Shown here: one piece after another, positions 1 through 64,000 of the stretch | Position numbering within the stretch: the first letter of the stretch is position 1 | Layout: every line of letters begins with the position of its first letter | Assembly: GCA_965216315.1 (NCBI GenBank) | Contig: CBDCFN010000015.1 | Span: 160,001 to 224,000 of the forward strand | Direction: 5' to 3' | From: a bacterium | Lineage (GTDB): Bacteria > UBA10199 > 2-02-FULL-50-16 > JAJFLM01 | DNA length: 64,000 bases | Notes under the pieces: generated by a model | What the model saw: the letters and a program-made list of their open reading frames with translations, nothing else | The model's database searches: none | Told to the model about the DNA's origin: nothing | Program-made: the position numbers and the translations under genes

Positions 1-15
1 ACGGCTTAGATGCAA

Positions 16-39
16 AAAAATGAATGAGTATTCATTTTT
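16..39. promoter_or_regulatory. Palindromic operator, TetR-family-like
   Basis: AAAAATGAAT-gagt-ATTCATTTTT is a perfect 10-bp inverted repeat. The core TGAATGAGTATTCA resembles TetR-type fatty-acid regulator boxes. The regulated gene probably lies outside the window. Confidence 0.5.
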
Positions 40-72
40 ACGCTGATGTGACGCGATATGTCAATGGGAGGG

Positions 73-104
73 CAAAAAAGAAGGAGCCTGATAATCAGGC
101 CCCT
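73..104 (-). terminator. Probable intrinsic terminator downstream of rnpB
   Basis: GCCTGAT-a-ATCAGGC hairpin followed by a T-run on the minus strand (AAAAAAG on plus). Confidence 0.55.
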
Positions 105-127
105 CATTAAGCTATTAAAATTATTAA

Positions 128-569
128 GGAAGTGGGCCGATAAGCCGGGTTCTGTCTCCGCCGCAGGCAGATGATGATCATTTATCTGGGACGGCCATTA
201 CTGACCGCCTCAAGCATCCTACCCATCCTGGCGAAAGAGGACTTTGTGAATTCCGCAAAGCCTTCTTAACTTGGCCGGACCGACCTCAAACCAGAACCTA
301 TTTGGACTTGCATCCCGTGGGGTTTAGCTGATTTCACTACAGCATTGTTTCACAAACTGAAAGCACAGCTTCCAGTTTGCTAAAGTCATGGGGCGAGAAA
401 ACTCTCTCCCCCCTGACAACCCCCCATCGTGTTAGCAATGGGGCAATCTGTACATACTTTCTGTTCCACTTTCCGTCGCCTCACGGCGCCCGGGAGTTAC
501 CCGGCACGGTGTCCTGTGATGCCCGGACTTTCCTCCCCATCTCTCGGGGCGATCATCTGGCCCACTTCC
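128..569 (-). ncRNA. rnpB: RNase P RNA, apparently lacking P13/P14 and carrying an insertion in P12
   Basis: Minus strand has GAGGAAAGTCCGGGC, GAAAGTGGAACAGAAAG, CTAAACCCCAC..GCAAG and ACAGAACCCGGCTTAT. The ends GGAAGTGGGCC/GGCCCACTTCC pair as P1. Confidence 0.95.
347..435 (-). repeat. Double-hairpin repeat family A, copy 1 (inside rnpB P12)
   Basis: CGATGGGGGGTTGTCAGGGGGGAGAGAGTTTTCTCGCCCCATGAC..GCAAACTGGAAGCTGTGCTTTCAGTTTGTGAAAC; homologous to 3725-3808 and 60499-60584. Confidence 0.85.
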
Positions 570-601
570 AAGCGTTAGTCTAAGTCAGGGGAGAAGTGCC
601 G

Positions 602-1015
602 TCAACCCGCCTGAAGATCGATCGCATCATTGGCAAGGCGATCCGCATCTTTATTTTGTTCGCGAGGGACGTGCTCCAAAACAACTTTTTCAAAGGCGCG
701 CAACCGTGACTTGGCTTCCAGATACAAAGGCTTGAGCCCTTCATTTTTGACCTTATACTCACCCGTCAGCTGTCGAATCATCAGCTGCGAATCCGCCCGA
801 ATAATGACTTCCGCCGGATTAAGAGCTTCCAGTTTATCGAGGGCCAAAATAAGAGCCTGATACTCCGCGACGTTGTTAGTAGCTGTTCCCAGATAGGCAT
901 AGGCCTCTTCAACCATAACATCATGCTGATCGACAATATAGACGCCGGCCCCCGCGGGCCCTGGGTTTCCTCGGGCCGCTCCATCGGTATAAGCAATTAA
1001 GAGTTCATGCGACAT
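602..1015 (-). CDS. rnhA: Ribonuclease HI family protein
   Basis: YTDGAARGNPGPAGAG, TNNVAEY, DSQL and REQNKDADRLAN motifs. Confidence 0.9.
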   Translation of the reverse strand: MSHELLIAYTDGAARGNPGPAGAGVYIVDQHDVMVEEAYAYLGTATNNVAEYQALILALDKLEALNPAEVIIRADSQLMIRQLTGEYKVKNEGLKPLYLEAKSRLRAFEKVVLEHVPREQNKDADRLANDAIDLQAG

Positions 1016-1021
1016 GAAAAA

Positions 1022-1759
1022 CTATTCGGTTGGGGTTTCAATCCCTTCATCCTCAACGGCTTCCTTGATAAAAAGCAGACGCTGACAACTAGGGCAGGAA
1101 TGAAGCGTCTCGAGGCGTAACACCTCGATCACTAACTGAGGCGGCACGTTAACGAAACAACCCTGACACGACTTGCCCTCTAGCATGGCAATCGCATCGC
1201 GGTTCATCCCCCTGGCTTCATTGTAACGAGCCAGCAGCTCTTGGTCGATGTCATGGGTCTTTTGCTCCCACTCATTTTGGCGTTCTTCTAAGCGCGCCTT
1301 CAGCTCGCCGATGCTCGCCTCGAGCTCCGCCTTTTGTTCGGCTAACTCCTGCGCCTTGGCATCGAATGCCGGTTTATCTTCGGCAACCTTTTTCTCAAGA
1401 CCTTCAGTCTCTTCCATGATCGCGAGCATTTGATTTTCCAGTTCCTTGTTGTGGCGCTTGCGTTCCGCAATTTCGGAGACAGCCGCTTGATACTCTTTGT
1501 TGGTCTTGATCATATAGAGCTTGGCTTCGCGCTCCTTGACGTGCTCCTGATAATCCGCCAGTTCGGCTTCTTTCTCACGATACGACTTTTGAAGCTCCTC
1601 AAGACGACTCGCCGCTGCGTTATACTCCTTAAACGAATCAGCCAGCTCTTGGTCTAGTTCTTGTATCTTAGCCGGCACAGCCTCGATTTCTGCCTGAATG
1701 TCATGAATTTCGACGGCATGCGTATTAAGACGATAGAGTTTTTTTATCTGATCTTTAAT
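1022..1759 (-). CDS. Coiled-coil protein with C-terminal C4-type zinc ribbon (DUF164-like); probable ATT start
   Basis: Long coiled coil, then CQGC...CPSC. The frame stays open upstream of the GTG at 1678 to an ATT at 1759 that has a TAAGGAG SD. Confidence 0.85.
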   Translation of the reverse strand: MKDQIKKLYRLNTHAVEIHDIQAEIEAVPAKIQELDQELADSFKEYNAAASRLEELQKSYREKEAELADYQEHVKEREAKLYMIKTNKEYQAAVSEIAERKRHNKELENQMLAIMEETEGLEKKVAEDKPAFDAKAQELAEQKAELEASIGELKARLEERQNEWEQKTHDIDQELLARYNEARGMNRDAIAMLEGKSCQGCFVNVPPQLVIEVLRLETLHSCPSCQRLLFIKEAVEDEGIETPTE

Positions 1760-1780
1760 GACTCCACTCCTTACCCAATG

Positions 1781-1853
1781 TGGGCCCGATAGGACTTGAA
1801 CCTATAACGACCCGGTTATGAGCCGGGTGCTCTACCAATTGAGCTACAGGCCC
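1781..1853 (-). tRNA. tRNA with CAT anticodon, probably tRNA-Ile2 (lysidine); CCA not encoded
   Basis: GGGCCTGTAGCTCAATTGGTAGAGCACCCGGCTCATAACCGGGTCGTTATAGGTTCAAGTCCTATCGGGCCCA forms a cloverleaf. The G1-C72 pair excludes initiator tRNA. Confidence 0.92.
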
Positions 1854-1865
1854 TCGAACCCCTAC

Positions 1866-1899
1866 AAAAAAAGGGGCGACTTCTCAGTCGCCCCTTTAT
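1866..1899 (-). terminator. Intrinsic terminator after rpoD
   Basis: AAAGGGGCGACT-tctc-AGTCGCCCCTTT hairpin followed by a T7 run on the minus strand. Confidence 0.8.
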
Positions 1900-1903
1900 G
1901 CTC

Positions 1904-3667
1904 CTAATCAATGAAGCTTCGCAACCTTTTTGCTCGCGACGGGTGTCGCAACTTGCGTAAGGCCTTGGCCTCGATCTGTCGGATACGCTCACGTGTGACC
2001 GAGAAGTTGCGCCCGACCTCTTCTAGCGTATGGTCAGACTTCTCTCCGATCCCAAAACGCATCCGCAAGACTTTTTCTTCACGAGGCGTTAATGTCGCCA
2101 AGACCCGCTGGGTCTGTTCCGCAATATTCAGCCCCGTGACCGCATCGCCCGGCGTCGGGATATTCTTGTCCTCGATAAAATCACCTAAGTGCGAATCTTC
2201 CTCTTCCCCGATGGGGGTTTCCAGCGAAATGGGCTCCTTAGCAATACGGAGCACCTTGCGCACCTTTTCGAGTGGCAATTCCATCTTTTCGGCAATCTCT
2301 TCCGGCGTCGGCTCACGACCTAATTCCTGAACAAGATGGCGGGATGTCCGGACCAACTTGTTGATCGTTTCAATCATGTGCACAGGAATACGGATCGTCC
2401 GGGCCTGGTCCGCTATGGCCCGCGTAATGGCCTGACGGATCCACCAAGTCGCATAAGTACTGAATTTATACCCGCGCCGGTACTCAAACTTGTCCACCGC
2501 CTTCATCAAGCCGATGTTGCCTTCCTGAATAAGGTCAAGAAACTGCAGGCCTCGATTGGTGTATTTTTTGGCAATACTCACGACGAGGCGCAGATTCGCA
2601 TCGACCAATTCATTCTTGGCAAGAGCCGCGTAACGCTGCCAGCGTCTGATATCTTTGAGAATCTTCCGTAGTTCTTTCGTATCAAGACCGCACTCACGTT
2701 CCGCCTCACGAATGATTTTTTTCGCTCCCTTGTAAGTATCGATATGCTTGACCACATCTTCCTTACTCATCCGCAGATCAGTGGAGATCTTTTTCTCCAT
2801 GTATTTGGAGCGGCCAAATTTATCGATGAGCTCGGGCAGCTTATCCGCAGGCACACTGAGTTTGCGTCGCACTTGCGAAACAACTTTTTCTTGATCATCA
2901 ATCGTATCAACCAACTCATGAATGCGACCGATCAAACGATCGATGGTCTTGCGGTTAAGTCGCATTTCCTTCACAACGTCTAATAGCTGATCCAAAGCCT
3001 CATCCGCCTGCTGCTGCGCCTTTTCGCGATTTTCCGCCCGCAAGCGTGCGTTCTGCGATTTGGCCTTGTACGTCGAGTACTGCTTGCTCAACTTACGTAT
3101 CTTGGTGAGATACTGTAAAAAGTGGCTCGCATAGGCTTCTTCGTCAACGGACTCTTCGCTGTTCTGCTCGCTTTCTTCAAAATCTTTGACAAGTTCAGTA
3201 ACACTGACATCGCCCTTTTTGATCTTCTCACCCATGCGATTGAATTCATTCAGCCCCATGGGTGCCGACAGAAGGGTTCTCAAAGCTTGATCTTCACCTT
3301 CTTCAATGCGCTTGGCGATCTCAACTTCCCCTTCGCGTGTCAACAAGGCCACCTGGCCCATCTTACGCAAATACATCCGGACCGGGTCCGTTGAGCGAAC
3401 GACTGGCGTCTCCTCGACAGGAACCGGACGTGAACTCTCCGGTTTCTCCGTCGTTTCTTCCTTTTTCTTGACGGCTTGAGCCGCTTTTTCGTCGTTGACG
3501 ATTTCAATATCCATGTCATCAAACATGGACAGTACGCCATCGAGTTGATCGGGTGAAACCATGTCACCCGGAAGGGCATCGTTGACTTCCTCGTAGGTGA
3601 GAAAGCCCTTTTCCTTTCCGCGGTGAATCAGCTGCTGAACACCCTGCGTCTCGTTTTTCTTCGCCAT
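1904..3667 (-). CDS. rpoD: RNA polymerase primary sigma factor
   Basis: Region 1.1, [56 protein letters not shown] and [10 protein letters not shown]. Confidence 0.98.
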
Positions 3668-3724
3668 AATCGTAGCTCCCTATATCACTAATATTATCGT
3701 CAACCCGATCGTTCCAATTCCGTC

Positions 3725-3808
3725 GTTTCACCAACTGAAAGCGCAGCTTCCAGTTTGCTCTAGTTAGGGGCGAGAATCCTCTCTCCCCCTAACGACCCCC
3801 ATCGTTAG
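3725..3808 (-). repeat. Double-hairpin repeat family A, copy 2 (directly after the dnaG stop)
   Basis: CTAACGATGGGGGTCGTTAGGGGGAGAGAGGATTCTCGCCCCTAAC..GCAAACTGGAAGCTGCGCTTTCAGTTGGTGAAAC. Confidence 0.85.
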
Positions 3809-5584
3809 TTAACCCCCGATTAAAAGCCTATTATGCTCCGTCATCAGCTCTATGACGCGACCGGTATCGGCCTCAGCCTCGGCCTTTCGAAGCTGGCTCG
3901 CCAAATTCTGTCGTTGCGCCACGAGATGTTGGCGCTGCAAGCGCTGTCGACAGGAAGTCACCAAATCTTCCGCTTCCCCGGCGTCAACGCTTGAATCAGA
4001 CAGGAGCAGTTCGGTCAGTTCCTGACTCAAACCCTCGTCTGCCAGCCCCCCCAGGATTTCGGCAGGCGACCGTCCTTGGTCCAGGGCCGCCTGAAGGCCA
4101 GGCCACAGCCCGCGTAGGACCGTATGCTGCCAATCCCCGGCTTCCAGCTCGTCACGAAGGGCCGCAGCCCCTTCCACATTAGATAAAACCGCTCTTAAGA
4201 GGTCTCGTTCAAAGGGAGTGAGACGCACGCCCTTATGACGCCGAGCGTCAATATCATCGGCCGGTGCCTGTACAAAGTTGCGTCCTCTGTGCCCTAGAGC
4301 CGTTATCTCACGCCGGATCACCGCCTCCGTAAGGCCTAATTTTGACGCAAGTCTCTGAATATACAAGCCTTTTTCGACTTCTTCGACGATGCGCGCTAAC
4401 TGAGGCACGAGCTTACGGGCCGCCTGGACCTTGCCGACGTTGTCTGCGGGGCTCTGGGCCACCACTTTATCGATAAAATAATCCATCAATGCGGGTGCCG
4501 CCAGGAGTCCCGCCCCAAAATTTTCCCGGCCCTCGGTGCGGATAAAGCTATCCGGATCCTCCCCTTCGGGCAGGGAAAAAATGCGCGTCGGAATCCCCAG
4601 TGGGCTCGTCGTCTCCAGGGACCGCCAGGCCGCCTTGAGGCCCGCCTGATCCCCATCAAAGATCACGACGAGTTCTTGGGAGTGGCGACTGAGTCGTTTG
4701 ACCTGGTCCGCGGTCAACGCGGTACCTAAAGGGGCAACGGTATGAGTGAATCCATGCTGCGCCAGGGCCAGGACGTCCATATAGCCCTCAACAATCAAGG
4801 CCTGCTGGGCTTCGCGCAACGATGTCCGCGCCTCGAAGAGACCATAGACCTCACGCCCTTTGTGATACAAAGGCGATTCCGGCGTATTAAGATATTTGGG
4901 TTGTTGGTCGTCGCTGAGACTCCGCCCGCCAAAGGCGATGAACTGACCCGCACTGTTGCGGATGGGAAATATCAAGCGCCCCCGAAAAAAATCAAAATAG
5001 TGACCATCATCCCCGCGACGTAATAGGCCGACCTTTTCAGCCAGTTCCAGGGGAACCTTTTTTGACTCAAGATAGCGTGCGAGTTCACGGCCACTCGATG
5101 GGGCAAAGCCAAGCAAAAAATGCTGCGCCGTACGCGCTTCGATGCCCCGTTGCTTTAAGTAGTCCGCTGCCTGCCGACCCGAACCGCTCTCATCGTGGAG
5201 TTGATTAAAATAGAATTCGGCGGCCAGGTGATTGACGCGCGCATACCGCTTCTTAAGCTGGAGCGATTGGGTCTCATCATTGCGACCGTCAAAGCGAATG
5301 TCCACGCCGACTCGCTCGCCAAGCGCTTGCACCGCCTCCACAAAGGAGATGCCTTCAAACTTCATTAAAAAAGTGAAAACGTTTCCGCCTTCTCCGCAGC
5401 CAAAGCAGTGAAAAATCTGCTTATCGGCATTGACCATAAAAGACGGCGTCTTCTCAGTATGGAAAGGGCAGAGACCCTTATGGTTGCGCCCCGACTGCTT
5501 GAGAGGCAGATACTCCGAGACAAACGCGACGATATCGACGCCTTCGCGGATCTTTTCCAGCTGTTCGTCTGGAATGAGGCCCAC
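3809..5584 (-). CDS. dnaG: DNA primase
   Basis: Zinc finger CPFHTEKTPSF/CFGC, KYLNTPE, TOPRIM motifs VEGYMD and FDGDQAG, and DPD. Confidence 0.97.
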   Translation of the reverse strand: MGLIPDEQLEKIREGVDIVAFVSEYLPLKQSGRNHKGLCPFHTEKTPSFMVNADKQIFHCFGCGEGGNVFTFLMKFEGISFVEAVQALGERVGVDIRFDGRNDETQSLQLKKRYARVNHLAAEFYFNQLHDESGSGRQAADYLKQRGIEARTAQHFLLGFAPSSGRELARYLESKKVPLELAEKVGLLRRGDDGHYFDFFRGRLIFPIRNSAGQFIAFGGRSLSDDQQPKYLNTPESPLYHKGREVYGLFEARTSLREAQQALIVEGYMDVLALAQHGFTHTVAPLGTALTADQVKRLSRHSQELVVIFDGDQAGLKAAWRSLETTSPLGIPTRIFSLPEGEDPDSFIRTEGRENFGAGLLAAPALMDYFIDKVVAQSPADNVGKVQAARKLVPQLARIVEEVEKGLYIQRLASKLGLTEAVIRREITALGHRGRNFVQAPADDIDARRHKGVRLTPFERDLLRAVLSNVEGAAALRDELEAGDWQHTVLRGLWPGLQAALDQGRSPAEILGGLADEGLSQELTELLLSDSSVDAGEAEDLVTSCRQRLQRQHLVAQRQNLASQLRKAEAEADTGRVIELMTEHNRLLIGG

Positions 5585-5606
5585 CAGTTCCCCCTAGCTT
5601 CTTTAA

Positions 5607-6053
5607 CTATGATCCTAAACGTTGTTGAACTAACTGCTTGACGATCTTCCCGTCAGCCCGCGTCCCCAACTCCGACATCACGGGTTTCATGACCTTACCA
5701 AAATCTTGTGGCCCTGCAGCCCCGCTTTCCTGAATTACTTTGTCAACACACGCGGCGATCTCCGCCTCACTTAGTGGAGGCGGCAACAGGGTCTCTAAAA
5801 ACTCTATCTCTTCCGCTTCTTTGGCGGCCAATTCATCGCGACCCGCCTTTTGAAATTGTTCGATCGATTCCTTGCGCTGCTTGATCAGCGTTGCGACCAC
5901 CTTTTGAGAATCGCCCTCCTCCAGAGGAGCCCCTTTTTCAATCTCTTTATTTTTGAGCGCCGCCTGAGTCATCCGGGCAACATCAAGACGCACCTGCGCC
6001 TTTGCCTTCATCGACTCGACAACAGCCCGCCGGACCTCTTCGAGGATGCTCAT
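5607..6053 (-). CDS. GatB/YqeY domain protein
   Basis: KQRKESIEQFQKAGRDELA and DFGKVMK..ADGK; conserved position after rpsU. Confidence 0.92.
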   Translation of the reverse strand: MSILEEVRRAVVESMKAKAQVRLDVARMTQAALKNKEIEKGAPLEEGDSQKVVATLIKQRKESIEQFQKAGRDELAAKEAEEIEFLETLLPPPLSEAEIAACVDKVIQESGAAGPQDFGKVMKPVMSELGTRADGKIVKQLVQQRLGS

Positions 6054-6056
6054 TAA

Positions 6057-6257
6057 TTATCTACTCTCTCTTAATCGAACTTTTTTGAGGGCTCGTTTGC
6101 GCGCAGCAATGGCCTTCTTTTTGCGTTTGATTGAGGGCTTTTCATAGTGCTCGCGCTTTCTGATCTCTGAAAGGATGCCTAATTTTTCGCATTGCTTTTT
6201 AAAACGCCTCACCGCTTGTTCAAAACCTTCGCCTTCTCTAATCCTAATACCTGGCAT
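6057..6257 (-). CDS. rpsU: 30S ribosomal protein S21
   Basis: [26 protein letters not shown]. Confidence 0.97.
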
Positions 6258-6429
6258 GGATGGCAGACACCCCCTTTACGTGACGTCGTAACTTCACCTG
6301 GAATTTAACTAAAAATTCCTGTCAATTCAATAGTTTATCAAAAGAGAGTGCTTTTAAATGAGCGGGGTCTCCCTGTCAAGATAATTGCTGATGGATGATT
6401 TCATCACACGCGGGAGCTGGAAAAATGCA

Positions 6430-6455
6430 CAACAGTTGGGCAGGCGGTCCGAAGA
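6430..6455 (+). promoter_or_regulatory. Sigma-28-like promoter motif CAAC-N14-TCCGAAGA
   Basis: Matches the motif seen at 8 other gene starts. It ends 6 nt before ATG 6462, suggesting a near-leaderless transcript. Confidence 0.45.
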
Positions 6456-6461
6456 GGGATT

Positions 6462-7832
6462 ATGTCATTGGGACTGAGCTCAATTGGCTCACTGCACACC
6501 GCCACGCTGATGACATCGGGGCTATGTGCAGCGACCTCGACGTCTTCGTTCAGCGCCGACCAGCTAAGCGCCTTTAATCGGCTGACCATCGCCGAGGATC
6601 ATCGGCCGGACTATCCCGGCGGCCCTCTCGGCACGCGCCACTTTAACGGACAAGTTCTCACACCCATCGCAAGCCCGCGGGCCTCGATAGGAAACGTCTT
6701 GTTGATCAATTCGGGCGGAGACAGCCGCGGCTACAACTGCATCAACTACGGAGCCTATCTCGAACTCACCGCCGGTAAACTCCGTGTCTTTGGCAGCATG
6801 AACGGTTTTGCGGGACTGACGAATCCACGTCCGCAGATCATTGAGCTCAACTCGCATATCACCTCGCAGCTCGCCCACGAAGGGCACCTGCTGCTCGCGA
6901 CCGGGAGTCGTCGCTGCGGCCCTTACGACCAGATTCCAGGCCTCGCCCAAGAGGCGCCGTTGAATAACTTCATGGCGAACATCGCCCCCTTTCTCGGTGG
7001 CCTGCTCGTCGTCGGTGGCGATGGAACCCTCCAGCTCTGCCAACGACTCGTAAAGGAAGCAGGGATCAAAAACCTGATCTTCGCCGGGGCGAGTATGGAC
7101 GGGGACATCCCGGGCATGGAGTCCTCGATCGGTATGGACTCCTCCCTCGACTACGTCGTCGGCGCCATTCGCTCGATCCAGCGAACATCCGGCAGTTGCA
7201 ACAAAGTCCACATCATTCAGACGATGGGCGGAAACAGCGGCCGTTTTCCCCTGGAAGCCGCCCACTCGGCCGGCATCCGGGCCGTCATCGTCCCCGAATT
7301 GGGTACGATAGACATGCAATACATCTACCGCCTCTTATTTAAGTCTTTACTGGAAAATCGCGGCGCCGTCCTCGTCATCGGGGAGAAGGGGAGTTACCGC
7401 ACCATGCACGGGGAAAAAATTTCCTTCGCCCCCCAAAAGGGTTCGATGAACGGCAAAGAGGTTGAAAAGTTGCGCGCGATCGTCGATCAAGAAATGAACG
7501 AGGTAGCCGCAACACTTTATCCTGATCTCAAAATCTCCACGCGCACGAACATTCTCGGTCATGCCCAACGCCAGCCCGGCAAATTGGCGCAAATCGATCT
7601 TCGTGAGGGCATGGATATGGGGCGCCGCATGGTCCGCGCCCTGCTCGGAGGAGATGAGGGAATGATAATCCCTATGGATGAACGTGATCCGATGATATCA
7701 ATTGACGATGCCCTCTCAGAAAATTCGCGGCAGGCCGGCCGAACCCGCGTCCTCAAGCGCTGGCTGGACAATTTTGGGCCCTTTTATCCGGAGCTCACAG
7801 ACCGATTGCGTGAACGCGAATCCCGCCCGTAG
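6462..7832 (+). CDS. Divergent 6-phosphofructokinase-family protein with an ~75-aa N-terminal extension
   Basis: SGGDSRGYN, GSRRC, VGGDGT, SMDGD, TMGG, VPE and LGHAQR correspond to PfkA motifs. Confidence 0.8.
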   Translation: MSLGLSSIGSLHTATLMTSGLCAATSTSSFSADQLSAFNRLTIAEDHRPDYPGGPLGTRHFNGQVLTPIASPRASIGNVLLINSGGDSRGYNCINYGAYLELTAGKLRVFGSMNGFAGLTNPRPQIIELNSHITSQLAHEGHLLLATGSRRCGPYDQIPGLAQEAPLNNFMANIAPFLGGLLVVGGDGTLQLCQRLVKEAGIKNLIFAGASMDGDIPGMESSIGMDSSLDYVVGAIRSIQRTSGSCNKVHIIQTMGGNSGRFPLEAAHSAGIRAVIVPELGTIDMQYIYRLLFKSLLENRGAVLVIGEKGSYRTMHGEKISFAPQKGSMNGKEVEKLRAIVDQEMNEVAATLYPDLKISTRTNILGHAQRQPGKLAQIDLREGMDMGRRMVRALLGGDEGMIIPMDERDPMISIDDALSENSRQAGRTRVLKRWLDNFGPFYPELTDRLRERESRP

Positions 7833-7838
7833 TTTCTA

Positions 7839-7865
7839 GCAACTTTTCTCCCGCCCCGGCGACAC
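7839..7865 (+). promoter_or_regulatory. Sigma-28-like promoter motif (weaker) GCAAC-N14-GGCGACAC
   Basis: Upstream of CDS 7909. Confidence 0.35.
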
Positions 7866-7908
7866 AGTCGGTGGTTGTTGTTAATCATCCCATTCGGGAG
7901 GGGACTCT

Positions 7909-9492
7909 ATGCACATGTCATCGGCACTTTTAAATACGGCACTCGTAAACCAATCGGCTCTGGCAGCCTCATCCACCGTTACCACGGGAATCAACCTGCC
8001 TTATCCTTCGGGAACGCGTTTTCTCCACGAGATACTCGTGGACACCGCTGCAACCGCCCGTTTCGCCAACATCTTTGCAGATGTTCGCCTACCGAGCTCC
8101 CCGCAAGATTTTCAACGGACTTATCGTCACGCGGTTATGCATTTTGAAGGGGCCCGCACCGCCTCACCGGATCGCACCGAGATCGCCACTCATCTGGCCG
8201 GCTTGTCGCAGGAGCGCATGGTATATGTTGATGAGACCGGCAAAGAAATACCGCTACTCGACTACATGTTAGGGGAAGCGGATCCACTGCCGATCGCAAC
8301 CATCGAGTTCTCCGGCGCGGGGTTGATGCCGCGCATTTCTTACGGCAACACGACTCATCAAGGTGAGGAAATCATTTCCCTCGCCAGTGATTTTGCGGAC
8401 CGTCACATGGCCTCACACGCCGCAACGGATGCCTTGCAATGGATTATTGAAAACGGCCGCGATGAAAATGGGCACGTCAATTTAAAGGGTCAGAAGTTTG
8501 CGATCCTCGGCGCAGGAGCCGAATTATCGCCGACCCAAGTTCTCCTTGAGGCCGGTGCCGATGTCTTGTGGATTGACCTCAATCCCCCCTCGGAAGAGTT
8601 TCTTCAGCGACCCGGACTCAGTGGCAGCATTACTTTTGTCCCCGAGCGCCAGGCGGACCTGCTGAATCGACCTCGCGAAATCGCCGAGACGATTGAAAAG
8701 TTCGCTGACGGCCAAGCCGTCAACATCGGAACCTTTGCCTACGCTGCCGGCTCCGGCCTCGAGTGGCGGCTGACCACGGCGATGAATGTCATTGTACGTC
8801 GCCTGCGTCCCGAAACGATCAAATCATACAGTACGTTTATCTCGCCGACCTCGCCGGCCGTGACGCAGCCGGACGACTTAGACGCGGCCCGTGCCGGAGT
8901 GCGCGTCAAGCACATGTTGGTTTCGGCCGCACGCCTCTTCGGGCGTCTTCGACCAAATCACCATCCATATGGCAATATCCATATGGCCGATACAATCGTG
9001 CCCTTGCAAAAAACGGGCTATCAAGGGGCCCAATACATCGAAAAAGTTTGTGCCGCCGAGGCCATCGCCGCCTACGGCAACCGGATGGACCGGCACATCG
9101 GCCACCCGGTCACCGTCTCCGCCAACGTCGCGGGCATCAGCCAGACCAAGAACATGCAGATCCCCGCCTTTCAATTGGGTTTCATCGGGGCGCCGGCTTT
9201 TGGACTTGAGACCTACCAGCCGGAAACCACGCGCTGGCTCAGCGGGTTAATCATGTTATCGGATCTCTTAAACGAGGCGTCGCCGGCAACACCTTCAACG
9301 TCCTATCGCGATGAACAGGATCGGGCTCGGGCCCTCTTTTCACGCCAGGTTCACGGGGGGATCTTTGCCCACCCCTATGCCTTGAATGAATTAATCACTT
9401 TGGCGGGACTCGTCGGAGCAAAGCGCAACCTGCGGCTGGCCGCGCGCGCACTCGCCGAACAATTAAAGGGTGGCAAGAAAAAGAAAGGCTAA
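7909..9492 (+). CDS. Hypothetical protein with Rossmann-like motif
   Basis: 527-aa ORF with GGGAGGGG SD, ILGAGAELSP glycine-rich loop and a Ser/Ala/Thr-rich N-terminus. Confidence 0.7.
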   Translation: MHMSSALLNTALVNQSALAASSTVTTGINLPYPSGTRFLHEILVDTAATARFANIFADVRLPSSPQDFQRTYRHAVMHFEGARTASPDRTEIATHLAGLSQERMVYVDETGKEIPLLDYMLGEADPLPIATIEFSGAGLMPRISYGNTTHQGEEIISLASDFADRHMASHAATDALQWIIENGRDENGHVNLKGQKFAILGAGAELSPTQVLLEAGADVLWIDLNPPSEEFLQRPGLSGSITFVPERQADLLNRPREIAETIEKFADGQAVNIGTFAYAAGSGLEWRLTTAMNVIVRRLRPETIKSYSTFISPTSPAVTQPDDLDAARAGVRVKHMLVSAARLFGRLRPNHHPYGNIHMADTIVPLQKTGYQGAQYIEKVCAAEAIAAYGNRMDRHIGHPVTVSANVAGISQTKNMQIPAFQLGFIGAPAFGLETYQPETTRWLSGLIMLSDLLNEASPATPSTSYRDEQDRARALFSRQVHGGIFAHPYALNELITLAGLVGAKRNLRLAARALAEQLKGGKKKKG

Positions 9493-10361
9493 GGCAGCGT
9501 CTTGCGTTTGGTTGGAGTGGGGGGATCGCTGTCTTCGTCTTCAGTCTTCATGCGAATCACGTGATCCATGAAAACTGCGGGGTCGACGTAATAGATGCGG
9601 GCTTCATCGTCTTCCGCTTCGCCGACGGGCGTGAGGCTATTCGGATCATAAAGCTGGCCTTCTTCAGCCTTTTCATCGGCCTCGTCTTCAACGCGATTAA
9701 GCACAAACGGTTGACCTTCCTCCATAACCTCGCTCAGAGCTTCACCGACACAGCTCCCCGCATCTTTCACCTCGATAGCATAGATCGCCCAGTAGACGAC
9801 ATTACCCAGCGTTCCGTTAACCTTAATGCTGTAGAGACCTGACTCGACACCCGCCTTAAACCGAAACTTAATCGTTCCATCGGCTTCAACGGGCAACTGA
9901 TAGCCCGGTTTACCTGGATCCGCATCTCCGGGGGTTATCGTCAACCCTAAGTCAGCAATCGACGGAGAACCACTGACACCATCTTTCTCGATAAAGAGAT
10001 CCACCGTCGGCCCATCACTCATCGGCTCAACGGTTCTCACTTCGGTCTCCGACCATTCGACCGTTTGGCCTTCGGTATAACTGCAGAGCGGTTCGCGAGA
10101 CAGAACGAGCCGCAGACATTCATAATCCGTCGCGGCACGACAATCGATTTGGGGAATTGGGGCTGCGACCTGGTGATCCGTTTCTCCGGGACCCGCGAGC
10201 GGGGGAGTATCCATCGCTTCGCTACTCCCGCCGACATCGACACCTTCCGCACCTTCGGTGATGGTTGCACCGGTCGCGGCCGGACCACCGCCGGTCTCAA
10301 AACAGGCACAAATGAAAACAATCACGATGAGAGGGTAAAATATACGCATTCCGCCAGACAC
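9489..10361 (-). CDS. Acidic hypothetical lipoprotein
   Basis: MRIFYPLIVIVFICAC signal/lipobox; start is GTG 10361 or ATG 10349; GAGGAG SD. Confidence 0.7.
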   Translation of the reverse strand: MSGGMRIFYPLIVIVFICACFETGGGPAATGATITEGAEGVDVGGSSEAMDTPPLAGPGETDHQVAAPIPQIDCRAATDYECLRLVLSREPLCSYTEGQTVEWSETEVRTVEPMSDGPTVDLFIEKDGVSGSPSIADLGLTITPGDADPGKPGYQLPVEADGTIKFRFKAGVESGLYSIKVNGTLGNVVYWAIYAIEVKDAGSCVGEALSEVMEEGQPFVLNRVEDEADEKAEEGQLYDPNSLTPVGEAEDDEARIYYVDPAVFMDHVIRMKTEDEDSDPPTPTKRKTLP

Positions 10362-10376
10362 TCCTCAGTGTAACAA

Positions 10377-10404
10377 TTATCGGCCGGAGGCTCCACTAAG
10401 TTGC
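10377..10404 (-). promoter_or_regulatory. Sigma-28-like promoter GCAAC-N15-GCCGATAA
   Basis: Perfect sigma-28 -10 element (GCCGATAA) about 15 nt upstream of CDS 10361. Confidence 0.6.
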
Positions 10405-10472
10405 ATTATTAAGCGCATTGAATCCAATAAATATTTCTTAATAATATTAGCAACTTAGTGGGCCTGTCCCGG

Positions 10473-10730
10473 CTAATCTTCAATACGCTGTCCCGACGCC
10501 CTTTGCGGACTCGATGCGCCCCGTCGTGCCGCCGTCAGCGGCGCCGCGCGTCCTTCACACATCAGCGTCAGCTTCTTCAGCGAATGGTCATCGGTCCCCG
10601 TAATCTCCAGCGTACACGCCTCATCGGCATGCTCCGCTTGGGCCGTATGAATTTCATCCCGACACGCCGGCCAGGATTTGGGATCATCAAGCGTATAAAC
10701 ACAAGTCTCAACAGTTCTTACATCAGGCAT
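10473..10730 (-). CDS. Small hypothetical protein (4 Cys)
   Basis: 85-aa ORF with GGAGGAG SD and an upstream promoter motif. Confidence 0.55.
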   Translation of the reverse strand: MPDVRTVETCVYTLDDPKSWPACRDEIHTAQAEHADEACTLEITGTDDHSLKKLTLMCEGRAAPLTAARRGASSPQRASGQRIED

Positions 10731-10774
10731 AGTCTCTCCTCCATAGTTTCGTTAGCCGCTACACACAGTTTTAG

Positions 10775-10800
10775 TTATCGTCGAACACTGGCAAGAGTTG
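10775..10800 (-). promoter_or_regulatory. Sigma-28-like promoter CAAC-N14-GACGATAA
   Basis: Upstream of CDS 10730. Confidence 0.5.
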
Positions 10801-10874
10801 TGGAAACCCTAAAGGGATTGGGATATTTGTGTCTAATTTATTAGACTATAGAAATGACTAGAATAGGTAGCTAA

Positions 10875-11456
10875 TTAGCCGCCAAAATAAGCAGGGGCAT
10901 TGCCCGCCTTCCATTTGATATTGCAGCCGATCGAAGGCGTTTGCTCGGCCGGCACTTCTTTGCCGGCGATCACTTGATCTGCCGCCGCGCGCATATCCTC
11001 CCCCGTGACCGGGATATCGTTGCTCGGTCGGCTCGCATCAAACTGCCCGCGATAAGCGAGCTTGTGGTTCTTATCGAAGAGGAAAAAATCCGGCGTGCAG
11101 GCCGCAGTGTAGGCCTTGGCGACCTCTTGCGTTTCATCATATAAATAATGAAACTTATATCCCCGACTCTCCACTTCCGCCTTCATCTTCTCCGGACTGT
11201 CATCGGGATGGGTTTCCACGTCATTACTATTGATCCCGACAACCTTCAGGCCTTTCGCTTCGTATTCGCTGGCAAATGCCGCTAACGCGTCTGCAATGTG
11301 TTTCACGAAAGGACAGTGATTGCAGATGAACATGACGAGGAGAGGCTGGTTGGAATAATCACTTAATGAGACCGTCATGCCGCTGACGACATCGGGAAGA
11401 GAAAAGTCCGGGGCCGGTGTCCCCAGGGACAACATCGTGGATTCAGTCATGACCAT
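10875..11456 (-). CDS. Thioredoxin-fold AhpC/TSA (redoxin) family protein
   Basis: APDFSLPD, FICNHCPFV, ACTPDFF and SIGCNIKW. Confidence 0.92.
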   Translation of the reverse strand: MVMTESTMLSLGTPAPDFSLPDVVSGMTVSLSDYSNQPLLVMFICNHCPFVKHIADALAAFASEYEAKGLKVVGINSNDVETHPDDSPEKMKAEVESRGYKFHYLYDETQEVAKAYTAACTPDFFLFDKNHKLAYRGQFDASRPSNDIPVTGEDMRAAADQVIAGKEVPAEQTPSIGCNIKWKAGNAPAYFGG

Positions 11457-11522
11457 GGTCGCCTCCTCACGTAGTCCCTATAGTAAAGACGAGAATCTGG
11501 CTCAGGTCAATGAAAGAGATGC

Positions 11523-14500
11523 TTAGTCCATCGTCCCCGTACGCGGCAGGAGAATTCCCGTGTCGTAGAGGGCTTGAATCCCGTCCGTTCCAAAGACTTC
11601 GGTAAGGCGTTCAACGCCAAAACCGAGCTCAACTAAATGACGCGCCAGGTCCAATTGAAGCTCCAACTCTTGCCGCGCTATTAGGTCCGGCATTGTCGGT
11701 TCACTACCGGTACCTTCAAATGAGAAAATATAGGGAACCGAACCACTCTCCGTTGTCAGCTGAAGCTGAACCGTGGAAGCCTCTGAGTCGATATGATACG
11801 TCAGGGCAGCTTGGCCATTATTGTCTCGTGACGCGAGCATCAAACCGCCCAGAGTCAGGTTGAGATTGAGAAGTTGAGCGTCGCGTTCGTTCGCCTCATT
11901 CCTGCGGGCTTCCTCGCGCGCCCGAAACTCAGGCGTCCAGATGACATTAAAGACAGGAAGCAACTCACGTAAATAGTAGCTTTCTAAGCTCTCGCGAGTC
12001 TCTGGTGTACTCGCCTCATCATCAACGTCACGCACGCGCATGAATTCGCTCATCAGGTTTGCCAGTTGTTCAATCGGCTGCCGTAACTCGACATAGCGTT
12101 CCGGCGCATGCTGATAACGCGAGATGATGTGGTTCGCATATGTTTCCACTCGGGAAAGTTCCGATACCCAAAAGTTGTTATCATCAACCAAAGCTTCTTC
12201 GTTACGCACACCTTTCCCTTCGACAACAGTCACTTCGGTCGCGGCTTCTACCGGACGGATCGCGACAGCGTCCATCGCTATTACCGGAGTCACCTCGGGT
12301 TCCTGCATCGAGATCGGTTCAACGGGTATATCCACTGCGTCGTGGAGGCTCATCGCTGTTTTGGCCTCGTCACCGCGGGTCGGATGGATATGATAACCCG
12401 TCCCTCCGGCCTCGATGGCCGCTTGCATTTCCTCAGCACGCCGCAAATCATCGGCGGCCATAATCCGACTGGCCTCATCTAGAAGATCCCTGCGCGTCCG
12501 CGACTCGCCAAAATCAATCAAGCGCAACTCGACTCCATCCCAAACGACATTGGCTGGACTCACATCGTTGTGAAAAACACCGATGTCGTGGAGTTGGCTT
12601 AAATTGTCTGCAAAACGATCCCACGCCTCGGTCGGAATCTCCGCGCGCTCTTCCACCGTTAATCGATCGAGACTCTCGCCCGGAACACGACTGATGATTA
12701 AGGCATCCGGGCGCACGCGGCCGATCAAAGCGGGAGTAAATCCCTCCATTCCGTTGAACTGAATCCACGCCAGAGCGTTTTGCTCAAAATTTAACGCGGT
12801 CGGTAAGGCGATCTTGGTCTGGTTGCCGTCCCCGTTGTCACGGAGATCGCCGGTGTAGAAATTTTCATGTTGAGTGGGATAGAGACGCGGGGCATCATCA
12901 GGCGCCAGTTGGACAGGACGAAGTTCGCCGAGGATGCGCGCGTAGTAAGTATCGCCAATTAAAATCGTATCGCCTTCCATCAGGCTATAATCTTGGCCAT
13001 CCGTGCGTTCCCTACCATTGATCGTTAGCGTGCCCTCCGTCGCCTGTACCCACATTTCGCCATCATCGATCTCATAGCGAATTCCTTCTAAGATACTTCC
13101 GTCGGCTTCGATGGGAATCGGACGGGCCTGATCCATCCGAGTAGAGGTCACATGAAAAATACCGTTGCCGCGGTCTACAAAGGTAATCTCATGTTGGTTA
13201 AATCCGGAACGGGTACGCGCTTTACCTAATGGTGTCGCCAAGAAAGCCTCTTCCAAGGAGTGACCTTCAGCCATGGCCTCACGTAGCGCAGCATCGGTTT
13301 CTGGATTCGCAACTTTCGTAATAATGTAAGGCGCGTTTGCAGTCGCTATCTGAAACAGTGACGAGAAAACCCCGTTTTGTTGATGACCATCTACTGTCGA
13401 TGCCCCGATGATCCGAACTCCACCATCGGCTTCAACCTGGTACATAAAACTACCGATCTGTTCGTTTGCTCTAAAAGCTAGTAAACGGTATTGTCCTGGG
13501 CCAAGAGGCTCCGCTGCATAGCGATCAATGTAAAAATCAGCTTCGGGTTGAATCCCAAGGATTTCTCTAGTGAAGCCCTCTCCGAGCACCGATGCCAATT
13601 CAGAGGACGACCATTGGTCTTGGAATAAACGAGTCAAAGCAAATTCATAGCGTCCTTGAGGGCTGTCAGAAATTATCAACCAAACATCACTCCGGCTAAG
13701 GTAATCCGTTACGCGCTCTGCCCAGCGCCTTTCAAACTCGGTCCGCACATCAGGAGAAAGCAGATCATAGCTATTGACCTCCGCTTCAACTAAGAGGCCG
13801 GATATTTCATCTGTCAGCCTGCTCCTTTCCTGTTCGATGAATCGTTGCCGGGACCAGTCCGGCAGCATCGATAACGATACTGAATCGTGGCGATCAATCA
13901 ATTGATCGACGACGGCCCCCAAACTGGGTGAGTTTCTATGTACTGGCAGTGCCGCATCGACCAGTGCCTGGACTTGGGCCTCTATATTTCCAAGATCTCC
14001 ATGGTTGCGACGGCCATTTTGACCGGTCTTGAATTCGCCCGCAACACCCCCATTATCGGCGTGATAATATTCCGTGCGAAGCACATCCGCAGAAATATCA
14101 ATGCCGTATTCGTCGCGCAAAATTCGTTGCGCCCGGCGCGCAATCTCCCGCGCATGTCTATTTTCACGCTGGTTGCGATCGGACATGGGATCGGCATCTT
14201 CATAGCCGTAATAAATTCCGCTGCCATCATCCGACCCGAAGATCGCCATCGCCATCGAAAGACCACCGTCGAAAACCGTTGCAAGAACCCCAGCGAGCGG
14301 TACAAGACATGTCATGGCTTGTTGTCCGGGCCCTGCTTCCGCGAGGTTAAAATCAGGCAAAGTCGTCATTTCCAACCAGTGATCGAACTCAATGATCGGC
14401 GTTAGCTCAGGCACAACATTCTCTTGCCGGGGGCGACGGACAAGAGACCCGCTGTTCATCAAACCACCCGCACGGATGAGACCGACCGTCATGAAGTGAT

Positions 14501-17201
14501 TCCAGAGCCCCTCCCCACTTAAGTTCTGTTCCAAGATTTCGAGAAACGAATACGCCTCATCCCCCCACAAAGGCCGGAGTTGACCGAGTGTACTGTCGAG
14601 AACGATGTTTTCCGTTACCGCCGCGCCGACATCCGCCAAGACATTCATGGTCCGCACGCCAAACTCGGCACCATTATAAAGTCGGCGCAACCAAAAAGTA
14701 TCGGCCGAGAAACCCATCCTTGCCAAATCATCCGCCCACATCATGAAGGGACGACCGACGAGATCGAGGGCTCCAAAGAGCCCGATCGACTGGACATAGC
14801 CAAAGCCAAAGCTCAAGGCGTGTTGCCCACCGGTTCTCTCTAAGTCAATGCGCCGCTCGCCGTGCGCCAGTGAATCAATCACAATCGCGGAACTTTCAAA
14901 GAGCGTCCCCATTTGAAACGCGTTGTAGGCATAACCGCCGATACTCAAACCACCAGTCGCATTGAGACCACGGGTTGTCCCCAAGATCGCTCGGAGGCGC
15001 GTCATCGCGGTGGCCGTCTGGGTTACTTGCGCCGTCTCATGAAAGGTGACCCAATAACGCCCTAACGACGTCCCGACGCGCGAAGCGACAGCTCCAACCC
15101 CGAAGGTGACAACGACCATCGCCGTCGTCTCGATCAGGCGGACCATCGCATCGCGGCCCTCATTCATTTCGAGGATCTGATTGACCATGCCGTCGTAGTA
15201 GTCATCGTCGGGATCACCGTTGCCGAGTAGATCCTGAAAAAAGACTTCCTCGGATCCGAAGCGATCCGCCATGACCGCGATGTCATGATCCGCCTCAAGG
15301 AAGGCCGCTTCGATCTCCTCCGGAGTCCGCGCATCGGCCAGATCATTCAAGGCACTGTCGAGATGATTCAGCCGCGAATAACACTCTTCGCCGAAGGCAC
15401 GCAGATAGGCCAATGATTCATCTTCCAAAAAGATCTCATCCCAATCGATGAGATTGACGTTATGGTACTGACCGACGATTTCGCGGACGTCCCAGAGCGT
15501 GTTCATGCGATCGACGATCGAGGCCATGCGTAAGATCCGGTTGAATTCTGCGGTCATCGCCTCAAAATCATTCGGATCCGCACTTAAGAATTGTTCGAAG
15601 GCCTCTCCAACCGGCCGGTCAAAATAAGCTGCCATCGCATACGCATGATCGCCATGACTTGTGTCTTGTGGAGGGAGTCCGGCCAACATGGCCTCACGTC
15701 CGTAGATCGAGTCCAACGTTTCAATCATGCTTTGATGAACGAATTCATTGTATGGCGTCGCCAAACTCGAAAAATCAATTTCACCCGCACTCCCTAAGGC
15801 GACGGAACAATCCCTTTGAAGCTGGGTAATCTCACTGGATCCGGCACGATGAGGCTCGAGCGCAACGATGCTGGCAAACAGCGCCACGTCCTGCACACTC
15901 ATTTCGTCGGCGTACTGTTCGGCAAGGAAATCGATAGCGCAATTAATCGGTTCGCGCCACTGGCCGTTCGATTGACGTTCGCGCCAGTCGGCAGGTCGAT
16001 ACACATCTTGAGCATAGTGAACGAGCCAGGCACTGGTCTGAACTTCGAGCTCCGCAAGAACTTCCGGATCTTCCTCGACAAGGGCTAACTGAAGTTGATT
16101 GCGCAACATCGTCAACTCACGTCGTCGCTGCGAATTACCGATCCCATACAATTCAATTATGTTCAGTGATGCGATCAATACCTCGGCTTCGTTTTCAGAT
16201 TCTTGATAATTACTGATCACATCAATCTGGGCGCGCACCAGCGCCGTCAACGTGACATCTTCGTGCATATCATCCCAGTCCTCCCGACGCCGTTTCGTCT
16301 CATGAATATCGAGCACATTCTCAAGATAGGCGAGGGCGACGTAGTTTTCACCGACGTGGGGAATGCTCAGCTGTCTCGTCAGCTCATCGATGCGATCCAA
16401 ATCTTGATAGCTCAAAGGTTGATTGACGCGCACAACCTGCTGGAGCAGGCCCCGGGACTCGGAAGCTATATAATTAAAACGGAAGCGTTCGTCAGCACTA
16501 ACCGAAGGATTGTCTGTCAGGGCCTCATAAAGGAAAGGATGAGCCTCACGAACGGCCGATATGACATCCGATTCGGGATCCAACCCGCTTAACTGATCAC
16601 TATAAGTAGCGGCCGTATGAATATAGGGTTCACTAGCTTCGGCATAGGCTGCAATTGACTCGAGCATCGCACGATGGGCTTCCATTGATTCCTCGTTACC
16701 CAAGGCCGCCTGTAATTCACGCATTAGGCGCGTAGGAACTCCCTCAGCCAGCAATCCATTCTCCAAGGCATAAAGTTGTTCGGTCTCAAACCACAGCTGT
16801 AATTCAAGCTCTAATTGTGCTCTCAGTATTTCTATATCCGCACCCGACTCAAGCTCTGAGCGACCACGGGCGACGATCGTGCTTAGCACGATCGCGCCCG
16901 CTTCGCTCAATGGGCACTCCGGGAATAGTGCGCAAAGAGCTTCCAATTCATTAAGAAGTTCTTCCAGCGATTCCGCTGACACTGTGCCGGCTGTCTCGAT
17001 ACGATCGCGCTCCGCAAACAAACTCGTTTGATGCTGCAGGGCCGTTGTCGCATCGACATCAAAAACCGTTACCTCATCAGGCTCAAAAGTGACGACTTCG
17101 ACCGGCACGTCCGGCGTCGTAGAAGTTGTTGTCTCTTCCGACGTCAGTAACGAATCCGGCATCGGACCTAAATGTGTTGTGATGGATGAAAACCAAGTCA
17201 T
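11523..17201 (-). CDS. Giant acidic, lysine-depleted multidomain protein with a protein-kinase-like domain
   Basis: 1892-aa ORF; HNDVSPANVVWD...LIDFG kinase motifs; central hydrophobic Gly/Ala segments; FHA-like GTLTING..LMEGDTILIG. Confidence 0.8.
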   Translation of the reverse strand: MTWFSSITTHLGPMPDSLLTSEETTTSTTPDVPVEVVTFEPDEVTVFDVDATTALQHQTSLFAERDRIETAGTVSAESLEELLNELEALCALFPECPLSEAGAIVLSTIVARGRSELESGADIEILRAQLELELQLWFETEQLYALENGLLAEGVPTRLMRELQAALGNEESMEAHRAMLESIAAYAEASEPYIHTAATYSDQLSGLDPESDVISAVREAHPFLYEALTDNPSVSADERFRFNYIASESRGLLQQVVRVNQPLSYQDLDRIDELTRQLSIPHVGENYVALAYLENVLDIHETKRRREDWDDMHEDVTLTALVRAQIDVISNYQESENEAEVLIASLNIIELYGIGNSQRRRELTMLRNQLQLALVEEDPEVLAELEVQTSAWLVHYAQDVYRPADWRERQSNGQWREPINCAIDFLAEQYADEMSVQDVALFASIVALEPHRAGSSEITQLQRDCSVALGSAGEIDFSSLATPYNEFVHQSMIETLDSIYGREAMLAGLPPQDTSHGDHAYAMAAYFDRPVGEAFEQFLSADPNDFEAMTAEFNRILRMASIVDRMNTLWDVREIVGQYHNVNLIDWDEIFLEDESLAYLRAFGEECYSRLNHLDSALNDLADARTPEEIEAAFLEADHDIAVMADRFGSEEVFFQDLLGNGDPDDDYYDGMVNQILEMNEGRDAMVRLIETTAMVVVTFGVGAVASRVGTSLGRYWVTFHETAQVTQTATAMTRLRAILGTTRGLNATGGLSIGGYAYNAFQMGTLFESSAIVIDSLAHGERRIDLERTGGQHALSFGFGYVQSIGLFGALDLVGRPFMMWADDLARMGFSADTFWLRRLYNGAEFGVRTMNVLADVGAAVTENIVLDSTLGQLRPLWGDEAYSFLEILEQNLSGEGLWNHFMTVGLIRAGGLMNSGSLVRRPRQENVVPELTPIIEFDHWLEMTTLPDFNLAEAGPGQQAMTCLVPLAGVLATVFDGGLSMAMAIFGSDDGSGIYYGYEDADPMSDRNQRENRHAREIARRAQRILRDEYGIDISADVLRTEYYHADNGGVAGEFKTGQNGRRNHGDLGNIEAQVQALVDAALPVHRNSPSLGAVVDQLIDRHDSVSLSMLPDWSRQRFIEQERSRLTDEISGLLVEAEVNSYDLLSPDVRTEFERRWAERVTDYLSRSDVWLIISDSPQGRYEFALTRLFQDQWSSSELASVLGEGFTREILGIQPEADFYIDRYAAEPLGPGQYRLLAFRANEQIGSFMYQVEADGGVRIIGASTVDGHQQNGVFSSLFQIATANAPYIITKVANPETDAALREAMAEGHSLEEAFLATPLGKARTRSGFNQHEITFVDRGNGIFHVTSTRMDQARPIPIEADGSILEGIRYEIDDGEMWVQATEGTLTINGRERTDGQDYSLMEGDTILIGDTYYARILGELRPVQLAPDDAPRLYPTQHENFYTGDLRDNGDGNQTKIALPTALNFEQNALAWIQFNGMEGFTPALIGRVRPDALIISRVPGESLDRLTVEERAEIPTEAWDRFADNLSQLHDIGVFHNDVSPANVVWDGVELRLIDFGESRTRRDLLDEASRIMAADDLRRAEEMQAAIEAGGTGYHIHPTRGDEAKTAMSLHDAVDIPVEPISMQEPEVTPVIAMDAVAIRPVEAATEVTVVEGKGVRNEEALVDDNNFWVSELSRVETYANHIISRYQHAPERYVELRQPIEQLANLMSEFMRVRDVDDEASTPETRESLESYYLRELLPVFNVIWTPEFRAREEARRNEANERDAQLLNLNLTLGGLMLASRDNNGQAALTYHIDSEASTVQLQLTTESGSVPYIFSFEGTGSEPTMPDLIARQELELQLDLARHLVELGFGVERLTEVFGTDGIQALYDTGILLPRTGTMD

Positions 17202-17229
17202 ATCGCACCGCCCTTTAGGCCCCTACTAG

Positions 17230-17245
17230 AGCAATTGGCGTACCA
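17230..17245 (-). promoter_or_regulatory. Sigma-54 promoter
   Basis: TGGTAC-GCCAA-TTGCT (-24/-12) about 30 nt upstream of CDS 17201. Confidence 0.7.
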
Positions 17246-17411
17246 ACTCAGGCCCTCAATGGTGGTCGGGTAAACTTTTTTTAACTTATTAATATTATTG
17301 AGTTTTTAAGGAATTATGGAGCGCTCCACTCGACCGCGCCTACCGCTGCTTGGGGACAAGAAGGGGGCTTTTGAGGACTTTCAATTCCAGCTTTAAATAA
17401 AAACTGTCTAT

Positions 17412-17981
17412 TTAATTATACACTAAATTCCGAGCAATATAGGCAACCACAGAAGACGGTAAGAGGGCCTCCGGCCCGCGTTTTCCTTGTCCGTGTCCCC
17501 GGTATTGCGTACTCGAAACATTGGGAATTGCCGACTGAGGCCCGCGGGGGAAGACAATAAGGTCCGTAAGTTGTTCGATCGTCTTAAAATCCTTCCACTG
17601 GGCGCGCGCTTTATAGCTGTCCGCCCCGACGACGAGCATAAAGCGCGTCCCCGGATAACGTTGGGTCAGATGTTTCAAGGTCCGCACCGTATAACTCGTC
17701 CCTTTGAGGTCGGACTCGGTTTTCTTCACGGTCACTCGCGGCGAAAGATTGGAGAAAGCCAAGCGACACATATGAAAACGGGCCTGATAGGGAGCCATGT
17801 CCTTGGCAAAGGGATGGCGGTAGACAGGCACGATCCAAACCTGATCAATCTCTTTGTTTTTAAGTAAGGCCCGAACCATGGCAACGTGGCCCTTGTGGGG
17901 CGGGTTGAAGGCGCCGCCGAAGAGGGCGATGGTACGGCGTTTGAGCTTATCGTCAGGGCTTTTCTTGCGAATAATTCTCAT
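17412..17981 (-). CDS. nadD: Nicotinate-nucleotide adenylyltransferase
   Basis: FGGAFNPPHKGH (HxGH), SYTVRTL, VGADS and VSST. Confidence 0.9.
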   Translation of the reverse strand: MRIIRKKSPDDKLKRRTIALFGGAFNPPHKGHVAMVRALLKNKEIDQVWIVPVYRHPFAKDMAPYQARFHMCRLAFSNLSPRVTVKKTESDLKGTSYTVRTLKHLTQRYPGTRFMLVVGADSYKARAQWKDFKTIEQLTDLIVFPRGPQSAIPNVSSTQYRGHGQGKRGPEALLPSSVVAYIARNLVYN

Positions 17982-18005
17982 TAGTAATACTTTCTAGCCT
18001 TCATC

Positions 18006-18887
18006 ATGAAAATCAAAAGCGCCCTCATCGTCTATAAAAAAAGCAGCTACCAAAAAATGGTGCTCGAAGAGAAGTCTTCTTATTACAACCGTCTGGTCCG
18101 CGAAAACAACATCAGCGTACGTCAGTGGAAACAACTTCACAAGGAGCATCTCGCGACGATCAAACGGGTCGAAGCCTGTCTCCAGGAACACGGTATTCCC
18201 TTTAAGGCCTACAATCGCTTTAAAATCCGCCTGCCGGTCAAGGCAGACCTCATCATCACCGTCGGGGGCGACGGAACTTTTTTAGAGTCCTCTCATTACG
18301 CCACCAATCAAATTCTCTTTGGCGTCAACTCGACTCCAACGAGCAGTGTCGGTCACTTTACCGCCGTTCATGGGGTTGGCTTTGAAAAAAAGTTTAAACA
18401 ATTCCTCGCCGGACGTGCCCGGTTAAAAACACTCCAGCGCCTCCAAGCCCATTGTGGACGGACTAAACTGGGACCTCCGGTACTCAATGAGATTCTCTTT
18501 ACCAGTCGCAACGCCGGGGCCACATCCCGCTACTGGATGCGCGTCAATAAAGGCGCGCGCAAGGGGCGCTTCGAGGAACAGAAAAGCTCAGGCATCTGGG
18601 TCTCAACGCCTTCCGGCAGCACCGCCGCGATTCATTCCGCGGGGGGCAAACGCCTGCCGATGGAAGCCAACAAATTTTCCTATCGTATCCGCGAACTCTA
18701 CAAACAACGCGGCATCAAGCACCTCTATCGCAGCGACGTGTTGGGGCCGAAGGACGCGATCCAACTGACTGCCAAGATGGACGACGGGGCCCTTTTTATC
18801 GATGGGTCTCACGTGATCATTAAGGTAAGACGGGGGGAGACCTTGACGTTCAAGCTATCGACTAAACCGTTGCGTATCGTCGCCTAG
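18006..18887 (+). CDS. nadK: NAD(+) kinase
   Basis: VGGDGTFL, LNE and STPSGSTA motifs. Confidence 0.88.
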   Translation: MKIKSALIVYKKSSYQKMVLEEKSSYYNRLVRENNISVRQWKQLHKEHLATIKRVEACLQEHGIPFKAYNRFKIRLPVKADLIITVGGDGTFLESSHYATNQILFGVNSTPTSSVGHFTAVHGVGFEKKFKQFLAGRARLKTLQRLQAHCGRTKLGPPVLNEILFTSRNAGATSRYWMRVNKGARKGRFEEQKSSGIWVSTPSGSTAAIHSAGGKRLPMEANKFSYRIRELYKQRGIKHLYRSDVLGPKDAIQLTAKMDDGALFIDGSHVIIKVRRGETLTFKLSTKPLRIVA

Positions 18888-19693
18888 CGTCCCAATATTG
18901 TCAGGATTTCCGTCGCAGCCTCTTCGATGGCCTTATTGGTCATACTCACGACTGGGATATTGCCGAGCTGACTGAAGACACGGCGCTGAAAAGCCAGCTC
19001 TTCTTTAATGTAGTCAAGGTCCGCATAATCTTCATTGAGCGGGCGCCCGAGTTTCTGCAGGCGTGACGAGCGTAGATTAACCATCTTTTCCGCATCAATC
19101 ACCAAGCCGACCATCTTTTGCTTGTCGACATTTTTCAACTGCGCGGGCGGTTCCACGCCCATAACAAGGGGAACATTGGCCACCTTATACCCGCGATAGG
19201 CCAGATAGACCGACAACGGTGTTTTGGAAGTGCGCGAAATACCCAATAAAATAATATCGGCTTCATTAAGGGAATCAAGGCCTTGCCCATCATCGTGCTT
19301 CACCGTGTAGGTCATCATCTCGGTCCGTTTGAGATAGTCGCCCGTCATTTGATACTGCATGCCGGGTTGATCCGACGGAGCCAAATGCGCCTTATGTTCG
19401 ATGAGATCCATGACGGGTCCCATCACATCAACCGCCCTCACCCCTTGGGCCTTGGCCTCATCCAAGAGAACCTGCCTGAGTTCCGCGGAAACCAGCGTGT
19501 AAACGATGATGGCACCCGCCTCTTTAGCGGCTTTGACGACTTCGGTAACTTTTTCTTCGGTATTAACGATGGCCCGACGTTCAATATTGGAATTGAGATC
19601 CGGAAACTGACGCACCGCCGCTACGGTAATATTTACCGCTAAATCTCCGGTCGCATCCGATACGGCATAGATGATCATCTGCTCTGGCTGCAT
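18884..19693 (-). CDS. PEP synthase/pyruvate phosphate dikinase regulatory protein (DUF299)
   Basis: VSDATG, HDDG, GISRTSKTPLSVYLA and KAIEEAA. Confidence 0.92.
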   Translation of the reverse strand: MQPEQMIIYAVSDATGDLAVNITVAAVRQFPDLNSNIERRAIVNTEEKVTEVVKAAKEAGAIIVYTLVSAELRQVLLDEAKAQGVRAVDVMGPVMDLIEHKAHLAPSDQPGMQYQMTGDYLKRTEMMTYTVKHDDGQGLDSLNEADIILLGISRTSKTPLSVYLAYRGYKVANVPLVMGVEPPAQLKNVDKQKMVGLVIDAEKMVNLRSSRLQKLGRPLNEDYADLDYIKEELAFQRRVFSQLGNIPVVSMTNKAIEEAATEILTILGR

Positions 19694-19695
19694 CG

Positions 19696-20766
19696 TTACG
19701 AAATCACTTCCTTTAATTGAGGCGATCCTTCCTTGTTCGGAACATCCAAGGCCTGCAGCCTGTCATGAAAACGAGCGAGACGTTTGTCGGAGTTTTCATA
19801 GCTGGAACGCGCATGATTAAGATGAGTTCCAATCTTAGCAAAATCCTGTTCAAAGGTCTTAAAATCAATCTTGAGACGCGCAAGATTCGCCATAATCTCG
19901 TGAATGCTTTCTTCGATCTTGAAACCGCGCAGCCCTAACAGAATCGTATTTAAGTAGGCATAAAAATTATTCGGCGAAATCGGAACAACCCGTCGGCTCA
20001 AGGCGTAGGTCGAAAGGGCCTTATCGCCTCCAAACTCGTCATCCTTAATGATGGTTTCATAATAAACATTTTCCGCCGGAATATACATGAGCGCGAAATC
20101 AAAAGTCCCTTCATCGGGACGAATATATTTATTGGCAATCGCATCGACATGTTTTTTGACATCCGTCCGAAACAGCCGATGGGCCGTCTTTTTCTCAGAC
20201 TCGTTCTCGGCGCTACAAAACTTACGAAAGTTTTCGAGCGGAAACTTGGAATCGATGGGCACCAAATGATCCCCTAATTTCACCACAGCGTCCACGGCTT
20301 CCCCGTTTTTAAAACGATGCTGCAAGGTAAAATGTTCCATCGGCATCACCTGCGCCAGCAAATCCCCCAAGAATAATTCGCCGAGTGATCCTCTCAATTT
20401 GGGCGCCTTCAAAATTTCCTGTAACGAAGCAATATCGCGACCGACCTCAAAAATACGGTCATTCGCCGCTTCCATCTTGCCGAGACGGCTCTGTACTTCA
20501 CCAATGACGCGAGCCGCATTATCGAGTCGTGTTCCGACTTGTTGTTGTGAGGTCTGCATCACGTCGATGTTCTTCTGGAGATGTTGATTGATGACTTTAT
20601 TGAGTTCCGAAACTTGGTCCTGCATTTCTTTGCGAAGGCCACCAAACTGATCTTGCAACGCCAGCAGTGAAGTCTCCGCGGCATCATTTTTGCGGCGCAG
20701 CGCGACAACAGCCAAAATACCGATGGCCAGGCAGGCGATTCCAAATAATATCCAGGGTAAGGGCAT
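19696..20766 (-). CDS. rmuC: DNA recombination protein RmuC
   Basis: N-terminal TM, coiled coil, RGSLGE, PIDSKFP and TFDFALMYIPAE. Confidence 0.92.
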   Translation of the reverse strand: MPLPWILFGIACLAIGILAVVALRRKNDAAETSLLALQDQFGGLRKEMQDQVSELNKVINQHLQKNIDVMQTSQQQVGTRLDNAARVIGEVQSRLGKMEAANDRIFEVGRDIASLQEILKAPKLRGSLGELFLGDLLAQVMPMEHFTLQHRFKNGEAVDAVVKLGDHLVPIDSKFPLENFRKFCSAENESEKKTAHRLFRTDVKKHVDAIANKYIRPDEGTFDFALMYIPAENVYYETIIKDDEFGGDKALSTYALSRRVVPISPNNFYAYLNTILLGLRGFKIEESIHEIMANLARLKIDFKTFEQDFAKIGTHLNHARSSYENSDKRLARFHDRLQALDVPNKEGSPQLKEVIS

Positions 20767-20863
20767 GGAAAAGGCATCATAGCAGGGCCGGCTTGATTTG
20801 CAACCAAAGGGGGATTAGGGAGGATTGGCGAGACTTTTTGGCTAATTTTGCAACTATATAGAT

Positions 20864-21115
20864 ATGCCCCAGGTTAAAATCTACACGACTGATTACTGCG
20901 GTTTCTGTAATGCCGCCAAACGGCTGCTGGAAGCCAACCAGATTCCATTTGAGCAAATCCATCTCCAAGCGAGGTCAGAGTTGGATGCCCTGATCGCCAA
21001 AACGGGTCACTCAACACTGCCGCAGATTTTTATCGATGATGAACTAATCGGGGGTTTTCAGGAATTAAGGGAGCTGGACCAAAACGGGGAACTCAAGAAA
21101 AAACTGGGGGTTTAG
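20864..21115 (+). CDS. grxC: Glutaredoxin
   Basis: CGFC active site, TLPQIFI and IGGF. Confidence 0.88.
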   Translation: MPQVKIYTTDYCGFCNAAKRLLEANQIPFEQIHLQARSELDALIAKTGHSTLPQIFIDDELIGGFQELRELDQNGELKKKLGV

Positions 21116-21549
21116 ACCCGGCCGCGACTACGAAGCGACAGGAGTTTGAGGTCATTTTGCAAATCAGCGCTGTCGGTATCCGTGGGAGCCTCCGGGGTAT
21201 AAGTCGGGGCTTCGGCACCGCGATTTTGGCCACCATTTTCAATAAAACGGCGATACTGAGCATGGGTGGCGATAGAAACGGCATCACCTCGATCTAATTC
21301 CCGATCATTGTCAGCATCCGTCCGCGAACTATTGATGATCTTCACTTCACCGTCAGAGGTCGAAACCGTCTGAAAGTCATGCTCATAATGCTCCAGCTTA
21401 TAGGAGACGCGACGCGACGCATCGGCCGAGTGCATGGTGCGAGCAACGGCCGAAGGCGCCCGTTCCGGACGGTCCCTACGGACCTCAGGGGTCTCGCGAA
21501 CTTCCGGGCGCTGCTGGACGCTCTGATTTTGGACATGATGTTCCGACAT
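21112..21549 (-). CDS. Hypothetical protein with disordered termini
   Basis: 145-aa ORF with GAGGA SD, preceded by both sigma-54 and sigma-28-like motifs. Confidence 0.65.
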   Translation of the reverse strand: MSEHHVQNQSVQQRPEVRETPEVRRDRPERAPSAVARTMHSADASRRVSYKLEHYEHDFQTVSTSDGEVKIINSSRTDADNDRELDRGDAVSIATHAQYRRFIENGGQNRGAEAPTYTPEAPTDTDSADLQNDLKLLSLRSRGRV

Positions 21550-21571
21550 AAAATTCCTCAGCCTCTATAAT

Positions 21572-21587
21572 AGCAAGTCCCGTGCCA
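21572..21587 (-). promoter_or_regulatory. Sigma-54 promoter
   Basis: TGGCAC-GGGAC-TTGCT, consensus match. Confidence 0.8.
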
Positions 21588-21651
21588 ACTAGGCCCATAC
21601 TGGCATTTGATGCCAAAATAACTATAACTTACTAAAATTACTGACCTTTTA

Positions 21652-21679
21652 TTATCGACCTCAGGAGGGGTTGGGTTGC
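21652..21679 (-). promoter_or_regulatory. Sigma-28-like promoter GCAAC-N15-GTCGATAA
   Basis: Upstream of CDS 21549. Confidence 0.55.
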
Positions 21680-21737
21680 GGCTCCCGGGTCCGTCATCCG
21701 GGCTTGGGGGTCTTACCCCCCATCTTGGTGCCTCGAC

Positions 21738-22796
21738 TCAGGAGCCTAACTGGGCGAGCTTATTCGCTAAATCTCCGACCGCCGCGCCGGAGACCTCAAC
21801 TTGGGACGCGAAGGTTTCGAGCTGAACCATGAGCTTGGCAACCCGGGGCACCGCACTTTCGAGCGCCTGTCTCAGCTCGGCATCCGCAGCGACCTCCTGC
21901 TGAAGCACTTCAATCGTCTCCCGCTGCCGGGCTTCGTCATGACAGAGCAGGATGATATCGCATCCCGCCTTCAAGGCCGCACACGCCGCCATCGGAACCG
22001 CAGCGGCTTCGGGGGCGATCCCTTTCATGAAGAGATCATCGCTGAAGAGAACCCCCTCAAAACCCAACTCCTCTCGGAGCAGGTCCCGATTCAACTGGGA
22101 CGAAAGGGTCCCGCACCACGTCGGATCCCAAGCAGAGTATAAGACATGGGCCGTCATTAAAGTCGGAATCCCGGCAGCAATCGCCCGTTGAAACGGAACC
22201 AATTCACGGGCCCTCATTGTAGCGACGTCCGTCCCTACACACGGCAAGGTTAGGTGAGAATCTTCCCGCGTATCCCCATGCCCGGGAAAATGTTTCCCAC
22301 AACTAATGACACCACCCGCTGCAAAGCCGCGCATCATTGCAATGGCCACTGCCGCAACAATTTCGGGGTCGCCATGAAACGCACGATCTCCGATAATCGG
22401 ATTCTCCGCGCAACTATCGACATCCAAAACCGGAGCATAGTTGAGATTAAACCCCACCGCCTTTAATTCCACGGCAATCAGTCGCGCGATTTCCGTGATC
22501 AATTCCGTGTCTTGCGTCCGCTCATAATACTGTCCGAACAAACGCGCCGGCGGGATTTTCGTAAAAGGTTCCTCTAAGCGAAATACGCGGCCGCCCTCAT
22601 GATCGACGCTCACAATGAGCGGCCCCCCACGTGCTTGCTTCAGGGTCTGGATCAGTTCGGCTAATTGGGTCGGGTTGACTATATTGCGTTTAAACAGGAT
22701 CACCCCGGCGATTTCTTCTTCGCTGAGCAGACGCAAAAAATCATCATCCGGTTGAGTCCCTTCAAAACCGAGAATGAGGTGTGGTCCGAGTTTCAT
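21738..22796 (-). CDS. nagZ: Beta-N-acetylhexosaminidase (GH3)
   Basis: VDHEGGRV, KHFPGHGDTREDSH and FSDDL. Confidence 0.93.
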   Translation of the reverse strand: MKLGPHLILGFEGTQPDDDFLRLLSEEEIAGVILFKRNIVNPTQLAELIQTLKQARGGPLIVSVDHEGGRVFRLEEPFTKIPPARLFGQYYERTQDTELITEIARLIAVELKAVGFNLNYAPVLDVDSCAENPIIGDRAFHGDPEIVAAVAIAMMRGFAAGGVISCGKHFPGHGDTREDSHLTLPCVGTDVATMRARELVPFQRAIAAGIPTLMTAHVLYSAWDPTWCGTLSSQLNRDLLREELGFEGVLFSDDLFMKGIAPEAAAVPMAACAALKAGCDIILLCHDEARQRETIEVLQQEVAADAELRQALESAVPRVAKLMVQLETFASQVEVSGAAVGDLANKLAQLGS

Positions 22797-22802
22797 CTTC
22801 TA

Positions 22803-23627
22803 TTACGCCTCATCTATTATAGATCGTCTCACATCAAGACGATCTCTTAAACCATCCCCAACCATGTGAAAGACGATGATGGTCACCATGATTGCCAAAC
22901 CGGGAAAAATGGAGAGGTGCGGCGCCACTAAAAGAAACTGCACTCCCTGGTCGAGAAGGCGGCCCCAACTGGGAACATGCGGCGGCACTCCTAAACCCAA
23001 AAAGGACAGCGTTGATTCCGCAATAATCACGCCGGCCATCCCAAAGCTGGCCTGCACCAACAACGGCCCGGCCAGGTTAGGAATAAAATAGCGGATTAAT
23101 AAGCGTGGAAAGCGGCAGCCGACTACTTGGGCCGCACGCACATAATCACGTTCTTTAATGGCCATGACCTGGCCACGCACCAAGCGTGCAAAACTGACCC
23201 AACCGACGACCGATAAAATCACGACAACCTGGAGAATGGAGGTCTGCGACTGAAAGGCCGCCAGGGCAATCACCAACAGAATAGAGGGGAAGGCCAACAA
23301 AACATCCGTCACAAAAATGAAGAATTCGTCGATGCGGCCCCCATAATAGGCGGCAATCGACCCAATGATCGTCCCGACGGCTGCCGTCAGCAGAATCGTC
23401 ATCACGCTGATCACCAAGGAAACTCGGGCCCCTAACAGAACTAACGTCAGGAGATCCCGACCGTCTTCGTCATACCCAAAAAGATGGCCGCGACTCGGAC
23501 CTAACAAGGAATCCGCCAGTGAAAAATCCGTCGCACTCACACCCGTGAGCCAAGGACCCACGACGGCAAAAACCGCTAACGTGGCGATACCAATGAAGCC
23601 CCATTTCAAGCGGGAGAAAGATTTCAT
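22803..23627 (-). CDS. Peptide ABC transporter permease (DppC/OppC-like)
   Basis: FGYDEDGRD, ARLVRGQ, DYVRAAQVVG and GDGLRD. Confidence 0.92.
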   Translation of the reverse strand: MKSFSRLKWGFIGIATLAVFAVVGPWLTGVSATDFSLADSLLGPSRGHLFGYDEDGRDLLTLVLLGARVSLVISVMTILLTAAVGTIIGSIAAYYGGRIDEFFIFVTDVLLAFPSILLVIALAAFQSQTSILQVVVILSVVGWVSFARLVRGQVMAIKERDYVRAAQVVGCRFPRLLIRYFIPNLAGPLLVQASFGMAGVIIAESTLSFLGLGVPPHVPSWGRLLDQGVQFLLVAPHLSIFPGLAIMVTIIVFHMVGDGLRDRLDVRRSIIDEA

Positions 23628-23635
23628 AACAAATT

Positions 23636-23725
23636 AAATCCCCCTTTATCCCCCTTTACAAAGGGGGAGATAACGGTTCCCATTTGGTATCCCTCCCTTT
23701 GACAAAGGGAGGTTAGGAGGGATTT
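23636..23725. repeat. REP-like repeat family B, inverted pair
   Basis: AAATCCCCCTTTATCCCCCTTTACAAAGGGGG ... CCTCCCTTTGACAAAGGGAGGTTAGGAGGGATTT, lying between two permease genes. Confidence 0.8.
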
Positions 23726-23735
23726 TTTCAAAGGA

Positions 23736-24665
23736 TTATCCATTTGCACCTAACTTTACCCGCGGATCTATCCGCGCATACAAGAGATCCGTTGCCAGAT
23801 TGACCAAGGCATAGGTCGCCGCAATCGTTAAGATACAACCTTGCACCACCGGGTAATCGCGTCGTTCGATCGCGGTTAACAATAACGTCCCGATTCCCGG
23901 CCACGAGAAGACCTTCTCGGTGACGATCGCCCCGGCCAACAGGGCGCCAAACTGCAAACCGACAATGGTCACGACCGGGTTCAATGCATTGACCAGCGTG
24001 TGTTTTCCGACCACGACAAATTCCGAAAGTCCTTTGGCGCGTGCCGTGCGCACATAATCTTCGTTCATCACATCCAACATCGAACTGCGCGTCAACCGGC
24101 TGGTCAATGCCGCCATCGACGCTCCCAACGTCACCGCCGGGAGGATAACACTACCCGGTAAATCACGTCCCGCCACGGGAAACCAATCCAACTGAACCGC
24201 AAACACCAAAGCCAGGAGCGGACCGAGCCAAAAATTGGGCATCGCAATACCAATCAGTGCAAACAGCATACTGCCGCGATCCGTCCAGGTTCCGCGTCGT
24301 AATGACGCAATGACGCCTAAGGGAATCGCGAGCGCCAAGGCAATCAGAATAGCAATCAACGCCAAATGCAAAGTGGCCGGAAAACGTTGGGCAATCATCT
24401 GAGTCACCGGCTTTTGGCTATAGAGTGACTTGCCGAGATCCCCATGCATGAGACCGTCGATAAAACGTAGCTGCTGTTCCCAGACAGGCTCGTCGAGGTG
24501 CAATTGGTGCTGCAAAACCTCGCGATCACTGACCAGGGCCTGTTCACCCAAGATCGCATCAACCGGATCCCCAGGAATCATGTGAATAAAGAAGAAAACG
24601 AGCGTACTGACAGTATAGAGAATAGGAATAAGAAAGAGTAAGCGACGGACGGCATAGTGTATCAT
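23736..24665 (-). CDS. Peptide ABC transporter permease (DppB/OppB-like)
   Basis: PGDP, GDLGKS, EDYVRTARAKG and RDYPVVQG. Confidence 0.93.
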   Translation of the reverse strand: MIHYAVRRLLFLIPILYTVSTLVFFFIHMIPGDPVDAILGEQALVSDREVLQHQLHLDEPVWEQQLRFIDGLMHGDLGKSLYSQKPVTQMIAQRFPATLHLALIAILIALALAIPLGVIASLRRGTWTDRGSMLFALIGIAMPNFWLGPLLALVFAVQLDWFPVAGRDLPGSVILPAVTLGASMAALTSRLTRSSMLDVMNEDYVRTARAKGLSEFVVVGKHTLVNALNPVVTIVGLQFGALLAGAIVTEKVFSWPGIGTLLLTAIERRDYPVVQGCILTIAATYALVNLATDLLYARIDPRVKLGANG

Positions 24666-26212
24666 GGCTCCTCCCGATACAAACCAACCATCCCACTAAA
24701 CGCCGCATTGGGGTACATCACATAGCCCTTTACATCACGTCGCCGCACGAGGATAACGTCTTCATACCAAAGGCTGATGTACGGAAGCTCATCCGCTGCA
24801 ATTGACTGCACTTCCTCATAAATTCGTTTCCTCTCCTGCGGTGAATTCGTCGAGCGCCCGGCCTCCGTCAGACTATCAATGACTTTATTCCGGTAACGGT
24901 TTCGGTTTCCCCCCTTCGGAGGAATCTGAGAGGAGTTAAAAACATAATAGTATATATCCGGTTCCGTCACGCCAACCCAGGTTAGCGTATAGAGCTGAAA
25001 ATTGCCCGCGCGGATATCCCGAAAGAGCGTCCCCCATTCATAAGGCGTTACCAGGACATCGACTCCAACTTTATTGAGGTATTGTGATATCAAGCGGGCC
25101 ATGCCGACACGATCTCGTTTGGAGGACGTCTTATAAAGGATGCGAAAACGACTCTGGGGTCCCGGACCGTCCGGATCAGGAAAACCCGCCTCATCCAGCA
25201 GAGCCATCGCCTTTTGCGGATTGTATGAGTAGCGCATCCCCGGCTTGTGATAGGCCCAGTGCATCGGAGCCAAGATTCCGGTCGCCGGCCGTGCCATTCC
25301 CTTTAACTTGTAACGAATCATCTCCGGAATATTCAGCGCATGAGCAAAAGCCCGGCGCACCTTGGCATTAGAGAGATGCGGATCTTCCAGATTAAAACCC
25401 ATATAGCTATAATTGATTCCCGGCTCACTTTGCACCACGAGATCCTTACGTTTGCGCACATAAGGAATTAATGCCGCCGGCACATTGTTCTGTAAGAGAT
25501 CAATACGTCCCCGCACGAGATCCAAAACACGTAAGTTATCATCACGGATAACACGAAAGACAAGCTGCTGCGGTTTGGCCGCCCCCGCAAAATAGTCATC
25601 AAAGCGGGTTAATATGACCTGTTCATCTTCTACAAAATCACTGACCTGAAACGGCCCGCTGCCAACGAGCGTCTCGTCCTTGCCCTGCCGGACAATTCCC
25701 AAGGTCAATGCACTCAAGAAAGGGGCGAAGGGCTCTTTGAGCTTTATCGTAAAGCGCTGCGCATCTTCGATCTCAATCGCCGCAATCTTACTAAAGGTTG
25801 AATAATGAGGCGAAGGCACCTTCTGCTCGCGAATCGAATTATAGGTCCAGGCAACATCCTCGCTCGTCAGCGGGGAACCATCTTGAAATCGAACATCCGG
25901 GCGCAACACAAAGCGGTATTCTTGCGCAGAGACCGCCTGGTAAGACTCTAAAAGATGGGGTGTCAGCCGCAGTTTTTTATCCAGCCGAAAGAGTCCTGAA
26001 TAAATGAGGCGACAGAGTTTCGATGAGTAGGCATCGGCGGCAAGCCGTGGATCAAACGTACTGGGTGAACTCTCCAGCCCGATTACAAATGTGCCCGGCG
26101 CAGGACGGCCCGTGTCCGAACATGCCGAACAAAACACCAGACTCAAACAAAGAAAGTGGAGCCAAAAAGTGCATCCGTTGACACGGCGCAGGTGTGTAGT
26201 TAGACTTATCAC
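24662..26212 (-). CDS. Peptide ABC transporter substrate-binding lipoprotein (family 5)
   Basis: Lipobox CSAC, FDP, LRPDVRFQDGSPLTSEDV and GSGPF. Confidence 0.92.
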   Translation of the reverse strand: MISLTTHLRRVNGCTFWLHFLCLSLVFCSACSDTGRPAPGTFVIGLESSPSTFDPRLAADAYSSKLCRLIYSGLFRLDKKLRLTPHLLESYQAVSAQEYRFVLRPDVRFQDGSPLTSEDVAWTYNSIREQKVPSPHYSTFSKIAAIEIEDAQRFTIKLKEPFAPFLSALTLGIVRQGKDETLVGSGPFQVSDFVEDEQVILTRFDDYFAGAAKPQQLVFRVIRDDNLRVLDLVRGRIDLLQNNVPAALIPYVRKRKDLVVQSEPGINYSYMGFNLEDPHLSNAKVRRAFAHALNIPEMIRYKLKGMARPATGILAPMHWAYHKPGMRYSYNPQKAMALLDEAGFPDPDGPGPQSRFRILYKTSSKRDRVGMARLISQYLNKVGVDVLVTPYEWGTLFRDIRAGNFQLYTLTWVGVTEPDIYYYVFNSSQIPPKGGNRNRYRNKVIDSLTEAGRSTNSPQERKRIYEEVQSIAADELPYISLWYEDVILVRRRDVKGYVMYPNAAFSGMVGLYREEP

Positions 26213-26290
26213 CGTCTCGGCGGAAAGTAGAGAATTTCCTAAATAGTGTCAATGAATTAGCCACGGCCTCTTAAACGAAAGCGCCTCGAG

Positions 26291-27619
26291 ATGCGTCCAG
26301 AAACGAAACAGCAAAAAAAGAACTGGCTGCGCGCGGGGATTTTATCGGTTCTCCTCCTGGGAGCCAACCCACTCGCTGCCGCGACGCTACCCGATGTTCC
26401 GGACCTGCTGCGTCGCAACGGAATTCCCAAGGCCGCGTTGTCCGCAAGCATCATTTCACTCAAAACCGGCAAAACCGTCTTCAAATATAATGACGGGCTC
26501 CCACTCAACCCTGCGTCGGCTATGAAACTGCTGACCAGCCTCGCCGCCTTTGAAACTTTGGGTGCCGATCATCGCTACCCTACTGAATTCTTCAGCTACA
26601 AACCTGATAAGGAAGGAAAGATCTCGGGGCTCTGGGTAAAGGGTTACGGCAGTCCCGCCCTGGTCGACGAAGAGCTCCGTTGGATCGCGAAAAACTTAAA
26701 AAAGCGCGGCATCCGTCACATCGATGGACCCATCTATGTGGATGACACTTACTTTGGCCCCGCGGAACCAATCCGTTTCCCGGGCACAACGGGCAAAAGC
26801 GTTTACCGAGTCGTGACCGGCGCGCTTTCCTATAATTTCAATCGCCCTGAATCGCTGCTTTTTGCCGCGCGTTCATTTAAAAAGAACGGCGCCTATGCAC
26901 GCGGGACCTCAGAAGTCCCTGAAAGACCCGTCTTACTCAATAAAGAAATCTTGGACCCGGCGATTTATACCGGCCTTGCGATTAAAACGGAACTCGAGCG
27001 CCAAGGCATCCCGGTGACAGGAAAAGTGCAATTTCAGCGGGTCCCATTGGATACACGACTGCTCCTCTTTCATAGTTCGCAGCGCTTGGCCGAAATTATG
27101 GCGGGGCTTAACAAATTCAGCAACAATTTCATCGCCGAACAGGTCCTCCGCTCTCTCGGTGCCGCGCGCTATGGGCAGGCAAGCCGCACGCGCGGCCTCA
27201 AAGTCTTGAGTGAAACTCTCGCCAAAGTCGGTGGCACCGATGCCAACTATCGGCTGCATAATGGCTCCGGACTCTCGCGTCACAATCGGCTCGCAGCCGC
27301 CCATTTAACTCAACTGCTCCGCCATGCTCTCAAGGCGTCCTATGGCGAAGATTATACAAGGGCCTTGAGTATTGGCGGCGTCGATGGGACACTGCTAAAA
27401 AGGTTTCGCAGCTCAAAGCTCAAGGGCCATATTTGGGCCAAAACCGGCACCTTATACTCGGTCTCAACATTGGCGGGTTATTTTTTAGTCGATGAGGAAC
27501 CTTACTGTTTTGCCATTCTCGTGAATGATTTTGCAACGGGGCCGGCACCGGCAGAAAAGACACAACAAATGATATTGGAACACTTCGTTAAGTACATCGC
27601 GCAAAAGGAATCATCGTAA
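26291..27619 (+). CDS. dacB: D-Ala-D-Ala carboxypeptidase/endopeptidase (PBP4, S13)
   Basis: PASAMK (SxxK), SNN, GSGLSR and AKTGTL. Confidence 0.92.
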   Translation: MRPETKQQKKNWLRAGILSVLLLGANPLAAATLPDVPDLLRRNGIPKAALSASIISLKTGKTVFKYNDGLPLNPASAMKLLTSLAAFETLGADHRYPTEFFSYKPDKEGKISGLWVKGYGSPALVDEELRWIAKNLKKRGIRHIDGPIYVDDTYFGPAEPIRFPGTTGKSVYRVVTGALSYNFNRPESLLFAARSFKKNGAYARGTSEVPERPVLLNKEILDPAIYTGLAIKTELERQGIPVTGKVQFQRVPLDTRLLLFHSSQRLAEIMAGLNKFSNNFIAEQVLRSLGAARYGQASRTRGLKVLSETLAKVGGTDANYRLHNGSGLSRHNRLAAAHLTQLLRHALKASYGEDYTRALSIGGVDGTLLKRFRSSKLKGHIWAKTGTLYSVSTLAGYFLVDEEPYCFAILVNDFATGPAPAEKTQQMILEHFVKYIAQKESS

Positions 27620-29103
27620 TGTCTTGGTACCGCTTTGGCGCCGCACTATTATTGATCGGACTCACGGGACTCTTTGTGTTTTGGGAATATCATTTTTTTC
27701 CAAAACGGGTGTCGCGTTCCATTACCAAGCCAATCGAATTGCACACGCGCTCCGTCTCTCACAAGAGTCTACTCGCAGAACCGGCTCCCATCATTCCGGA
27801 CGCACTCAAAGGAGAGCGCGCCATTGCCTTCAAGCTTTCCTTTGAAGACCCTGAAGGCATGCAATTAACCCCTCCACTGCTTGATAATCTGGTGACCCCC
27901 TCGCGGCTTGAATCTCTCAGTCCGCTCAAGAAACTCCCCAACCAAGAATTATTCCCGGTCCCCGCGTCGATTCGGAAGGCTGTCGATTTCTGGAAAAGTT
28001 GTTACTCCAAGTATACTTCGTATGAAGTGGTTCTCCACGATAGGCGTTATTTGGGGGTGGTTTACGATGTGCTTGATTTTACCAGCCTCAAACAACAGGG
28101 ATTTAGTGACCAAGAGATCTGGCGTTTCAAAAAAGATCGCGTCAGAGAGCGCATGAATGAAATCGACAATGCCCTTAAGCAACTCAACAAGACTCAGGGG
28201 GTTGCACGGCGACTCACCCCTTTAGAAGGCAAGATCTGGAAGCTTTGGGAATTCTTGCCTGACGACCCCAAACGTTTTGCCAAGGCCCGCGAAGAACTAC
28301 GTTCCCAAACCGGCATGAGAGATCGATTTCGTCGCGCCATTCAAAGAGCGGGTGCCTATTTACCTTATATGGAAGATATTTTTCTCAGTTATCAGCTTCC
28401 ACCCGAACTGACACGACTCGTTTTTGTCGAGTCAATGTTCGTGAATGAAGCCCTCTCCAAGACCGGCGCTGCCGGGTTGTGGCAATTTATGCCCGGAACA
28501 GCCAAGCTTTTCATGAAGCTCAATGAATGGGTGGACGAACGACTCGATCCCTTCATCGCGACGGAATCAGCCGCACGTTTGCTGTCGGACAATTATAGCC
28601 TGCTCGGATCTTGGCCTCTCGCCATCAATGCCTACAACTCCGGGCCGGGACGCCTTAAGCAGGCGGTTCGCCGGCTAGGAACGGATGACATCGGCGTGAT
28701 TATCAACCGGTTTAAGGGACGCGGTTACGGTTTTGCATCGCGGAACTTTTATCCTTCCTTCATTGCCGCCCTTGAAGTGTCAGAAAACTATCGGCAACTC
28801 TTTGGCGACTTACCCATCTACGAACCGATCACTTACGAGACCGTCAAACTCCCTGCCCAGGCACGCATCGATGATATCGCTTCGATACTGGAACTCGACG
28901 TTCAAAGCCTCAGGGATTTAAACCCAGCCTTCTTGCGACCGATCTACGAATCTGATGTCTATTTGCCTGCCGGCGCCAATATTCGTGTTCCCTTAGGTGA
29001 TGGAGCGGATCTCATCGCCGGCGTTTACAACCTTGCCGCTCGATCTCATTACGACCTTACACGTACGGAGATGACTGAAGATAAGAATTCTGAAAAACTT
29101 TAA
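27619..29103 (+). CDS. Lytic murein transglycosylase (MltD-like)
   Basis: VESMF, AAGLWQFMPGT, AYNSG and a C-terminal LRDLNP LysM-like segment. Confidence 0.88.
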   Translation: MSWYRFGAALLLIGLTGLFVFWEYHFFPKRVSRSITKPIELHTRSVSHKSLLAEPAPIIPDALKGERAIAFKLSFEDPEGMQLTPPLLDNLVTPSRLESLSPLKKLPNQELFPVPASIRKAVDFWKSCYSKYTSYEVVLHDRRYLGVVYDVLDFTSLKQQGFSDQEIWRFKKDRVRERMNEIDNALKQLNKTQGVARRLTPLEGKIWKLWEFLPDDPKRFAKAREELRSQTGMRDRFRRAIQRAGAYLPYMEDIFLSYQLPPELTRLVFVESMFVNEALSKTGAAGLWQFMPGTAKLFMKLNEWVDERLDPFIATESAARLLSDNYSLLGSWPLAINAYNSGPGRLKQAVRRLGTDDIGVIINRFKGRGYGFASRNFYPSFIAALEVSENYRQLFGDLPIYEPITYETVKLPAQARIDDIASILELDVQSLRDLNPAFLRPIYESDVYLPAGANIRVPLGDGADLIAGVYNLAARSHYDLTRTEMTEDKNSEKL

Positions 29104-29117
29104 GGAATTGAATAGGC

Positions 29118-29435
29118 TTATCCCGAGGGAATCAGCAGCCAAATAATCATCCCGACAAGAAGTAGTAACAAGAACCACCATATCTTTTTCCGCGGCTTTT
29201 CACCGCCGCGTGAACGCTCTCGAGCCTGAGCCTCTTCGATGAGATGCAAGGCGAGTCCTTCCGGAGGCATAGCTGCAGCACTCACGGCTGCTGCCTCGCG
29301 TGCTGCGACCACCATCTCACGAAGCTCGGCCGAGGCCAGGCAGGCGGCAAAGGCTTCGTGCATCAGCTCTTCGGGCCACTTCTCCAAGTCAGTCCCGTAA
29401 AGCGACAAATATTCCTTCATTTCGTCGGCTGTCAT
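29118..29435 (-). CDS. Small membrane protein
   Basis: 105 aa; YGTDLEKWPE N-terminus; C-terminal TM helix; GAGGAG SD. Confidence 0.6.
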   Translation of the reverse strand: MTADEMKEYLSLYGTDLEKWPEELMHEAFAACLASAELREMVVAAREAAAVSAAAMPPEGLALHLIEEAQARERSRGGEKPRKKIWWFLLLLLVGMIIWLLIPSG

Positions 29436-29548
29436 CGCTCCTCAAGCAATCACACAATCATGGTAAAAACACACCAAGTTCTTCAAAAATTATTCTCCAT
29501 CTAGGGCCGCTTCACCCCCAATCTGAAGCGATTTCAGCGATTTCGGCA

Positions 29549-29574
29549 CAACATTTCACCAAAAAAACCGATAC
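29549..29574 (+). promoter_or_regulatory. Sigma-28-like promoter CAAC-N14-ACCGATAC
   Basis: Upstream of the slt-like CDS. Confidence 0.45.
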
Positions 29575-29638
29575 ATCTTAGATGCAAACGCAAGATGCAT
29601 CTGGGGCTTGTCTAACGAGCCATAACCCGCTATAAGTA

Positions 29639-31777
29639 TTGACTAATCATCCAGAGTGGAGAGCGATGAGGGCACAATTTATTCACACAATTAGGCCACT
29701 GAGGCGCTGGTTTATCTGCCTGGTTCTGGTCGGCGGGATTGTGGGCCCGGCCACGGCCGTCCACGCTAAGAAGAAATCCGACGACTCAAAACTCCAAGGC
29801 GGCATCGAGGCCTTTGAAGAAGATAACTGGAAAACCGTCCTCAAGAAGCTCAAACCTTTCCTTAACCAGGATAATCCCATTCCCGACTACGTTCTTTATA
29901 TGGTCGGTGTCGCTGAACGTCATGAAGGCGATTGCAGCGAGGCGGCGGATCACTTTGCCAAGCTGCGCCGCAATTATACGCGATCTGTTTTTGCAACCGA
30001 CTCTATTCTCGAAGAAGCGCGCGCTTTAGTCTGCGCCAAAGACTTTGAATTAGGGCGCACCCGGGCTCAGGAATTCCTCAAGACCAAGCCCTATAAGCGA
30101 CTCGCCGCTGAGACTCAGCTGTTGTTGGCTCGTAGTTACTTAGAGTCAGGAGCTAAAGAAACAGCACGCGCTAAACTACGCGATTTTTGGGTTGATGCCA
30201 GCGACGATGACTTGGCCCAAGACGCACTCAAACTTTTAAAGAAAGCGGGGGGCAAAATCTCCGGTAATGATAAATGGCGCCGGGCGCGCCATTTGTATAA
30301 AATGCGCGAATGGGTCCAGGCCAAGAACATATTGGTCGAACTCGGCGCACAAGATAGTTTCCTTTTTGCTGAATGTATCTTTCGCTTGCGCGATTACCAG
30401 CGCGCCAAGAAACTTTTTGAGAGTCTATTGGCCCGTCGCGAGTCGACCGGCAAGGCCCAGGCCCGACTGGCGACGATCAACGCCCGCATTGGCGACTACA
30501 ACTCAGCCATCAAGCACAATCTATCGATCGCCAAGAAATACGCCGGCTCTAAAAAGCAACGCAGCGCCCTTAAGAAAGTTGCTTTCTTACACCGCGATCG
30601 CCAGGAATTTGAAAAATCAGCCAAAGTGCTCCAAGAACTTCTCCAAAAGCCCTTACGTAAACGCGAAAAGATCGAGGCCTTAGAAGATTATGCCTGGGTC
30701 AGCTATCGCGCCGGCAATTTGGATGTTGCGATCAACACGATTGATGACCTGCTTGAGATGAAACTCAACAAAGAACAGGCCGCAAAAATGCTTTTCTGGA
30801 AGGGCAAGATACTCAGCAAACAGGTCGCTGACACCAAAGACAAACAGGAACGCAAAGATCTTCGCAAGCTTGCCCGAGAGACCTTTCGCGAGGCCTGGAA
30901 ACATGACAAATGGGGCTACTATGGACTCTCCGCGCTGCGGGACATGAACGACAAAGATAAAGAAAAGAAATTTTACAGCACGCTTAAGATTGAGGATCAA
31001 CGGCGTGCCCGGCGTATTCGCCAAGTGGCGGTCGACGCTGCACCCTCTATGAATGGGCTCTTTCATCTGCCCCGCGCTCAGGCCCTCCATTCGATGGGGC
31101 GTAAGCGTCTGGCCACGCGCGAGATGAAGGCCGCCTTTAGAGAGGCCAAGGGACGACCCGCACTGATGAAACTCGTTGGGGAAATGGCCTATGAAGTGGG
31201 CAATTATCACGTCCCCATGATTGTCGCCCTCAGAAAACCGGGACTCATGGACCGTCCGGAAGATGCCTGGAATTGGATCTACCCTGCCGCCTACCAACCG
31301 ATTGTCGAACGTCACGCCGGACGTCGGCATCTCGAACCCAACCTTGTTTACTCGATGATGCGCCAGGAATCAGCGTTTCAGGAACAAGTGGTCAGCTCGG
31401 CCGGCGCACGCGGTCTGATACAGATTATGCCCTTCACCGGCCGGCGCCTCGCTCGCATCATGGGCTGGAAGGGATTTAAAACCATTGACCTTTTTGAGCC
31501 CGAGATCAACATCGCACTCAGCACTTTGTATGTACGGATGAACTCTGATCTCTTCGACGGCCACCTGCCCGCCGTCATCGCCTCCTACAACGCAGGCGAA
31601 CACGCCGTGGCTCGTTGGCTCCCCTCGCGACAGCATCTTGATTATTGGGAGTTCATCGAAGAAATTCCTTATCGGGAAACCAACAAATACACCAAACGCG
31701 TCATGCGCAACTATTGGATGTACAATTACATCTACTCAGCCGGGAAGCCCGCCAAGTCCGCCCGCCAAGACACCTAG
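29639..31777 (+). CDS. TPR-containing soluble lytic murein transglycosylase (Slt-like)
   Basis: Signal peptide, helical repeats, RQESAF, GLIQIMP, SYNAG and ETNKY; start may be ATG 29666. Confidence 0.9.
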   Translation: MTNHPEWRAMRAQFIHTIRPLRRWFICLVLVGGIVGPATAVHAKKKSDDSKLQGGIEAFEEDNWKTVLKKLKPFLNQDNPIPDYVLYMVGVAERHEGDCSEAADHFAKLRRNYTRSVFATDSILEEARALVCAKDFELGRTRAQEFLKTKPYKRLAAETQLLLARSYLESGAKETARAKLRDFWVDASDDDLAQDALKLLKKAGGKISGNDKWRRARHLYKMREWVQAKNILVELGAQDSFLFAECIFRLRDYQRAKKLFESLLARRESTGKAQARLATINARIGDYNSAIKHNLSIAKKYAGSKKQRSALKKVAFLHRDRQEFEKSAKVLQELLQKPLRKREKIEALEDYAWVSYRAGNLDVAINTIDDLLEMKLNKEQAAKMLFWKGKILSKQVADTKDKQERKDLRKLARETFREAWKHDKWGYYGLSALRDMNDKDKEKKFYSTLKIEDQRRARRIRQVAVDAAPSMNGLFHLPRAQALHSMGRKRLATREMKAAFREAKGRPALMKLVGEMAYEVGNYHVPMIVALRKPGLMDRPEDAWNWIYPAAYQPIVERHAGRRHLEPNLVYSMMRQESAFQEQVVSSAGARGLIQIMPFTGRRLARIMGWKGFKTIDLFEPEINIALSTLYVRMNSDLFDGHLPAVIASYNAGEHAVARWLPSRQHLDYWEFIEEIPYRETNKYTKRVMRNYWMYNYIYSAGKPAKSARQDT

Positions 31778-31781
31778 TACA

Positions 31782-31822
31782 TGGATAGAAAGTGCTCCAA
31801 ATGCCGGAGCAAAGCTTATCCA
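31782..31822. promoter_or_regulatory. Paired 18-bp boxes upstream of the response regulator
   Basis: TGGATAG-aaag-TGCTCCA and CGGAGCA-aagc-TTATCCA. Confidence 0.45.
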
Positions 31823-31890
31823 TGAAAACCCCCTTAATTCCAATAGTATAGCTTGATTAAGCGCTCTAATTTCCGTAAATCTATAGTATT

Positions 31891-33309
31891 GTGGCACAGG
31901 CTCAGAAATTGCCCGAGCTCAAACCTCAGGTCCTCATCGTCGATGACGATGAGAGCATGCGGGATCTGCTGACGTCTATCCTCAAGGATGATTACGACTG
32001 TTTTCCGACGGCCAGCATCTCGGCGGCGCGCGACGTGCTGCAACATCAAGAAATTCAGGTCGTCCTCCTCGATGTCCGCCTCAAAGAAGAAAATGGCCTC
32101 GATTTTCTCCCCGAAATTCTGGAACTCAATGACCAAATTGAAGTGATTGTCATCACCGTCATTTCGGATGTTCAGACAGCGGTCAGAGCGATGAAGAGTG
32201 GGGCCTTCGACTACATTAACAAGGAATTCGACTACAATGAATTAACCACTATCATTGAACGGGCCTTAGACAAGCAAAAATCAACCAAAGAAATTCTCTA
32301 TCTCCGTGATGAAGTCCGGCAACAAGAACCGGACGATTTTTATTTTGGCTCCAGCCCCCAAATGCTGAAAGCCCGTGAAATCGCCGATCGGGCGGCGCCA
32401 CTCCCAACGACCGTACTCATCACCGGTGAGACTGGAACCGGCAAGGAACTGATGGCGCGCTACATCCACAATCAGAGTCACTTGGCCGATAAACCCTTCG
32501 TTACTGTCAACCTTTCATCGATTCCATCGGAGCTGATGGAATCGATTCTCTTTGGACACGAAAAGGGTTCTTTCACCGGCGCCCACCAATTGCACTACGG
32601 CAAGTTTGAACTCGCGAATGGAGGCACACTCTTTCTGGATGAAATCGGTGAACTGCGTTTTGAACTCCAATCGAAACTGTTGCGGGTCTTGCAAGAGAGC
32701 GAGATCGAGCGGGTCGGCAGCAATAAAATGATTCCCATCCGGGTTCGTCTCATTGCAGCAACTAATGTGGATTTGCAGGAAAAGGTGCACGAAAGAAGTT
32801 TTCGTGACGACCTCTATTATCGACTGAATGTCGTGCCTATCCATATGCCGCCGTTACGCGAACGTGTTGCCGATATCGGCAGACTCATCGAGATTTTCCT
32901 GCAACGCTACAATCGAAAATTCAACCGACAGGTCAAGGCCTTGCAAGCCGACGTGATCGAAACGATCTCTAGCTATGATTGGCCGGGAAACATCCGTGAG
33001 CTGGAGAACCTCGTCGAACGGCTGGTCGCTATCTCCAATAAGGAAACCGTCGGTTTTGCCGATGTTCCCATCGAATACCAGCTCTGCAAGGTAGAAAACT
33101 CCGAGACCAAGGAAGGTGAAGAATTGCTCCAGAAAAGCCTTGACGCCTTTGAGCGAAGTTTCTTACTCCGAATACTAGAAGAGGAGTCATGGAACCAGAG
33201 CCAAGCCGCCAAGCGTCTGGGCATTCACCGCAAGACTCTTGAATATAAAATTAAGCGTCTCGAGTTGGGGGACATCATTCAAAACGAACGTACTCGTACT
33301 CACAATTAA
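31891..33309 (+). CDS. Sigma-54-dependent response regulator (NtrC family)
   Basis: REC domain (VDDD, LLDV), GETGTGKE, GSFTGA, LFLDEIG, WPGNIRELEN and a Fis HTH. Confidence 0.96.
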   Translation: MAQAQKLPELKPQVLIVDDDESMRDLLTSILKDDYDCFPTASISAARDVLQHQEIQVVLLDVRLKEENGLDFLPEILELNDQIEVIVITVISDVQTAVRAMKSGAFDYINKEFDYNELTTIIERALDKQKSTKEILYLRDEVRQQEPDDFYFGSSPQMLKAREIADRAAPLPTTVLITGETGTGKELMARYIHNQSHLADKPFVTVNLSSIPSELMESILFGHEKGSFTGAHQLHYGKFELANGGTLFLDEIGELRFELQSKLLRVLQESEIERVGSNKMIPIRVRLIAATNVDLQEKVHERSFRDDLYYRLNVVPIHMPPLRERVADIGRLIEIFLQRYNRKFNRQVKALQADVIETISSYDWPGNIRELENLVERLVAISNKETVGFADVPIEYQLCKVENSETKEGEELLQKSLDAFERSFLLRILEEESWNQSQAAKRLGIHRKTLEYKIKRLELGDIIQNERTRTHN

Positions 33310-33314
33310 TTTTC

Positions 33315-35327
33315 ATGACAGCAAAGTTTATCCGCAACAGTAGCATCATCTATCTGATGCTCACAGCGGTTCCAAATCTCTACAGCGCCGAGGACGCAAC
33401 CACCGAGTTAACTCAGGTCGTTGTCACAGCGGACAAGCGTGAACAGGAACTCGGCGACACGCCGGCGTCCGTCACGATTATTTCCCGCGATGACATTGAG
33501 AGCCAAGCGGCTGACACGGTGCCTGAAGTCCTGCGCCATGTCGCCGGCGTCGATGTCGTCTCCATCGGAGCACCGGGTGACGATCTGGACATCCGCATGC
33601 GGGGTTCTGATCGAGATGAAGTGTTAATCATGATTGACGGCGTCGCCATCAACAACATCCGCGAGCATCGGGCCTTATTCTTAGGATCGATTCCTTTAGA
33701 TAATGTCGAGCGCATCGAAGTTGTCCGCGGATCCCAAAGCATACTCTACGGATCCGACGCTATCGGTGGTGTCATTAATATTATTACACGCAAGGGGACC
33801 GAAGAGCCTCAATACTTCGTGGGCTTTGAAGCGGGGACACTCCAGCGCTTTAAAGAAACGGCGGGACTCTCCGGGCATCCCGGCAAAAACCGCTATAGCC
33901 TAACTATCTCCCGCACCGACCAAAGAGGGCGCTTTGATCGCGATCGATTCGGTGAAATCGCCGCCTCAGCTAATTTTGGTCGTCAGCTCACTCCAGAAGT
34001 TGATCTTGAGGTGGGCGTCAACTACCTGCATACGAATCAAGACCTTTTTTATGAATTTCTAACCGGTTTTGACCCAGCGACAGGAAGTGTTCAGGTACGC
34101 ATTGATCCAGACCGTAATCGCGATCTCACCCGCGATCTCATCACGGGACGCCTCGCTTTGGAAGCCTACCCGCTACCCTGGTGGCAACTGCAATTTCACT
34201 ATGGTTTGTTCGTCGACAAGGACAGCGTCAGCAACCCCACAACCGGCGACACCGCGCCGACGGGCTTTGCGGTCGGGACGCAGGACTTTTCGGGCACGGG
34301 CTATTCCAATACGATCGACCTCCGCAATTTCTTTACACTCTATGAGTCCAGCCCAATCACCGCCGAACTCCTCGTCGGTTTTGAGTTTCAGGATGAACGT
34401 GTCAGTTTCACCGATCCGCCCCTCACTTTTCCAGGACCTGGTCAAGAAGGTGACCGTCAAAACATCGCGCCCTATGCCCAAATAAGTTTTCGCCTCTTAG
34501 ATGAAACTCTGTTCATCACCGGTGGCGCCCGTTTTGACCGGAATACCACCTTCGGACATGAACTAAGCCCCCGCGCTTCGATCCTCTACAAACTAGAAAA
34601 GACAGGGACTCGTTTTCGGGCGAGTTACTCCGAGGGGTTTCATGCCCCAACGATACTCGAGTTCTTCACCCAGACCTTATTGCGCGATTTAGGAGACCCT
34701 CAATTCCAAGCAATTCGTCTCCAAGAAGAACTCTCGCAGAGTTATGAGGTCGGCGTCGAGCAAGAGCTCTGGGATTGGGGCCAGATTTTCGCAACCTTCT
34801 TTTACGTTGATTATGATCGGCTCTTTGATGAATTGCAGTTTATTCAAGACGCCTTTGCAACCGGCGTCGAAACCGGATTTTCCATCCAACCCTGGGACTT
34901 TTTAGCTTTCGGCGGCAATTACACGCTACTCCATGCCCGCGATGAGACCAATAGCCGCCGCCTCCCCAATCGCCCACGGCACCATTTCAACACTTTTGTG
35001 CAAGGAACTCCGATTAGCGATCTGTCTCTCCGCCTTGATCTTAACTTCGTTAGCAGCCGGCGCGTGCCCGACACGATCAGCACTGCGGCAGGAGACCTCC
35101 CCTTTGTCTTCATCGACCAGAACGGCAACGCGACCAGCGGCACGGTAGGGAGCTACGTCAAACTCAACTTCGCCGCCGCCTATACCTTTCTCAAGGACTA
35201 CGGCCCTTTAAATAACTTAAGGACTTATTTACGCATCGATAATCTCCTGGATCGCAACTACCAAGAAAAATTCGGTTTCCCGGCGCCGGGCATCACCGTT
35301 CGCGGTGGGGCGACGGCGACATTTTAG
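33315..35327 (+). CDS. TonB-dependent receptor
   Basis: VVVTA TonB box, plug (IDGV, IEVVRGSQSILYGSDAIGGVINIIT), NLLDRNY and terminal Phe. Confidence 0.95.
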   Translation: MTAKFIRNSSIIYLMLTAVPNLYSAEDATTELTQVVVTADKREQELGDTPASVTIISRDDIESQAADTVPEVLRHVAGVDVVSIGAPGDDLDIRMRGSDRDEVLIMIDGVAINNIREHRALFLGSIPLDNVERIEVVRGSQSILYGSDAIGGVINIITRKGTEEPQYFVGFEAGTLQRFKETAGLSGHPGKNRYSLTISRTDQRGRFDRDRFGEIAASANFGRQLTPEVDLEVGVNYLHTNQDLFYEFLTGFDPATGSVQVRIDPDRNRDLTRDLITGRLALEAYPLPWWQLQFHYGLFVDKDSVSNPTTGDTAPTGFAVGTQDFSGTGYSNTIDLRNFFTLYESSPITAELLVGFEFQDERVSFTDPPLTFPGPGQEGDRQNIAPYAQISFRLLDETLFITGGARFDRNTTFGHELSPRASILYKLEKTGTRFRASYSEGFHAPTILEFFTQTLLRDLGDPQFQAIRLQEELSQSYEVGVEQELWDWGQIFATFFYVDYDRLFDELQFIQDAFATGVETGFSIQPWDFLAFGGNYTLLHARDETNSRRLPNRPRHHFNTFVQGTPISDLSLRLDLNFVSSRRVPDTISTAAGDLPFVFIDQNGNATSGTVGSYVKLNFAAAYTFLKDYGPLNNLRTYLRIDNLLDRNYQEKFGFPAPGITVRGGATATF

Positions 35328-35401
35328 CGCAAGCTGGCACGCAGATTGAGCCAACAACACGCTGTCTGGACCCCCCAAGACGACGTTTAAGCCCCCCAAC
35401 A

Positions 35402-35441
35402 CGGATAAATTTTATTGAAATTATGCCTAAAAATTTATCCA
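35402..35441. promoter_or_regulatory. Candidate upstream activator sequence (paired boxes)
   Basis: GGATAAATTTT...AAAATTTATCC inverted repeat about 150 bp upstream of the sigma-54 promoter at 35585. Confidence 0.5.
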
Positions 35442-35584
35442 GTTTGCCGACAAAATACAGCGGCCTTGATCCCATTTCCCCGTAATTCTTCCGCCCCAAA
35501 GTCGTTAAATTTACACTATAATTTAGCAGGTTAGGCATCGCCCCCCTGAGCCGCTCTTATCCACATGGTGCAATTTTTCACCAG

Positions 35585-35600
35585 TGGCCCCGCGATTGCA
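35585..35600 (+). promoter_or_regulatory. Sigma-54 promoter of the radical SAM-peptide operon
   Basis: TGGCCC-CGCGA-TTGCA. Confidence 0.7.
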
Positions 35601-35649
35601 TCTATCGACAGCAGCAATTCACGAGTCACCAATCCGGGGGGAGAACGTG

Positions 35650-37041
35650 ATGAAGGGTTCAAGGTTTAATGTCCTGACCCGTGCTCAGGATGACCCGACT
35701 ACCTACTTGCTGTATAATACGCTTCACGATCATCGAATCCTCTTTGATGACCCAGAGTTAAATCCTCGTCGGCTCTTAGCCAAACTCAAAAAAAACGAGC
35801 CCCTCAACCCTAAAGAAACGGAAACAGCGGAAGTCCTTTATGAGATGGGCGTGTTAATCGACGATGACACTGATGAGAATAAGATTTTTAAAGAATGGTA
35901 CCTGGAAAAAATCCAAGAGCGCACGGACTACATGCAAATCACGATCCTACCCACCATGAAATGCAACTTGGCCTGCGATTACTGTTTTGAAAATGATGTC
36001 CGTGAATATGAACGACTAACGCCGGAACGCACCGAACAACTAATTCGCTTTCTCAAAGCACGCGTCAAAACCGTGCGCCCCAAAACTTTTCATATCACTT
36101 TTTTCGGAGGAGAGCCGCTAACCCATCCCGAAGCCGTAAAAGATATTTCCCGACAAATGTGGGAGTACTGTGAGAATTTTCCCGACGTCACAATGGAAAT
36201 CGGCATGATTACCAATGGGGTTTTCTTAACTCCGGAGTTTGTCGATGCGTTGCTGCCATACGGATTTGAATGGGTCAAGATCACTTTTGATGGAGATCGC
36301 GACGAACACGACAAAAAGCGCATCTGGCACAATGGGAGGGGAACTTTCGACACGATTTACGATAATCTTTCCCGGATCGCTGGTAAACTCAAGATAGCCA
36401 TCGGAGGCAATTTCGATCAGGCCAACTACGAGAGTATGTTCAGCCTGATCGAACGCCTCCGTAGCAGCCCTTTCGCCGACGACATATTTATTGCTCGTTT
36501 TAAGCCTATCATCGACGTTCAGCCGGACATCGCACTCAAGCGCGAAGGCGGACGCCTGACCGACGCTTGCAATGTTTGCACTTATAACAACGAGCAAATC
36601 AACCAGATGCAACGACTCCGGCAAAAAACTTTTGAAAGCGGCCTACCGATTGAAGACCGTCCGGTCGTGGGCCCCTGTGAATTTCATCAACACCACTCGA
36701 TGACAATTGGCCCCAATGGCCTGATCTACAAGTGTCCGGCTTTCGTGGGGCTACACAATCTAGCCGCCGGCGATATCTATCACGACGAATTCAACCAGTA
36801 CGGTGAATGGCAGCACACTTTTACTAAATGGGACTCAGAATGTGAAGAGTGCGCCTATTTACCCAACTGCGCCGGCGGCTGTCGCTTCAATGCAGTTAAC
36901 ACAACGGGAAGCTTAGAACCTAAATCTTGTGAACTCAATCTGCTTGTAAAATCCACCGAGAATTTCATGCAGAGGGAAATCGTAAAAATGCGTGCCGACG
37001 GCGAGAAAGAGGAGATCCTCCCCGTTTACTCGGCAGCTTAA
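35650..37041 (+). CDS. Radical SAM/SPASM peptide maturase
   Basis: CNLACDYC, FFGGEP and SPASM (CEF..YKC..CEECAYLPNCAGGC..C), plus an ~85-aa N-terminal possible peptide-recognition domain. GGGGGAG SD precedes GTG 35647/ATG 35650. Confidence 0.93.
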   Translation: MKGSRFNVLTRAQDDPTTYLLYNTLHDHRILFDDPELNPRRLLAKLKKNEPLNPKETETAEVLYEMGVLIDDDTDENKIFKEWYLEKIQERTDYMQITILPTMKCNLACDYCFENDVREYERLTPERTEQLIRFLKARVKTVRPKTFHITFFGGEPLTHPEAVKDISRQMWEYCENFPDVTMEIGMITNGVFLTPEFVDALLPYGFEWVKITFDGDRDEHDKKRIWHNGRGTFDTIYDNLSRIAGKLKIAIGGNFDQANYESMFSLIERLRSSPFADDIFIARFKPIIDVQPDIALKREGGRLTDACNVCTYNNEQINQMQRLRQKTFESGLPIEDRPVVGPCEFHQHHSMTIGPNGLIYKCPAFVGLHNLAAGDIYHDEFNQYGEWQHTFTKWDSECEECAYLPNCAGGCRFNAVNTTGSLEPKSCELNLLVKSTENFMQREIVKMRADGEKEEILPVYSAA

Positions 37042-37073
37042 CATTTCGACTAACGACTAATCCGGAGGTTTAA

Positions 37074-37142
37074 ATGAAAGTATCCAAAGGCAAAAAAGTA
37101 ACAGATCCCAAACCAGCAGTATGCGTACCTGTCGCATTCTGA
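37074..37142 (+). CDS. Candidate RiPP precursor peptide MKVSKGKKVTDPKPAVCVPVAF
   Basis: 22 codons with GGAGG SD, 32 bp after the maturase stop and followed by a strong terminator; below the ORF-track cutoff. Confidence 0.8.
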   Translation: MKVSKGKKVTDPKPAVCVPVAF

Positions 37143-37154
37143 CGCACGAATAGA

Positions 37155-37205
37155 ACAAGAAAAAAGGGTCGCTCTGCCTGGCAGAGTAGATCCTTTTTTT
37201 CTTGT
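37155..37205 (+). terminator. Intrinsic (probably bidirectional) terminator after the precursor
   Basis: ACAAGAAAAAAGGGTC-GCTCTGC-ctg-GCAGAGT-AGATCCTTTTTTTCTTGT. Confidence 0.8.
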
Positions 37206-37240
37206 CGCGCTTTACATTAAGTGGCATGGTCGCCTTCTTC

Positions 37241-38827
37241 ATGCTGGCCCGGCCCGTCGCATTTGTTTCCATTATTCTTGTTTTCCTAGCGTTTATTTCC
37301 TGCACCCAACAAGCCACTCAACCTCAGCAAGGTGGGATTCTGCGCTTAGGCAGCTTTCATAAACCGACCGAGATCAATCCGCTCACCACTGACTCGAGCA
37401 TCTCGGCCAACCTATTAGACCTCATCTTTGACAGCCTGGTTCGATTGGATAGTGAACAAAACATTGAGGCCGAACTCGCTAAACGCTGGGAGGTCTCTCC
37501 GGATGGTCTCCAGTGGACCTTTTACTTGCGCCCGGACATCGTGTTTCATGATGGCACTGCACTAACAGCCGAGGATGTTAAATTTACCTATGATCATATT
37601 ATTAACAGTCATCGGGGTGCCTATACCGTCTATTTTCAGTTTGTTAAAGAGGTCCGTGTCCTCGATACGCATACGGTGCAAATCAGTTTATCTCAATTCG
37701 ACAACGTGTTGTGGACCGGATTGGCCTATGTGGGCATTGCCCCCAAACATTTACTCGCCAAACCCGCAGCAAGCGCCCAATTCAACCAACATCCTATCGG
37801 TAGCGGCGCCTACCGTTTTGTCCGCCGCACGCCTCAAGAAATTATTCTAGAGGCAAACCAAAACTATTACCAACAGCGCCCTTATCTCGATCGCATCGCC
37901 ATCGTCATCTTGCCAAGTCAGGGCGCCGTCTTGAATCATCTGATTGCCGAGCAACTTGATATGGCGTTTCTATTGAATCCAGAAGACTATGGCGCCCTCA
38001 ACCAAATCCCTTCCATTAAAATCTATAATAATTGGTATCCTTTTTTGTACCTCCTCACCCTCGACAACCGCAATCCACTCTTTCGCTCTACAACCAACCG
38101 TCGGCTGCTCAATCAGGCCATCAACAAAGAACAAATTATTCAACGCCTCCTCAAGGACCAAGGGGAGATTGCCGCCAGTACTGTCCCGAGTAAAAGCCCT
38201 TTTTATAATGCCGCAGTGACCCCTTACCCTCATGACCCAAAAGGAGTCGCAAAAATGTTGGCCAAAAGCGGCTGGAAAACCCACAACAAGGACCACATCC
38301 TGCGTAAAAACAATCGTTATTTTGAATTTACCGCTTATGCGATGGAAGGGCATAGTATGGAAGAAAGAATCTTACTTAATGTTCAAGAACAATTACTCCT
38401 CCTCGGCATCAAAATGAACATTACCGTTCTCCCCTTCGATCAATATATAAAGAAAATATTTCGCGAACAGCATTTCGATGCAAATTTGATTTTTTTCGTT
38501 TTTCGAGATTTTTACGGAAACAATTCTAATATATGGGATTCCCAGCAGATCAAAAAGGGCATCAACTATTTATCGTATGCAAACCCTGAAATTGACCGCC
38601 TCTTAAAAACAATTCGCTTAGCGCGTTCCAAGCCCGATCAAATCGCCGCACTCAAAGAATTCCAAAGAATCATCCACGACGACCCTCCCGGTATTTTTCT
38701 CTTTTGGCGCAACATGCCCATTGCCGTTCACAAACGCTTCCGCGGCATTCCTACAGAGCAGATGAAGTCTCTGCGCGATCTTGTGCATGTTTGGGTGCCG
38801 AAGGAGGAGCAGATTTCTAAAAATTGA
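37241..38827 (+). CDS. Orphan peptide-binding lipoprotein (ABC family 5 SBP)
   Basis: Lipobox FISC, INPL, LRPDIVFHDGTALTAEDVKFT and PIGSGAY; no adjacent permeases; start uncertain (37202/37226/37241). Confidence 0.88.
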   Translation: MLARPVAFVSIILVFLAFISCTQQATQPQQGGILRLGSFHKPTEINPLTTDSSISANLLDLIFDSLVRLDSEQNIEAELAKRWEVSPDGLQWTFYLRPDIVFHDGTALTAEDVKFTYDHIINSHRGAYTVYFQFVKEVRVLDTHTVQISLSQFDNVLWTGLAYVGIAPKHLLAKPAASAQFNQHPIGSGAYRFVRRTPQEIILEANQNYYQQRPYLDRIAIVILPSQGAVLNHLIAEQLDMAFLLNPEDYGALNQIPSIKIYNNWYPFLYLLTLDNRNPLFRSTTNRRLLNQAINKEQIIQRLLKDQGEIAASTVPSKSPFYNAAVTPYPHDPKGVAKMLAKSGWKTHNKDHILRKNNRYFEFTAYAMEGHSMEERILLNVQEQLLLLGIKMNITVLPFDQYIKKIFREQHFDANLIFFVFRDFYGNNSNIWDSQQIKKGINYLSYANPEIDRLLKTIRLARSKPDQIAALKEFQRIIHDDPPGIFLFWRNMPIAVHKRFRGIPTEQMKSLRDLVHVWVPKEEQISKN

Positions 38828-38871
38828 ATCCCCCTTAATCCCCCTTTACAAAGGGAGGCTAGTAGGGATTT
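38827..38871. repeat. REP-like repeat family B
   Basis: AATCCCCCTTAATCCCCCTTTACAAAGGGAGGCTAGTAGGGATTT at the edge of an AT-rich segment. Confidence 0.75.
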
Positions 38872-38955
38872 AGGCGAAAATAAATAGTTTCCAGATAGTC
38901 GAATCTTGCCTAGCAATATTTGAAGTAGCTTTTTTCATGATTTGTAAAGTTGGAG

Positions 38956-39156
38956 CTACTCTTTGTTACCTTCATGGGAGAACGTTGCCAAACTAGTATC
39001 ATTACTATCGTCTGTCGATGAAATGCTTATATCAGCACTAGATAATACAGGCGTTAAAACTGCGCCTTCTTTAACCTTACTTGCAATTTTCCGTACAGCT
39101 TCAATTAAATCTTCAGACCAACCAAGCTTTTCTAATTGTTTATCAAGCTCCATCAT
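38956..39156 (-). CDS. Small hypothetical protein
   Basis: 66-aa ORF 15 bp downstream of the protease-like gene, with the same low GC. Confidence 0.5.
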   Translation of the reverse strand: MMELDKQLEKLGWSEDLIEAVRKIASKVKEGAVLTPVLSSADISISSTDDSNDTSLATFSHEGNKE

Positions 39157-39171
39157 TTTATTGTATAATGC

Positions 39172-40209
39172 CTATATCTGATTTGCACTACGTATTAAAG
39201 AATATTTTTGAGACAGAAACATCTTTACTATCATAGATTTATCAAAAGTATAATAAATTAATGCCCAGAACCTACGAATAGCACGCTGTAGCCCTGGTAC
39301 AGACTCTATCTCGTGGATTTTAAGCTTCAACTCCTCACTAATAGCAACATCTCTTGTAATTCCATGCGCGTGTGATTTCCAATATTCGTTACTGCATAAT
39401 TTATCAGCGATCCATTTTGCACGAGAATACTTCTCTTCTTCCGTGACAGTGTTATTTGTACTAGAATGCTTAGTCCAGTTCTTGAATTTATATTGATTCA
39501 AAAAAGAAGTTGCCATTTTTATCGAATATTCAGATAGGCTTATAGCATCACCTATCTGTCGTTGATCCATTGTATCTACCAGCCTGATGTAGTGCCATGG
39601 AGGGTTGTTGCCTTTCTTCAGTGCTTCCTCGCCATCCTGTTTAATTTTATTAAGTAGTACTAATATAGATTGTGCAGGCACAAGATTGCCATCTTTAGAC
39701 CTTACTTGCGGGTCTATCGGACCTATATACGCTCGCTTATCCATCCAAATATCATCCCCAGATAATGCCCATAACGTGCCCGCACTCATGCATGCATGAG
39801 GAAGAATGAAATTAACGATTTCAAAACGTGGCCTAAGGCAGTTAACAAATTGTGAAACTTGCTGCCCCGAACCACCACCTGTAGCTAGTAAGATGTCAAG
39901 ATCGGTTTGCTGATCATCTATACTACTAACTAATTCATTGAAAGGAAGATCATCGCTAAGATCAATAGACGTATTCGGCAATGGTTTTATGACGTTCGCG
40001 AGATAGCACACAGCTGGGCGCTCTCGAATTTTTTCAACTTCCGCAAGAGCTTTCCTTATATCAGGGATAACGTTTCCACTGCGGGGGACGAATGACACAA
40101 TACTTCCATATTCATTTCCATCCTCCATCTTATCCAATAATGAATCAACCTCCTTTGTTTCTTGCGTTTTCTGACGCCCCCGGGCAATTTGCCGGCTTTT
40201 CCTTCCCAT
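39172..40209 (-). CDS. ClpP/crotonase-superfamily serine protease (SDH_sah-like)
   Basis: LATGGGS, MSAGTLWAL, GPIDPQ and SHAHGI; AT-rich. Confidence 0.8.
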   Translation of the reverse strand: MGRKSRQIARGRQKTQETKEVDSLLDKMEDGNEYGSIVSFVPRSGNVIPDIRKALAEVEKIRERPAVCYLANVIKPLPNTSIDLSDDLPFNELVSSIDDQQTDLDILLATGGGSGQQVSQFVNCLRPRFEIVNFILPHACMSAGTLWALSGDDIWMDKRAYIGPIDPQVRSKDGNLVPAQSILVLLNKIKQDGEEALKKGNNPPWHYIRLVDTMDQRQIGDAISLSEYSIKMATSFLNQYKFKNWTKHSSTNNTVTEEEKYSRAKWIADKLCSNEYWKSHAHGITRDVAISEELKLKIHEIESVPGLQRAIRRFWALIYYTFDKSMIVKMFLSQKYSLIRSANQI

Positions 40210-40277
40210 TTTAAGTATCTTTCATAGCTTTCGTCTCTTCATTAATAGTGAAAAATAGAATTTCTCTGGCAATTGCT

Positions 40278-41570
40278 CTACTTGATCAAACTACAGCCAC
40301 CTGCTGAACTCGAACTCCCACTGCTGATATCCTCTGCAATTTCCCCATCATATTCATCTGCGCCCATATCCGGCACATCCCAAATGACTCGATCATCTCC
40401 ATCAAAATCAGTCTCGAGCATTTGAGGGGCATCATCGTAACCAGTATTTATACAAGGAGATGAGGCCTGAAGATGAAAATCACCATTTTCCGCATCGACA
40501 AAGAGTGGGTCGGCACTGATGCTATCAAATTCTTCTTTCTGAACACTGCATTCAAAACAACTAGCTTTCAATTTTCCATAATTATTATTAAATAAGCGAA
40601 TCAATCCCCCTTTGCCATCATTATTAAAATCAATACCAGAATCAAAATGAATGTCATTGATAGCTTTCCCTAATGGAGTCAAGTTATTCACAATAATGTT
40701 ACTATATAATTCTGCCTGAGCCTCATCTGTTCGTAGCCGCAACAATAAACCACTCCATGTGCCTTCTTCATCTAACGAGAAATTATTTGAAATAGTATTG
40801 TTCACAAGAATTGTATCAGCGCCATCAACCGTATCTGTCACATCTGTTATGGTAAGTGCACCACTACTATTTCTCTCAAAAATATTGCCACTTACAACAA
40901 CATATTCTGCTTCAATATTTGCTCCTCCGCCGGTACCAACATTTAATGAATTATTACTAAATAGATTATTTTCCAGTACGACTGAATCTGCTGTTCCATT
41001 TGATATATTTAGGCCTCCATTAGTATCACTTTCATTATAAATAAAGCGACTATTTCTAACTAAAATAGTGGATGAGCTATTGGAAATTATTAGACCACCG
41101 GCATTAGTATCAAATGAACTAGATTCAATCTTTATATTGACTTTAAATGGCTCAATATTGACTCCACTGAGGTTAGAAGGTTTTCCGTTAGAAAAACTTA
41201 TACCTTCAATAGAAATATTACCCCGGATATTAATTAAATCTAAAATTCCTAACCCACCGCTCATATTTGAACCGTCAATAATTGTGTTGTCTATCCCTTT
41301 TCCGATTAGACTCAGAGAAAAAGACTCTGACTCTAATGGATCGTAAATAAAATTACCTCCCGAGGAATTCTTATTATAAGTCCCAGATTCTAAATAAAGA
41401 TTGTCGTCTTGATTATTTATGCCTGCTAGATTTAGAGCGGCTTGTAAATCACATATCAAATCTGAACAATCGCTATCTTGATCTAAGCTAACAGAAATAT
41501 CAGCAGCATTAGTTTCAACTGACATTAAAAAAATAACGGCGTAGATTACTGCCCATGCTATTTTGTTCAT
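40278..41570 (-). CDS. Secreted right-handed beta-helix protein (choice-of-anchor Q-like) with C-terminal GGCSLIK
   Basis: Signal peptide, Asn/Gly-rich repeats and DPLFVD..DFHLQASSPCI..G..DMGADE. Confidence 0.8.
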   Translation of the reverse strand: MNKIAWAVIYAVIFLMSVETNAADISVSLDQDSDCSDLICDLQAALNLAGINNQDDNLYLESGTYNKNSSGGNFIYDPLESESFSLSLIGKGIDNTIIDGSNMSGGLGILDLINIRGNISIEGISFSNGKPSNLSGVNIEPFKVNIKIESSSFDTNAGGLIISNSSSTILVRNSRFIYNESDTNGGLNISNGTADSVVLENNLFSNNSLNVGTGGGANIEAEYVVVSGNIFERNSSGALTITDVTDTVDGADTILVNNTISNNFSLDEEGTWSGLLLRLRTDEAQAELYSNIIVNNLTPLGKAINDIHFDSGIDFNNDGKGGLIRLFNNNYGKLKASCFECSVQKEEFDSISADPLFVDAENGDFHLQASSPCINTGYDDAPQMLETDFDGDDRVIWDVPDMGADEYDGEIAEDISSGSSSSAGGCSLIK

Positions 41571-41590
41571 TAGATTCCCAGTTTCTATTT

Positions 41591-42691
41591 TTATCGCGTT
41601 CCTATGGCTATTATTGTAGCTTGATTAGGTAATTTGCCATCTGATCCATCACTACAGCGACTGTCTGCACATATGTTCAATCTGAAAGTTCCATCGATGA
41701 AAACAGTAACCCTTTCCGTGCCACCCCCGTCGCCTTCATATTGACTCAAAGAAGGTACAAATGTCACAGCTGATCCACAGTCTGAAACACCGAATCCACT
41801 AGGTATATATATTAAAGAGCAAACGTTTGTTCCGTGCACAACATTTTGGCTAACTCTGAATCCAATCCCCGAATACCCAGCCCCTTTAATCGATCCATCC
41901 GAATTAAGTGCTGAATTTGAATCATTAAGATCAACTCCATCTACAAAACCAACATTTGTGATGTTATTGCCTCCCATGCTTAGATTGCCACTCATAGTGT
42001 CGCCACCAACGTTGACATAGGCTGAATCATGATTATGACCTGCGGTTGCAGCTCCTACCTGGGCTGCGGTGACGTTGTGCGGATTGGACGTATCACTTGT
42101 ATGACTACTTAGTTCTGTATCCATAGTAACTTCAGGAGGTAATTGAGTCACATCCAGCACACCCGTCAGTTGAGAAATACTAATATTCTCCAAATGCTCG
42201 ACCGTAATCGCGCCATTCTCAATACTAGTCGCGGTAATAGCCCCCTCTGCCACGGTTAATGCCTGTTGGGCATAAAAGGCATATGGCACCGAGGTCAGCT
42301 CTAATTGATCTAACGTAGTGACATTCTTAACCGTGACTTCGAGAAAAAGCGGGTTCGCCGGATTAAAATCAGTAAATATCAGCCCCCCCGTTGGAACGGC
42401 AGGATTGGAATTCGGGACAATACCGGAACCCAGGAGCACATTGATCATTCCATCAAAAATTTGCACCGCGGGCTGTTCTTCGGCATAGAGTTCCGTTCCC
42501 TGATCATCGAGGATACGAAACAGAATATCAGCACTATCATCTTCGATGACATTCCCGCCATCATCGAAAATAACCGACTGAAAGGTAATCACATTAGGGA
42601 CCGACTGGGCCTGCCCTATAACTGACACCAGCATCACTGCTAATATCAGAATAGATCCAAATAATTTTCTCTGTATTTTATACAGGCCCAT
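41591..42691 (-). CDS. Secreted tail-fibre-like adhesin
   Basis: Signal peptide, VPNVITFQ, LTSVPYAFYA, HTSDTSNPHNVTAAQVGA, HNHD and GDTMSGNLSM fibre-like motifs. Confidence 0.7.
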   Translation of the reverse strand: MGLYKIQRKLFGSILILAVMLVSVIGQAQSVPNVITFQSVIFDDGGNVIEDDSADILFRILDDQGTELYAEEQPAVQIFDGMINVLLGSGIVPNSNPAVPTGGLIFTDFNPANPLFLEVTVKNVTTLDQLELTSVPYAFYAQQALTVAEGAITATSIENGAITVEHLENISISQLTGVLDVTQLPPEVTMDTELSSHTSDTSNPHNVTAAQVGAATAGHNHDSAYVNVGGDTMSGNLSMGGNNITNVGFVDGVDLNDSNSALNSDGSIKGAGYSGIGFRVSQNVVHGTNVCSLIYIPSGFGVSDCGSAVTFVPSLSQYEGDGGGTERVTVFIDGTFRLNICADSRCSDGSDGKLPNQATIIAIGTR

Positions 42692-42715
42692 ACGTTACCT
42701 CGCTTTCATTCATAA

Positions 42716-43150
42716 TTACCTTATCTTAATTTCGACCCGCCGATTCCGTGATCGGCCGCTTTCATGGCTATTACTCGCCACTGGCTTTTCTTCCCCAAAT
42801 GACAAAACAATCAGCTGTTCCGGTGCAACCCCCGCTAAAACTAAAAGTTCTTTAATAGTACGCGCACGTTTATCGCCTAAACGTAAATTGTATGCCGAAT
42901 CTCCAATCGCATCGGCATGACCCTCAAGTTGGGCAATCCAACTCGGATGCCGACGAAGATAATCTACTGTCGGACTCAGTTTGCGACGCTCTTCTGATTG
43001 GAGATTCGATTGGTCGGAAGCAAAATACAAAGATGTGAGATCACGTGGTTTTTGGACAATGGGTTCGGGAGCCTTGCGATGAGATGAAGCACAAGCAGAC
43101 ATCATCATGATCAATCCCAATCCAAAGAGTGAAAGGGCCTTAGCGTTCAT
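42716..43150 (-). CDS. OmpA/Pal-like peptidoglycan-binding lipoprotein
   Basis: Lipobox MSAC, EGHAD..G..YNLRLG.KRA, SFGEEKP and NRRVEI. Confidence 0.9.
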   Translation of the reverse strand: MNAKALSLFGLGLIMMMSACASSHRKAPEPIVQKPRDLTSLYFASDQSNLQSEERRKLSPTVDYLRRHPSWIAQLEGHADAIGDSAYNLRLGDKRARTIKELLVLAGVAPEQLIVLSFGEEKPVASNSHESGRSRNRRVEIKIR

Positions 43151-44016
43151 TGCACACTCCTTTGCATCACACCCGGGAAATGGGCTAAATCCACATCAAA
43201 GCTATGGACTGGCACACCACCCGCGCTTACATGTGATGCCTCAATCCCCCCAAACGAAACGATCCCGATACCGGGCAAAGAACCCGGAGGGATCAAGCGA
43301 ACACTAACCTGACTTTGTTCGCCGTTATCTAAATCGCGAACCGTAAATGTATGCCGCCCCAGCGCGAGCGTATCTGGCGCCATTGTGAAGGTACCAAGGC
43401 TTATTGACGGTGAAATAACTGAATCTCCCAAGGAAACATCTAAGAGTACGTCGCTACTGCCCTCGGTGGCATCATCGATCTCAAGACGTCCCCCCGGCTC
43501 ACCGACACCGAGTAATTTAAGACGGTTTACGATAACGCGATTACCCGAACGCAAGTTCGTAAATAGTGGGACTGTGTTGAGCGACACAACGATGGGTTCG
43601 GCATTGTCTTTATCAATCGTAACATTCATGATCTGCTTGCGCCGAACCACCATTCCTTCTGAATTGAAGGCCTCGACCAAGAAAGTCCGTGCGGTACCAT
43701 CCGGAAGTTCATTAAGTTCCGTCCCGGTTGAATCAGCATCAAGATTAATGACCACGGGTTCTGCTAAATCCTCACCCGTCACGGTAACGACAAAGCGCAC
43801 GACACGTTGAATTTCGGGTAATTGCTCGACAGATAATCCAGCCGGACTGAGCGCATTTTCAATAATGAGATCGATGTTGACGTTTTCGTGGCGCGTGCAT
43901 GCAGTGCTAAGAAGAAGCAACACAGTCAATAAAATCCCCCTCAATCCCCCTTTGCAAAGGGGGAGGTGCCGGTGGTCCAAAATTACGCCCTTCTCTTTAT
44001 CAACGAAAAATGACAT
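43147..44016 (-). CDS. Hypothetical lipoprotein with Ig-like/beta-rich domains
   Basis: LLTVLLLLSTAC lipobox; start ATG 44016 or TTG 43980 (the ORF-track start at 44136 overlaps the upstream gene). Confidence 0.7.
   Translation of the reverse strand: MSFFVDKEKGVILDHRHLPLCKGGLRGILLTVLLLLSTACTRHENVNIDLIIENALSPAGLSVEQLPEIQRVVRFVVTVTGEDLAEPVVINLDADSTGTELNELPDGTARTFLVEAFNSEGMVVRRKQIMNVTIDKDNAEPIVVSLNTVPLFTNLRSGNRVIVNRLKLLGVGEPGGRLEIDDATEGSSDVLLDVSLGDSVISPSISLGTFTMAPDTLALGRHTFTVRDLDNGEQSQVSVRLIPPGSLPGIGIVSFGGIEASHVSAGGVPVHSFDVDLAHFPGVMQRSVQ
43931..43965. repeat. REP-like repeat family B within a signal-peptide coding region
   Basis: AAAATCCCCCTCAATCCCCCTTTGCAAAGGGGGAG; reads LPLCKGGLRGI on the minus strand. 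Confidence 0.75.
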
Positions 44017-45307
44017 TGATCGCTCCTGTCGTATTGGTTCCCGTAGCCACCATCGCTCCTGCCGTCGCTCCACCCGCCAACGCTCCCATCCCGACCCAGA
44101 ACCAAGGATTTTTAAGTAAAGAGCGGCTCTTTCCAATCAAAACAACGTCGCCATAATAAGGGGCCGCCGCTAAGCCCGCCGGATCATCCATAATGGTCTG
44201 ATCCATCTCAGCTAGGACCTGAGTTGCCAGAGTCGCGGATACTTGAGCCGACTGACGTTGAACTCTTTTGGTTGTTGCCTCTACAGGACGATGAAAGGTC
44301 GAAAGGCTTTCATCAATGATATGCGCACGCACGATGTCATTGCCTTTTTCGCGCCGCAGATCGACCAAGATCAGCTTACGCACGCGCATTGACTGTGCCG
44401 CTGCTGAGGCTGTTCCGATCAATTCTTCCAAATCATCAAACTGATCTCGATGAAAACCAACCATGTCCTTGGGATAACGGTTATTCTTCCCTTTCCAACC
44501 AAGCTTCAGTTTGACTTGTTCGGTTTGACCCGCCGTAACTGACACGGTTTCGCTTTTAGAGGTATAATTTGCCGCCTTGACCGTAACAACATGCTCACCG
44601 ACGGGGTAATTCCCAAGCTTTAAGGGCGCGGCTCCCTTATAAATCCCATTTATGTAAACATCCGCCGCCGATGGTTGAGAGCGAACTTCAATGTGCCCCG
44701 ATGGCTGTTCCTTAAGCTCACGTTTGGCCCGCTCAATGCGCTTAATGACGGATGGGGCAAAATACTTTTCATCTAATTCGACGTACGGATCATAACGAAC
44801 TAACTTACGAAAAGACTCGGTCGCATCTCGTTTGCGATGTTGGGCCAACAAGACAATTCCCTGAACGGTATAAGCTTCCTGCAGTGAACGATAATCACGT
44901 GTGAGTTGACTCGTTTGCAGACAGTTCTCGATGGCTTCATCTGTCAGCCGTTTTGCTTTGGCTAACTGCAATGCGAAATAGGCCTTCTTCGCATCGGCCA
45001 CCATTCCATGGATTGGGCTCACCTGACCCGCCTCTAAGACGGCTGACTTCTTATAATCGAGAATCGCCTTACTTTCTTCTCGAGATAGGATTTTAAGGTG
45101 ACGATATCGCGATAGTTCCTCGCGAAAACGATCGGTAATTTTGCGGGTATAGTCTGGTCGCGTCCCGCGTTGATGCAGTTCAACGACCGCTATATATTCA
45201 GGTTCATTGGCAGCTACCGTGGCCGGCACCTGTAAAATCATTGCGGCACTTAACAAAATGCTCAGCAACTTTCGAACTCGGGTTTGACGAACCTCCCTGT
45301 TGCCCAT
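44000..45307 (-). CDS. PEGA-domain/TPR-like exported protein
   Basis: Signal peptide, VRSQPSAADVYING..G.APL..GEH.V PEGA motif and KNPWFW + hydrophobic C-terminus; start 45307 or 45346. Confidence 0.8.
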   Translation of the reverse strand: MGNREVRQTRVRKLLSILLSAAMILQVPATVAANEPEYIAVVELHQRGTRPDYTRKITDRFREELSRYRHLKILSREESKAILDYKKSAVLEAGQVSPIHGMVADAKKAYFALQLAKAKRLTDEAIENCLQTSQLTRDYRSLQEAYTVQGIVLLAQHRKRDATESFRKLVRYDPYVELDEKYFAPSVIKRIERAKRELKEQPSGHIEVRSQPSAADVYINGIYKGAAPLKLGNYPVGEHVVTVKAANYTSKSETVSVTAGQTEQVKLKLGWKGKNNRYPKDMVGFHRDQFDDLEELIGTASAAAQSMRVRKLILVDLRREKGNDIVRAHIIDESLSTFHRPVEATTKRVQRQSAQVSATLATQVLAEMDQTIMDDPAGLAAAPYYGDVVLIGKSRSLLKNPWFWVGMGALAGGATAGAMVATGTNTTGAINVIFR

Positions 45308-45410
45308 TCCCCATCCCTTTCTACCGCACCCGAACTTGCCTAACATTTAATCAGCCCCCAACCCCCTGTAAACGGAAAATATTTATCCAACTCGCCACCC
45401 CAAGTTATAT

Positions 45411-45426
45411 TGCAGTCTTCGTGCCA
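45411..45426 (-). promoter_or_regulatory. Sigma-54 promoter of the PEGA-OmpA-fibre operon
   Basis: TGGCAC-GAAGA-CTGCA. Confidence 0.6.
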
Positions 45427-45552
45427 GACTGGGCGACAGATACAAATGAATAGGAATACGTTGGTATTATTGAGGATTTATTACGTCGGGCCCGAACCAG
45501 CTGATACTCATCAGGTGACGACAAGTTTCATTTTGAGACGGTGGGGTTTCAA

Positions 45553-45954
45553 TTAGGTCCGTGCTTTGAGCGCCTCGATCTCTCGGTCGTGATAGGTCAG
45601 CTGCTCCGCGAGGCCATCAAATTTGCTGTCCAAACGATCAACTTTATTATCTAAACACCCAACTTTTCGGTCTAAATGCTCAACTTTATTATCCAAACAC
45701 TCAACTTTTTCTTCAAGGCTCCCAATTCTTTGCGCATTGGCTTCAATCGCCTCGCCATTCGCTGCAATGGCCCGGCTGTTATGCCGTACGGCAAGATTGA
45801 GTACTTCTATCTTTTCATCTAAGCGATTATAGCGCACATCCACCTCTTTCAGGATATCGGTCTTAAACTGTTCCTGACGCTCAATAACAAGCTGAAGCTG
45901 AGATTGCATATGTTCCAGCAGAATAAGTTGTCTCGAATCATGCGTATCTGACAT
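45553..45954 (-). CDS. Coiled-coil protein with tandem heptads
   Basis: LEEKVEC-LDNKVEH-LDRKVGC-LDNKVDR-LDSKFDG (21-bp repeats); GGAGGA SD. Confidence 0.7.
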   Translation of the reverse strand: MSDTHDSRQLILLEHMQSQLQLVIERQEQFKTDILKEVDVRYNRLDEKIEVLNLAVRHNSRAIAANGEAIEANAQRIGSLEEKVECLDNKVEHLDRKVGCLDNKVDRLDSKFDGLAEQLTYHDREIEALKART

Positions 45955-46045
45955 AAGGTTCCTCCGATAACAAAGTCTTCATGACGAATAAAGACTGATT
46001 TCTAACCATTGAAATCTACAAACAAAGTTTATCGGGAAGAATTCT

Positions 46046-46061
46046 TGCAGAATCGATGCCA
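46046..46061 (-). promoter_or_regulatory. Sigma-54 promoter
   Basis: TGGCAT-CGATT-CTGCA upstream of CDS 45954. Confidence 0.5.
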
Positions 46062-46294
46062 GTTAAATCTGCCCCTTAACTACATAAAACTCATCACTTT
46101 TTAGAGCTGCTAAATCATTGATCATTCAGGCAGGGTTTTATGTTGAGACGGTCGAGTTTCAATTAAATACCCCTTAGATAACGGTCCCAAATAGAGTCCC
46201 TCCCCTGCGTAAAGCGAGGCTTGGAGGGAAGTTGCCGCCAATTTCCCCCACAATTTCAACGCCCTAGCGCCGGGGCCCAAAATCGACAAAATCC

Positions 46295-46321
46295 GCAACA
46301 ATTTCAGGCACATGCCGAAGA
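46295..46321 (+). promoter_or_regulatory. Sigma-28-like promoter GCAAC-N14-GCCGAAGA
   Basis: Overlaps ATG 46312, suggesting the true start is ATG 46336. Confidence 0.5.
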
Positions 46322-46335
46322 TTGCCTGGATTATT

Positions 46336-49300
46336 ATGCTTGCTTTAGGCCTTCAACAATCAGCCCTCATGCAATCCGGAATGCTCCTTGCGGGCTCCGG
46401 CTTGTCCGACTTCACGGCGATCTCGGGACAGATCTCTAATGAACTGCGGCTAAACATCGACGCAACCGACGTCGCACAAAACATTACGCCCGCTGTCGAG
46501 GGACTCGTTGTTGACGAAAGTACTCCGGCTACATTGGCAACGGCCCACAGCATGTTGTCGCACATCACGCACGGACATATCCCGGTTGAGCATGGTGCAC
46601 TGGAAAATGCACTGCAAAGTGCTTCGAGTATTATTCAGTTGTTCTCAATGCAACAGAGGATGGCCGATACCTTGCCGGATAGTCTCACGCAACCACCTAG
46701 TATCATTCCAGAGAGCAGGCTGTCTCATCCAACTTCTCGTCATCTCACCGCTCGCCTGCGACGCGCGTCAACAATGTCAATGGCTCCGGTAACGCTAGAG
46801 GGACAAGAGAACGTCAGTCATTGTGCGGTCTGTGAATCCGCCAACGATATCAGTCATCAGTTCTGTAAAGACTGCGGTTTTCCCATGATGGAGGTCGAGG
46901 AGATCTCGCCACAAAAGATCGACGGAACGATGATTTTTGGGGACCTTAGTGGTTTCTCCAGTTACGTTGAAAAGACGACGGAGGATGTGCTCTTTCCAAC
47001 GATCAATGAGATCCAGGCCGGTCTCGCCGCCCAGGTCTTGAGTATGGGCGGTTACGTCATCGGTTATTGGGGCGATGCGATCTTCGCCGTTTTCGGCATG
47101 GACAAACATCGTGAGGATGATGCCGAACGGGCCGTGCGTTGTGCCCTGCGAATGCAGCAGTTCATGCAACAAAGAAACGCAGGCCTAGCGGAAGAAAACC
47201 AGATCCATTTAAGACTCGGCATTAATACGGGGCGCGTCTCCAAAGGTATTATGGGTGGGGCCGGCCGCAAGATACTCACGGTACTTGGCAACCAGGTCAA
47301 TATTGCCGCGCGTTTGGAACCCCTGGCCAAGCCAGGTGGAATAGTAATTAGCCGTGCAACGATGTTGCGCACGAGTCATGCGTTTGAGGAAAATTATGAA
47401 GGTCTGACTCAGGTCAAGAACATCATAGAACCCGTTGAATATTATGAGGTCACCGGAGAAAAACCCGGTGCCATTGTCGGGACAAGACGCGGAGAAGAAG
47501 TCCAGTTTATGGGTCGCACGACCGAACTCGTCGAATTAGAGGCACGGCATAAATTAGTCACGGATCTGAAGAAGCCGCATTTTACTCTGATTGAAGGTGG
47601 GGCCGGGATGGGAAAGAGTCGCCTCGTCGAAGAGTTCCTCGCTACCTTGCCTAGCGTGAAAGGCCATTCTTTGATTGCCGCACGGGGTGAAAACCTCCCG
47701 GCCTTGCGGCCCTATCGCGTCATGATCAATGCACTCCGCCGCCTCGCTAATATTGATGATACTGACGAACTTGAAGATGCGCGCGAAAAGCTTCGTACCT
47801 TAGTTCGCCTCGCGCTCGGCACGTCAGACGAGCTTGAATTTATTGAGCAAGTCTTAGGCAACTTGATTGGGCTCTCTTACGAAGAAATGCACCCCCGCAT
47901 GGAGGTACTTGTTAGCGATGCTAAGGCCTTGCGTGATGAAACCTTCGAGGCTTTAATTGCGCTGTTTGAAGGGCTCAGCCGTAATCAAAATATTATTCTT
48001 CTCCTTGAGGACCTCCATTGGTTCGATCCCGGCACGGAGAGTCTGATTCGTTCAATGATGGATCGACTCGAAGATCGTGCCATCCACGTTATTGGCCTCG
48101 CGCGCCCTCGGTATCGTTCCGGCAACCCGGAACTCCTGACCGGAGAGTATAGCGTCGATCGTATCATCCTCGATCGCATGGATGAAACCACCTTAATAGA
48201 GATGTTCGACCAGATTAGTCGCACCCCCCTCGATGACGAGGAGCGTTCCTTTGTCCTCGACGAATCGGGCGGCAGTCCCTTCATGGTGCAGGAAATCGCC
48301 CGCGGGATTCGCGATGACTGGAAGATCGTCAAGGACGAAACCACAGGCCGGATGGGCTTCCAATCCCCGGATGGGAAGTCCGTCACGATGGGGGCCGAAG
48401 CGTTGCTGCTCGCACGCGTCGATGGCTTGCCGCCGGATGAACGTGAAATCCTCGAGGCCGCGGCGGTCGTCGGCGGGACCTTTACCTATCGCGATTTGGA
48501 ACCGATACTTGGCGGTTATGACGAGCACTCCCTCGAAAATCTCGCCGGTGCACAGTTATTGCTCCGCGTTGGTGAGGGCGAGTATCAATTCTACCATGCT
48601 ATGTTACGCGATGCTGTATATAACAAGATCGGTCAGCGAGTTGCGAAAATGCATCGCTTAATCGCACAAGGAATGCTTGCTTGTAATTCAAATGATCTCC
48701 CGGCCATAGCATCACATTTTGAAAGAGGAAATCGGGATATTAAAGCCGCTAGATTCTATTATAAAGCAGCTAAGAAAGCCTATTTGAGAGAAGGTGAAAA
48801 CGAATCTGCAATAAAATTTTACACCACAGTTTACGGTCTCTCAGTTGCGGAAAGGCCAGAACTGGCTCTAAAAGCGCTGATCGGTTTAAGCGAAGTGTCG
48901 CTATCATACAGCAGATATAATGAAGCCCTAGAGTACATATTAAAAGGACAAGATCTATTAGATCGCGAGGATATAAGTACAGAAGTTATTGGAAAGTACT
49001 ATTATCAGTATGCTACTGTATTATTAAACAGGCGAGATGAAAAAAATTATGCTGATACTGCGATAGATGTAGCGAAAGATGGATTGAAGCTATTTACACC
49101 TAGCGAACAGTCACTCAGTAAAGCCTGGCTCCTACACTTTATCGGTCGAACTTATACTTACGAGCAGCAAAAATACGCTCTTGGAGAAAAATACACGAAG
49201 GCTGCTCTACAGTTAGCCCTTTCTGTTGGTGATGATGAAATCATTGCCGAGTGCCACGTAGATCTAGTAGTTTTAGCAATGCAACATAGTGATTATGTAA

Positions 49301-50721
49301 CGGCACTTCATCATATTGAAAAAGCGATTCCGCTTGTTAGCACGCCTGATCTTGCTAGACGACGCATGAAAGCTATCGGAAGTAAGGCCGGAATACTCAT
49401 CAACTTAGGGAAATATGACGAAGCGTTGGAATTATACTTAGAAACTGAAAAACTATCTAAAGAACGATTCAAATCCGATTCACTCGCCGAGATTCTATCA
49501 AATTTAGCAATGACTGCGTATCGCTTACATGATCCTCGCGCTAAAGAATTTATGCTACGAGCAAGTGAATTATATATGAAACAGCCGGTAAGATTTTTTA
49601 CGGGTGTTAACTATTTGTATGCTTCTTTAATATACATGGCCGAAGGCAATTTAGATAAAGCACATCAAGCAGCTAACGATTCACTAGGTGTGGCATACAA
49701 ATACGGCAATAATGATAAACTCGCGTCCATGGCATATATGGCAAGAGCGCAGGTATACTTGAGAATGGGAAATTATGCTGATGCACTCGAAGATAGCACA
49801 AAAGCCTATCAGATATTGAAAAAATACAACATGGCGATAGAGGAGTATGACTTGGAGATCATGCTGACACACAGCCGCGTTCTTCATGCCAATGGTCAAG
49901 TTGATGATGGCTGGCATGTTATTGATGCTACAAAAAAAGAACTCAACGAGAGAGCAAAGAAGCTCAGTGACGAAGATCTAAAAGACAGTTTCTTGAACAA
50001 CGTTGAGGTAAACCAAACTATCATACAGTGGTGGGAAACCCTCCGACGAGCATCATCGGCCGATGATCAGGGAGCTTTTGAACGCATCATTGCGCCACAC
50101 CTTCCTTTTCATGTACCCACTGAATTGCCACCGGATATGGCGCGCTACGCCAATCAAGATCCCGGTCGCGTCAGTGGGGATAGTAAATACAACGGCGGAG
50201 CAATTGCGGGTGTGATCTTGAATATCCCTATTGTCGACGCCGTCCGGGGCGTCATGGAAGAGGACATAGAAGAAATCCCCGAAAACCTCGGGAAGCCGGG
50301 CTCGCTCTGGTATGATTACTTATCCGCCCAGGGAATCAGTTGGAAAACGATGAAGCAGGATGGCAAGCCCGCCGCGCTGGTTACCTTTAAACTCGGCCAC
50401 CGCAAGAGAATCGTCGGCCCCGTGCTCAAGGCCATCGAAGCACTTGGTTTTGCGACGAATTATGAGATCAAGCTTGTCGATGACCTGGAGAAGGACGGTG
50501 AAGTCCTGCGCATGACCATGAAAGTCGATCCGGACGAGAGCAACGTCAGTCCCTCGCAGTTCGGCCCGCTTGAATTCAGTTTTGCGATGCTAGGACCAAA
50601 CCGTAGCCTTATCACACTCCATATGAAAGACACAGACTTTACCCAGCATCCCCGGGTGGTCCTACTCGCCTTTGCTAGAATACTACTGCGAAAGGCTAAC
50701 GAATCCCCTCAATCTGAGTAG
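46336..50721 (+). CDS. Class III nucleotide cyclase-AAA ATPase-TPR multidomain protein
   Basis: Zinc ribbon CAVC..CKDC, FGDLSGFS, WGDAIFAVFG, GNQVNIAARLE, GGAGMGKS, LEDLHW and TPRs. Confidence 0.9.
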   Translation: MLALGLQQSALMQSGMLLAGSGLSDFTAISGQISNELRLNIDATDVAQNITPAVEGLVVDESTPATLATAHSMLSHITHGHIPVEHGALENALQSASSIIQLFSMQQRMADTLPDSLTQPPSIIPESRLSHPTSRHLTARLRRASTMSMAPVTLEGQENVSHCAVCESANDISHQFCKDCGFPMMEVEEISPQKIDGTMIFGDLSGFSSYVEKTTEDVLFPTINEIQAGLAAQVLSMGGYVIGYWGDAIFAVFGMDKHREDDAERAVRCALRMQQFMQQRNAGLAEENQIHLRLGINTGRVSKGIMGGAGRKILTVLGNQVNIAARLEPLAKPGGIVISRATMLRTSHAFEENYEGLTQVKNIIEPVEYYEVTGEKPGAIVGTRRGEEVQFMGRTTELVELEARHKLVTDLKKPHFTLIEGGAGMGKSRLVEEFLATLPSVKGHSLIAARGENLPALRPYRVMINALRRLANIDDTDELEDAREKLRTLVRLALGTSDELEFIEQVLGNLIGLSYEEMHPRMEVLVSDAKALRDETFEALIALFEGLSRNQNIILLLEDLHWFDPGTESLIRSMMDRLEDRAIHVIGLARPRYRSGNPELLTGEYSVDRIILDRMDETTLIEMFDQISRTPLDDEERSFVLDESGGSPFMVQEIARGIRDDWKIVKDETTGRMGFQSPDGKSVTMGAEALLLARVDGLPPDEREILEAAAVVGGTFTYRDLEPILGGYDEHSLENLAGAQLLLRVGEGEYQFYHAMLRDAVYNKIGQRVAKMHRLIAQGMLACNSNDLPAIASHFERGNRDIKAARFYYKAAKKAYLREGENESAIKFYTTVYGLSVAERPELALKALIGLSEVSLSYSRYNEALEYILKGQDLLDREDISTEVIGKYYYQYATVLLNRRDEKNYADTAIDVAKDGLKLFTPSEQSLSKAWLLHFIGRTYTYEQQKYALGEKYTKAALQLALSVGDDEIIAECHVDLVVLAMQHSDYVTALHHIEKAIPLVSTPDLARRRMKAIGSKAGILINLGKYDEALELYLETEKLSKERFKSDSLAEILSNLAMTAYRLHDPRAKEFMLRASELYMKQPVRFFTGVNYLYASLIYMAEGNLDKAHQAANDSLGVAYKYGNNDKLASMAYMARAQVYLRMGNYADALEDSTKAYQILKKYNMAIEEYDLEIMLTHSRVLHANGQVDDGWHVIDATKKELNERAKKLSDEDLKDSFLNNVEVNQTIIQWWETLRRASSADDQGAFERIIAPHLPFHVPTELPPDMARYANQDPGRVSGDSKYNGGAIAGVILNIPIVDAVRGVMEEDIEEIPENLGKPGSLWYDYLSAQGISWKTMKQDGKPAALVTFKLGHRKRIVGPVLKAIEALGFATNYEIKLVDDLEKDGEVLRMTMKVDPDESNVSPSQFGPLEFSFAMLGPNRSLITLHMKDTDFTQHPRVVLLAFARILLRKANESPQSE

Positions 50722-51124
50722 AATTGAGACGAAGTTTTTCTGTCGTCACGGTATCCGTCGATAGAACTCCCGAATATTTACTGACCAGACTGTTCGTTTG
50801 ACGAGTATTGAGATCGATCGAACTCCACTTGCCATCCGTGTTGCGCAGATAGGCCCGATCGTTCCAGATAAACATGAATTTACTGCCTTCAGAAAATTGA
50901 ATCATCTTACTATCGCTGAACAGCAAACGACCTTTATTATTATCCAGGTGAATCGTGATGCCATCACCCGTCGTGGCATTGAGGCGTTCCGACGTGAACG
51001 AATCTAAATTATTACCCAAGTCACCAAAGCCACTTTTTGAGAGCCATTGCATGGCTAAGGCATTTTGTGAACTGATCATCGTAACAACCAGGGCTACCAA
51101 TAGGCTACGAACTACTTTCTTCAT
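50696..51124 (-). CDS. Secreted hypothetical protein
   Basis: MKKVVRSLLVALVV..ALA signal peptide; GGGGGAG SD. Confidence 0.7.
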   Translation of the reverse strand: MKKVVRSLLVALVVTMISSQNALAMQWLSKSGFGDLGNNLDSFTSERLNATTGDGITIHLDNNKGRLLFSDSKMIQFSEGSKFMFIWNDRAYLRNTDGKWSSIDLNTRQTNSLVSKYSGVLSTDTVTTEKLRLNSTQIEGIR

Positions 51125-51180
51125 TTTAACACTCCCCCGAGTATTTAGTGACTAATCGTTAGTTTACGCCTGCAATTCGA

Positions 51181-51196
51181 TGCAATGGGGATGCCA
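51181..51196 (-). promoter_or_regulatory. Sigma-54 promoter
   Basis: TGGCAT-CCCCA-TTGCA upstream of CDS 51124. Confidence 0.7.
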
Positions 51197-51558
51197 GATA
51201 ATCCACAATTGTGGATAAACTTATATTCTCCTTATATATCAGTTAGTTATCATTATTTTTGGCTGGGTAAATTATACATCTTTTGGGCGGGGATTTCCTC
51301 TCAAAATGATAAAAATTATCATAATGATAAGGATTTGTGCACTTTTCTGACACCTCTAAGGTGGCGAAATCTTGTCCATTTTGGGCGAAATCCGTGTCGG
51401 ATTTGGGTGCGATTAGGGGGTCTTATCAGAGACGCCGCCGGAGCTGGCGAGTGGGATTTTACCCTGAGATAAGAGTCCGCAGATTGGGGAGCGGACCCCG
51501 CAAATTTCCGGAAAACGGTTGGCACGCTTGCAAGACGTGCCAACAATGAGCGTTGGTC

Positions 51559-54500
51559 TTACCTTACCAAGGTACAACCTGCCGCGCCGCCATAATACGG
51601 AGTCGACGGCCGCGGGGATTTTGGTACTGGCGTAACTCCGCCACCTCCAAGCGATTCACTCGCGGACGTTGCAATCTGGACGGAAGGTAGACTACCGCCA
51701 CCATGATCGATGTAGGTCGCTACCGGATTTGGCGTCGAGGCCTTGAGAATCACGGCATTCGCAGTCGCCTTGGTATTGGAATCAATCCATAAGAGAGATT
51801 CGTAACGCGCCTCAATGCTCGGTGCGAACTCTATCGATACCTCGATCGATTGACCTGATTGTACGGTAAGCCGGTCGAGATTCACGGCAAAGACATCACG
51901 ACTGACTCCAATCTCGTTTATTATGAGCGGCTCATTCCCAACATTTCTAATCGTGAAATTCTGAGAAACGCTTTCTCCCACGTTGACGACACCGAACTGA
52001 AGTTGTCCATCGGATAACTCCAGCTTGGCATAGGAGCTATCGCGAACAGAAACACTGACTGTATCAGTACTGAAGTGGCCATTTCCGTCGGAGACCTGAA
52101 CTTGGAAACGCAGTTCCGTATCTGCTTTGACCGTTGGCGCTGTAAATGAAGGCTGATCAATCTGTGTATCGTCTAGAGTCACGGTTGGGCCGGCAATCTG
52201 CTGCCAACTGAAACTCAAGAGATCCTTATTCGGATCCGTACTAGCACTCCCATCCAGGTTGACCTGATCCCCTTCATCGACTTTTTGGTCGACACCAGCA
52301 TCTGCCCGCGGAGCCTGAGTTCCATCTACAACAAAGACCTTCACTTCATCTTGACTCGACTGCCCATCACTGTCCTGCACGCTGGCCGTCAGGGTATGCT
52401 CGCCCTCAGTTAGAACAACCGCTAAGGGATTCCCCATTCCGAGCGTTCCATCTAAATTGGATTGCCAGGATACCGCCGATCCGGGCAAGAGACCATCTTC
52501 CAGATCAAAGACCTCTGCTTGGAGTGATGCGGACGCGCCGGATAAATGCGTCGCGTTCTCTTGAGGCGACAAAATCGCGATATTTGGCACCTTCCGATCG
52601 ACAGTGAATGGAGACGACTCGACTGTCCGCGTGATGAATCCATCGGTCACCATGACGCGAACTATACTCTGCAAACTACCTGCGAGTTGACTCGCATCAT
52701 AATGAAATTCCGTTCCACCAATATCAACACCCAGTGTCTGAAAGGTCTGCCCTCCATCCGCACTGTAGGACACCGTCGCAAGCAAAATATCTTGATCTTG
52801 ATCCTCCGCCAGCCAACGAACAGTAAGGACACCACTGTAATGTTCGCCACCCTGAGGCTCTAATAGTTCCAACTGCGGCGCATACGAACTCTGGGTGCGT
52901 TCCGCAACGACAGCACCATCTTTAATGATTTGAACCTTTTTCAAGTTATCAAATGCCGGTGCGGCTATCGAAAAGAGGGAACGATCATTCGCCTCATCGT
53001 TGCCTTCTTGTTCGCCGGAATCTACATCAACCGCGAGTGGATATTCCAATAAGATTGACCCGTCATTATCAACCAAACGCAACGAATAATCCGCCAGGAT
53101 CTCATCATTCGGTTGATCGGGCACGGACTCGGCACTATACAAGGGATCCAGTAATTGATCATTGACACCAACGGACCCGGATATGAGCACGACGGGTTCT
53201 TGAAGGCTATTGCATTCACTCGTCAAGCATGAAACGGCGTGTGCCGGATCACTATTGAGATCCCGCAGAGAATTGAACAACGACAACCATCTCTTCGGGT
53301 TGATCCAACGGCGGTACGAAGCGTTTCCTTCATAAGACATAAGGTCAATGTATCCAAACCCTGAGCAATAGGGCACAGAGCATCCCTCACAACTATTCTG
53401 GCTAAAACAACATTCATGCCATGCAATATATTGATCCGTGCAAGACTTCCACTGATCAGTAGGGACCGGCTTCCGTGCTTTCATTAGCTCCGTATCAAAT
53501 CCAACTTCGGCTATCGTACCATCTTCCGGTAAGTGTCCATCTGGATAATTAACTGGGCAACTATAAGCCTCAGGAACATGTGTATGACAGAGACCATAGG
53601 TGTGTCCAATTTCATGCGCAAACGTGGATTGAGCACGTTGGGAATCACCATCATTGTATCCTACTGCAACACGACCGGGAATCGATTGAGCAAAGCCGGC
53701 AGTGCTGCCAAGACTTCTCGACAACCAGCCATAAGTCCGGTCCGGTGCATCTTCGACACCGATATGAGAGGCGACAAAAAGACCCCTGAGAAGATTGTAG
53801 GTACTACTCATCCATACGTAGGAGAGTGGCGGTCGCCGGACGTAGTTGAGTCCTTTAACGGGAAAGATTTTCTTAAAGAGTTCCGGCCCTTCGAGCATTT
53901 CCGTTTCGGAGGGCATCGCATGCAGCAAATTGCCATAGATATCGGTGCCAACAATAGGAATATAAAAAATCGTTGGCTTATAGTTATCTGTAAAAACAGC
54001 CGCCCGCGACAAGATGTTGTTTGAGGTATTCGTTTCCGGCATGCGAGGAACGCGCGCCCCGCTTATCGGGTTAATCTCGACCTCAAATTCAAAATTATAG
54101 GGGATACAGTCCGGACAGTTGGTCACTGAGACCGGTACGGCGAAATTAAGTGAGTGTTTCTCATTCGCACGGTCATTGATGGCGTGCGCCGTGATCGGAC
54201 CGTTGTGCGATTGAAAGGGAGATCCCGACACCTCTTCCCCTAAACGATACACGCGTAATACCGCGTCAACGTTTTGGACGATATCATTGGAACCTGCACC
54301 CCCAGTCAATTCAATTTGCGGATAGGCGCGCACGACAGTCTTTTTGCCCGCAACCATTGGTAAATTATTCATCTCATCCTGGATACTTTGAGTGACTTCG
54401 ATACTAGCTAAACTCAGATCGAGAGAAGAGACCCCTTCGCCGCTGAGATTGACAGCTTGCACCGGTGTATCGGCATCATTCGAACTGATCTGCAATTGAG

Positions 54501-56151
54501 CGTTTACCCCTCCGACGGTTTGAGGTTTATAGCGCACTTGTAATGTTCGCGTATCGCTCACCGGCACGCTTAATGACGTTGTCAATGGCTGGAATGCTGC
54601 ATTGGCACAGGTGACATTCGTAATTTGCAAGGTCTCATCACCCACATTAGCAATATCAAGATCGATGGTCTGAGTCCCCGCATTCTCCGGATCTCCCGGA
54701 TTGATCAACACGCTCCCGAAATCAGCAGACGCGGCGCTATTAATTTCGGGACTCACCCCACGCCCGGTTAAATTGACCGCCAGGTTGGGGATGGCCGGAT
54801 CGTTGCTGTGCACAATTAATGTGTCATTAATAGCAATATGACTCGTCGGGTTAAAACGAACCGCAAAAGACCGATTACTTCCCGAGGTCAGGGAGGCCGA
54901 ACCGGGCTCAACGACAATCATCCCGTTAGGAGTCGAAAAACTACTGATCGTCAAGGTTCCAGGGCCGTCATTTGTAACATTTAGCTGTAAAGTATCCGTT
55001 GTCCCAATGTGCACATCCCCATAATCGAGATCGAGTGTCGACGGATTAATCCAAGGGATCGCCGCCGCTCCAGTCAGGCTGATCGTCTCGGTCGCATTAG
55101 CCGGGTCATTCGTATCAAAACTAAAGGTCCCAACTTTGGCTCCCGTCGAGGCCGGGGAAAAAGTCAACTCGATCGTCGTCTCGTCACCCGGCTCAATACT
55201 AGTATCACCTGGAGGCGCATAGGAATATGAACTTCCCGTCATACCCAATGATGTCAGATAAAGCGTCGTTGAATTAGCCCAGTTCTGATTTTTGATCGTA
55301 AACAACTGGCTAACATTTTCACCGACGGGTATCGTTCCATAATCATGACTTATTGGCGTCACCTCGACGTAAGGCGCCACACCTGTTCCATCGAGTCCAA
55401 TGCCCAGCGTTCCCGTATCAGGGTCGTTGCTATTGATTGTTAAGTTATTGCTATTCGCTCCACGGACACTCGGGGTGTATCGAACACTGAGTATACGTTG
55501 ATTGCCGGGGGCGACGCTGAAACTCGTTGGAGTTACACTAAACGGTACTGACGCTGTGATCGAAGTGACATTAAGAGTTGCATCCCCGACGTTGTAGACG
55601 GTTAAATTTTGGGTGGTTTGCTCCCCAACTTGTGAATCACCAAAATCTACACTGGTCGCACTCACATCGATGTTCGGCTTTGGTTGATAGCCAATCCCGG
55701 CAAGCGTCAGCTCGACAGGCGTCACTTTATTCCACCCTGGCAAATTACCTCCACCAATCAAGTTGGTGACCGTCATGTGCACTGTATCCGCAAAAATAGC
55801 TTCCGTATTGGGCTGAAAGGTAATACTAACTGTTTCTTGTTCACCGGGATTAAGTGAAAGTGAGTTCTTGTCGATTGAAAAACGTGGATTACTCGAAGTG
55901 ATATTTACTTGGGCAACGTTCGGCGTATCGCAGTTACAGACACATGCTCCATCTTCTACGATGTAAGGACGATTGTAACGGACAGTCATCTGGATAGTTT
56001 TCTGATCCCCTACATCAACCGCACCGAAATCAATTGCTGTAACGCTAGGAGCTAGACGCGCAACAAAACATAATGCCGCCTCGGCGGAAGAACTCAGCAA
56101 TAAAATAATAAGACAAACGACCCCTACGAGAAGATTGCGAAGACATAACAT
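51559..56151 (-). CDS. Large surface protein: repeated choice-of-anchor D/ASH Ig-like domains, zinc metallopeptidase and PKD domains
   Basis: Signal peptide, repeated DFG.V..G / N.G..L.I / SNDP motifs, HEIGHTYGLCH, ADAG.DQ..LDGSASTDP and C-terminal AAGCTLVR. Confidence 0.88.
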   Translation of the reverse strand: MLCLRNLLVGVVCLIILLLSSSAEAALCFVARLAPSVTAIDFGAVDVGDQKTIQMTVRYNRPYIVEDGACVCNCDTPNVAQVNITSSNPRFSIDKNSLSLNPGEQETVSITFQPNTEAIFADTVHMTVTNLIGGGNLPGWNKVTPVELTLAGIGYQPKPNIDVSATSVDFGDSQVGEQTTQNLTVYNVGDATLNVTSITASVPFSVTPTSFSVAPGNQRILSVRYTPSVRGANSNNLTINSNDPDTGTLGIGLDGTGVAPYVEVTPISHDYGTIPVGENVSQLFTIKNQNWANSTTLYLTSLGMTGSSYSYAPPGDTSIEPGDETTIELTFSPASTGAKVGTFSFDTNDPANATETISLTGAAAIPWINPSTLDLDYGDVHIGTTDTLQLNVTNDGPGTLTISSFSTPNGMIVVEPGSASLTSGSNRSFAVRFNPTSHIAINDTLIVHSNDPAIPNLAVNLTGRGVSPEINSAASADFGSVLINPGDPENAGTQTIDLDIANVGDETLQITNVTCANAAFQPLTTSLSVPVSDTRTLQVRYKPQTVGGVNAQLQISSNDADTPVQAVNLSGEGVSSLDLSLASIEVTQSIQDEMNNLPMVAGKKTVVRAYPQIELTGGAGSNDIVQNVDAVLRVYRLGEEVSGSPFQSHNGPITAHAINDRANEKHSLNFAVPVSVTNCPDCIPYNFEFEVEINPISGARVPRMPETNTSNNILSRAAVFTDNYKPTIFYIPIVGTDIYGNLLHAMPSETEMLEGPELFKKIFPVKGLNYVRRPPLSYVWMSSTYNLLRGLFVASHIGVEDAPDRTYGWLSRSLGSTAGFAQSIPGRVAVGYNDGDSQRAQSTFAHEIGHTYGLCHTHVPEAYSCPVNYPDGHLPEDGTIAEVGFDTELMKARKPVPTDQWKSCTDQYIAWHECCFSQNSCEGCSVPYCSGFGYIDLMSYEGNASYRRWINPKRWLSLFNSLRDLNSDPAHAVSCLTSECNSLQEPVVLISGSVGVNDQLLDPLYSAESVPDQPNDEILADYSLRLVDNDGSILLEYPLAVDVDSGEQEGNDEANDRSLFSIAAPAFDNLKKVQIIKDGAVVAERTQSSYAPQLELLEPQGGEHYSGVLTVRWLAEDQDQDILLATVSYSADGGQTFQTLGVDIGGTEFHYDASQLAGSLQSIVRVMVTDGFITRTVESSPFTVDRKVPNIAILSPQENATHLSGASASLQAEVFDLEDGLLPGSAVSWQSNLDGTLGMGNPLAVVLTEGEHTLTASVQDSDGQSSQDEVKVFVVDGTQAPRADAGVDQKVDEGDQVNLDGSASTDPNKDLLSFSWQQIAGPTVTLDDTQIDQPSFTAPTVKADTELRFQVQVSDGNGHFSTDTVSVSVRDSSYAKLELSDGQLQFGVVNVGESVSQNFTIRNVGNEPLIINEIGVSRDVFAVNLDRLTVQSGQSIEVSIEFAPSIEARYESLLWIDSNTKATANAVILKASTPNPVATYIDHGGGSLPSVQIATSASESLGGGGVTPVPKSPRPSTPYYGGAAGCTLVR

Positions 56152-56202
56152 GACCCACCTCCCTTGTCCCTAGTGAGCGAAATGATCCCATGACCAAAGC
56201 GC

Positions 56203-56229
56203 GTTTCGAATTTTTTTGAATTAAGTTGC
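56203..56229 (-). promoter_or_regulatory. Sigma-28-like promoter (weaker) GCAAC-N14-TTCGAAAC
   Basis: About 50 bp upstream of CDS 56151. Confidence 0.4.
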
Positions 56230-56438
56230 TAACGCGATGCGCTAACGGTGCGGATAAACTGATACAAAGCTTAATACTAATGAGACAGAGTTCTAACGGT
56301 CCGTGCACGATACACCCTCCCCGTAGTCCGTCACTTAACGTGACTTACTCTGCGATTGGCATGTATCCCCCTTACATAAGCCTGATGACACTTCCTTAAC
56401 TTTTCTTGGCAGGGATTCATTCAGCACCCCGCCTGTTA

Positions 56439-57164
56439 TTACTCAACCGATACGCTGTAATGGATACACTGGCGTTCCGATTCTGGTAACTGAAACTCTT
56501 CACCGAGCGACTCAACATCCTCAAAACTCAGCTTAAAAAGACCTTGCTGGGTAAGAGCATACAAGCTCTTTTCATCTGCCAGGTACTCAAAGTCACTGAC
56601 GATGTCCGGTAATCCGTCGCTCCACTGCTGCCAACCGAAGCCGTCCTCAAAGAAATAAACGCCATCATCAGAGGAAAGGGCAACAACACACCGCCCAGCT
56701 ACTGCAAACTTGATGGCCTTAAGAACCGGCGTCGGCGCATCATCCGGCAGGTCGTAAAAATATTTTTCCTTGGTAATCAAATCACCCGGGTCGCGTTCTT
56801 CCCATTGGCCCGGCGCTACCTGCTTAACGACTAACTCACCTCCACCACACATCATCGGAGGCAAAAAATCATCGAACGAGCACTGAAACACTTTGGCTAT
56901 GTAGACGACAAATAGCTGCTCTGCCCATACGTAGAGCCTTTCGAGACGATCCAAATCGTCTATCTCATCAAGCCCCGCAACCGCCTGCCACGATGACAAC
57001 AATGAAGCAAACGACGACGGTTCTTCGGAGGCAGATGAGTTGCCGGCATTCGCACTCGGATTGGTTGTTTGTTGATTATTATCTTGCTGACAAGACATTG
57101 CAGAAAAAGAGATCATGATCCCCATAAGAAGAGCTAAACCCGTATTCAGAATCTGTTTCATCAT
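56439..57164 (-). CDS. Hypothetical lipoprotein, paralog 2
   Basis: AMSC lipobox; shares LERLYVW, KQVAPGQWEERD and SDDGxYFFEDGFGW with 57202-57921. Confidence 0.8.
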   Translation of the reverse strand: MMKQILNTGLALLMGIMISFSAMSCQQDNNQQTTNPSANAGNSSASEEPSSFASLLSSWQAVAGLDEIDDLDRLERLYVWAEQLFVVYIAKVFQCSFDDFLPPMMCGGGELVVKQVAPGQWEERDPGDLITKEKYFYDLPDDAPTPVLKAIKFAVAGRCVVALSSDDGVYFFEDGFGWQQWSDGLPDIVSDFEYLADEKSLYALTQQGLFKLSFEDVESLGEEFQLPESERQCIHYSVSVE

Positions 57165-57201
57165 GTGTAACCGCCTCCGGAGACTATCCGGATTTCATGC
57201 A

Positions 57202-57921
57202 TTAAAATTCTATCGTAACGTTCGTTTCCTTACATAAACGTTCGGACGTAGGAACTTGCATCTCCTCCGCCAAGGCCTCAATGCCGTTCAAGTCAAGCCG
57301 GTAAAGCTCATCCTGAGTCACGGCATACAGAATTTTTTCTTCCGGTACATAGTCTATGTCTAAAATCTCATAACCCTGTATGCCCTCGCTCCACTCCTTC
57401 CAACCGAATCCATCCTCGAAGAAATAAATACCGTCATCGGAGACAAGAGTGATAATACAGCGCCCTTCGATGGTAAATTGCGTGGTGGCCAACACGGGGG
57501 CAGGTGAGTTCTCTGGCAAGATGTCTACCGTTGATTCGTCGGCAATATAGGCATCGGTCAGGTCGCGCTCCTCCCATTGACCCGGTGCAACCTGTTTAAT
57601 CACGACTCTCTTGTTTTCACAGATAGAGGACACATCATCAAAAAAACACTCAATTTCTTTAGATATATACTCAACAAATAAGAGACCCGACCACACATAC
57701 AGTCGTTCAAGTGTCTGAACATCATCGAGAAGTCCAACCTCTGTCCACGATGAGAGAAATGAGGAAAACGAACGAGCTTCCGGGCTTGATTCTGAATTCT
57801 CGGGGTTCACGTTCACATCATTTGGATTATTTTCTTGCTGACAGGCCGTCGTAGTAAGGATGCAGGTGCACGAAATGATGAGTAAAAAGTTTCGAAAGAC
57901 CTCTTTAATATAACCCTTCAT
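57202..57921 (-). CDS. Hypothetical lipoprotein, paralog 1
   Basis: TTAC lipobox; tandem paralog of 56439-57164. Confidence 0.8.
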   Translation of the reverse strand: MKGYIKEVFRNFLLIISCTCILTTTACQQENNPNDVNVNPENSESSPEARSFSSFLSSWTEVGLLDDVQTLERLYVWSGLLFVEYISKEIECFFDDVSSICENKRVVIKQVAPGQWEERDLTDAYIADESTVDILPENSPAPVLATTQFTIEGRCIITLVSDDGIYFFEDGFGWKEWSEGIQGYEILDIDYVPEEKILYAVTQDELYRLDLNGIEALAEEMQVPTSERLCKETNVTIEF

Positions 57922-57950
57922 TGAAACTCCCTAAAGACCTCGCGTGAGAC

Positions 57951-57977
57951 TTATCGACAAGCCAGTAACAAAGTTGC
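57951..57977 (-). promoter_or_regulatory. Sigma-28-like promoter GCAAC-N14-GTCGATAA
   Basis: 30 bp upstream of CDS 57921. Confidence 0.6.
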
Positions 57978-58315
57978 TGACGCATAGCAATAAAAGCCAA
58001 TAATAGAGCGGCTTTTTCGAATTCTTATAAACACGCTGCTGGTGATATACTGAGGATTAACTGTGGATAAGTCCCATCTTGGACAAATTCGTATCCATAA
58101 AAAATCCTCTTAAAAATATATCAATTTAGTCATTAATCCCCCGAGTAAAATGCACACGGCATGCCAACCACTTAGTGACGCTATCTTACTGAAATAACTG
58201 CCTAGAGATCAGATCTTGTATCCTCACGGGAACAAACACCGTCTCAAATTGCGTCGGAAGCGTTTCATTTTGAGACGGTTTGCAAGTCTGCCGAAATAAA
58301 CTATAAATACAGCCT

Positions 58316-60064
58316 ATGTGGCTGAAGCACATTTCCATCTCCACCCGACTGATTGTCCTCCTCATCTTTGCCGTCCTGCTGCCGCTGCTTATCTTTGGGG
58401 CCCTTGCCGAATGGCAGGTACGCGAAGCCACTGAAATTTCGGTGACGGAAGGCAACGCCCGCGTAGCCAAACGGGCCGCTGAACAGATTCAACAGTATGT
58501 CAGCAGCGCCCTGACCCTGTTGAAGTCAACCGCCGAAAATATTAACAACGCAGACCTGGCCGATTGGCAAAAAGAACGCATTCTCAAGAATTACCGGAAT
58601 CAATTTGACCAGTTCAACGAACTGACCATCTGGGATCTCCAGAAAAAAGCACTGGCGACCAGTCGCCTCGTCGCGGCTCAGCTCAATCAACGCGAACAAA
58701 AGGCCTATACCGCGGCTTTAAGCGGCAAAATGTATTTATCGCCGGAATACATCCGCGAAGATCTATCGCCGGCCATGGTTGTTGCCGTCCCGCTGAAGCG
58801 ACTCACCGAAGTGAATGGAATCCTTATTGCCGAGTTGAATTTGATGCACATGTGGTACCTCGTCGATAGTATTCGCATTGGTAAAAAGGGCGTGCTCCAC
58901 ATCGTTGACGAAGATGGGCGTCTCCTGGCGACGGGAGATGGCGAACGCAAGAAGAGCGTGTTTCAGGGTGGGCATTTTGAGGCCATGGCATTAATGCCGA
59001 AAATACTCGAACCCCATGGAACCCGCTTTACCAATTTTCTTAATACAGAGGTCCTTTCCGTCGGTACCCGGCTCAAAGATCCTTTGCACTGGAGTGTGAT
59101 CGTCGAACAACCGACGCGCGAAGCCTATGCCCTCGCCACTCGCATTGGGTATTATTTGGCTGCTATCACGCTTCTGTTTTTAGTCGTGGCCTTAGGGTTG
59201 GGCTTTTACAGTGGGAAACGTCGTATCATTGATCCTATCCGCGTACTTTCCGCAGCCACGGAAGAACTGGCCCGCGGTAATCTTGACTATCGCGTTGAAC
59301 TGGATACCGGCGATGAGTTTGAGCAATTGGGCCAAGCCTTCAATGACATGGCAGCACGTTTAAAGAACGTTCAAGAAAAACTGATCCAAGAAGAAAAACA
59401 CGCGATGTTCGGTCGCATTGCCTCGGGACTCGCCCATGACCTCAAGCACCCGATCCAGGCAATTGAAACGTCGAGTCGCCTTATTGATAAAAAGTATGAT
59501 GATCCGGAATTCAGGAGCATGTTTCAACGAACCGTCAATCGCGAATTTAAAAAGATCAATAATTTTCTCAATAATCTACACAACCTCACCCACGACATTC
59601 CCTTCCGCCCCGTACCCATAAAAGTAAACTCTCTGCTCGTTGAAACACTCGAGACATTTGAAGCAACGGCAAATGAACGCGATATCGCGATCGACCGTCA
59701 CTGGGAGGATAACGGCCTCCGCATTGAAGCAGACCCGGCCACCCTCAACCGCGCCCTTTCCAATCTCGTGTCCAATGCCATCGAGGCCATCGGGACTCAT
59801 GGAACGTTGACCATTCGAGCGGAAAAAGTGGACGACCATGTTAATGTCACGGTCCAAGACAGCGGCAAAGGGATCGCCGCGGAACGGCTCAAAAGCCTCT
59901 TTGATGATTTCGTCACGACCAAGCGTCGCGGCCTCGGGCTGGGTCTCGCCATCACGAAGAAAATCATTGCTCAGCATCAAGGCCAGCTTTCGGTAAGCAG
60001 TACCGTCGGGGTCGGCACCCGCTTTGTCATTCACATACCGACCCTACCCACGTCAGAAACTTGA
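58316..60064 (+). CDS. Sensor histidine kinase (periplasmic Cache-like, HAMP, HisKA, HATPase)
   Basis: Two TM helices, GDEFEQLGQAFNDM, AHDLKHP, NLVSNA, DSGKGI and GLGLGL. Confidence 0.95.
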   Translation: MWLKHISISTRLIVLLIFAVLLPLLIFGALAEWQVREATEISVTEGNARVAKRAAEQIQQYVSSALTLLKSTAENINNADLADWQKERILKNYRNQFDQFNELTIWDLQKKALATSRLVAAQLNQREQKAYTAALSGKMYLSPEYIREDLSPAMVVAVPLKRLTEVNGILIAELNLMHMWYLVDSIRIGKKGVLHIVDEDGRLLATGDGERKKSVFQGGHFEAMALMPKILEPHGTRFTNFLNTEVLSVGTRLKDPLHWSVIVEQPTREAYALATRIGYYLAAITLLFLVVALGLGFYSGKRRIIDPIRVLSAATEELARGNLDYRVELDTGDEFEQLGQAFNDMAARLKNVQEKLIQEEKHAMFGRIASGLAHDLKHPIQAIETSSRLIDKKYDDPEFRSMFQRTVNREFKKINNFLNNLHNLTHDIPFRPVPIKVNSLLVETLETFEATANERDIAIDRHWEDNGLRIEADPATLNRALSNLVSNAIEAIGTHGTLTIRAEKVDDHVNVTVQDSGKGIAAERLKSLFDDFVTTKRRGLGLGLAITKKIIAQHQGQLSVSSTVGVGTRFVIHIPTLPTSET

Positions 60065-60196
60065 TAAAATTACGCCCACTTTTTGACAAAAGCTGGAAAA
60101 AAAATTATCCGGTGCGCGCCTGATCCCACTCACGCCTGTTAGAGAATATCCTTATAATTCATATAGATAGATCTAAATAACCCTTTAGACCTTAGT

Positions 60197-60212
60197 TGGC
60201 ATGCGAATTGAA
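60197..60212 (+). promoter_or_regulatory. Possible sigma-54 promoter
   Basis: TGGCAT-GCGAA-TTGAA (non-canonical -12), with 18-bp boxes at 60061-60078 and 60094-60111. Confidence 0.45.
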
Positions 60213-60229
60213 TAGTACAAAGTGCACAT

Positions 60230-60448
60230 ATGGGATCATTACTTGAAATATCGACAGTCAAAAAGTGCCGCGTCTTCTTTGAAAAGACCTGCGATGAACA
60301 GGCACGCTATTTTTTCAGTGCCTATGTCCAATTGCCGGATCACACGCAGTTTATCATGGACGACCGCCATCTTCCTCGCCTCAAAAAACGGATCCATGCC
60401 GTCTTAGAGGTTCTCGCGTTCAGCGGTTCAGTACCTTTAGAAGTTTAA
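60230..60448 (+). CDS. Small hypothetical protein
   Basis: 72-aa ORF just downstream of the sigma-54-like motif. Confidence 0.5.
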   Translation: MGSLLEISTVKKCRVFFEKTCDEQARYFFSAYVQLPDHTQFIMDDRHLPRLKKRIHAVLEVLAFSGSVPLEV

Positions 60449-60456
60449 TTTGTAGT

Positions 60457-60498
60457 TTATACCTTTACGGACGCGTCAAAGAGCCGGGCATGCTCGTC
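60457..60498 (-). pseudogene. Duplicated, synonymously recoded 3' end of dgt (DEHARLFDASVKV*)
   Basis: 34/42 nt identical to 60585-60626; all 8 differences are at third codon positions. Confidence 0.85.
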
Positions 60499-60584
60499 GA
60501 TTCGCAAAGCGAAAGCGCAGCTTCCGCTTTGCTTGAGTCATGGGGAAGAAAACTCTCTCCCCCCTGACAACCCCCCATCGCGAG
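60499..60584 (-). repeat. Double-hairpin repeat family A, copy 3 (directly after the dgt stop)
   Basis: CTCGCGATGGGGGGTTGTCAGGGGGGAGAGAGTTTTCTTCCCCATGAC..GCAAAGCGGAAGCTGCGCTTTCGCTTTGCGAATC. Confidence 0.85.
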
Positions 60585-61730
60585 CTACACCTTAACAGAC
60601 GCATCGAAAAGCCGGGCATGCTCTTCCAAAGCAAAGCGGTCAGTCATGCCCGCGATATAATCGCAGACAACGCGCTCGACACGGATATCATCGACTTTGT
60701 GACTGACATCGGCGGGTAGGATGTTGGGGTTTTTGCAATAGGCGCGAAAGAGATCTTCTAGGATGAGCTTCGCCTTCTCAGCCATACGTTCCACGCGAAA
60801 ATGTTTATAGAGTTTGCTATATAGAAACGCCTTGAGCTCTTTATTGGCGTGTTTCATTGTCGCCGAAAAGCCAACGCATTTGGCAGCGGCCTGCCGAACA
60901 TCCTCTAAACTACTAATGTCATGCGTCTCAATCGTTGCTTCCGTCGTTTGAACGAGGTCGGTTACCAGGGCATTGAGAATCGCCTTGACTGTTTGTCGTT
61001 GATGAACGAGTTCATGCTCGGAACAAGTCGCGCGCGTTTGTTCATAATGCTCCTTCCACAGGCTCACCTCTTGTAATTGCTCAACTGTAATCAGGCCCGA
61101 ACGCAACCCGTCATCTAAGTCATGGCTATTGTAAGCAATCTCATCGGCGATATCGACGAGTTGGGCTTCCAGTGTCGGTTGACCAATTTTTTGAAAGGCC
61201 GCTTGGGATTCATCATAAGACGTCGCGTGTTTGGCAATACCTTCGCGAACCTCATAACTGAGATTCAGCCCCGGAAAATCGGGATACCGTTTTTCAAGCA
61301 AGGTAACAATTCGTAGTGACTGCTTGTTATGCTCAAAACCCCCGAACTCTTTCATCAAATGATTCATGACATCCTGACCGGAGTGCCCAAAGGGAGTATG
61401 CCCTAAATCATGTGCCAGAATAATCGCTTCAGCGAGTTCTTCGTTGAGACGCAGCGCTCGCGCGATCGTCCGCGCAATCTGTGAACCTTCTAAGGTATGC
61501 GTCAGGCGCGTCCGGTAGTGATCACCTTCATGGAAGACAAAGACCTGCGTCTTATATTCAAGCCTTCTGAAGGCATTGGAATGGATAATACGATCACGAT
61601 CGCGTTGAAAAGCCGTTCGATAAGTGTGCTCTGGTTCTTCATATTCACGACCCTGCGAGGCCTTGCTCTGACAGGCATAAGGAGCCAGCATCTTGGTCTC
61701 TAAATTTTCATATTCCTGGCGGGTTAACAC
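60585..61730 (-). CDS. dgt: Deoxyguanosinetriphosphate triphosphohydrolase
   Basis: FQRDRDRIIHS, RTRLTHT, AHDLGHTPFGH and DYIAGMTD. Confidence 0.95.
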   Translation of the reverse strand: MLTRQEYENLETKMLAPYACQSKASQGREYEEPEHTYRTAFQRDRDRIIHSNAFRRLEYKTQVFVFHEGDHYRTRLTHTLEGSQIARTIARALRLNEELAEAIILAHDLGHTPFGHSGQDVMNHLMKEFGGFEHNKQSLRIVTLLEKRYPDFPGLNLSYEVREGIAKHATSYDESQAAFQKIGQPTLEAQLVDIADEIAYNSHDLDDGLRSGLITVEQLQEVSLWKEHYEQTRATCSEHELVHQRQTVKAILNALVTDLVQTTEATIETHDISSLEDVRQAAAKCVGFSATMKHANKELKAFLYSKLYKHFRVERMAEKAKLILEDLFRAYCKNPNILPADVSHKVDDIRVERVVCDYIAGMTDRFALEEHARLFDASVKV

Positions 61731-61794
61731 AGCCCTGGTGGTAGCGAAATGTATTCATTTCCGCAAGATGCATATTAGTATATTATCTCCCTCC

Positions 61795-63114
61795 ATGGGT
61801 TTTCGTCGCATCCTGGTTATTGCCCTCTGTATCGGGTTGCCATTGACCGGCCTGGCAGCCGGCCTGCAAGGGCAGGCAGAGATTGCCTTTGCGGAGGGAT
61901 TGATCGCCTACCAAGAGCAAGACTATGTCGGCGCCCAACTCTATTTTGATCGTGCCGCCCAACTCAATCCACAACATGAAAGTGCTGCTTTTTTTAGAGG
62001 CCTGAGTTCCTACCAACGAGGCCAATATGCTAAAGCCATCCCTGACTTCAAAGCAGCGGCGGCGGCCAATCCTCAGGCTGTCGAACCGCATTACTATCAG
62101 GGCCTTGCCTATTATCATCTTAATCGTAAAGACGAGGCCCTGCGCGCCTTTAAGCAAACGTACAAGCAGGCACCACCAGGCGATATCAGCAGGAATGCCA
62201 GCAATTACATTGCAGAAATTACCGGTACGGTTCCGACATACCGTGGCCGCCATGGCAAACCTTGGTTTTTCTTTGCCAACGTAGGCACTTTGTATGACTC
62301 CAATGTCTCCTTAGACCCTGAAGACCTTACTCTCGCGACATTGCCCAGCGATCAGGATGACATCCAAATCTCAGCCTATGTTGGTGCTGGTTACCATCTC
62401 GTGAGTGGCCCCGTGTACCGTTTCACAAGCGCGGCCTCTTATTATCAGGCATTTTATCCTGATCTTAACTCATTCGATTTTGGTCTCGCTCGGGCTGAGT
62501 TACGTCACCAATGGACTGTTGGAAAATTTTTATTCAAATTACCCTTTGCCTATGAATTTTCTTTGCTCGGACATGATAAATATATGCAACGACCTGAAGT
62601 GGCCCCGTCAATAGCTTATTGGGCCGGCAAGCAATACCTAATCCGTATGCGTACACGACTCCGCTACAATGATTTCTTTCAAAATCCTTCAAGTGCTGCC
62701 CAAGATCGCGATGCATGGAATATGGGAATCGAGCTGGCGCAGTTTTTTTATTTTGATAAACAGCGGCGCTATTTTAAATTGTCTTATAATTTTGAACGTA
62801 ACTGGGCCCAAGGAAATGACTGGGACTATCTGGCTCACACGATCGGAGCCGCCTTCTTCAATCCAATAGTTTGGAAAATCGATTCTTATCTGTTTGCCAC
62901 GTACACCGTTAATCGTGACTACGATAATGTCGATTCTATCTTTGGGAGTCGCCGGCAGGATAATTATCAAAACTATGGAATTCGTTTTTCCCGACCTATT
63001 GTTAAAGGCCTAAGTCTAAGTCTTCATTATGGTTTTCAACGTAATCGTTCCAATTTGGCTATTTTCCAGTACAATAAACATACAGCAGGGGTAACATTTG
63101 CGTTTCGCATCTAA
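61795..63114 (+). CDS. TPR plus outer-membrane beta-barrel protein
   Basis: Signal peptide from ATG 61795, TPR repeats, YDSNV and amphipathic aromatic beta strands to the C-terminus. Confidence 0.85.
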   Translation: MGFRRILVIALCIGLPLTGLAAGLQGQAEIAFAEGLIAYQEQDYVGAQLYFDRAAQLNPQHESAAFFRGLSSYQRGQYAKAIPDFKAAAAANPQAVEPHYYQGLAYYHLNRKDEALRAFKQTYKQAPPGDISRNASNYIAEITGTVPTYRGRHGKPWFFFANVGTLYDSNVSLDPEDLTLATLPSDQDDIQISAYVGAGYHLVSGPVYRFTSAASYYQAFYPDLNSFDFGLARAELRHQWTVGKFLFKLPFAYEFSLLGHDKYMQRPEVAPSIAYWAGKQYLIRMRTRLRYNDFFQNPSSAAQDRDAWNMGIELAQFFYFDKQRRYFKLSYNFERNWAQGNDWDYLAHTIGAAFFNPIVWKIDSYLFATYTVNRDYDNVDSIFGSRRQDNYQNYGIRFSRPIVKGLSLSLHYGFQRNRSNLAIFQYNKHTAGVTFAFRI

Positions 63115-63115
63115 G

Positions 63116-64000
63116 ATGAAGAGGGGTGCCCTTTTTATCACGCTAAGCCTGTCGCTACTCACGTTCCCCGCCTTAGCGAAAGCTGCACCCCCATCCATAG
63201 GCCGCGTTGTCCATGTTCAGGGGGAAGTGCATGTCACGCGTGCCGAAACAAGCCACACCCTCTCTTTTAATGATGCTATCTACCCGATGGATATCCTCGA
63301 AACGGGTGATGGCGAGCTAAAAGTCCTCTTCAAAGACCAAACCCTATTACGACTCATTGCCCATTCTAAAGTCTTAGTCTCCAAATACGTTTATAATCCC
63401 CAACACGGAATACGCGAGGGCATTTTTGATATCATCAAAGGCAGTGTCCGAACGATTGTTGAAAAGATGGCAAATATGAAAAACGACGACATTGTCTTGC
63501 GCACACCGACGGCGGTCGCAGGTATTCGCGGTACCGACGTCGGAACCCGCGTTGCCGGCAAGAAAACTCAATATCTGTGCTTTGATGGCCTTATTGAAAC
63601 ATTCTTTCGCAAAATGCCTAATCTCAAAGTTTTAGTTGGTGCGGGACTATTTACGACAATCGACGGATCCCCACCAACTACGCCTCGGCCCATTCCCACA
63701 CGACTTCGTAAAATGTTTTCCGGCAACCCGCAGCTCACAGACATCCTCTCACAACAGGGGTTTGCGCCACTGCCTGCTGGAACAATTAATCTACCGGATG
63801 TGAGTGGTGAAAACCCATTTGCAAGCACCTCCCCCGCCGCCGAAGCGCTTCTGCCCGGTGGCGCTAACGATATACGTGAAGTGATCCCCGCGGCAGGAAG
63901 CGGTGGCGATAACGACATTCCGGGCGATCCCCCCATCGACACAGGTCCCGCAGGAGATCCAAACGGGAATGGAACCGGTGGGGGCACAACTCCTCCGACC
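63116..64000 (+). CDS. FecR-domain protein (partial, runs off the window)
   Basis: Translated by hand: MKRGALFITLSLSLLTFPALA signal, IGRVVHVQGEV, DILETG and LRTPTAVAGIRGT; absent from the ORF track because no stop occurs in the window. Confidence 0.85.
   Translation, partial: MKRGALFITLSLSLLTFPALAKAAPPSIGRVVHVQGEVHVTRAETSHTLSFNDAIYPMDILETGDGELKVLFKDQTLLRLIAHSKVLVSKYVYNPQHGIREGIFDIIKGSVRTIVEKMANMKNDDIVLRTPTAVAGIRGTDVGTRVAGKKTQYLCFDGLIETFFRKMPNLKVLVGAGLFTTIDGSPPTTPRPIPTRLRKMFSGNPQLTDILSQQGFAPLPAGTINLPDVSGENPFASTSPAAEALLPGGANDIREVIPAAGSGGDNDIPGDPPIDTGPAGDPNGNGTGGGTTPPT

Follow-up and report, generated by a model that had tools for sequence, protein, structure and literature searches.

Repeats in RNase P RNA genes (rnpB) are already known. 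In heterocyst-forming cyanobacteria, Vioque is said to have described in 1997 the STRR repeats, a genome-wide repeat that lengthens helix P12 of the RNA. STRRs are tandem heptamers; the repeat described here, hereafter repeat A, is likewise a genome-wide repeat found in P12, but as a single dispersed two-hairpin unit. Rickettsia palindromic elements (RPEs) have been reported from the genes for tmRNA and for M1 RNA, the RNase P RNA (Ogata et al. 2002, as cited in Delihas 2008, PMC2229807), with counts given in PMC1458961 and PMC1166351. Like repeat A, RPEs are a dispersed, non-coding, palindromic repeat that is mainly intergenic and has one copy within the RNase P RNA gene; they are thought to be neutral, and the available portions of PMC2229807, PMC1458961 and PMC1166351 name no mobilising enzyme. 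Their host belongs to another phylum, and the comparison made here is one of published descriptions. Repeat A differs from RPEs in its asymmetry, its two hairpins and its fixed 3' end, in that half of its copies adjoin a tRNA or tmRNA gene, and in its repeated, independent entry into rnpB. In Thermodesulfatator indicus, the RNase P RNA became 87 nt shorter when its P12 was replaced, and in vivo it loses about 70 nt by excision (Goessringer et al. 2023, PMC9945441). As at our locus, some 90 extra nucleotides lie in P12 of a type A RNA and the closest relative lacks them (PMC9945441); unlike here, excision was demonstrated and the host also has HARP. The origin of the insert as a repeat is demonstrated for our locus and is not stated for T. 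indicus in the available parts of that paper. What we add to this background is the tree-supported, repeated colonisation of rnpB by one repeat family, together with a polarity of the repeat's ends at tRNA genes.

Islands that integrate into tRNA and tmRNA genes restore the end of their target gene. Such islands are the subject of Islander (PMC4383910) and resemble repeat A in that some of its copies sit between duplicated ends of a tRNA or tmRNA gene; the repeat, however, has no integrase or cargo, comes in units of 85-200 nt, and is found at 5' ends as often as at 3' ends and also at the ends of protein genes. Small hairpin repeats at gene ends are further represented by REP elements with RAYT, of the GTAG and CGTC families (Di Nocera et al. 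2013, PMC3733652), and by SRM/NTS repeats with Ssn nucleases (Chenal et al. 2025, PMC11893778). As described in the available parts of these papers, they share with repeat A the folding as single-stranded DNA and the orientation by a short unpaired tail, whereas repeat A is longer (85 nt), has no GTAG/CGTC end tag and is accompanied here by no repeat-flanked RAYT or GIY-YIG gene. Neither the repeat A family nor its polarity at tRNA ends is described in the full-text literature searched (subscription papers and supplements lie outside it).

The host gene lies in the first kilobase of the window (the whole stretch of DNA analysed, 64,000 nt), downstream of dnaG, rpoD, a tRNA gene with a CAU anticodon, a zinc-ribbon gene and rnhA. 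It matches the Rfam model RF00010 over its full length (Infernal, 224.6 bits against a cut-off of 100, model positions 1-367 of 367), is the sole such match in the 98%-complete, 2.96-Mb genome, and has each of CR I, II, III, IV and V located, aligned and intact. P13/P14, a canonical type A feature, is missing, as it is in 63 of the 82 parsed RNAs of the class (90 RNAs were taken, namely 88 class rnpB and two from metagenomes, of which 8 were unparsed); such loss has been termed 'not unusual' for CPR RNAs (PMC8172020). Because rnpB is single-copy, the genome encodes RnpA, and HARP-type protein-only RNase P (PF08745) was found in none of the five genomes searched, this one included, the RNA is probably needed by its host, which is the sense in which we call it essential. 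Across the class, the distribution of P13/P14 is patchy (19 RNAs with it and 63 without) and mixed even inside family f12 and the window's order, and two distinct CR II variants occur among the RNAs that lack it. The P16/P17 region of the window's rnpB (190-310) is also lengthened, and 39 nt of it are missing from a related RNA contig of run X5.

Coordinates of the features of the rnpB locus and of repeat A in the window, and helices of rnpB entered in four genomes
Feature	Position	Strand or orientation	Basis or remark
rnpB, RNase P RNA, type A without P13/P14	125..568	-	RF00010 full model, single copy, CR I-V
CR II (J11/12), upstream of P12	453..464	-	Motif common to relatives
P12 basal stem, 5' strand (5 + 4 bp)	444..452	-	Fold of P12 segment
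Local stretch with predicted pairing to the G-rich 5' arm of the repeat, forming the insert's third hairpin	436..443	-	MFE structure
Repeat A copy in P12 apex: G-rich 5' arm, hairpin 1, linker, hairpin 2, short 3' tail	347..432	-	HMM E 2.2e-23; CM 97.8 bits
Hairpin 1 of repeat A, most conserved part between lineages	385..417	-	Alignment A1, pair counts
Hairpin 2 of repeat A, lineage-specific, missing in some copies	352..380	-	8/13 pairs with changes on both sides
P12 basal stem, 3' strand	338..347	-	Fold of P12 segment
CR III, leading straight into P11/P10 (P13/P14 absent)	331..337	-	Rfam alignment, relatives, motif location
Intergenic repeat A copy at dnaG stop codon, before rpoD	3725..3809	-	blastn, HMM
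Stranded duplicate of the final 14 dgt codons, beginning at the 3' end of the repeat	60457..60498	-	41-nt duplication
Intergenic repeat A copy directly after dgt stop codon	60498..60584	-	blastn, HMM
rnpB entry, window's genome (G000)	P12	sense	
rnpB entry, G031	P12	sense	104 nt between basal arms
rnpB entry, G080	P16 region	sense	
rnpB entry, G063	P9	antisense	Congener G062: short P9, RNA otherwise nearly identical

The initial annotation had placed a dispersed repeat at 347..435, inside P12 of RNase P RNA, and both the helix and the coordinates proved right: the full-length RF00010 alignment sets about 90 nt as an insertion within P12, distal to its base, and the copy is bounded at 347-432 by the HMM and at 344-438 by the covariance model. 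CR II and the P5/P7 junction lie 146 nt apart here, compared with 69 nt in G001 and 58 nt in G002, two relatives of the same family with a short P12, and 58 nt also in two metagenome contigs, which makes the P12 segment 88 nt longer than the shortest form. Between the basal P12 arms lie 105 nt; across 38 RNAs sharing this P12 type, the span ranges from 6 to 138 nt with a median of 22. This set was used for lengths only, as the pattern that selects it fixes three basal positions and renders pair-type counts circular. Contigs of two samples (runs X1 and X4, from one study that is possibly the assembly's own source) bridge both junctions of the insert with zero mismatches, so the insert is not an assembly join and an artefact is ruled out.

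Folded alone, the P12 segment has a bulged base of 9 bp, in which 452-444 pairs with 347-338 (probabilities 0.67-1.0), and beyond it three hairpins. When the entire RNA is folded unconstrained, a calculation that ignores pseudoknots, the same base reaches a pair probability of only 0.32-0.34, and it is therefore the comparative evidence that carries the P12 assignment. The annotated position between the P12 arms stands; in one detail the predicted fold departs from the annotation, in that the CATTG/CAATG pairing assigned to those arms gives way to a pairing of 443-436 with the repeat's G-rich arm (-10.7 kcal/mol, a value reached by 3.6% of random intergenic flanks).

As a blastn query, positions 336-450 retrieve the copies after dgt (E 5.5e-22) and dnaG (E 1e-18), in agreement with the homology to these two intergenic repeats that had been read from the sequence. 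An HMM finds 30 copies of repeat A in the 2.96-Mb genome at E<1e-5, with a single match at E 0.48 in the reversed-genome control. The unit is about 85 nt long and asymmetric, its G-rich arm lying 5' and its short tail 3' in the rnpB orientation. In 22 aligned copies, 93.9% of the cells of the hairpins are paired, and two-sided changes occupy 59 cells (shuffles give 17.8, slid controls 6-22), although the test leans in favour of the structure, which was derived from the same alignment. Hairpin 2 of G031 has a different sequence. None of the three window copies has a gathering-level match in Rfam (best, E 4.4 on the dnaG copy). Terminal inverted repeats of the MITE type are absent: the ends of repeat A in alignment A1 are unlike each other and its palindromes are internal. 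A constant short target-site duplication was not detected either (direct repeats of 4-5 nt in 6 of 25 copies versus 4.2 expected from shuffled pairs, p 0.25), and the 4-nt repeat flanking the rnpB copy may be due to chance. By inspection, the consensus of alignment A1 carries no GTAG or CGTC tag at a hairpin foot.

We found repeat A by covariance model in 40 of 93 class genomes, which represent the whole phylum in the set examined, with at least 291 matches when the best 45 candidates per genome were scored. The family relatives G001 and G002, as well as G003 of the same order, have no copy, bearing in mind that these repeat-free assemblies are fragmented and 80-93% complete and may have dropped repeats. 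G031 holds five more copies of its own variant (blastn). Of the 45 loci found by a pattern scan, 38 have Nitrospiria or Nitrospirota in their title, and a metagenome scan for close rnpB relatives gave three matches, two being rnpB and one a chance match. Viral contigs (by pattern), plasmids and phages returned no match to repeat A.

The element resides inside rnpB in 4 of 88 class genomes (the search set also took the two metagenome rnpB), and in L067 a fifth copy adjoins the 3' end of rnpB. In an RpoD tree of 30 of the 60 genomes with a match, the window's genome groups with G001 (support 99/96) and, with G002 added, at 100/100, while G031 falls in a different clade; a joint clade of the window's genome and G031 is rejected (p-AU 1e-54). 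RpoD is 75-76% identical to that of the family relatives, and the empty site is deduced from these relatives at the family level, the closest genomes compared. The rnpB copy of the window's genome is 85% identical to its closest intergenic copy in the same genome but 58% identical to the P12 copy of G031, and every rnpB copy has its nearest match, at 85-90% identity, within its own lineage. Because the trees separate the two P12-bearing genomes and each rnpB copy resembles its own lineage, the sequence comparisons indicate that the element entered rnpB at least four times. Outside the window's genome, three entries occur among 260 matches, against roughly 0.3-0.6 expected under uniform non-coding placement (p 0.003-0.025), an expectation that is rough and assumes the non-coding share. 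In the repeat tree, 28 of 28 copies of the window's genome form one clade (SH-aLRT 99), with the rnpB copy nested among intergenic ones. Since the family relatives are short in P12 and repeat-free, the rnpB copy is nested and the entries affect several helices, the comparison supports insertion into rnpB as the direction of events, not an origin of the family there. The multi-copy family, the short P12 of the family relatives and the independent entries likewise support the initial suggestion that the ribozyme received a structured repeat in a loop able to tolerate it.

The reverse direction, with the family derived from this RNA, had also been considered from the start; the family would then have been born from the P12 segment and have spread outward from a highly expressed RNA. 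Such an origin would agree with the sense orientation of the element in three of the four rnpB cases and with the fact that half of the copies neighbour tRNA genes, whose transcripts are RNase P substrates, but we regard it as extremely improbable: the family occurs in 40 of the 93 class genomes and also in another phylum (Nitrospiria), yet occupies P12 in only 2 of 88 rnpB; the remaining rnpB copies sit in other helices, one of them antisense; the genome has no reverse transcriptase; and the copy in the window is not basal among its relatives but has a mean identity of 0.73 to the other copies, like its neighbours. It is less improbable, though still quite unlikely, that a single old insertion in the common ancestor of the window's genome and G031 was lost in between and homogenised by gene conversion in both keepers. 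The two genomes are indeed alike in helix, orientation and arm-to-arm length (105 and 104 nt). This history, however, requires several losses, as the other 10 genomes of the 12-taxon clade lack a P12 copy, and it sits poorly with P12 flanks that differ and with a hairpin 2 that in each copy is that of its own lineage.

For 15 of the 30 copies, a tRNA or tmRNA gene is at most 8 nt away, compared with 48 of 903 large gene junctions that touch such a gene (p 5.5e-12). Eight of these 15 copies adjoin 5' ends and seven 3' ends, and in 15 of 15 the 3' end of the element points towards the gene (p 6e-5); one of the 15 overlaps its gene through over-extension of the HMM. One further copy lies in an rRNA spacer. 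Among the best matches in 29 genomes of relatives, 10 adjoin a tRNA or tmRNA gene with the same polarity. In five better assemblies of relatives, where 30 of 38 copies were examined, 11 of the 30 face a tRNA or tmRNA gene with their 3' end and four more have a duplicated tRNA piece there. Among the 38 Nitrospiria-titled loci, none has a tRNA gene within 40 nt, so the tRNA preference is not family-wide.

Clear target-type duplications within 150 nt of a copy are confined to 4 of 30 copies (dgt, C16:335029 and two at tRNA-Ala), and flanking duplications, where present, begin at the element's 3' end. Duplicated gene ends bracket some copies, at two tRNA-Ala genes and tmRNA here and at Ser, Trp and Arg tRNA genes in relatives. 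At dgt, all eight differences between the duplicate and the working gene end fall at third codon positions, which points to a dgt end brought in from a related lineage. The rnpB copy shows no long flanking duplication (p 0.28), and a homology-assisted route is therefore not supported for it. A second repeat of about 77 nt, repeat B, has 39 copies in the window's genome (for example C16:1708371-1708452), and its 3' end, like that of repeat A, adjoins gene ends. Back-to-back composites of the form B-spacer-A occur at tRNA-Ala (two), tmRNA, the rrn spacer and tRNA-Leu, the two at tRNA-Ala carrying tRNA-end duplications of 40 nt or longer.

Our search for a mobiliser covered the neighbouring genes of copies at 104 loci, where we found no transposase and no gene family recurring beyond shared housekeeping loci. 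Within the genome, no reverse transcriptase was found and no RAYT or GIY-YIG gene is flanked by the repeat: the single Y1_Tnp gene lies 21.7 kb and a 101-codon GIY-YIG frame 27.8 kb from the nearest copy. Five tyrosine recombinases were matched, none within several kb of any listed copy.

Repeat A is a multi-copy family with co-varying hairpins, independent entries into rnpB and a fixed 3' end at stable-RNA genes. On this basis, we are confident that a non-coding, non-autonomous hairpin element of about 85 nt spread in this lineage and inserted into the P12 apex of a working rnpB, where it is a tolerated passenger. In canonical type A RNAs, distal P12 contacts L13; with P13/P14 lost, and hence L13, the tip of P12 would be free. 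The insert would be transcribed with rnpB and fold on its own into a three-hairpin branch on the intact 9-bp base of P12, directed away from the catalytic core. RNase P activity should survive, the branch being peripheral and no P13/P14 being left to dock on distal P12. As for how the element travels, a weaker proposition is that it moves as single-stranded DNA whose 3' end is joined by an enzyme acting in trans, either HUH-like or a host nuclease combined with recombination. A carried piece of the flanking gene end may often permit integration by homology, and strongly transcribed, structured loci (tRNA, tmRNA, rrn, rnpB) may be favoured or may simply tolerate the element best. More speculatively, and in our view rather unlikely, repeat A and its partner B would constitute an undescribed protein-free class of mobile elements whose fixed 3' end is joined, on either strand, to the feet of stable-RNA genes by a structure-reading enzyme in trans. 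Gene ends would then often be brought from a related lineage, the rnpB insertions would be predictable targeting (the targets being 5' and 3' ends of tRNA genes, tmRNA, the rrn spacer and outer helices of RNase P RNA), and the element would possibly be cut from the RNA.

The fate and role of the insert in the RNA can be considered separately. Metatranscriptome runs X5 and X6 contain rnpB from short-P12 relatives only, with the conserved parts covered, and are uninformative on the insert. Most likely, the insert would stay in the mature RNA; trimming by host RNases is a distinctly less probable outcome. That it is an intervening sequence removed from the transcript, so that the RNase P RNA would consist of two pieces as in T. 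indicus, is compatible with insertion and is possible, albeit doubtful. The T. indicus expansion occupies the same helix and has a similar size, and the P12 of G030 (about 460 nt) holds a 23S_rRNA_IVP (PF05635) ORF (E 1.8e-32), so true IVS-like elements occupy the P12 site in this class. Here, in contrast, the insert has at its base a bulged stem of 9 bp that ends at a branch point and not a long duplex, the intergenic copies give no hint of a processing signal, and an IVP ORF, which an IVS often has, is lacking, 88 nt being too short to hold one. Co-option of the insert as a structural stand-in, making the specificity-domain contacts that P13/P14 does not provide here, is in our view highly improbable. 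In its favour stand the absence of P13/P14 from this RNA and a pairing between flank and G-rich arm that, in a post hoc comparison, is stronger for the four copies within rnpB than for 57 others (p 0.0075, n=4), which hints that the fold is under selection. Flank pairing of intergenic copies, however, is likewise above random (p 0.0097), and most of the 63 parsed RNAs that lack P13/P14 have a short P12 (median segment 50 nt), so no replacement is required.

Read as a tolerated passenger, the insert offers a phylogenetically controlled case of a selfish repeat that colonised a probably essential ribozyme several times. The entries map the helices that accept about 85 nt in type A RNAs without P13/P14, namely P9, P12 and the P16 region, and repeat insertion becomes a probable origin for otherwise unexplained P12 expansions such as the excised one of T. 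indicus. The strict end polarity at tRNA genes provides a handle on how bacterial repeats without an enzyme of their own move.

Several further oddities of rnpB were observed in the class, where P12 also holds inserts unrelated to repeat A. In the 813-nt rnpB of G030, the IVP ORF in P12 (L010:1776-2147) lies between long, heptamer-like inverted arms and represents an IVS-type element; G054 and G023 have similar P12 arms without the ORF. Four RNase P RNAs of family f3 (L024, L030, L034 and L035, from G033, G019, G012 and G004) lack CR II and CR III, a plain hairpin replacing J11/12-P12-J12/13, while other f3 members keep both; the loss of this module has been called highly unusual (PMC8172020). 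In the rnpB of G076 (L170), P19 holds an antisense repeat-like unit with hairpin 2 of the G031-type element and a B-like architecture. The tips of P12 and P9 in the rnpB of G001, G017 and G067 (L014, L022 and L185) are short REP-like palindromes unrelated to repeat A.

The window contains other repeats as well. A third palindromic repeat, with a C-rich arm, a short loop and a G-rich arm, is intergenic at 20805-20843, 23632-23725, 38822-38871, 43916-43973 and 46202-46232. A 31-nt repeat is present three times (45525-45555, 46135-46165 and 58241-58271) and resembles sequence upstream of the Y1 transposase gene (C16:1214000 region). Finally, about five units of a 21-nt tandem repeat at 45618-45722 lie within an ORF on the minus strand (45553-45954).

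Follow-up and report, generated by a model that had tools for sequence, protein, structure and literature searches.

Genes and predicted signals at the locus

The window, the whole stretch of 64,000 nucleotides that was analysed, carries between positions 31782 and 38827 a conserved set of genes and not a chance neighbourhood. Each element that the sequence-only reading had listed for this segment (regulator, receptor, promoter, maturase, peptide, terminator and binding protein) was recovered, and the coordinates of all parts were confirmed. All parts of the cassette and its predicted signals described below are on the + strand.

The first gene (31891..33309) encodes an NtrC-type response regulator, a sigma-54 enhancer-binding protein with the Pfam domains Response_reg, Sigma54_activat, AAA_lid_14 and HTH_8. 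Residues Asp18-20, Asp61, Thr89 and Lys111, which include the phospho-acceptor, are invariant in 20 orthologs, and Walker motifs and a GSFTGA loop of the GAFTGA type were read by eye in the sequence. The protein scored below the cut-off of every NCBIfam equivalog to which it was compared (NtrC, AtoC, ZraR and LuxO; for LuxO, 310 bits against a model cut-off of 800, so that it is no LuxO). About 70 nt upstream of the gene there is a candidate regulator box (31806..31821), a dyad with one perfect TTATCC half that fits GGAYAA-N4-TTRTCC with 2 mismatches. Taken alone this site is weak, because the whole window holds 9 matches to the pattern against 7.5 expected, which is chance level.

The next gene (33315..35327) starts 5 nt past the regulator's stop and encodes a TonB-dependent outer-membrane receptor of about 650 amino acids, with a Plug domain (100 bits, Pfam) and a barrel, which matches receptor models in two stretches; an N-terminal signalling domain was not detected in it. 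Only one other gene in the genome encodes a Plug domain, and a tonB gene is also present (TonB_C match, 62.6 bits). The best NCBIfam match of the receptor is of the BtuB type, but at 203 bits against a cut-off of 600 it is not a BtuB equivalog.

Upstream of the maturase gene lies a predicted sigma-54 promoter, a -24/-12 element of the form TGGC-N8-TTGCA (35585..35600), which has the GG-N10-GC arrangement and the right distance from the operon; an rpoN gene is present in the genome. An element of the form [TC]GG-N9-TGC[AT] was found upstream of the maturase in all 26 loci compared (CGG in three), whereas the same pattern occurred in 325 of 3000 random 420-nt windows (10.8%). Some 150-180 nt upstream of the promoter is a putative activator region (35403..35440), composed of a GGATAA box at 35403-35408 and, 22 bp apart from it, a dyad at 35425-35440 that ends in TTATCC (35435). 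Both boxes are conserved: GGATAAA is present in 20 of the 26 upstream regions against 2.7 expected, and across loci the boxes are mostly clustered from about -105 to -255 relative to the -24 element. The C-rich repeats at about 35371-35400 have no visible counterpart in the upstream regions of the relatives, as judged by eye and without a count.

The maturase gene (35650..37041) encodes a radical SAM/SPASM protein with an N-terminal RRE-like leader-recognition domain. It matches Pfam Radical_SAM (PF04055) with 66.8 bits and the SPASM model TIGR04085 with 52.3 bits (cut-off 27). The cysteines of the CxxxCxxC motif (C105, C109 and C112) and all seven SPASM cysteines (C343, C362, C398, C401, C407, C411 and C427) are invariant in 30 homologs. 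In an AlphaFold model (pLDDT 88.5), residues 1-90 form three strands and three helices; Pfam PqqD did not match the protein. The best fold match is CteB (5why/5wgg, TM 0.66-0.72), which aligns over the full length including the leader-binding domain, and in sequence, too, no solved structure is closer than that of CteB (5wgg, E 2e-14), at an identity of 16-18%. NCBIfam models for PapB and SCIFF also match, below cut-off. From this resemblance to CteB and PapB-type maturases, the modification is probably a Cys thioether.

Immediately downstream, with its own ribosome-binding site, is the gene for a 22-aa putative precursor peptide (37074..37142), whose N-terminal half is rich in Lys, whose single Cys lies six residues from the C-terminus and whose last residue is aromatic. 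The peptide had no family match at E <= 0.01. All 23 relatives whose sequence extends far enough downstream have an ORF homologous to it, while the pattern derived from these peptides occurred in 87 of 3000 random windows. The peptides of the relatives have 22-25 residues and one cysteine; the core is hydrophobic and aromatic, and histidine is absent from most of the sequences. The peptide gene is followed by an intrinsic terminator (37155..37205), a hairpin with a U-run; the hairpin has a folding energy of -27.7 kcal/mol (z = -5.0), and none of 200 shuffled sequences folded as well. In our own, uncounted reading of the folds, most relatives have a strong hairpin, mostly with a U-run, after the last copy of the peptide gene.

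The last gene of the segment (37202..38827, with ATG at 37226 as the likely start) encodes a family-5 solute-binding protein (PF00496, 247.8 bits) that occurs in all 23 relatives for which there is DNA at that place. Its signal peptide is lipobox-like, and under a strict pattern 14 of 22 orthologs have such a motif. Among solved structures, the oligopeptide binder AppA (1xoc, E 6e-63) is nearest to the protein. As had been claimed, it is an orphan: the cassette holds no permease gene, either in the window or in the relatives, and the adjacent permease and ATPase genes of a family-5 importer are lacking. The permeases encoded at 22803-24665, 11 kb upstream, go with a different binding protein. 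For the receptor and the binding protein of the cassette, the best matches to named NCBIfam models are of the B12, nickel and opine-metal types, all far below cut-off, and they leave room for a ligand that is not a peptide.

The Cache kinase for which the sequence-only reading had hoped does exist, 19.5 kb downstream (58316..60064). This histidine kinase, the presumed sensor of the cassette, has Pfam dCache_1, HAMP and HATPase_c domains, and its Cache region is flanked by hydrophobic stretches of 19 residues, at about 2-35 and 272-301. It is 32-57% identical to the kinases encoded behind the binding protein in relatives, and it is the only full-length match in its own genome. A GGATAA box and a 1-mismatch dyad (58065..58096) lie about 220-250 nt upstream of the gene; no sigma-54 element was seen beside them.

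Distribution of the cassette among genomes

The maturase was found in 26 of 93 genomes of the phylum to which the window belongs, giving 26 loci, the window and 25 relatives. The gene order in the relatives is NtrC-type regulator, TonB-dependent receptor, sigma-54 promoter, radical SAM/SPASM maturase, peptide, terminator, family-5 binding protein and dCache histidine kinase. Apart from the peptide, these loci have only five protein families in common: the maturase (26 loci), the binding protein (22), the receptor (22), the regulator (20) and the kinase (17, including one paralog at locus L114). Orthologs of the regulator, 49-73% identical, are at the loci of 19 of the 25 relatives, and receptor orthologs at 21. 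In 12 relatives the binding-protein gene is followed or overlapped by that of the kinase, an arrangement that suggests translational coupling. An MFS transporter gene lies between these two genes in only 3 of the 25 relatives. As had been claimed, no exporter or protease gene is adjacent in the window, and neither an exporter nor a leader peptidase is among the families shared over the 26 loci.

The association also holds at the level of whole genomes. Kinase orthologs are present in 24 of the 26 maturase-bearing genomes but in only 2 of the remaining 67; the two that lack one, G030 and G031, are fragmented assemblies. The counts for the receptor are likewise 24 of 26 and 2 of 67, the two exceptions among the 67 being the same as for the kinase, and a 25th receptor was found by tblastn in the maturase-bearing genomes. 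Genomes G089 (96% complete) and G090 (84%) retain orthologs of the receptor, regulator and kinase, and a maturase was not detectable in either. The sequence-only reading had expected a short Lys-rich ORF with one Cys, an orphan binding protein, a TonB receptor, a Cache kinase and an NtrC regulator to accompany homologs of the maturase; they do so both at the locus and across genomes, and the homologous maturases thus occur in this neighbourhood.

A version of the cassette is also found in a second phylum. Loci in Acidobacteriota have the regulator, the sigma-54 promoter, the maturase, a homologous peptide, the binding protein and the kinase, with no receptor adjoining the cassette; the receptor is thus not essential to the design. 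The genes might be neighbours merely by chance or through shared ancestry of gene order, with unrelated functions. Such an explanation would draw on the fact that we infer every one of the functions, and on the several genomes in which parts are 6-19 kb apart or on separate contigs, but it is strongly disfavoured: two phyla share the same set, with its orientation rearranged (divergent in L108, L112 and L129-L132), the co-occurrence in 24 of 26 against 2 of 67 genomes is hard to reconcile with it, and the conserved promoter type requires exactly this class of regulator.

The quorum-sensing-like circuit that had been proposed is partly supported, in that its gene set, its sigma-54 promoter and its regulator-type boxes are all conserved. 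A wider regulon was not seen. A crude scan of the genome for a promoter with at least two boxes gave 9 matches among 947 motifs, with about 4 expected by our own estimate, and the maturase promoter was the only convincing one of this type. A self-contained feedback module is therefore better supported than a global quorum-sensing regulon.

Divergence of the parts and comparison with known systems

The binding protein is the fastest-evolving part of the cassette, with a mean pairwise distance of 0.71 against 0.41 for the regulator, as would be expected if the ligand changes with lineage. In the kinase, the sensor part is more divergent than the cytoplasmic part (0.68 against 0.53). Distances for each protein were compared with those for the last six residues of the peptide by partial Mantel tests over 13 related loci, with regulator distance controlled. 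The receptor gave r = 0.57 (p = 0.0006), the binding protein r = 0.34 (p = 0.013) and the kinase r = 0.29 (p = 0.02), while the maturase (r = 0.12) was not significant. The test is known to be liberal and n is 13, so that co-variation of the receptor and binding protein with the C-terminal core of the peptide is suggestive only.

These data bear on the idea that the cue sensed by the receptor, binding protein, kinase and regulator is an external one, for instance oligopeptides of foreign or environmental origin, and that the modified peptide is an output, for example an antimicrobial, and not the ligand. AppA is a general oligopeptide binder, two genomes hold the receptor, regulator and kinase without the maturase, and neither an exporter nor a wider regulon was seen, all of which would fit. 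We nevertheless regard this as unlikely, since it does not lead one to expect that variation in the receptor and binding protein goes along with that in the peptide core once regulator divergence is controlled, that the binding protein evolves fastest, or that the binding-protein and kinase genes lie directly behind the peptide gene in the same direction of transcription.

Contact between the binding protein and the kinase was addressed by predicted docking to the kinase sensor domain, which scored 0.39 (best of 3 controls, 0.00). Of 157 solved complexes, 116 reached the mark used, as did 2 of 215 mismatches; at values of 0.60 or below, only 18 of the 157 complexes did so, together with both passing mismatches. 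The runs agreed in at least 78% of contacts, with a partner pLDDT of at least 84. The prediction lends weak support to such a contact. The evidence that would pair the kinase with the regulator is simply their co-occurrence.

Searches of a library of papers found no description of this cassette. The nearest named system is that of the geopeptides, which is defined in silico only (TIGR04229 peptide and TIGR04280 maturase). TIGR04280 is the best-scoring named family for the maturase, and a true member in Geotalea (L012) is adjoined by a histidine kinase and an NtrC-type regulator. However, the maturase scores 249.7 bits against a cut-off of 400 (632.7 for the Geotalea control), and the 22-aa peptide does not match TIGR04229 (Geotalea control 40.5 bits, cut-off 30). 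The geopeptide precursor, with an acidic leader and a Cys-Cys motif, is encoded upstream of its maturase, whereas here the precursor is downstream, Lys-rich and with one Cys, and is followed by a family-5 binding protein. CteB/CteA, SCIFF, the ranthipeptides and PapB are similar in the sequence or fold of the maturase and in a Cys-containing substrate, but the precursor described here has one Cys and not several, and its host is diderm. Dedicated sensing genes are not known to be part of CteB/CteA-type systems.

On the sensing side, two-component systems that sense a modified peptide and activate its own biosynthetic promoter are known from lantibiotic autoinduction (NisK/NisR for nisin, SpaK/SpaR for subtilin). 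Those are monoderm systems with sigma-70 type promoters in which the kinase sees the peptide directly; in the cassette, the signal would also have to pass through an outer-membrane receptor, a periplasmic binding protein and a sigma-54 activator. Control of an NtrC-type regulator by an orphan periplasmic binding protein and a membrane kinase is known from LuxP-LuxQ-LuxO (AI-2) and AioX-AioS-AioR (arsenite), but here the ligand is presumed to be a peptide that the cassette itself produces.

The methanobactin operon has a TonB-dependent transporter (MbnT) and a family-5 binding protein (MbnE) beside a RiPP precursor, and the recovery of PQQ through PqqU is a comparable case of a released RiPP being taken up again. 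By analogy, the peptide could be a secreted public good, for instance a RiPP that binds metal or resembles a cofactor, which the receptor and binding protein would recover while the kinase and regulator tune production to uptake. A TonB receptor paired with a family-5 binding protein next to a precursor is the methanobactin layout, the binding protein is detectably related to MbnE (5icq, E 3.6e-17), and the sub-threshold nickel, opine-metal and B12 matches point in the same direction. We consider this improbable, as the precursor has one cysteine, mostly no histidine and a hydrophobic, aromatic core in which metal-binding residues are not evident; neither an inner-membrane permease nor a further tailoring enzyme is conserved, the binding protein being coupled to a kinase instead of a permease; and the maturase, closest to thioether-forming enzymes, is of a different class from that of methanobactin, which has no radical SAM enzyme.

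In streptide systems the signal is a separate pheromone (shp/rgg) and the RiPP is the output, whereas in the cassette the RiPP itself is the candidate ligand. Streptococcal radical SAM RiPPs, streptide and its relatives, are reported to be short modified peptides tied to a quorum-sensing circuit (PMC11851443).

A candidate circuit for sensing a self-made peptide

The reading that we favour, to which we assign a probability of roughly 60%, is that the cassette is a self-contained circuit that produces and senses a ribosomal modified peptide (RiPP). The promoter at 35585 would drive expression of the maturase and the 22-aa precursor, and the terminator behind the peptide gene would limit read-through into the binding-protein gene. 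The N-terminal domain of the maturase may recognize the Lys-rich leader, and the enzyme would most likely link the single Cys to one of the five C-terminal residues in a thioether, by CteB-like chemistry. The mature peptide would then exit the cell, be re-admitted to the periplasm by the TonB-dependent receptor and be bound by the family-5 lipoprotein. The loaded binding protein would act on the periplasmic dCache domain of the kinase, which would set the phosphorylation state of the NtrC-type regulator; the latter would bind the GGATAA/TTATCC boxes and activate the sigma-54 promoter. Positive feedback is the simpler reading of this loop, but it may instead be of the kind known from LuxPQ-LuxO, in which ligand binding turns signalling off.

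A broader version of this reading, which we put forward tentatively and hold to be somewhat less likely than even, is that of a native diderm autoinducer circuit. In it, a mini-peptide cross-linked by a radical SAM enzyme would be released, re-admitted by a dedicated TonB receptor, presented by a lipoprotein to a dCache kinase and read out through a sigma-54 activator on its own promoter. The receptor, binding protein and core would co-diversify into lineage-specific 'pherotypes' in at least two phyla, and some genomes would keep the listening parts only.

Signalling by modified peptides is textbook knowledge for Gram-positive bacteria but, to our knowledge, has hardly been described for bacteria with an outer membrane, which blocks the access of peptides to periplasmic sensors. 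Our analysis suggests that the cassette is an undescribed way for such bacteria to sense a peptide of their own. It is a complete, conserved and compact candidate solution, in which the biosynthetic genes are accompanied by an importer, a binding protein, a kinase and a sigma-54 activator, and with so few components it could be rebuilt in a laboratory host. It also adds an uncharacterized family of radical SAM/SPASM maturases and precursors with a minimal substrate of 22-25 residues, and for two proteins, an orphan family-5 binding protein and a TonB-dependent receptor, it suggests a ligand that can be tested. Should the co-variation between the receptor parts and the peptide core be upheld, the cassette would be a case of signal and receptor diversifying together in uncultured lineages.

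Cassette genes and predicted chemistry

The sequence-only reading had described a co-oriented run of genes at 31782-38827, and ORF listing together with Pfam and NCBIfam scans found all of the reported genes to be real. An NtrC-type response regulator (31891-33309, + strand) is followed by a TonB-dependent receptor (33315-35327, +) that begins 5 nt past it, then by the radical SAM/SPASM enzyme, or maturase (best start 35650, end 37041, +), and a family-5 solute-binding protein (37202-38827, +). The regulator has an HTH_8 domain as well as a GSFTGA loop and Walker motifs (both read by eye), and its receiver residues Asp61, Thr89 and Lys111 are invariant among 20 orthologs. The claim of a 22-aa peptide gene with its own terminator also held: the raw sequence contains a 22-codon ORF at 37074-37142 (+) with a GGAGG ribosome-binding site, followed by a hairpin and U-run (-27.7 kcal/mol, z = -5.0; none of 200 shuffles was as stable). 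As had been noted, no exporter or protease gene lies in the run, nor does a permease gene, and an Rfam scan of the cassette found no riboswitch or other RNA family. The hoped-for Cache kinase (58316-60064, +; dCache_1, HAMP and HATPase_c domains) was found inside the window, but 19.5 kb downstream of the run. It is the only full-length match within the window's own genome, where the receptor is one of just two Plug-domain genes and where rpoN and tonB genes were also found.

The CxxxCxxC motif and all seven SPASM cysteines of the maturase are invariant among 30 homologs; 476 homologous proteins were retrieved altogether, many from short metagenome contigs. Its best named family is TIGR04280, the in-silico "geopeptide" maturase (249.7 bits; cut-off 400), and the next NCBIfam matches (CefB, TIGR04463, FlmE/OhkG and PapB) are all under cut-off. 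The closest solved structure, by sequence and by fold, is the thioether-forming CteB. An AlphaFold model of the maturase (pLDDT 88.5, pTM 0.87) matches 5why/5wgg over its full length with TM 0.66-0.72, including an N-terminal domain of three strands and three helices of the leader-recognition type. Given the likeness to CteB, the most likely chemistry would be a thioether between the single Cys of the peptide and a C-terminal residue.

Upstream of the cassette, 21738-31777 is a cell-wall turnover neighbourhood, with a GH3 (NagZ-like) enzyme, an S13 D-Ala-D-Ala carboxypeptidase, two lytic transglycosylases, and two ABC permeases with a second family-5 binding protein, lacking an adjacent ATPase gene. 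Apart from weak cross-matches of that binding protein to the one in the cassette, the four proteins of this neighbourhood used as tblastn queries had no qualifying match in the loci of relatives. Elsewhere, the window carries RNase P RNA and a tRNA at its left end (125-568 and 1781-1853, both -), a 1892-aa ORF (11523-17201, -) with no Pfam family but a weak kinase-like stretch at residues 1518-1569, and, at its right end (61693-64000, +), a gene for a TPR/SlipAM-type surface-lipoprotein assembly protein with, after it, one for a FecR-domain protein that continues past the window's edge.

Conservation in the phylum and beyond

The phylum sample consisted of 93 species genomes; the class-level search already covers these 93, and a search at phylum level yielded nothing further. 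At E <= 1e-60, the ortholog threshold for the maturase, kinase and receptor genome searches, a maturase ortholog is present in 26 genomes, including the window's own (2.96 Mb, 98% complete). Kinase and receptor orthologs are each present in 26 genomes as well, and each overlaps the maturase-bearing set in 24. The co-occurrence of maturase homologs with the receptor and Cache kinase, which the sequence-only reading had proposed to look for, is therefore seen in 24/26 genomes versus 2/67 genomes without a maturase. The kinase match is absent from G030 and G031, whose assemblies comprise 350-530 contigs. The search for the receptor returned nothing in G030 and G038; in G030, the gene can be seen in the fetched locus (L123). 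The two genomes with kinase and receptor orthologs and no maturase, even by profile search at E <= 1e-10, are G089 and G090. In both, the receptor adjoins the regulator, the kinase is on other contigs, and no binding protein was found beside the kinase (loci L135-L138). These genomes may be listeners only, or their assemblies may have gaps.

Loci of the 25 relatives, with flanks of up to 9 kb either side of the maturase, were searched by tblastn with the window's proteins. Of these loci, 23 have the binding protein, 21 the receptor, 19 the regulator and 16 the kinase. Many of the missing neighbours are explained by contigs that end within ~1.5 kb of the maturase, as happens in 8 of the 25 loci (L110, L113, L114, L117, L121, L123, L125 and L126). 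All-against-all clustering of ORFs of at least 70 aa from these loci gave no further shared family beyond lineage-local synteny or antisense shadows; thus, the cassette consists of five proteins and the peptide.

Small ORFs downstream of each maturase were listed without constraint other than a ribosome-binding site. A homologous ORF of 22-25 codons was present in all 23 relatives with more than ~130 nt of downstream DNA, L113 and L117 being left out of the count as cut contigs, and in locus L111 (10399-10713) the precursor gene occurs in three tandem copies. All the peptides have a Met-Lys-Ile/Val start and a Lys-rich N-terminal half, end in hydrophobic, mostly aromatic residues, and contain exactly one cysteine, always six residues from the C-terminus. 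By sequence they form three groups, which track maturase identity to the window's enzyme (~55-59%, 38-45% and 34-39%). A pattern for the peptide recovers 24/24 usable sources, which is no independent test since it was drawn up from the same peptides, and it matches 87 of 3000 830-nt windows drawn at random from these loci. Behind the last peptide copy, most loci have a strong hairpin, mostly with a U-run after it (folds read by eye and uncounted).

The kinase gene overlaps the binding-protein gene or starts within ~120 nt after it in 12 relatives, namely L110, which is of the same family as the window's genome, and 11 others. The two genes are 5.7 kb apart in L130, and the kinase is ~11 kb away in G055 and ~19 kb away in G018, so that the displaced kinase of the window is one among several rearranged cases. 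In L109, L111 and L115 an opposite-strand MFS transporter gene lies between binding protein and kinase. These transporters are orthologous (43-46% mutual identity) and are candidate exporters; the window's cassette has none, and its genome has only a homolog with 25-32% identity, located elsewhere.

The segment that separates the binding-protein and kinase genes in the window spans 19.5 kb (38900-58300), and GC drops to 38-40% at 38-42 kb. Its products include an SDH-type ClpP-like protease, a DUF5123/choice-of-anchor-Q protein, OmpA and PEGA proteins, a weak Bdellovibrio-type adhesive-fibre N-domain protein (42 bits, under cut-off), a 1469-aa cyclase-STAND-TPR protein and a 1530-aa Ig-repeat protein. 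No integrase was seen in the segment, and the five proteins compared, all from 39.2-44.1 kb, found no counterpart among the loci of relatives at 50% coverage or more.

A contig scan with the maturase alignment relied on generic radical-SAM patterns and returned mostly distant enzymes; the useful matches were five from Acidobacteriota and a few geopeptide-type loci. The Acidobacteriota maturases are 30-34% identical to the window's. An NtrC-type regulator lies just upstream in four of the five loci, the fifth contig beginning at the maturase, and a family-5 binding protein lies downstream in four, with a Cache kinase after it in three. Three loci have a downstream one-Cys peptide with a leader in the Met-Lys-Ile/Val-x-Ile/Val-Ile/Val style. 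A TGGAAC-N5-TTGC sigma-54 element occurs in all four loci having upstream DNA, and by eye a GGACAA-N4-TTGTCC palindrome is present in at least one. No receptor gene was found in these five loci.

The geopeptide locus of Geotalea resembles the window's cassette in having a kinase and an NtrC-type regulator beside the maturase. Unlike the cassette, it passes both NCBIfam models, and its precursor is acidic, has a Cys-Cys pair and is located upstream of the maturase. The window's cassette is therefore regarded as a sister design and not as part of the geopeptide family.

Promoter elements and the scan for a wider regulon

The proposed sigma-54 element was confirmed in the raw sequence as TGGC-N8-TTGCA at 35585-35600; a transcript from it would be expected to begin at about 35612 and to stop at about 37200. 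All 26 loci have a [TC]GG-N9-TGC[AT] element upstream of the maturase (three with CGG), mostly 30-90 nt ahead of the start codon; among 3000 random 420-nt windows, 325 contain the same pattern. GGATAA/TTATCC boxes are enriched ~105-255 nt further upstream, with GGATAAA in 20/26 upstream regions versus 2.7 expected, and are often paired as two copies ~21-22 bp apart. The window carries a GGATAA box at 35403 and, at 35425-35440, a dyad whose last half is TTATCC. The C-rich repeats near these boxes are not common to the upstream regions of relatives (by eye, uncounted).

Weaker candidate copies of the dyad precede the regulator gene by ~70 nt (31806-31821) and the displaced kinase gene by 220-250 nt (58065-58096). 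Only their placement near cassette genes is suggestive, with the window-wide total at chance level (9 matches versus 7.5 expected). A genome-wide scan for the promoter with at least two boxes retained 9 of 947 motifs, with ~4 expected by our estimate. Seven of the nine lie inside or against ORFs, and no second convincing target was accepted.

One intergenic hit of the scan is located outside the window, at G000:C15:358028 (+) in the window's own genome. It is a sigma-54-type element preceded by two TTATCC/GGATAA boxes; a GC hairpin and T-run lie ~85 nt downstream, and no ORF is present. This may be a small sigma-54-dependent RNA.

Possible peptide sensing and the reading of the circuit

Whether the sensing parts recognise the peptide was approached along four indirect lines. 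First, among solved structures the binding protein is closest to the oligopeptide binder AppA (1xoc, E 6e-63) and further removed from nickel, opine and methanobactin binders.

In the 13 loci with a complete set of six parts, mean pairwise distance is highest for the binding protein (0.71), followed by receptor (0.58), kinase (0.56), maturase (0.53) and regulator (0.41), and the periplasmic part of the kinase diverges more than its cytoplasmic part (0.68 versus 0.53). Partial Mantel tests against the distance of the last six peptide residues, controlled for regulator distance, gave r = 0.57 for the receptor (p = 0.0006), 0.34 for the binding protein (p = 0.013), 0.29 for the kinase (p = 0.02) and a non-significant 0.12 for the maturase. 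Because the 13 loci are related and the test is liberal, this apparent co-variation of the sensing parts with the C-terminal residues of the peptide is only suggestive. When the mature binding protein was modelled in complex with the periplasmic domain of the kinase, the score was 0.39, against 0.00 for the best of three controls, with a contact agreement between runs of at least 78% and a partner pLDDT of 84 or more. The mark used is reached by 116/157 solved complexes and 2/215 mismatches, and at scores of 0.60 or under by only 18/157 solved complexes and both passing mismatches; the prediction lends weak support to a docking of the binding protein on the kinase sensor.

We put the probability that the cassette is a self-sensing RiPP circuit at about 0.6. 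Its wiring would be as the sequence-only reading proposed, the peptide being made, re-imported, bound and sensed, and the kinase at 58316-60064 would be the missing part. There are two main rivals: a sensor that detects an external cue, with the RiPP as its output, seems unlikely, and the recovery of a public good such as a metallophore appears quite improbable. Simple quorum sensing has several points against it. Neither an exporter nor a leader peptidase is conserved in the cassette, the genome-wide scan gave no second convincing promoter target, the receptor is dispensable in Acidobacteriota, and two genomes retain the sensing parts alone. In addition, the sign of the loop cannot be taken from sequence: in LuxPQ-LuxO, ligand binding switches sigma-54 output off.

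The titles and abstract openings retrieved in literature searches contained no description of the cassette, and those retrieved with "geopeptide" matched only unrelated lipopeptide names. All parts of the cassette are of known kinds and only their assembly is new. The output of the circuit may be a report of density, a nisin-like autoregulation of an antimicrobial, or steady production.

What the first reader, a model, noticed from the sequence alone, without database searches (positions are those of the whole stretch)
37063..37142. Unannotated 22-aa precursor peptide MKVSKGKKVTDPKPAVCVPVAF
It has a GGAGG SD, starts 32 bp after the maturase and is followed by a terminator. The organisation is bipartite: a basic leader (MKVSKGKK..PKPA) and a hydrophobic core with one Cys (VCVPVAF). 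With a single Cys and no Trp/Tyr, a Cys thioether (sacti/ranthi-type) or a Phe-involving crosslink giving a small macrocycle is the inferred product.
Basis: partly seen in the sequence, partly recalled or inferred. Interest (0 to 1): 0.82.

Follow-up and report, generated by a model that had tools for sequence, protein, structure and literature searches.

The report
Tiny precursor peptide beside radical-SAM enzyme
A real but unannotated 22-residue gene encodes the substrate peptide of the neighbouring iron-sulfur "stapling" enzyme, and it sits in a conserved, undescribed gene set that also holds an outer-membrane importer, a peptide-binding protein, a sensor kinase and a sigma-54 activator.

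Summary
ORF 37074-37142 (+) encodes MKVSKGKKVTDPKPAVCVPVAF. It has GGAGG 5 nt upstream, lies 32 nt after the radical SAM/SPASM gene, and is followed by a -27.7 kcal/mol hairpin with a U-run.

It is a real gene. I found maturase orthologues (>=34% identity) in 26 genomes of the same phylum. All 24 whose downstream DNA is present carry a 22-25 aa ORF with an SD, a basic leader (MK[IV]..KKG.K) and one invariant Cys that is always sixth from the C-terminus. Synonymous sites are saturated (pS ~0.8) against pN ~0.3.

No curated NCBIfam model covers the maturase or the peptide. The geopeptide model scores best, 249 bits against a cutoff of 400.

The peptide belongs to a conserved cassette: sigma-54 response regulator, TonB-dependent receptor, maturase, peptide, AppA-like binding lipoprotein, dCache histidine kinase. 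A sigma-54 -24/-12 promoter and a GGATAAA inverted repeat precede the maturase.

In a sister clade in Acidobacteriota, already noted by this scan on other DNA (e1-2562118), Cys+5 is Asp/Glu in 21 of 23 peptides. Here Cys+5 is the last residue.

My inference, untested, is a Cys17 thioether to the carbon next to the C-terminal carboxylate, giving a six-residue ring that the cassette senses.

The parts
31891..33309 (+). Sigma-54-dependent response regulator (receiver + AAA+ sigma-54 interaction domain + Fis-type HTH).
   Evidence: Pfam Response_reg, Sigma54_activat and HTH_8. An orthologue lies next to the maturase in 12 of 13 larger loci of the same phylum and in 20 of 23 Acidobacteriota-type loci.
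33315..35327 (+). TonB-dependent outer-membrane receptor, 670 aa. It starts 5 nt after the regulator gene.
   Evidence: Pfam Plug 100 bits. NCBIfam TonB-receptor models all score below their cutoffs. An orthologue is present in 12 of 13 larger loci. None was found in the 23 Acidobacteriota-type loci within 3.5 kb.
35403..35440 (.). Perfect inverted repeat GGATAAATTTT-N16-AAAATTTATCC, a candidate enhancer (UAS) for the sigma-54 activator.
   Evidence: GGATAAA or TTTATCC lies 100-420 nt upstream of the maturase in 13 of 14 loci, against 0.10 expected per locus. Binding by the regulator is inferred.
35585..35600 (+). Sigma-54 type -24/-12 promoter element TGGCCCCGCGATTGCA, 50 nt before the maturase ATG.
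   Evidence: An element matching at least 9 of 11 consensus bases lies within 230 nt upstream of the maturase in 13 of 14 loci (at least 8 of 11 in 14 of 14), against 0.018 expected per locus.
35650..37041 (+). Radical SAM/SPASM peptide maturase, 463 aa from ATG 35650. The longer GTG 35584 reading overlaps the promoter and is unlikely.
   Evidence: Pfam Radical_SAM, and the NCBIfam SPASM domain above its cutoff. The public 463-aa form is P0001. Invariant residues are CX3CX2C plus 8 further Cys. The AF2 model has pLDDT 86 and an N-terminal three-strand/three-helix module. The best structural matches are CteB, TigE and SuiB.
37064..37068 (+). Shine-Dalgarno GGAGG of the peptide gene.
   Evidence: A purine-rich SD precedes every relative's peptide ORF.
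37074..37142 (+). Precursor peptide gene, 22 aa: leader MKVSKGKKVTDPKPAV, core CVPVAF (Cys17 ... Phe22-COOH).
   Evidence: Conserved in 24 of 24 assessable genomes, with Cys always sixth from the end. Under purifying selection. The motif occurs once in the genome.
37155..37205 (+). Intrinsic-terminator-like hairpin flanked by an A-run and a U-run.
   Evidence: -27.7 kcal/mol, z -4.99.
37202..38827 (+). Family-5 solute-binding protein, probably a lipoprotein (..LAFISC..). It is of the oligopeptide-binding type, and no permease gene lies beside it.
   Evidence: Pfam SBP_bac_5 248 bits. The best solved relative is B. subtilis AppA, 1xoc, E 6e-63. It lies directly downstream of the peptide in 12 of 13 larger loci. 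A Cys near the N-terminus is the majority residue in alignment A2.
58316..60064 (+). Sensor histidine kinase (TM, dCache, TM, HAMP, HisKA, HATPase). It is the orthologue of the kinase that follows the binding protein directly in relatives; here it is separated by about 19.5 kb.
   Evidence: 50% identity to the L020 kinase, E 6e-179. Pfam. The kinase comes right after the binding protein in 10 of 13 larger loci and lies inside the cassette in 5 of 5 Acidobacteriota genomes tested.

Best explanation
The 22-codon ORF is the precursor (substrate) gene of the radical SAM/SPASM maturase that precedes it.

Shown:
- The gene pair is conserved.
- It is preceded by a sigma-54 promoter and an inverted repeat.
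- It is embedded in a conserved gene set: sigma-54 response regulator, TonB-dependent receptor, oligopeptide-type binding lipoprotein and dCache histidine kinase.

Inferred:
1. The basic N-terminal leader (MK[IV]..KKG.K) docks on the enzyme's N-terminal recognition module.
2. The enzyme abstracts a hydrogen atom and joins the sulfur of the single Cys (Cys17) to a carbon of the peptide, with loss of 2 Da, closing a small ring. I put the odds of a thioether at about 0.6.
3. The acceptor is the last residue (Phe22), at the carbon next to the free C-terminal carboxylate, giving a six-residue ring. The reason is that Cys+5 is the terminus in every member of this clade and Asp/Glu in the sister clade. 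I put the odds at about 0.3-0.35.
4. The product leaves the cell by an unknown route and re-enters the periplasm through the TonB-dependent receptor. It is bound by the AppA-like lipoprotein and sensed by the dCache kinase. The kinase activates the sigma-54 regulator, which switches on the maturase-peptide operon. That would be a self-inducing peptide signal loop, with odds of about 0.5.
For: - **Gene reality.** Searches give the anatomy. Orthologous maturases occur in 26 of 93 genomes searched in the phylum. The peptide ORF is present in 24 of the 24 with downstream DNA; G051 and G075 are cut by contig ends, and G051 still shows the first 14 codons. One genome has three tandem copies (L041).
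- **Coding constraint.** Pooled pS is 0.78 and 0.80 against pN 0.28 and 0.33. The close pair L002/L004 has 12 synonymous and 3 non-synonymous changes, L012/L013 has 3 and 0, and the tandem copies have 6 synonymous and 0-1 non-synonymous.
- **Enzyme.** It has Radical_SAM plus SPASM domains, invariant CX3CX2C plus 8 more Cys, and a fold like CteB, TigE and SuiB over the full length, N-terminal module included. The nearest curated families are all Cys-peptide maturases: geopeptide, CefB, TIGR04463 and PapB.
- **Acceptor idea.** Cys is sixth from the end in 24 of 24 peptides while every other core position varies. In 23 Acidobacteriota-type peptides with the same leader, Cys+5 is Asp or Glu in 21. 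PapB links Cys to the carbon alpha to a carboxylate, and in vitro it also uses the C-terminal carboxylate; an amidated terminus is not processed (PMC12373016: abstract, part 1 of 2 of section 5, and the Discussion read).
- **Regulation and sensing.** A sigma-54 element is present in 13 of 14 loci against 0.018 expected per locus, and the GGATAAA motif in 13 of 14 against 0.10. The repeat in this window is a perfect inverted repeat. Regulator, receptor and binding protein are each in 12 of 13 larger loci, and the kinase in 10 of 13. The kinase lies inside the cassette in 5 of 5 Acidobacteriota genomes. The binding protein is closest to the oligopeptide binder AppA, and no permease gene is in the cassette.
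Against: - No chemistry was measured, so the thioether, its acceptor and the ring are inference.
- PapB did not process peptides ending in L-Ala, Lys, Phe, Asn, Ile or Gln. An enzyme working on an L-configured C-terminal Phe would therefore need a different active-site geometry.
- The maturase fails the cutoff of every curated family: PapB 128 against 340, geopeptide 249 against 400.
- Two of 23 sister-clade peptides lack Asp/Glu at Cys+5 (L074, L082).
- No exporter or leader protease is conserved in the cassette.
- One locus (L023) lacks the regulator and receptor nearby. In this genome the kinase lies 19.5 kb away.
- No RNA data exist, so transcription and translation are not shown.
- The genomes compared are relatives, so the counts are not independent events.
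Confidence: 0.6

Rival explanations
1. The ring is real, but the acceptor is not the terminal residue, or the chemistry is not a thioether. Options are a sactionine-type link to the alpha-carbon of an internal core residue, a link to a beta or gamma carbon, or another radical reaction on Cys or on the C-terminus such as oxidative decarboxylation. In that case the fixed distance to the C-terminus only reflects how the enzyme measures its substrate.
For: The closest solved fold, CteB, makes a Cys-to-alpha-carbon link at an internal residue (entry title). PapB rejects L-configured C-terminal residues other than Gly. SPASM enzymes of similar fold carry out C-C and other chemistry, for example SuiB and anSME.
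Against: No internal core position is conserved in identity across the 24 peptides. The sister clade places Asp/Glu exactly where this clade places its terminus, in 21 of 23 peptides.
Confidence: 0.3
2. The modified peptide is a scavenging molecule (a metallophore or nutrient carrier). It would be secreted, loaded and taken back up through the TonB-dependent receptor and the family-5 binding protein, as in methanobactin operons. The kinase and regulator would report nutrient status rather than the peptide itself.
For: The pairing of a TonB-dependent receptor with a family-5 binding protein resembles MbnT/MbnE. MbnE (5icq) and nickel/metallophore binders appear among the weaker matches of the binding protein (NCBIfam NikA/CntA hits below cutoff).
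Against: The core has a single Cys and no His- or Cys-rich motif. If the Cys is consumed in a thioether, no obvious ligand atom remains. No inner-membrane permease or ATPase and no exporter lie in the cassette. The sister cassette has no TonB receptor within 3.5 kb in 23 of 23 loci. The best solved relative of the binding protein is an oligopeptide binder.
Confidence: 0.12
3. The product is an antimicrobial peptide (bacteriocin) aimed at competitors, and the neighbouring receptor and sensor genes are unrelated or serve immunity.
For: Many radical-SAM thioether peptides are antimicrobial. This rests on general knowledge and on review listings, seen only as titles and abstracts.
Against: No immunity gene, ABC exporter or leader peptidase is conserved. 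The conserved partners are sensing and uptake genes under the same sigma-54 logic in two phyla.
Confidence: 0.08
4. The ORF is a chance open frame in a 3' untranslated region and is not translated.
For: It is only 22 codons long. It is not called in the 15-billion-protein collection, and no expression data exist.
Against: It is conserved with an SD in 24 of 24 genomes and shows purifying selection. One genome has tandem triplication. The motif occurs once in the genome.
Confidence: 0.03

Closest known systems
PapB / PapA (freyrasin) ranthipeptide system
   Same: A radical SAM/SPASM enzyme with an N-terminal leader-recognition module. It forms a Cys thioether to the carbon alpha to a carboxylate located C-terminal to the Cys. 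In vitro PapB can use the peptide's own C-terminal carboxylate to close a ring, and it needs that carboxylate to be free (PMC12373016).
   Different: The PapB model NF047865 scores 128 bits against a cutoff of 340. PapA has six CX3D repeats; this peptide has one Cys and no acidic residue in the core. The spacing is Cys+5, not Cys+4. PapB does not accept L-Phe and five other L-residues at the terminus. PapB is not described with a receptor, binder, kinase and sigma-54 cassette in what I read.
CteB / SCIFF thioether maturase (PDB 5wgg, 5why)
   Same: It is the best match by sequence among solved structures (E 2e-14) and by fold (Foldseek E 1e-18, TM 0.63-0.69, full length). It forms a thioether on a small Cys peptide.
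   Different: Identity is only 18%. The SCIFF model TIGR03974 scores 90 bits against a cutoff of 425. From recall, SCIFF precursors carry six Cys in about 45 residues.
Geopeptide system (NCBIfam TIGR04280 maturase, TIGR04229 peptide)
   Same: It is the highest-scoring curated maturase model (249 bits). The substrate is a small Cys-containing peptide beside a radical SAM/SPASM enzyme.
   Different: The score is below the cutoff of 400 here and in all 93 genomes of the phylum. The peptide does not match TIGR04229. The Geobacteraceae loci carry an upstream peptide with an acidic leader and a CCGG motif. No paper on geopeptide was found.
Acidobacteriota cassette noted earlier by this scan (e1-2562118)
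   Same: It is the sister clade of the maturase (31-34% identity). It shares the same leader (MKI.V[IV]KK), a sigma-54 regulator, a family-5 binding protein and a dCache kinase.
   Different: The peptides are 23-33 aa long, with Asp/Glu at Cys+5 and a polar tail. No TonB-dependent receptor lies within 3.5 kb.
Methanobactin operons (MbnA with MbnT TonB receptor and MbnE family-5 binding protein)
   Same: A ribosomal peptide product is encoded beside a TonB-dependent receptor and a family-5 periplasmic binder. MbnE 5icq is a weak match. The paper PMC3621798 was seen only in the listing.
   Different: The maturation enzymes are different, the sensor system is different, and this peptide has no copper-binding motif.
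Three-component sensors made of a periplasmic binding protein, a histidine kinase and a sigma-54 regulator (for example LuxP/LuxQ...LuxO, AioX/AioS/AioR; recalled, not tested)
   Same: A periplasmic binding protein without its own permease is encoded next to a membrane kinase and a sigma-54 activator.
   Different: In those systems the ligand is a small molecule or an oxyanion. Here the candidate ligand is a ribosomal peptide encoded in the same cassette, and an outer-membrane receptor is part of the set.

Membership tests
Geopeptide radical SAM maturase (TIGR04280) | Whole-protein score at or above the curated cutoff of 400 bits. | tested here: not met
   249.4 bits. 0 of 93 genomes of the phylum exceed the cutoff.
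Geopeptide (TIGR04229) | The precursor matches the 22-position peptide model (cutoff 30 bits). | tested here: not met
   No hit at E up to 0.1 or up to 10 for the window peptide and 6 relatives. A Geobacteraceae peptide scores 14 bits.
PapB family ranthipeptide maturase (NF047865) | Score at or above 340 bits. | tested here: not met
   128.1 bits.
CefB Cys-every-fifth maturase (NF038107) and TIGR04463 | Score at or above 600 and 525 bits respectively. | tested here: not met
   211.6 and 187.1 bits.
Radical SAM/SPASM RiPP maturases (broad class) | CX3CX2C radical SAM motif and core domain. | tested here: met
   Pfam PF04055 66.8 bits against 29.5. C105, C109 and C112 of P0001 are invariant in 20 sequences.
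Radical SAM/SPASM RiPP maturases (broad class) | C-terminal SPASM domain with the Cys ligands for auxiliary clusters. | tested here: met
   TIGR04085 52.2 bits against 27. Eight further invariant Cys.
Radical SAM/SPASM RiPP maturases (broad class) | N-terminal peptide-recognition (RRE-like) module. | tested here: inconclusive
   In the AF2 model residues 1-90 form three strands plus three helices at pLDDT above 90. Full-length Foldseek alignments to CteB and SuiB cover them. No dedicated RRE profile was run.
RiPP precursor peptide | Encoded beside the maturase, with a conserved leader, a variable core and a conserved modified residue. | tested here: met
   24 of 24 genomes. The leader is shared with the Acidobacteriota clade.
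Sactipeptide / ranthipeptide (thioether RiPPs) | A thioether between Cys sulfur and an alpha (sacti) or beta/gamma (ranthi) carbon. | not testable with these tools
   This needs mass spectrometry and NMR of the product.
Sigma-54-dependent operon | A -24 GG / -12 GC element upstream, and a cognate enhancer-binding protein. | tested here: met
   TGGCCCCGCGATTGCA at 35585-35600. Found in 13 of 14 loci against 0.018 expected. The regulator gene is at 31891-33309. Activation itself was not tested.

The most novel reading that the evidence does not exclude
This is a natural family of radical SAM enzymes that staples an internal Cys to the alpha-carbon of the peptide's own L-configured C-terminal residue, using the free alpha-carboxylate as the handle that Asp/Glu side chains provide in the sister clade. 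So far this reaction has only been seen as an in-vitro side activity of PapB on Gly, D- and beta-residues. The resulting six-residue ring would serve as a self-made signal in a Gram-negative type of cell: admitted by a dedicated TonB-dependent receptor, caught by a peptide-binding lipoprotein, and read by a dCache kinase and a sigma-54 activator that turn on its own synthesis.
Probability: 0.22. Interest if true: 0.85.

Novelty: new variant of a known kind. Interest (0 to 1): 0.64.

Why it matters
Gene callers miss genes this short: none of the five 22-25 aa peptides I looked up is in a 15-billion-protein collection. Yet this one defines a peptide family spread over 26 of the 93 genomes searched in an uncultured phylum, with a sister family in soil Acidobacteriota. 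Three things follow if the reading is right.

- **Chemistry.** The invariant 'Cys, five residues, end' rule gives a sharp and cheap hypothesis: a carboxylate-guided C-terminal thioether on a natural L-residue. That would extend what is known from PapB engineering.
- **Signalling.** Peptide signalling with a dedicated outer-membrane receptor and a sigma-54 loop is not a described mode of communication in bacteria with an outer membrane.
- **Testability.** The cassette offers a compact set of testable parts: promoter, inverted repeat, binder and kinase.

Tried and rejected
- **Single-protein scan of genome contigs.** 488 pattern hits and no relative. It was replaced by whole-genome searches and an alignment-based scan.
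- **NCBIfam scans of the peptides.** No family was found.
- **Rfam on 35200-37400 at E up to 1.** No RNA family.
- **Literature searches.** 'geopeptide', TIGR04280 and TIGR04229 gave no relevant paper. Radical SAM + RiPP + TonB-dependent + sigma-54, radical SAM + precursor peptide + histidine kinase + substrate-binding protein + sigma54 and ranthipeptide + quorum sensing gave nothing that describes this cassette. These searches cover only the held library.
- **Sequencing runs.** No RNA holder is listed, so expression could not be examined and read laying was not used.
- **Complex prediction, binding protein (35-541) with the kinase's periplasmic domain (34-275).** No verdict: scores 0.05 and 0.27 against a mark of 0.32.
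- **Maturase-peptide complex.** Not sent, because the peptide is shorter than the 30 residues the tool asks for.
- **Second precursor copy in this genome.** None found. One loose hit on C16 lacks the leader motif and is taken as chance.
- **Maturase hits of 27% identity or less in the phylum (G023, G063, G074, second hit in G067; L016-L018, L143-L146).** They have no such peptide and were treated as other families.
- **Element TGGCACGCAGATTGA at 35335-35349.** It has GA at -12 and was not taken as a promoter.

Full report
**1. The observation**

The window holds an ATG-started 22-codon ORF at 37074-37142 on the + strand. It reads MKVSKGKKVTDPKPAVCVPVAF.
- GGAGG lies at 37064-37068, five bases before the ATG.
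- The preceding 463-aa gene ends with TAA at 37039-37041, so 32 bases separate the two genes.
- A hairpin follows. The simple scan marks a stem at 37171-37187 with a T-run. Folding 37140-37205 gives a long stem flanked by an A-run and a U-run, -27.7 kcal/mol, z = -4.99, with 0 of 200 shuffles as stable.
- No Rfam family matches 35200-37400.

**2. Is it a gene?**

I searched whole genomes of the same phylum with the maturase protein (61 genomes) and with the best-scoring curated model TIGR04280 (93 genomes).
- Twenty-six genomes hold an orthologue that is 34-100% identical to the window's enzyme. Four further hits are 27% identical or less and belong to other families (G023, G063, G074 and a second gene in G067).
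- I listed all short ORFs downstream, without preselecting by motif.
- In 24 of the 24 genomes where the downstream DNA is present there is a 22-25 aa ORF within about 30-300 nt, preceded by a purine-rich SD. The other two, G051 and G075, end at a contig edge; G051 still shows the first 14 codons, MTIKKGKKISNPKP.
- All 24 peptides start with a basic leader (MK[IV]xKGxK, or MK[IV]K[VA]VKKGxK) and contain one Cys.
- That Cys is always the sixth residue from the C-terminus.
- The other five core positions vary. The last residue is F in 12, Y in 6, W in 1, M in 2, H in 2 and L in 1.
- One genome carries three tandem copies (L041).

A Nei-Gojobori count shows saturated synonymous change against restrained non-synonymous change:

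| Comparison | Synonymous | Non-synonymous |
|---|---|---|
| Pooled, 22-aa group | pS 0.78 | pN 0.28 |
| Pooled, 25-aa group | pS 0.80 | pN 0.33 |
| L002 vs L004 | 12 | 3 |
| L012 vs L013 | 3 | 0 |
| L041 tandem copies | 6 | 0-1 |

In the window's own 2.96-Mb genome, a strict family pattern occurs once in six frames, at this spot. The exact peptide and four relatives of 22-25 aa are absent from the 15-billion-protein collection. A 31-aa Acidobacteriota relative is present but unnamed. I conclude the gene is real and unannotated. Translation itself is not shown, because no RNA run is listed.

**3. The enzyme**

The upstream gene has a Radical_SAM domain (Pfam 66.8 bits) and a SPASM domain (TIGR04085, 52 bits against a cutoff of 27). 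The public form of the protein starts at ATG 35650 (P0001, 463 aa). The longer GTG reading would run over the promoter described below.
- In an alignment of 20 homologues, the CX3CX2C motif and eight further Cys are invariant.
- An AlphaFold2 model (pLDDT 86) has an N-terminal three-strand/three-helix module, a partial TIM barrel and a C-terminal Cys-rich part.
- Its best solved look-alikes over the full length are CteB (thioether, SCIFF), TigE and SuiB.
- The best curated families are all maturases of small Cys peptides, and every one is below its cutoff:

| NCBIfam model | Score (bits) | Cutoff (bits) |
|---|---|---|
| Geopeptide maturase TIGR04280 | 249 | 400 |
| CefB NF038107 | 212 | 600 |
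| TIGR04463 | 187 | 525 |
| PapB NF047865 | 128 | 340 |

- None of the 93 genomes reaches the geopeptide cutoff.
- The peptide matches no NCBIfam model.
- Geobacteraceae loci show what geopeptide-like precursors look like: they lie upstream, have an acidic leader and carry a CCGG motif. The match to TIGR04229 is weak, 14 bits.

This is therefore an uncurated family within a known enzyme class.

**4. The neighbourhood**

I fetched 13 larger loci from relatives and compared them with the window.

| Gene | Present in |
|---|---|
| Sigma-54 response regulator | 12 of 13 |
| TonB-dependent receptor | 12 of 13 |
| Family-5 binding protein directly after the peptide | 12 of 13 (the remaining locus ends at a contig edge) |
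| ~577-aa dCache-HAMP histidine kinase directly after the binding protein | 10 of 13 |

- L023 lacks both the regulator and the receptor nearby.
- In the window the orthologous kinase is at 58316-60064 (50% identity to the L020 kinase; Pfam). About 19.5 kb of other genes sit between the binding protein and the kinase in this genome.
- No permease, ATPase, exporter or leader peptidase is conserved in the set.
- The binding protein's best solved relative is the oligopeptide binder AppA of B. subtilis (E 6e-63). Its N-terminus looks like a lipoprotein signal, and a Cys there is the majority residue among orthologues.

**5. Regulation**

The 322-nt spacer between the receptor gene and the maturase holds TGGCCCCGCGATTGCA at 35585-35600, a sigma-54 -24/-12 element 50 nt before the ATG.
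- An element with at least 9 of 11 consensus bases lies within 230 nt upstream of the maturase in 13 of 14 loci, and with at least 8 of 11 in 14 of 14. The background rate in the same loci predicts 0.018 per locus.
- About 150-180 nt further upstream is a perfect inverted repeat, GGATAAATTTT-N16-AAAATTTATCC, at 35403-35440.
- GGATAAA or its complement occurs 100-420 nt upstream in 13 of 14 loci, against 0.10 expected.

This is the layout of an enhancer-dependent sigma-54 promoter, and the obvious activator is the regulator encoded in the cassette. The link is inferred from position and conservation and has not been tested. The genomes are relatives, so the counts overstate independence.

**6. 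The sister clade and the acceptor idea**

An alignment-based scan of one genome per species found the next relatives (31-34% identity) in Acidobacteriota, mostly Vicinamibacterales.
- Of 23 such loci whose context I printed, 20 have the sigma-54 regulator upstream, 17 have the family-5 binding protein downstream, and none has a TonB receptor within 3.5 kb.
- In 5 of 5 genomes tested, the best kinase match lies inside the locus.
- Their peptides share the leader (MKI[TQK]V[IV]KKA...) but are 23-33 aa long: one Cys, four residues, then Asp or Glu, then a polar tail. Examples are CPWIQDEITEKKN and CPWAIDDGGAPQK.
- Asp or Glu sits at Cys+5 in 21 of 23 intact peptides. The misses are L074 (CPWMIA...) and L082 (CAADD-end). 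L075 has in-frame stops and was not counted.
I reached it independently.

Anchored on the Cys, position +5 is an acidic side chain in one clade and the C-terminal residue in the other. In both clades a carboxylate sits at the same distance from the Cys.

PapB, the studied ranthipeptide enzyme, joins Cys to the carbon alpha to the acceptor's carboxylate. A 2025 paper shows that it can also use the peptide's own C-terminal carboxylate, attaching sulfur to the terminal alpha-carbon. A C-terminal amide is inert (PMC12373016; I read the abstract, part 1 of 2 of section 5, and the Discussion). The same paper reports that PapB works on terminal Gly, D- and beta-residues but not on L-Ala, Lys, Phe, Asn, Ile or Gln. 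In the parts I read, the paper names no natural peptide with such a link.

My working model is that this enzyme family makes that link naturally: Cys17 sulfur to the alpha-carbon of Phe22, giving a six-residue ring and -2 Da. I give a thioether about 0.6 and this particular acceptor about 0.3-0.35. An internal acceptor or other chemistry is the main rival.

**7. Function**

The conserved partners are a gate through the outer membrane, a periplasmic peptide binder without a permease, a membrane kinase with a periplasmic dCache domain, and a sigma-54 activator whose likely target is the peptide operon itself. The simplest reading is a self-induced peptide signal loop, at about 0.5.
- A scavenging (metallophore-like) role is possible because the pairing of a TonB receptor with a family-5 binder recalls methanobactin operons. 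The core offers no metal ligands, however, and the sister cassette works without the receptor.
- A bacteriocin role lacks immunity and export genes.
- A structure-based test of contact between the binder and the kinase gave no verdict and counts neither way.
- How the peptide leaves the cell, and whether the leader is removed, are open questions.

**8. Verdict**

The Phe-specific variant is not supported.

The family is a new variant within radical SAM/SPASM thioether-type peptides. It is not covered by curated models, and it was not found in the papers searched (held library only). Two features are worth a bench test: the invariant 'Cys plus five residues, then end' rule, and the receptor-binder-kinase-sigma-54 cassette.

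Noticed in passing
window 38828-58315: About 19.5 kb lie between the binding-protein gene and its partner kinase, which are adjacent in 10 of 13 relatives. The stretch holds an SDH-type serine protease (39172-40209, -), a DUF5123 protein, an OmpA-domain protein, a PEGA-domain protein, a 1469-aa cyclase/AAA_16/TPR protein (46312-50721, +) and a 1530-aa Ig-repeat protein (51559-56151, -). It looks like an insertion into the cassette. I did not study its ends.
   Followed up: partly
L041 / L062 (same place; public record labelled 'Myxococcota bacterium'), 50-370 nt after the maturase: There are three tandem precursor copies, MKI[E/Q]KGQKVTNPNPVRCPGTLF, each with its own SD. They differ almost only at synonymous sites.
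   Followed up: partly
L008-L011 (and L002), between the maturase stop and the peptide SD: A strong GC-rich hairpin (for example GGGGATGGGAAG...CTTCCCATCCC) sits between the enzyme gene and the peptide gene in several relatives but not in the window. It may be a processing or attenuation site that sets the enzyme-to-peptide ratio.
   Followed up: no
L075 and L136 (Acidobacteriota loci): In L075 the peptide frame is interrupted by two in-frame stops. In L136 the peptide frame has no nearby stop and runs on towards the next gene.
   Followed up: no
L088 (Nitrospiraceae) and L089 / L094 (Geobacteraceae): More distant maturases (27-28% identity) have their candidate peptides upstream: MKKGIVVLKKGVAKKAVLATTCCRIGAANVKL with a similar basic leader, and acidic-leader CCGG peptides. 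In L088 and L089 a TonB-receptor fragment also lies upstream. The pairing of receptor and peptide may therefore be wider than this family.
   Followed up: no
window 23736-26212 (-): A second family-5 binding protein (24662-26212) has a DppB-like permease gene (23736-24665) beside it. It is a conventional peptide or nickel importer that could serve as an inner-membrane route. No link to the cassette was tested.
   Followed up: no
window 35335-35349: A second sigma-54-like element, TGGCACGCAGATTGA, lies directly after the receptor's stop codon. It has GA instead of GC at -12.
   Followed up: no

Follow-up and report, generated by a model that had tools for sequence, protein, structure and literature searches.

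Introduction

Gene ends that are rebuilt by an incoming element are known from integrase-mediated elements such as phage 21 and e14 in icd, which restore the 3′ end of the gene. Small hairpin-forming repeats form a different group. REP/BIME, ERIC, BOX, Correia, RPE and MIRU occur in tens of copies of less than 150 nt, their hairpins carry compensatory changes, and they lie at gene boundaries and contain no ORF. To our knowledge, they are accompanied by short target duplications or by none at all.

In fungal mitochondria, mobile ORFs (mORFs) that supply a foreign C-terminus have been described for atp6, atp9, cox2 and nad3 of Glomus (Beaudet et al. 2013, PMC3630166) and, as cited there, for atp6 of Allomyces. 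According to the parts of that report on which we draw, the gene core is followed by the inserted C-terminus, then by the mobile insert and finally by the native C-terminus downstream. The two gene ends are 64-81% identical in DNA and 91-100% identical in protein, and the native end resembles that of close relatives. The inserts encode a LAGLIDADG or GIY-YIG endonuclease that drives the move (PMC3630166).

Insertion with long target duplication was described for restriction-modification (RM) genes (Furuta, Abe and Kobayashi 2010, PMC2853133, which cites Nobusato 2000). In the sections of that paper used here, the direct repeats are longer than 30 bp and variable, and the target is present in a single copy and may overlap the 3′ end of a gene. 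The repeats are near-identical, for example 44/46 or 47/47, no transposase or integrase is found in the insert, and relatives carry empty sites. Such insertions come mostly from naturally competent species (PMC2853133). In homology-facilitated illegitimate recombination, as outlined in PMC3240628, one end of a linear DNA is homologous to the recipient and the other end is joined illegitimately.

Here we analyse a bacterial locus at which the end of a dgt-like gene is present twice, on both sides of a small hairpin element. The window, by which we mean the whole stretch of DNA that was analysed, has a length of 64,000 nt.

The duplicated end of the dgt-like gene

The product of the dgt-like ORF matches the Pfam domains HD (4.1e-15) and HD_assoc (4.2e-28) and belongs to a dGTPase-like family. 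Along the minus strand, the functional tail (copy A) is followed by 86 nt (60584-60499) and then by the displaced tail (copy B; Table 1). Copy A (60626-60585) reads GAA GAG CAT GCC CGG CTT TTC GAT GCG TCT GTT AAG GTG TAG, and copy B (60498-60457) reads GAC GAG CAT GCC CGG CTC TTT GAC GCG TCC GTA AAG GTA TAA. A direct-repeat search pairs 60458-60498 with 60586-60626 at 83% identity and a distance of 128 nt. The 86-nt insert is flanked by a direct repeat of 41-42 nt, which exceeds 30 bp. Between the two tails, 12/13 residues are identical, the DNA identity is 81-83% and the longest identical run has 14 nt. The preliminary description of the locus was right in every detail.

Table 1. Features of the dgt-like locus and further copies of element E in the window
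Feature	Position	Strand	Basis and remarks
dgt-like gene, dNTP triphosphohydrolase family	60585..61730	minus	ORF and translation; 381 aa, intact, stop TAG 60587-60585
Copy A, functional tail: last 13 codons EEHARLFDASVKV + TAG	60585..60626	minus	joined to gene body
Family E double-hairpin mini-element, 86 nt	60499..60584	minus	profile, fold, compensatory changes
Hairpin 1, G-rich stem GTCAGGGG.../...CCCCATGAC	60537..60568	minus	fold and alignment
Hairpin 2, 13-bp stem, invariant apex GGAAGC-TGC-GCTTTC	60504..60532	minus	fold and alignment
Copy B, displaced tail: DEHARLFDASVKV + TAA	60457..60498	minus	joined to downstream intergenic DNA
Second element E copy in the window, without flank duplication	346..436	minus	
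Third element E copy in the window, without flank duplication	3722..3812	minus	

The insert is a copy of a structured repeat, which we call element E. Its predicted fold has -51.1 kcal/mol (z = -5.7), and in an alignment of 21 copies compensatory double changes were observed at 12/21 predicted pairs. The right end of the element is sharp and consists of ...GCGAAT plus one base, and on the left side no conserved arm is present past CGATGGGG. The element is without terminal inverted repeats, as its ends differ (CGATGGGG... vs ...GCGAAT). At dgt, the left end lies 0-5 nt past the stop codon and the right end, ...GCGAATC, directly adjoins copy B. The 86-nt insert contains no ORF, and with Rfam no covariance-model match up to E=10 was obtained in 60300-60800.

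With nhmmer, 30 copies of the element were found at E<1e-5 in the 2.96-Mb genome. Over 81 nt, the dgt copy shares 95% of its positions with another copy, whereas the tails on its two sides reach only the 81-83% given above. Using a covariance model, the family was detected in 39/93 genomes of the class, this one included, and not in 2 genomes of the same family that are 93% and 80% complete. A role as terminator or promoter was considered and discarded: at the dgt end there are 0 terminator-like sites, and the single promoter-like site compares with 0.9 expected by chance. An 8-nt match, CGCTTTGC, connects hairpin 2 with the dgt sequence just upstream of copy A. It was considered as a junction microhomology and is regarded as chance because it is absent from the other loci checked by eye.

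Support for the junctions from public contigs

The locus was compared with public contigs of a single study (three runs, depth ~4x), whose sample is probably the source. These contigs cover 60100-60539 and 60551-61100 with 0 differences. The preliminary description had proposed a check for reads that span 60450-60630, and this check came out in part: both element/tail junctions lie inside contigs, but no single contig runs across the whole element. Its middle (60511-60571) is bridged, besides by the assembly itself, by one public contig of 61 nt. Among the public contigs, none joins across an element-less site. Over longer distances, the continuity of the locus is based on the assembly. A further run, X1 (sediment), is uninformative on this organism since it holds only pieces that are <90% alike at a conserved motif at 60610-60680.

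An assembly artefact, in which two strains or two loci were fused via the repeat, would be helped by the 30 copies of the element, by the breaks of the public contigs within it and by the low depth. We nevertheless regard it as hardly credible. Both junctions are found without differences inside contigs that were built from reads, and the 61-nt contig bridges a part of the element that is specific to this copy. Moreover, the dgt-tail fragment beside the element exists regardless of how the element is bridged, and the same architecture is shared by at least 10 loci of this genome and by the assemblies of at least 14 other genomes, as detailed below.

Codon pattern of the two copies

In a scripted count over the 14 codons, copies A and B show 8 nucleotide differences, which are distributed over codon positions 1/2/3 as 0/0/8. 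Seven codons differ silently, including TAG/TAA, and the one replacement, E/D, is found at the first codon. As a null model, 8 changes were placed randomly in 20,000 trials, which gave P = 3.5e-4 for at most one replacement and P = 1e-4 for all 8 changes at position 3. The count was also made for 10 coding duplications around hairpin mini-elements of this genome, which comprise 166 codons. They carry 57 nucleotide differences with a distribution of 5/5/47 over codon positions 1/2/3, and their codon differences are 47 silent and 5 replacement, whereas in 20,000 trials of the random null replacements averaged 40.4 and did not fall below 29.

The more diverged cases are of the same kind. In all displaced 3′ tails the stop stays at the same position, often as another codon, in all displaced 5′ pieces the start codon is retained, and among the coding parts of the duplications no indel was found that shifts the frame. 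The tail of an mnmE-like gene shows 11 silent and 2 replacement differences, and the duplications at loci L120 and L115 of other genomes have, besides silent changes, 4 replacements each, which are conservative (R/K, D/N, E/D, L/I). At C15:247536, a single difference lies in the 37 nt distal to the element, and the last 8 codons are strongly diverged: besides silent changes they contain two replacements and an in-frame indel of one codon. This pattern looks like a crossover inside the duplicated stretch. The copies resemble each other only up to the coding boundary: the functional stop is separated from the element by 5-21 nt, and this spacer has no relation to the DNA that follows the displaced stop. 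Judged by eye, the displaced copies show no consistent direction of GC or AT bias, and mutational decay is therefore not indicated.

The codon pattern supports the view that both tails bear the mark of purifying selection on coding sequence. It had been claimed from the dgt locus that both copies evolved as coding sequence and that no decaying target-site duplication is present, and the counts at dgt and in the pooled set bear this out. A plain target-site duplication followed by independent drift, with copy A under selection and copy B decaying neutrally, would be the simplest view of a direct repeat around a repeat element, and young identical duplications do exist. Neutral decay, however, should hit all codon positions. 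The distributions over codon positions, the excess of silent changes over the ~40 replacements of the null, and the retained stops in all displaced 3′ tails, without a frameshifting indel, make this reading very improbable. The two dgt tails are two alleles of one gene end and not a decaying target duplication, because their divergence is silent-only and this recurs at other loci.

Duplicated gene ends at other copies of the element

For all 30 copies of element E, the 200 nt on each side were compared with each other, with mismatched flanks as controls. Seven of the 30 copies score at or near the 99th percentile of the controls, and flank duplication is absent at 23/30. Five of the seven are clear, namely those at dgt, a secA-like gene, two tRNA-Ala genes and tmRNA; the other two are ambiguous, with neighbouring tRNAs or other repeats involved. 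The 5′ end of the secA-like gene is duplicated over 46 nt with 3 silent differences, and that of the tmRNA gene at 54/57 positions. The 3′ parts of the two tRNA-Ala genes are duplicated with 53/53 and 55/56 identical positions, and the duplicated tRNA segments span from the anticodon-stem region to the 3′ end.

A genome-wide direct-repeat search (repeats of 25-150 nt, 20-450 nt apart) added two further hairpin families, XY and Z, which are flanked likewise at 8 protein-gene ends or junctions. The duplicated segments (dgt, secA-like, tRNA-Ala, tmRNA, TldD-like and others) are mutually unrelated, and in every clear case the right copy begins at most 9 nt from the right end of the element. The preliminary description had asked whether other copies of the repeat are flanked by recoded gene ends. 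The dgt locus is not a one-off in this respect, since such duplications are found at no fewer than 5 copies of element E in this genome, at further families and in other genomes.

In other genomes, 16/73 scored copies of element E have the end of a gene, tRNA or tmRNA duplicated against the right end. In a first sample (31 copies from 29 loci), 6/31 copies reached a score >=20 with the right copy <=8 nt from the right end, and L127 was recognised by eye as a seventh at a score of 16. In a second sample, this holds for 10/42 scored copies, one of which, L241, may be two tRNA paralogues. The duplicated pieces include 3′ ends of protein genes (TldD/PmbA-like, peroxiredoxin-like), 5′ ends of protein genes (lepA-like and others), 5′ or 3′ parts of tRNAs, and terminators. 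They are 20-76 nt long. In the second sample, perfect identity was seen for six of the 10 duplications (20-56 nt, including a non-coding terminator). Together with the two tRNA-Ala cases, this indicates that the duplications are usually born identical. Judged from these sequences, the duplication would often be made from the target, or from DNA identical to the target.

Complete empty sites in congeners were found at 3 loci of other genomes (L118 vs G083/G036, L130 vs G059, L127 vs G008). In these congeners, the sequences matching the left and right flank are co-linear, and they share one copy of the duplicated stretch. At L115 vs G004, only the displaced copy and the adjacent upstream DNA match, and the far side lies on another contig. 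At all four loci, the displaced copy appears to be the resident one because it runs co-linearly into the flank of the congener. We also counted the sites at which the congener agrees with the displaced vs the functional copy. This gave 6 vs 2 at L115, 2 vs 1 and 1 vs 1 at L118, 2 vs 2 at L127 and 0 vs 0 at L130. Summed over five comparisons at four loci, 11 sites of the congener favour the displaced copy and 6 the functional one, and 7 match neither. The counts lean weakly towards the outcome that a diverged, imported functional end would give.

The displaced tail might still have a function, either through bypass or readthrough, within a small ORF, or as a reserve that would regularly replace the gene end whenever recombination between the two copies removes the element. 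In the 3′ cases that were looked at, the displaced tail has a constant phase with respect to the end of the element (4/4 in family E and 2/2 in each of the two other families), and the displaced mnmE-like tail is in frame with its gene behind a single TAA (168-nt spacing). The dgt tail, in contrast, is out of frame because of its spacing of 128 nt, and the spacings of 128, 155, 166 and 168 do not give a consistent in-frame arrangement. The frame of copy B comprises 26 open codons, back to a stop within the element, and contains no ATG or GTG, a TTG being its sole start codon. Simple readthrough had been excluded before on the ground that the spacer is not a multiple of 3; this is upheld by the 128-nt spacing and by the stop inside the element. 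It seems improbable that the displaced tail is functional, and copy B is probably untranslated.

Origin of the second gene end

Among the readings considered, we lean, with somewhat less than even confidence, towards a one-sided, homology-anchored insertion, in which the element entered with the dgt end of a diverged relative and the resident tail was displaced. A piece of DNA from this relative would enter by recombination and would comprise the relative's dgt 3′ end together with some spacer bases and the element. A homologous crossover within dgt would anchor the incoming piece at the gene, and on the opposite side the fixed right end of the element (...GCGAAT-C) would be attached to the resident gene at a point 41 nt ahead of the stop. 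With the imported tail, the dgt gene would be complete, and the resident tail, still linked to its native downstream DNA, would be shifted past the element and become an untranslated fossil. We infer that the import at dgt is the functional tail, that it came in together with the insertion in one event, and how the ends were joined. In general, the data point to recombination as a means by which small DNA elements pass from one bacterium to a related one.

Import is suggested by the silent-only divergence and, in the more diverged cases, by the conservative replacements and the retained stops and starts. The unrelated spacer, the crossover pattern at C15:247536 and the higher identity of the element (95%) compared with the tails (81-83%) are also consistent with it, and ComEC is encoded in this genome. 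On the other hand, the longest identity between the tails, 14 nt, is short for a RecA-type crossover, and identical duplications would fit a target duplication of resident DNA equally well as an import from a sibling cell.

Relatives of dgt were collected from two sources. A metagenome scan gave 75 loci, the best of which is 75% identical in amino acids; the tail of this nearest relative reads LEEHARLFDPAVKV. Genome collections gave 57 loci with <=59% identity over the full length, one partial match reaching 64%, all of them from other phyla according to the entry titles. At 0/71 ortholog loci with >=100 nt of downstream sequence was the element or a second tail found behind dgt, and thus no donor-like arrangement is known. 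Since the best relative in the searched collections has 75% aa identity, neither dgt tail is assignable to a donor.

Nearly as likely as import, and a serious though tentative possibility, is a sequence of two events. A 41-nt target duplication, whose copies were identical at birth, would have come first and would later have been followed by exchange with a diverged, element-less dgt allele. The conversion tract would stop at the element because homology ends there. Such an exchange would explain why both copies look like coding sequence, the silent differences being the ordinary divergence of functional alleles, and donors without the element should far outnumber donors that carry it at the same site. 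Identical young duplications are indeed common, as seen above for the second sample and the two tRNA-Ala genes, and the duplications are long and variable (20-76 nt), as in published insertions with long target duplication. However, two events would be needed at most diverged loci, with each tract ending exactly at the element. The original duplication would also have to end at the stop codon, since the spacer that precedes the element does not resemble the DNA behind the displaced stop. At C15:247536, only 24 nt beside the element would have been exchanged, which is odd without homology there.

The earlier proposal that the repeat came with a diverged gene end therefore stands in part. The coding-constrained copies, their recurrence and the resident position of the displaced copy at four loci agree with it. 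Joint arrival of repeat and gene end is less well founded, as many young duplications are identical and later allele exchange explains the data about equally well.

Comparison with described systems

As in the mORFs, a diverged, protein-conserving end is fused to the gene body and the other end lies downstream, with 81-83% identity in DNA and 12/13 residues at dgt. In contrast to the mORF inserts as characterised in the parts of PMC3630166 used here, the insert (86 nt) is non-coding and made up of hairpins, no neighbouring endonuclease was detected, and the host DNA is a bacterial chromosome and not mtDNA. Here, moreover, 5′ ends, ends of tRNAs and tmRNA and terminators are duplicated too, and many duplications are identical.

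With the RM insertions, the locus shares a direct repeat of >30 bp and the lack of a mobility gene, and the repeated stretch is present in a single copy at the empty sites of other element E loci. The cargo is different: kilobases, each unique, in the RM cases, and a multi-copy structured repeat of 86 nt without restriction or modification genes in ours. Silent-only divergence, as seen here, is not reported for the RM cases in the sections of PMC2853133 on which we draw.

Integrase elements that rebuild the ends of tRNA, tmRNA or protein genes also carry a copy that completes the gene, so that the resident end is displaced. Unlike in these elements, no integrase is present in the insert, duplication affects 5′ and 3′ ends equally often, and the length is 20-76 nt. 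As the targets are many unrelated genes, there is no single att core. An integrase-type element was rejected on the basis of the missing ORF and the unrelated duplicated segments. A MITE or IS-derived miniature element was rejected as well: the ends differ, the duplications have 20-76 nt and they are absent at most copies. Like the REP- and ERIC-type repeats, element E is multi-copy, forms hairpins, lies at gene boundaries and has no ORF; unlike them, it has long duplications, and terminal inverted repeats are lacking.

Homology-facilitated illegitimate recombination, in the form outlined above, would yield a crossover on the gene side together with a sharp junction at the end of the element. 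It is described as leading to deletions or replacements of recipient DNA and is not known to give duplications. Nor do we know of a link to one particular repeat that supplies the junction with its end. A keyword search of open-access text found no description of bacterial hairpin repeats with silently diverged gene-end flanks.

Search for a partner enzyme and possible meaning

A bolder and rather doubtful interpretation is that families E, XY and Z are a protein-less 'homing cassette' that spreads among diverged genomes, each copy together with the recoded end of an essential or conserved host gene. The gene end would serve as homology arm and as replacement part at once, so that insertion would never break the gene. 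A putative nuclease, provided by the host or acting in trans, would set the sharp right end, which docks exactly at tRNA termini.

If the spread by recombination is true, non-coding repeats of very small size could be mobile, both inside a bacterial lineage and across lineages, with no transposase encoded by the repeat. They would use recombination that is anchored in conserved gene ends, and the 'fossil' ends left behind would be a record of the resident allele. This would be an additional mechanism of repeat spread and of cryptic gene-end exchange between lineages of uncultivated bacteria, and it would explain stray gene-end fragments met by annotators and link repeats of bacteria to the mobile ORFs that replace gene ends in mitochondria. 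The fossil gene ends might be used as natural markers for dating insertions and for measuring recombination, and the exact docking of the right end at tRNA termini might be a handle for finding the responsible enzyme.

In searches of partners, of repeat-flanked segments and of Y1/RAYT association, no nuclease or recombinase linked to element E was found. A REP/RAYT system was rejected since Y1_Tnp is not positively associated with the element: among 93 genomes, it is present in 29/39 with element E vs 49/54 without. The genomes with 13 and 15 copies have no Y1_Tnp, and this genome has one weak match of 31 bits. Among 59 copies, no larger version with a cargo of 0.25-4 kb was detected, the single match being two neighbouring tRNAs, and the 8 ORFs from repeat-flanked segments contain no endonuclease domain. 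Five repeat-flanked segments of 0.5-4.4 kb were obtained, which encode a DUF protein, a cytochrome b-like protein and a HEAT-repeat protein or carry a tyrosine-integrase islet. This islet (L151), which belongs to the genome studied here, has a length of 4.4 kb, encodes a tyrosine integrase and is flanked by direct repeats of 77 nt.

Reading phase of displaced gene ends

Within each of the three hairpin families of the source genome that have duplicated gene ends, the displaced 3′ tails, the second gene ends lying beyond the repeat, share one reading phase with respect to the element end (E, 4/4; XY, 2/2; Z, 2/2). For the 86-nt element E, the phase was CGA ATN followed by the first duplicated codon in all four cases. 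Such constancy would be expected by chance at about 1/243.

The second family, XY, carries the tag GGGGCTTGCGTCGCCCC ... CCTCCCCCTCTCGCTCGC. At the loci tabulated below, 37-68 nt of a gene 5′ end, a 3′ end or a junction between genes are present on both sides of it, the two versions showing silent differences. The middle hairpin of XY and hairpin 2 of E have the GGAAGC...GCTTCC apex in common, and the two families lie side by side in the tRNA and tmRNA cases. The third family, Z, has duplicated 3′ ends on its flanks at two loci. The mnmE-like tail (...FSRFCLGK*) is duplicated over 71 nt; its copies differ silently at 11 codons and by a replacement at 2. Here the displaced tail follows a single TAA and is in frame with the gene. 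In the other tail, DGWHILTKALITGYM*, all five differences are silent.

Directly upstream of the duplicated tail of dgt lies a segment encoding ...CDYIAGMTDRFA, whose DNA is 84-89% identical with orthologues across the class. Recombination between genomes that have diverged would be well anchored in this segment.

Location of repeat-associated features (C15 and C16, contigs of the source genome)
Feature	Coordinates or locus	Genome
3′ tails in constant phase	60457-60503	window
3′ tails in constant phase	L118, L120, L130	other genomes
3′ tails in constant phase	C16:1841494-1841570, C15:247536-247600	source
XY with duplicated flanks	C15:135437-135647, C15:247536-247725, C15:400225-400406	source
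XY with duplicated flanks	C16:391403-391631, C16:752048-752220, C16:1841496-1841699	source
Z with duplicated 3′ ends	C15:333759-333997, C16:359186-359403	source
Conserved dgt segment	60618-60667	window
5′ ends, Shine-Dalgarno contrast	L105 (C16:335023-335118) and flanks	source
5′ ends, Shine-Dalgarno contrast	L115:1490-1510	other genome
5′ ends, Shine-Dalgarno contrast	C15:135495-135520, C15:400264-400290, C16:391470-391495	source
E at tRNA/tmRNA ends (examples)	L090, L100, L101, L102; C16:1184730, C15:5868, C16:507003, C16:1326501	source
Variant E copy	C15:361331-361471	source
Integrase islet	L151 (C16:1039400-1044500)	source
Y1-transposase-like ORF	L153 (C16:1212300-1214400)	source

Duplicated 5′ ends and translation signals

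At duplicated 5′ gene ends, the short spacer adjoining the element supplies the functional copy with a good Shine-Dalgarno motif (GGAG, AAGGAG), whereas the displaced native copies mostly lack one. At the secA-like gene, this spacer also creates a three-codon mini-ORF that ends on a stop overlapping the start codon.

Element E at tRNA and tmRNA genes

Genome-wide, the right end of E comes within 0-2 nt of either terminal base of a tRNA or tmRNA gene in 13 of 30 copies; the genome has 46 such genes. Eight of these copies face the 5′ end of the gene and five the 3′ end. Most of the 13 lack a flank duplication. The pattern suggests that the right end prefers targets of a certain structure. In another variant, an E copy has an insertion of about 45 bases where hairpin 2 forms its loop.

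Other repeat-flanked segments

A 4.4-kb islet between 77-nt direct repeats (95% identical) contains two genes, one for a tyrosine integrase (Phage_integrase, 8.8e-17) and one that is nucleotidyltransferase-like (NTP_transf_8). The islet is an ordinary integrative element and has no relation to E. The sole Y1-transposase-like ORF of the genome (weak match, 31 bits; open frame of 258 aa) has direct repeats of 56-60 nt around it that differ in sequence from those of the islet and of E. Gene and repeats may together represent a RAYT-like system.
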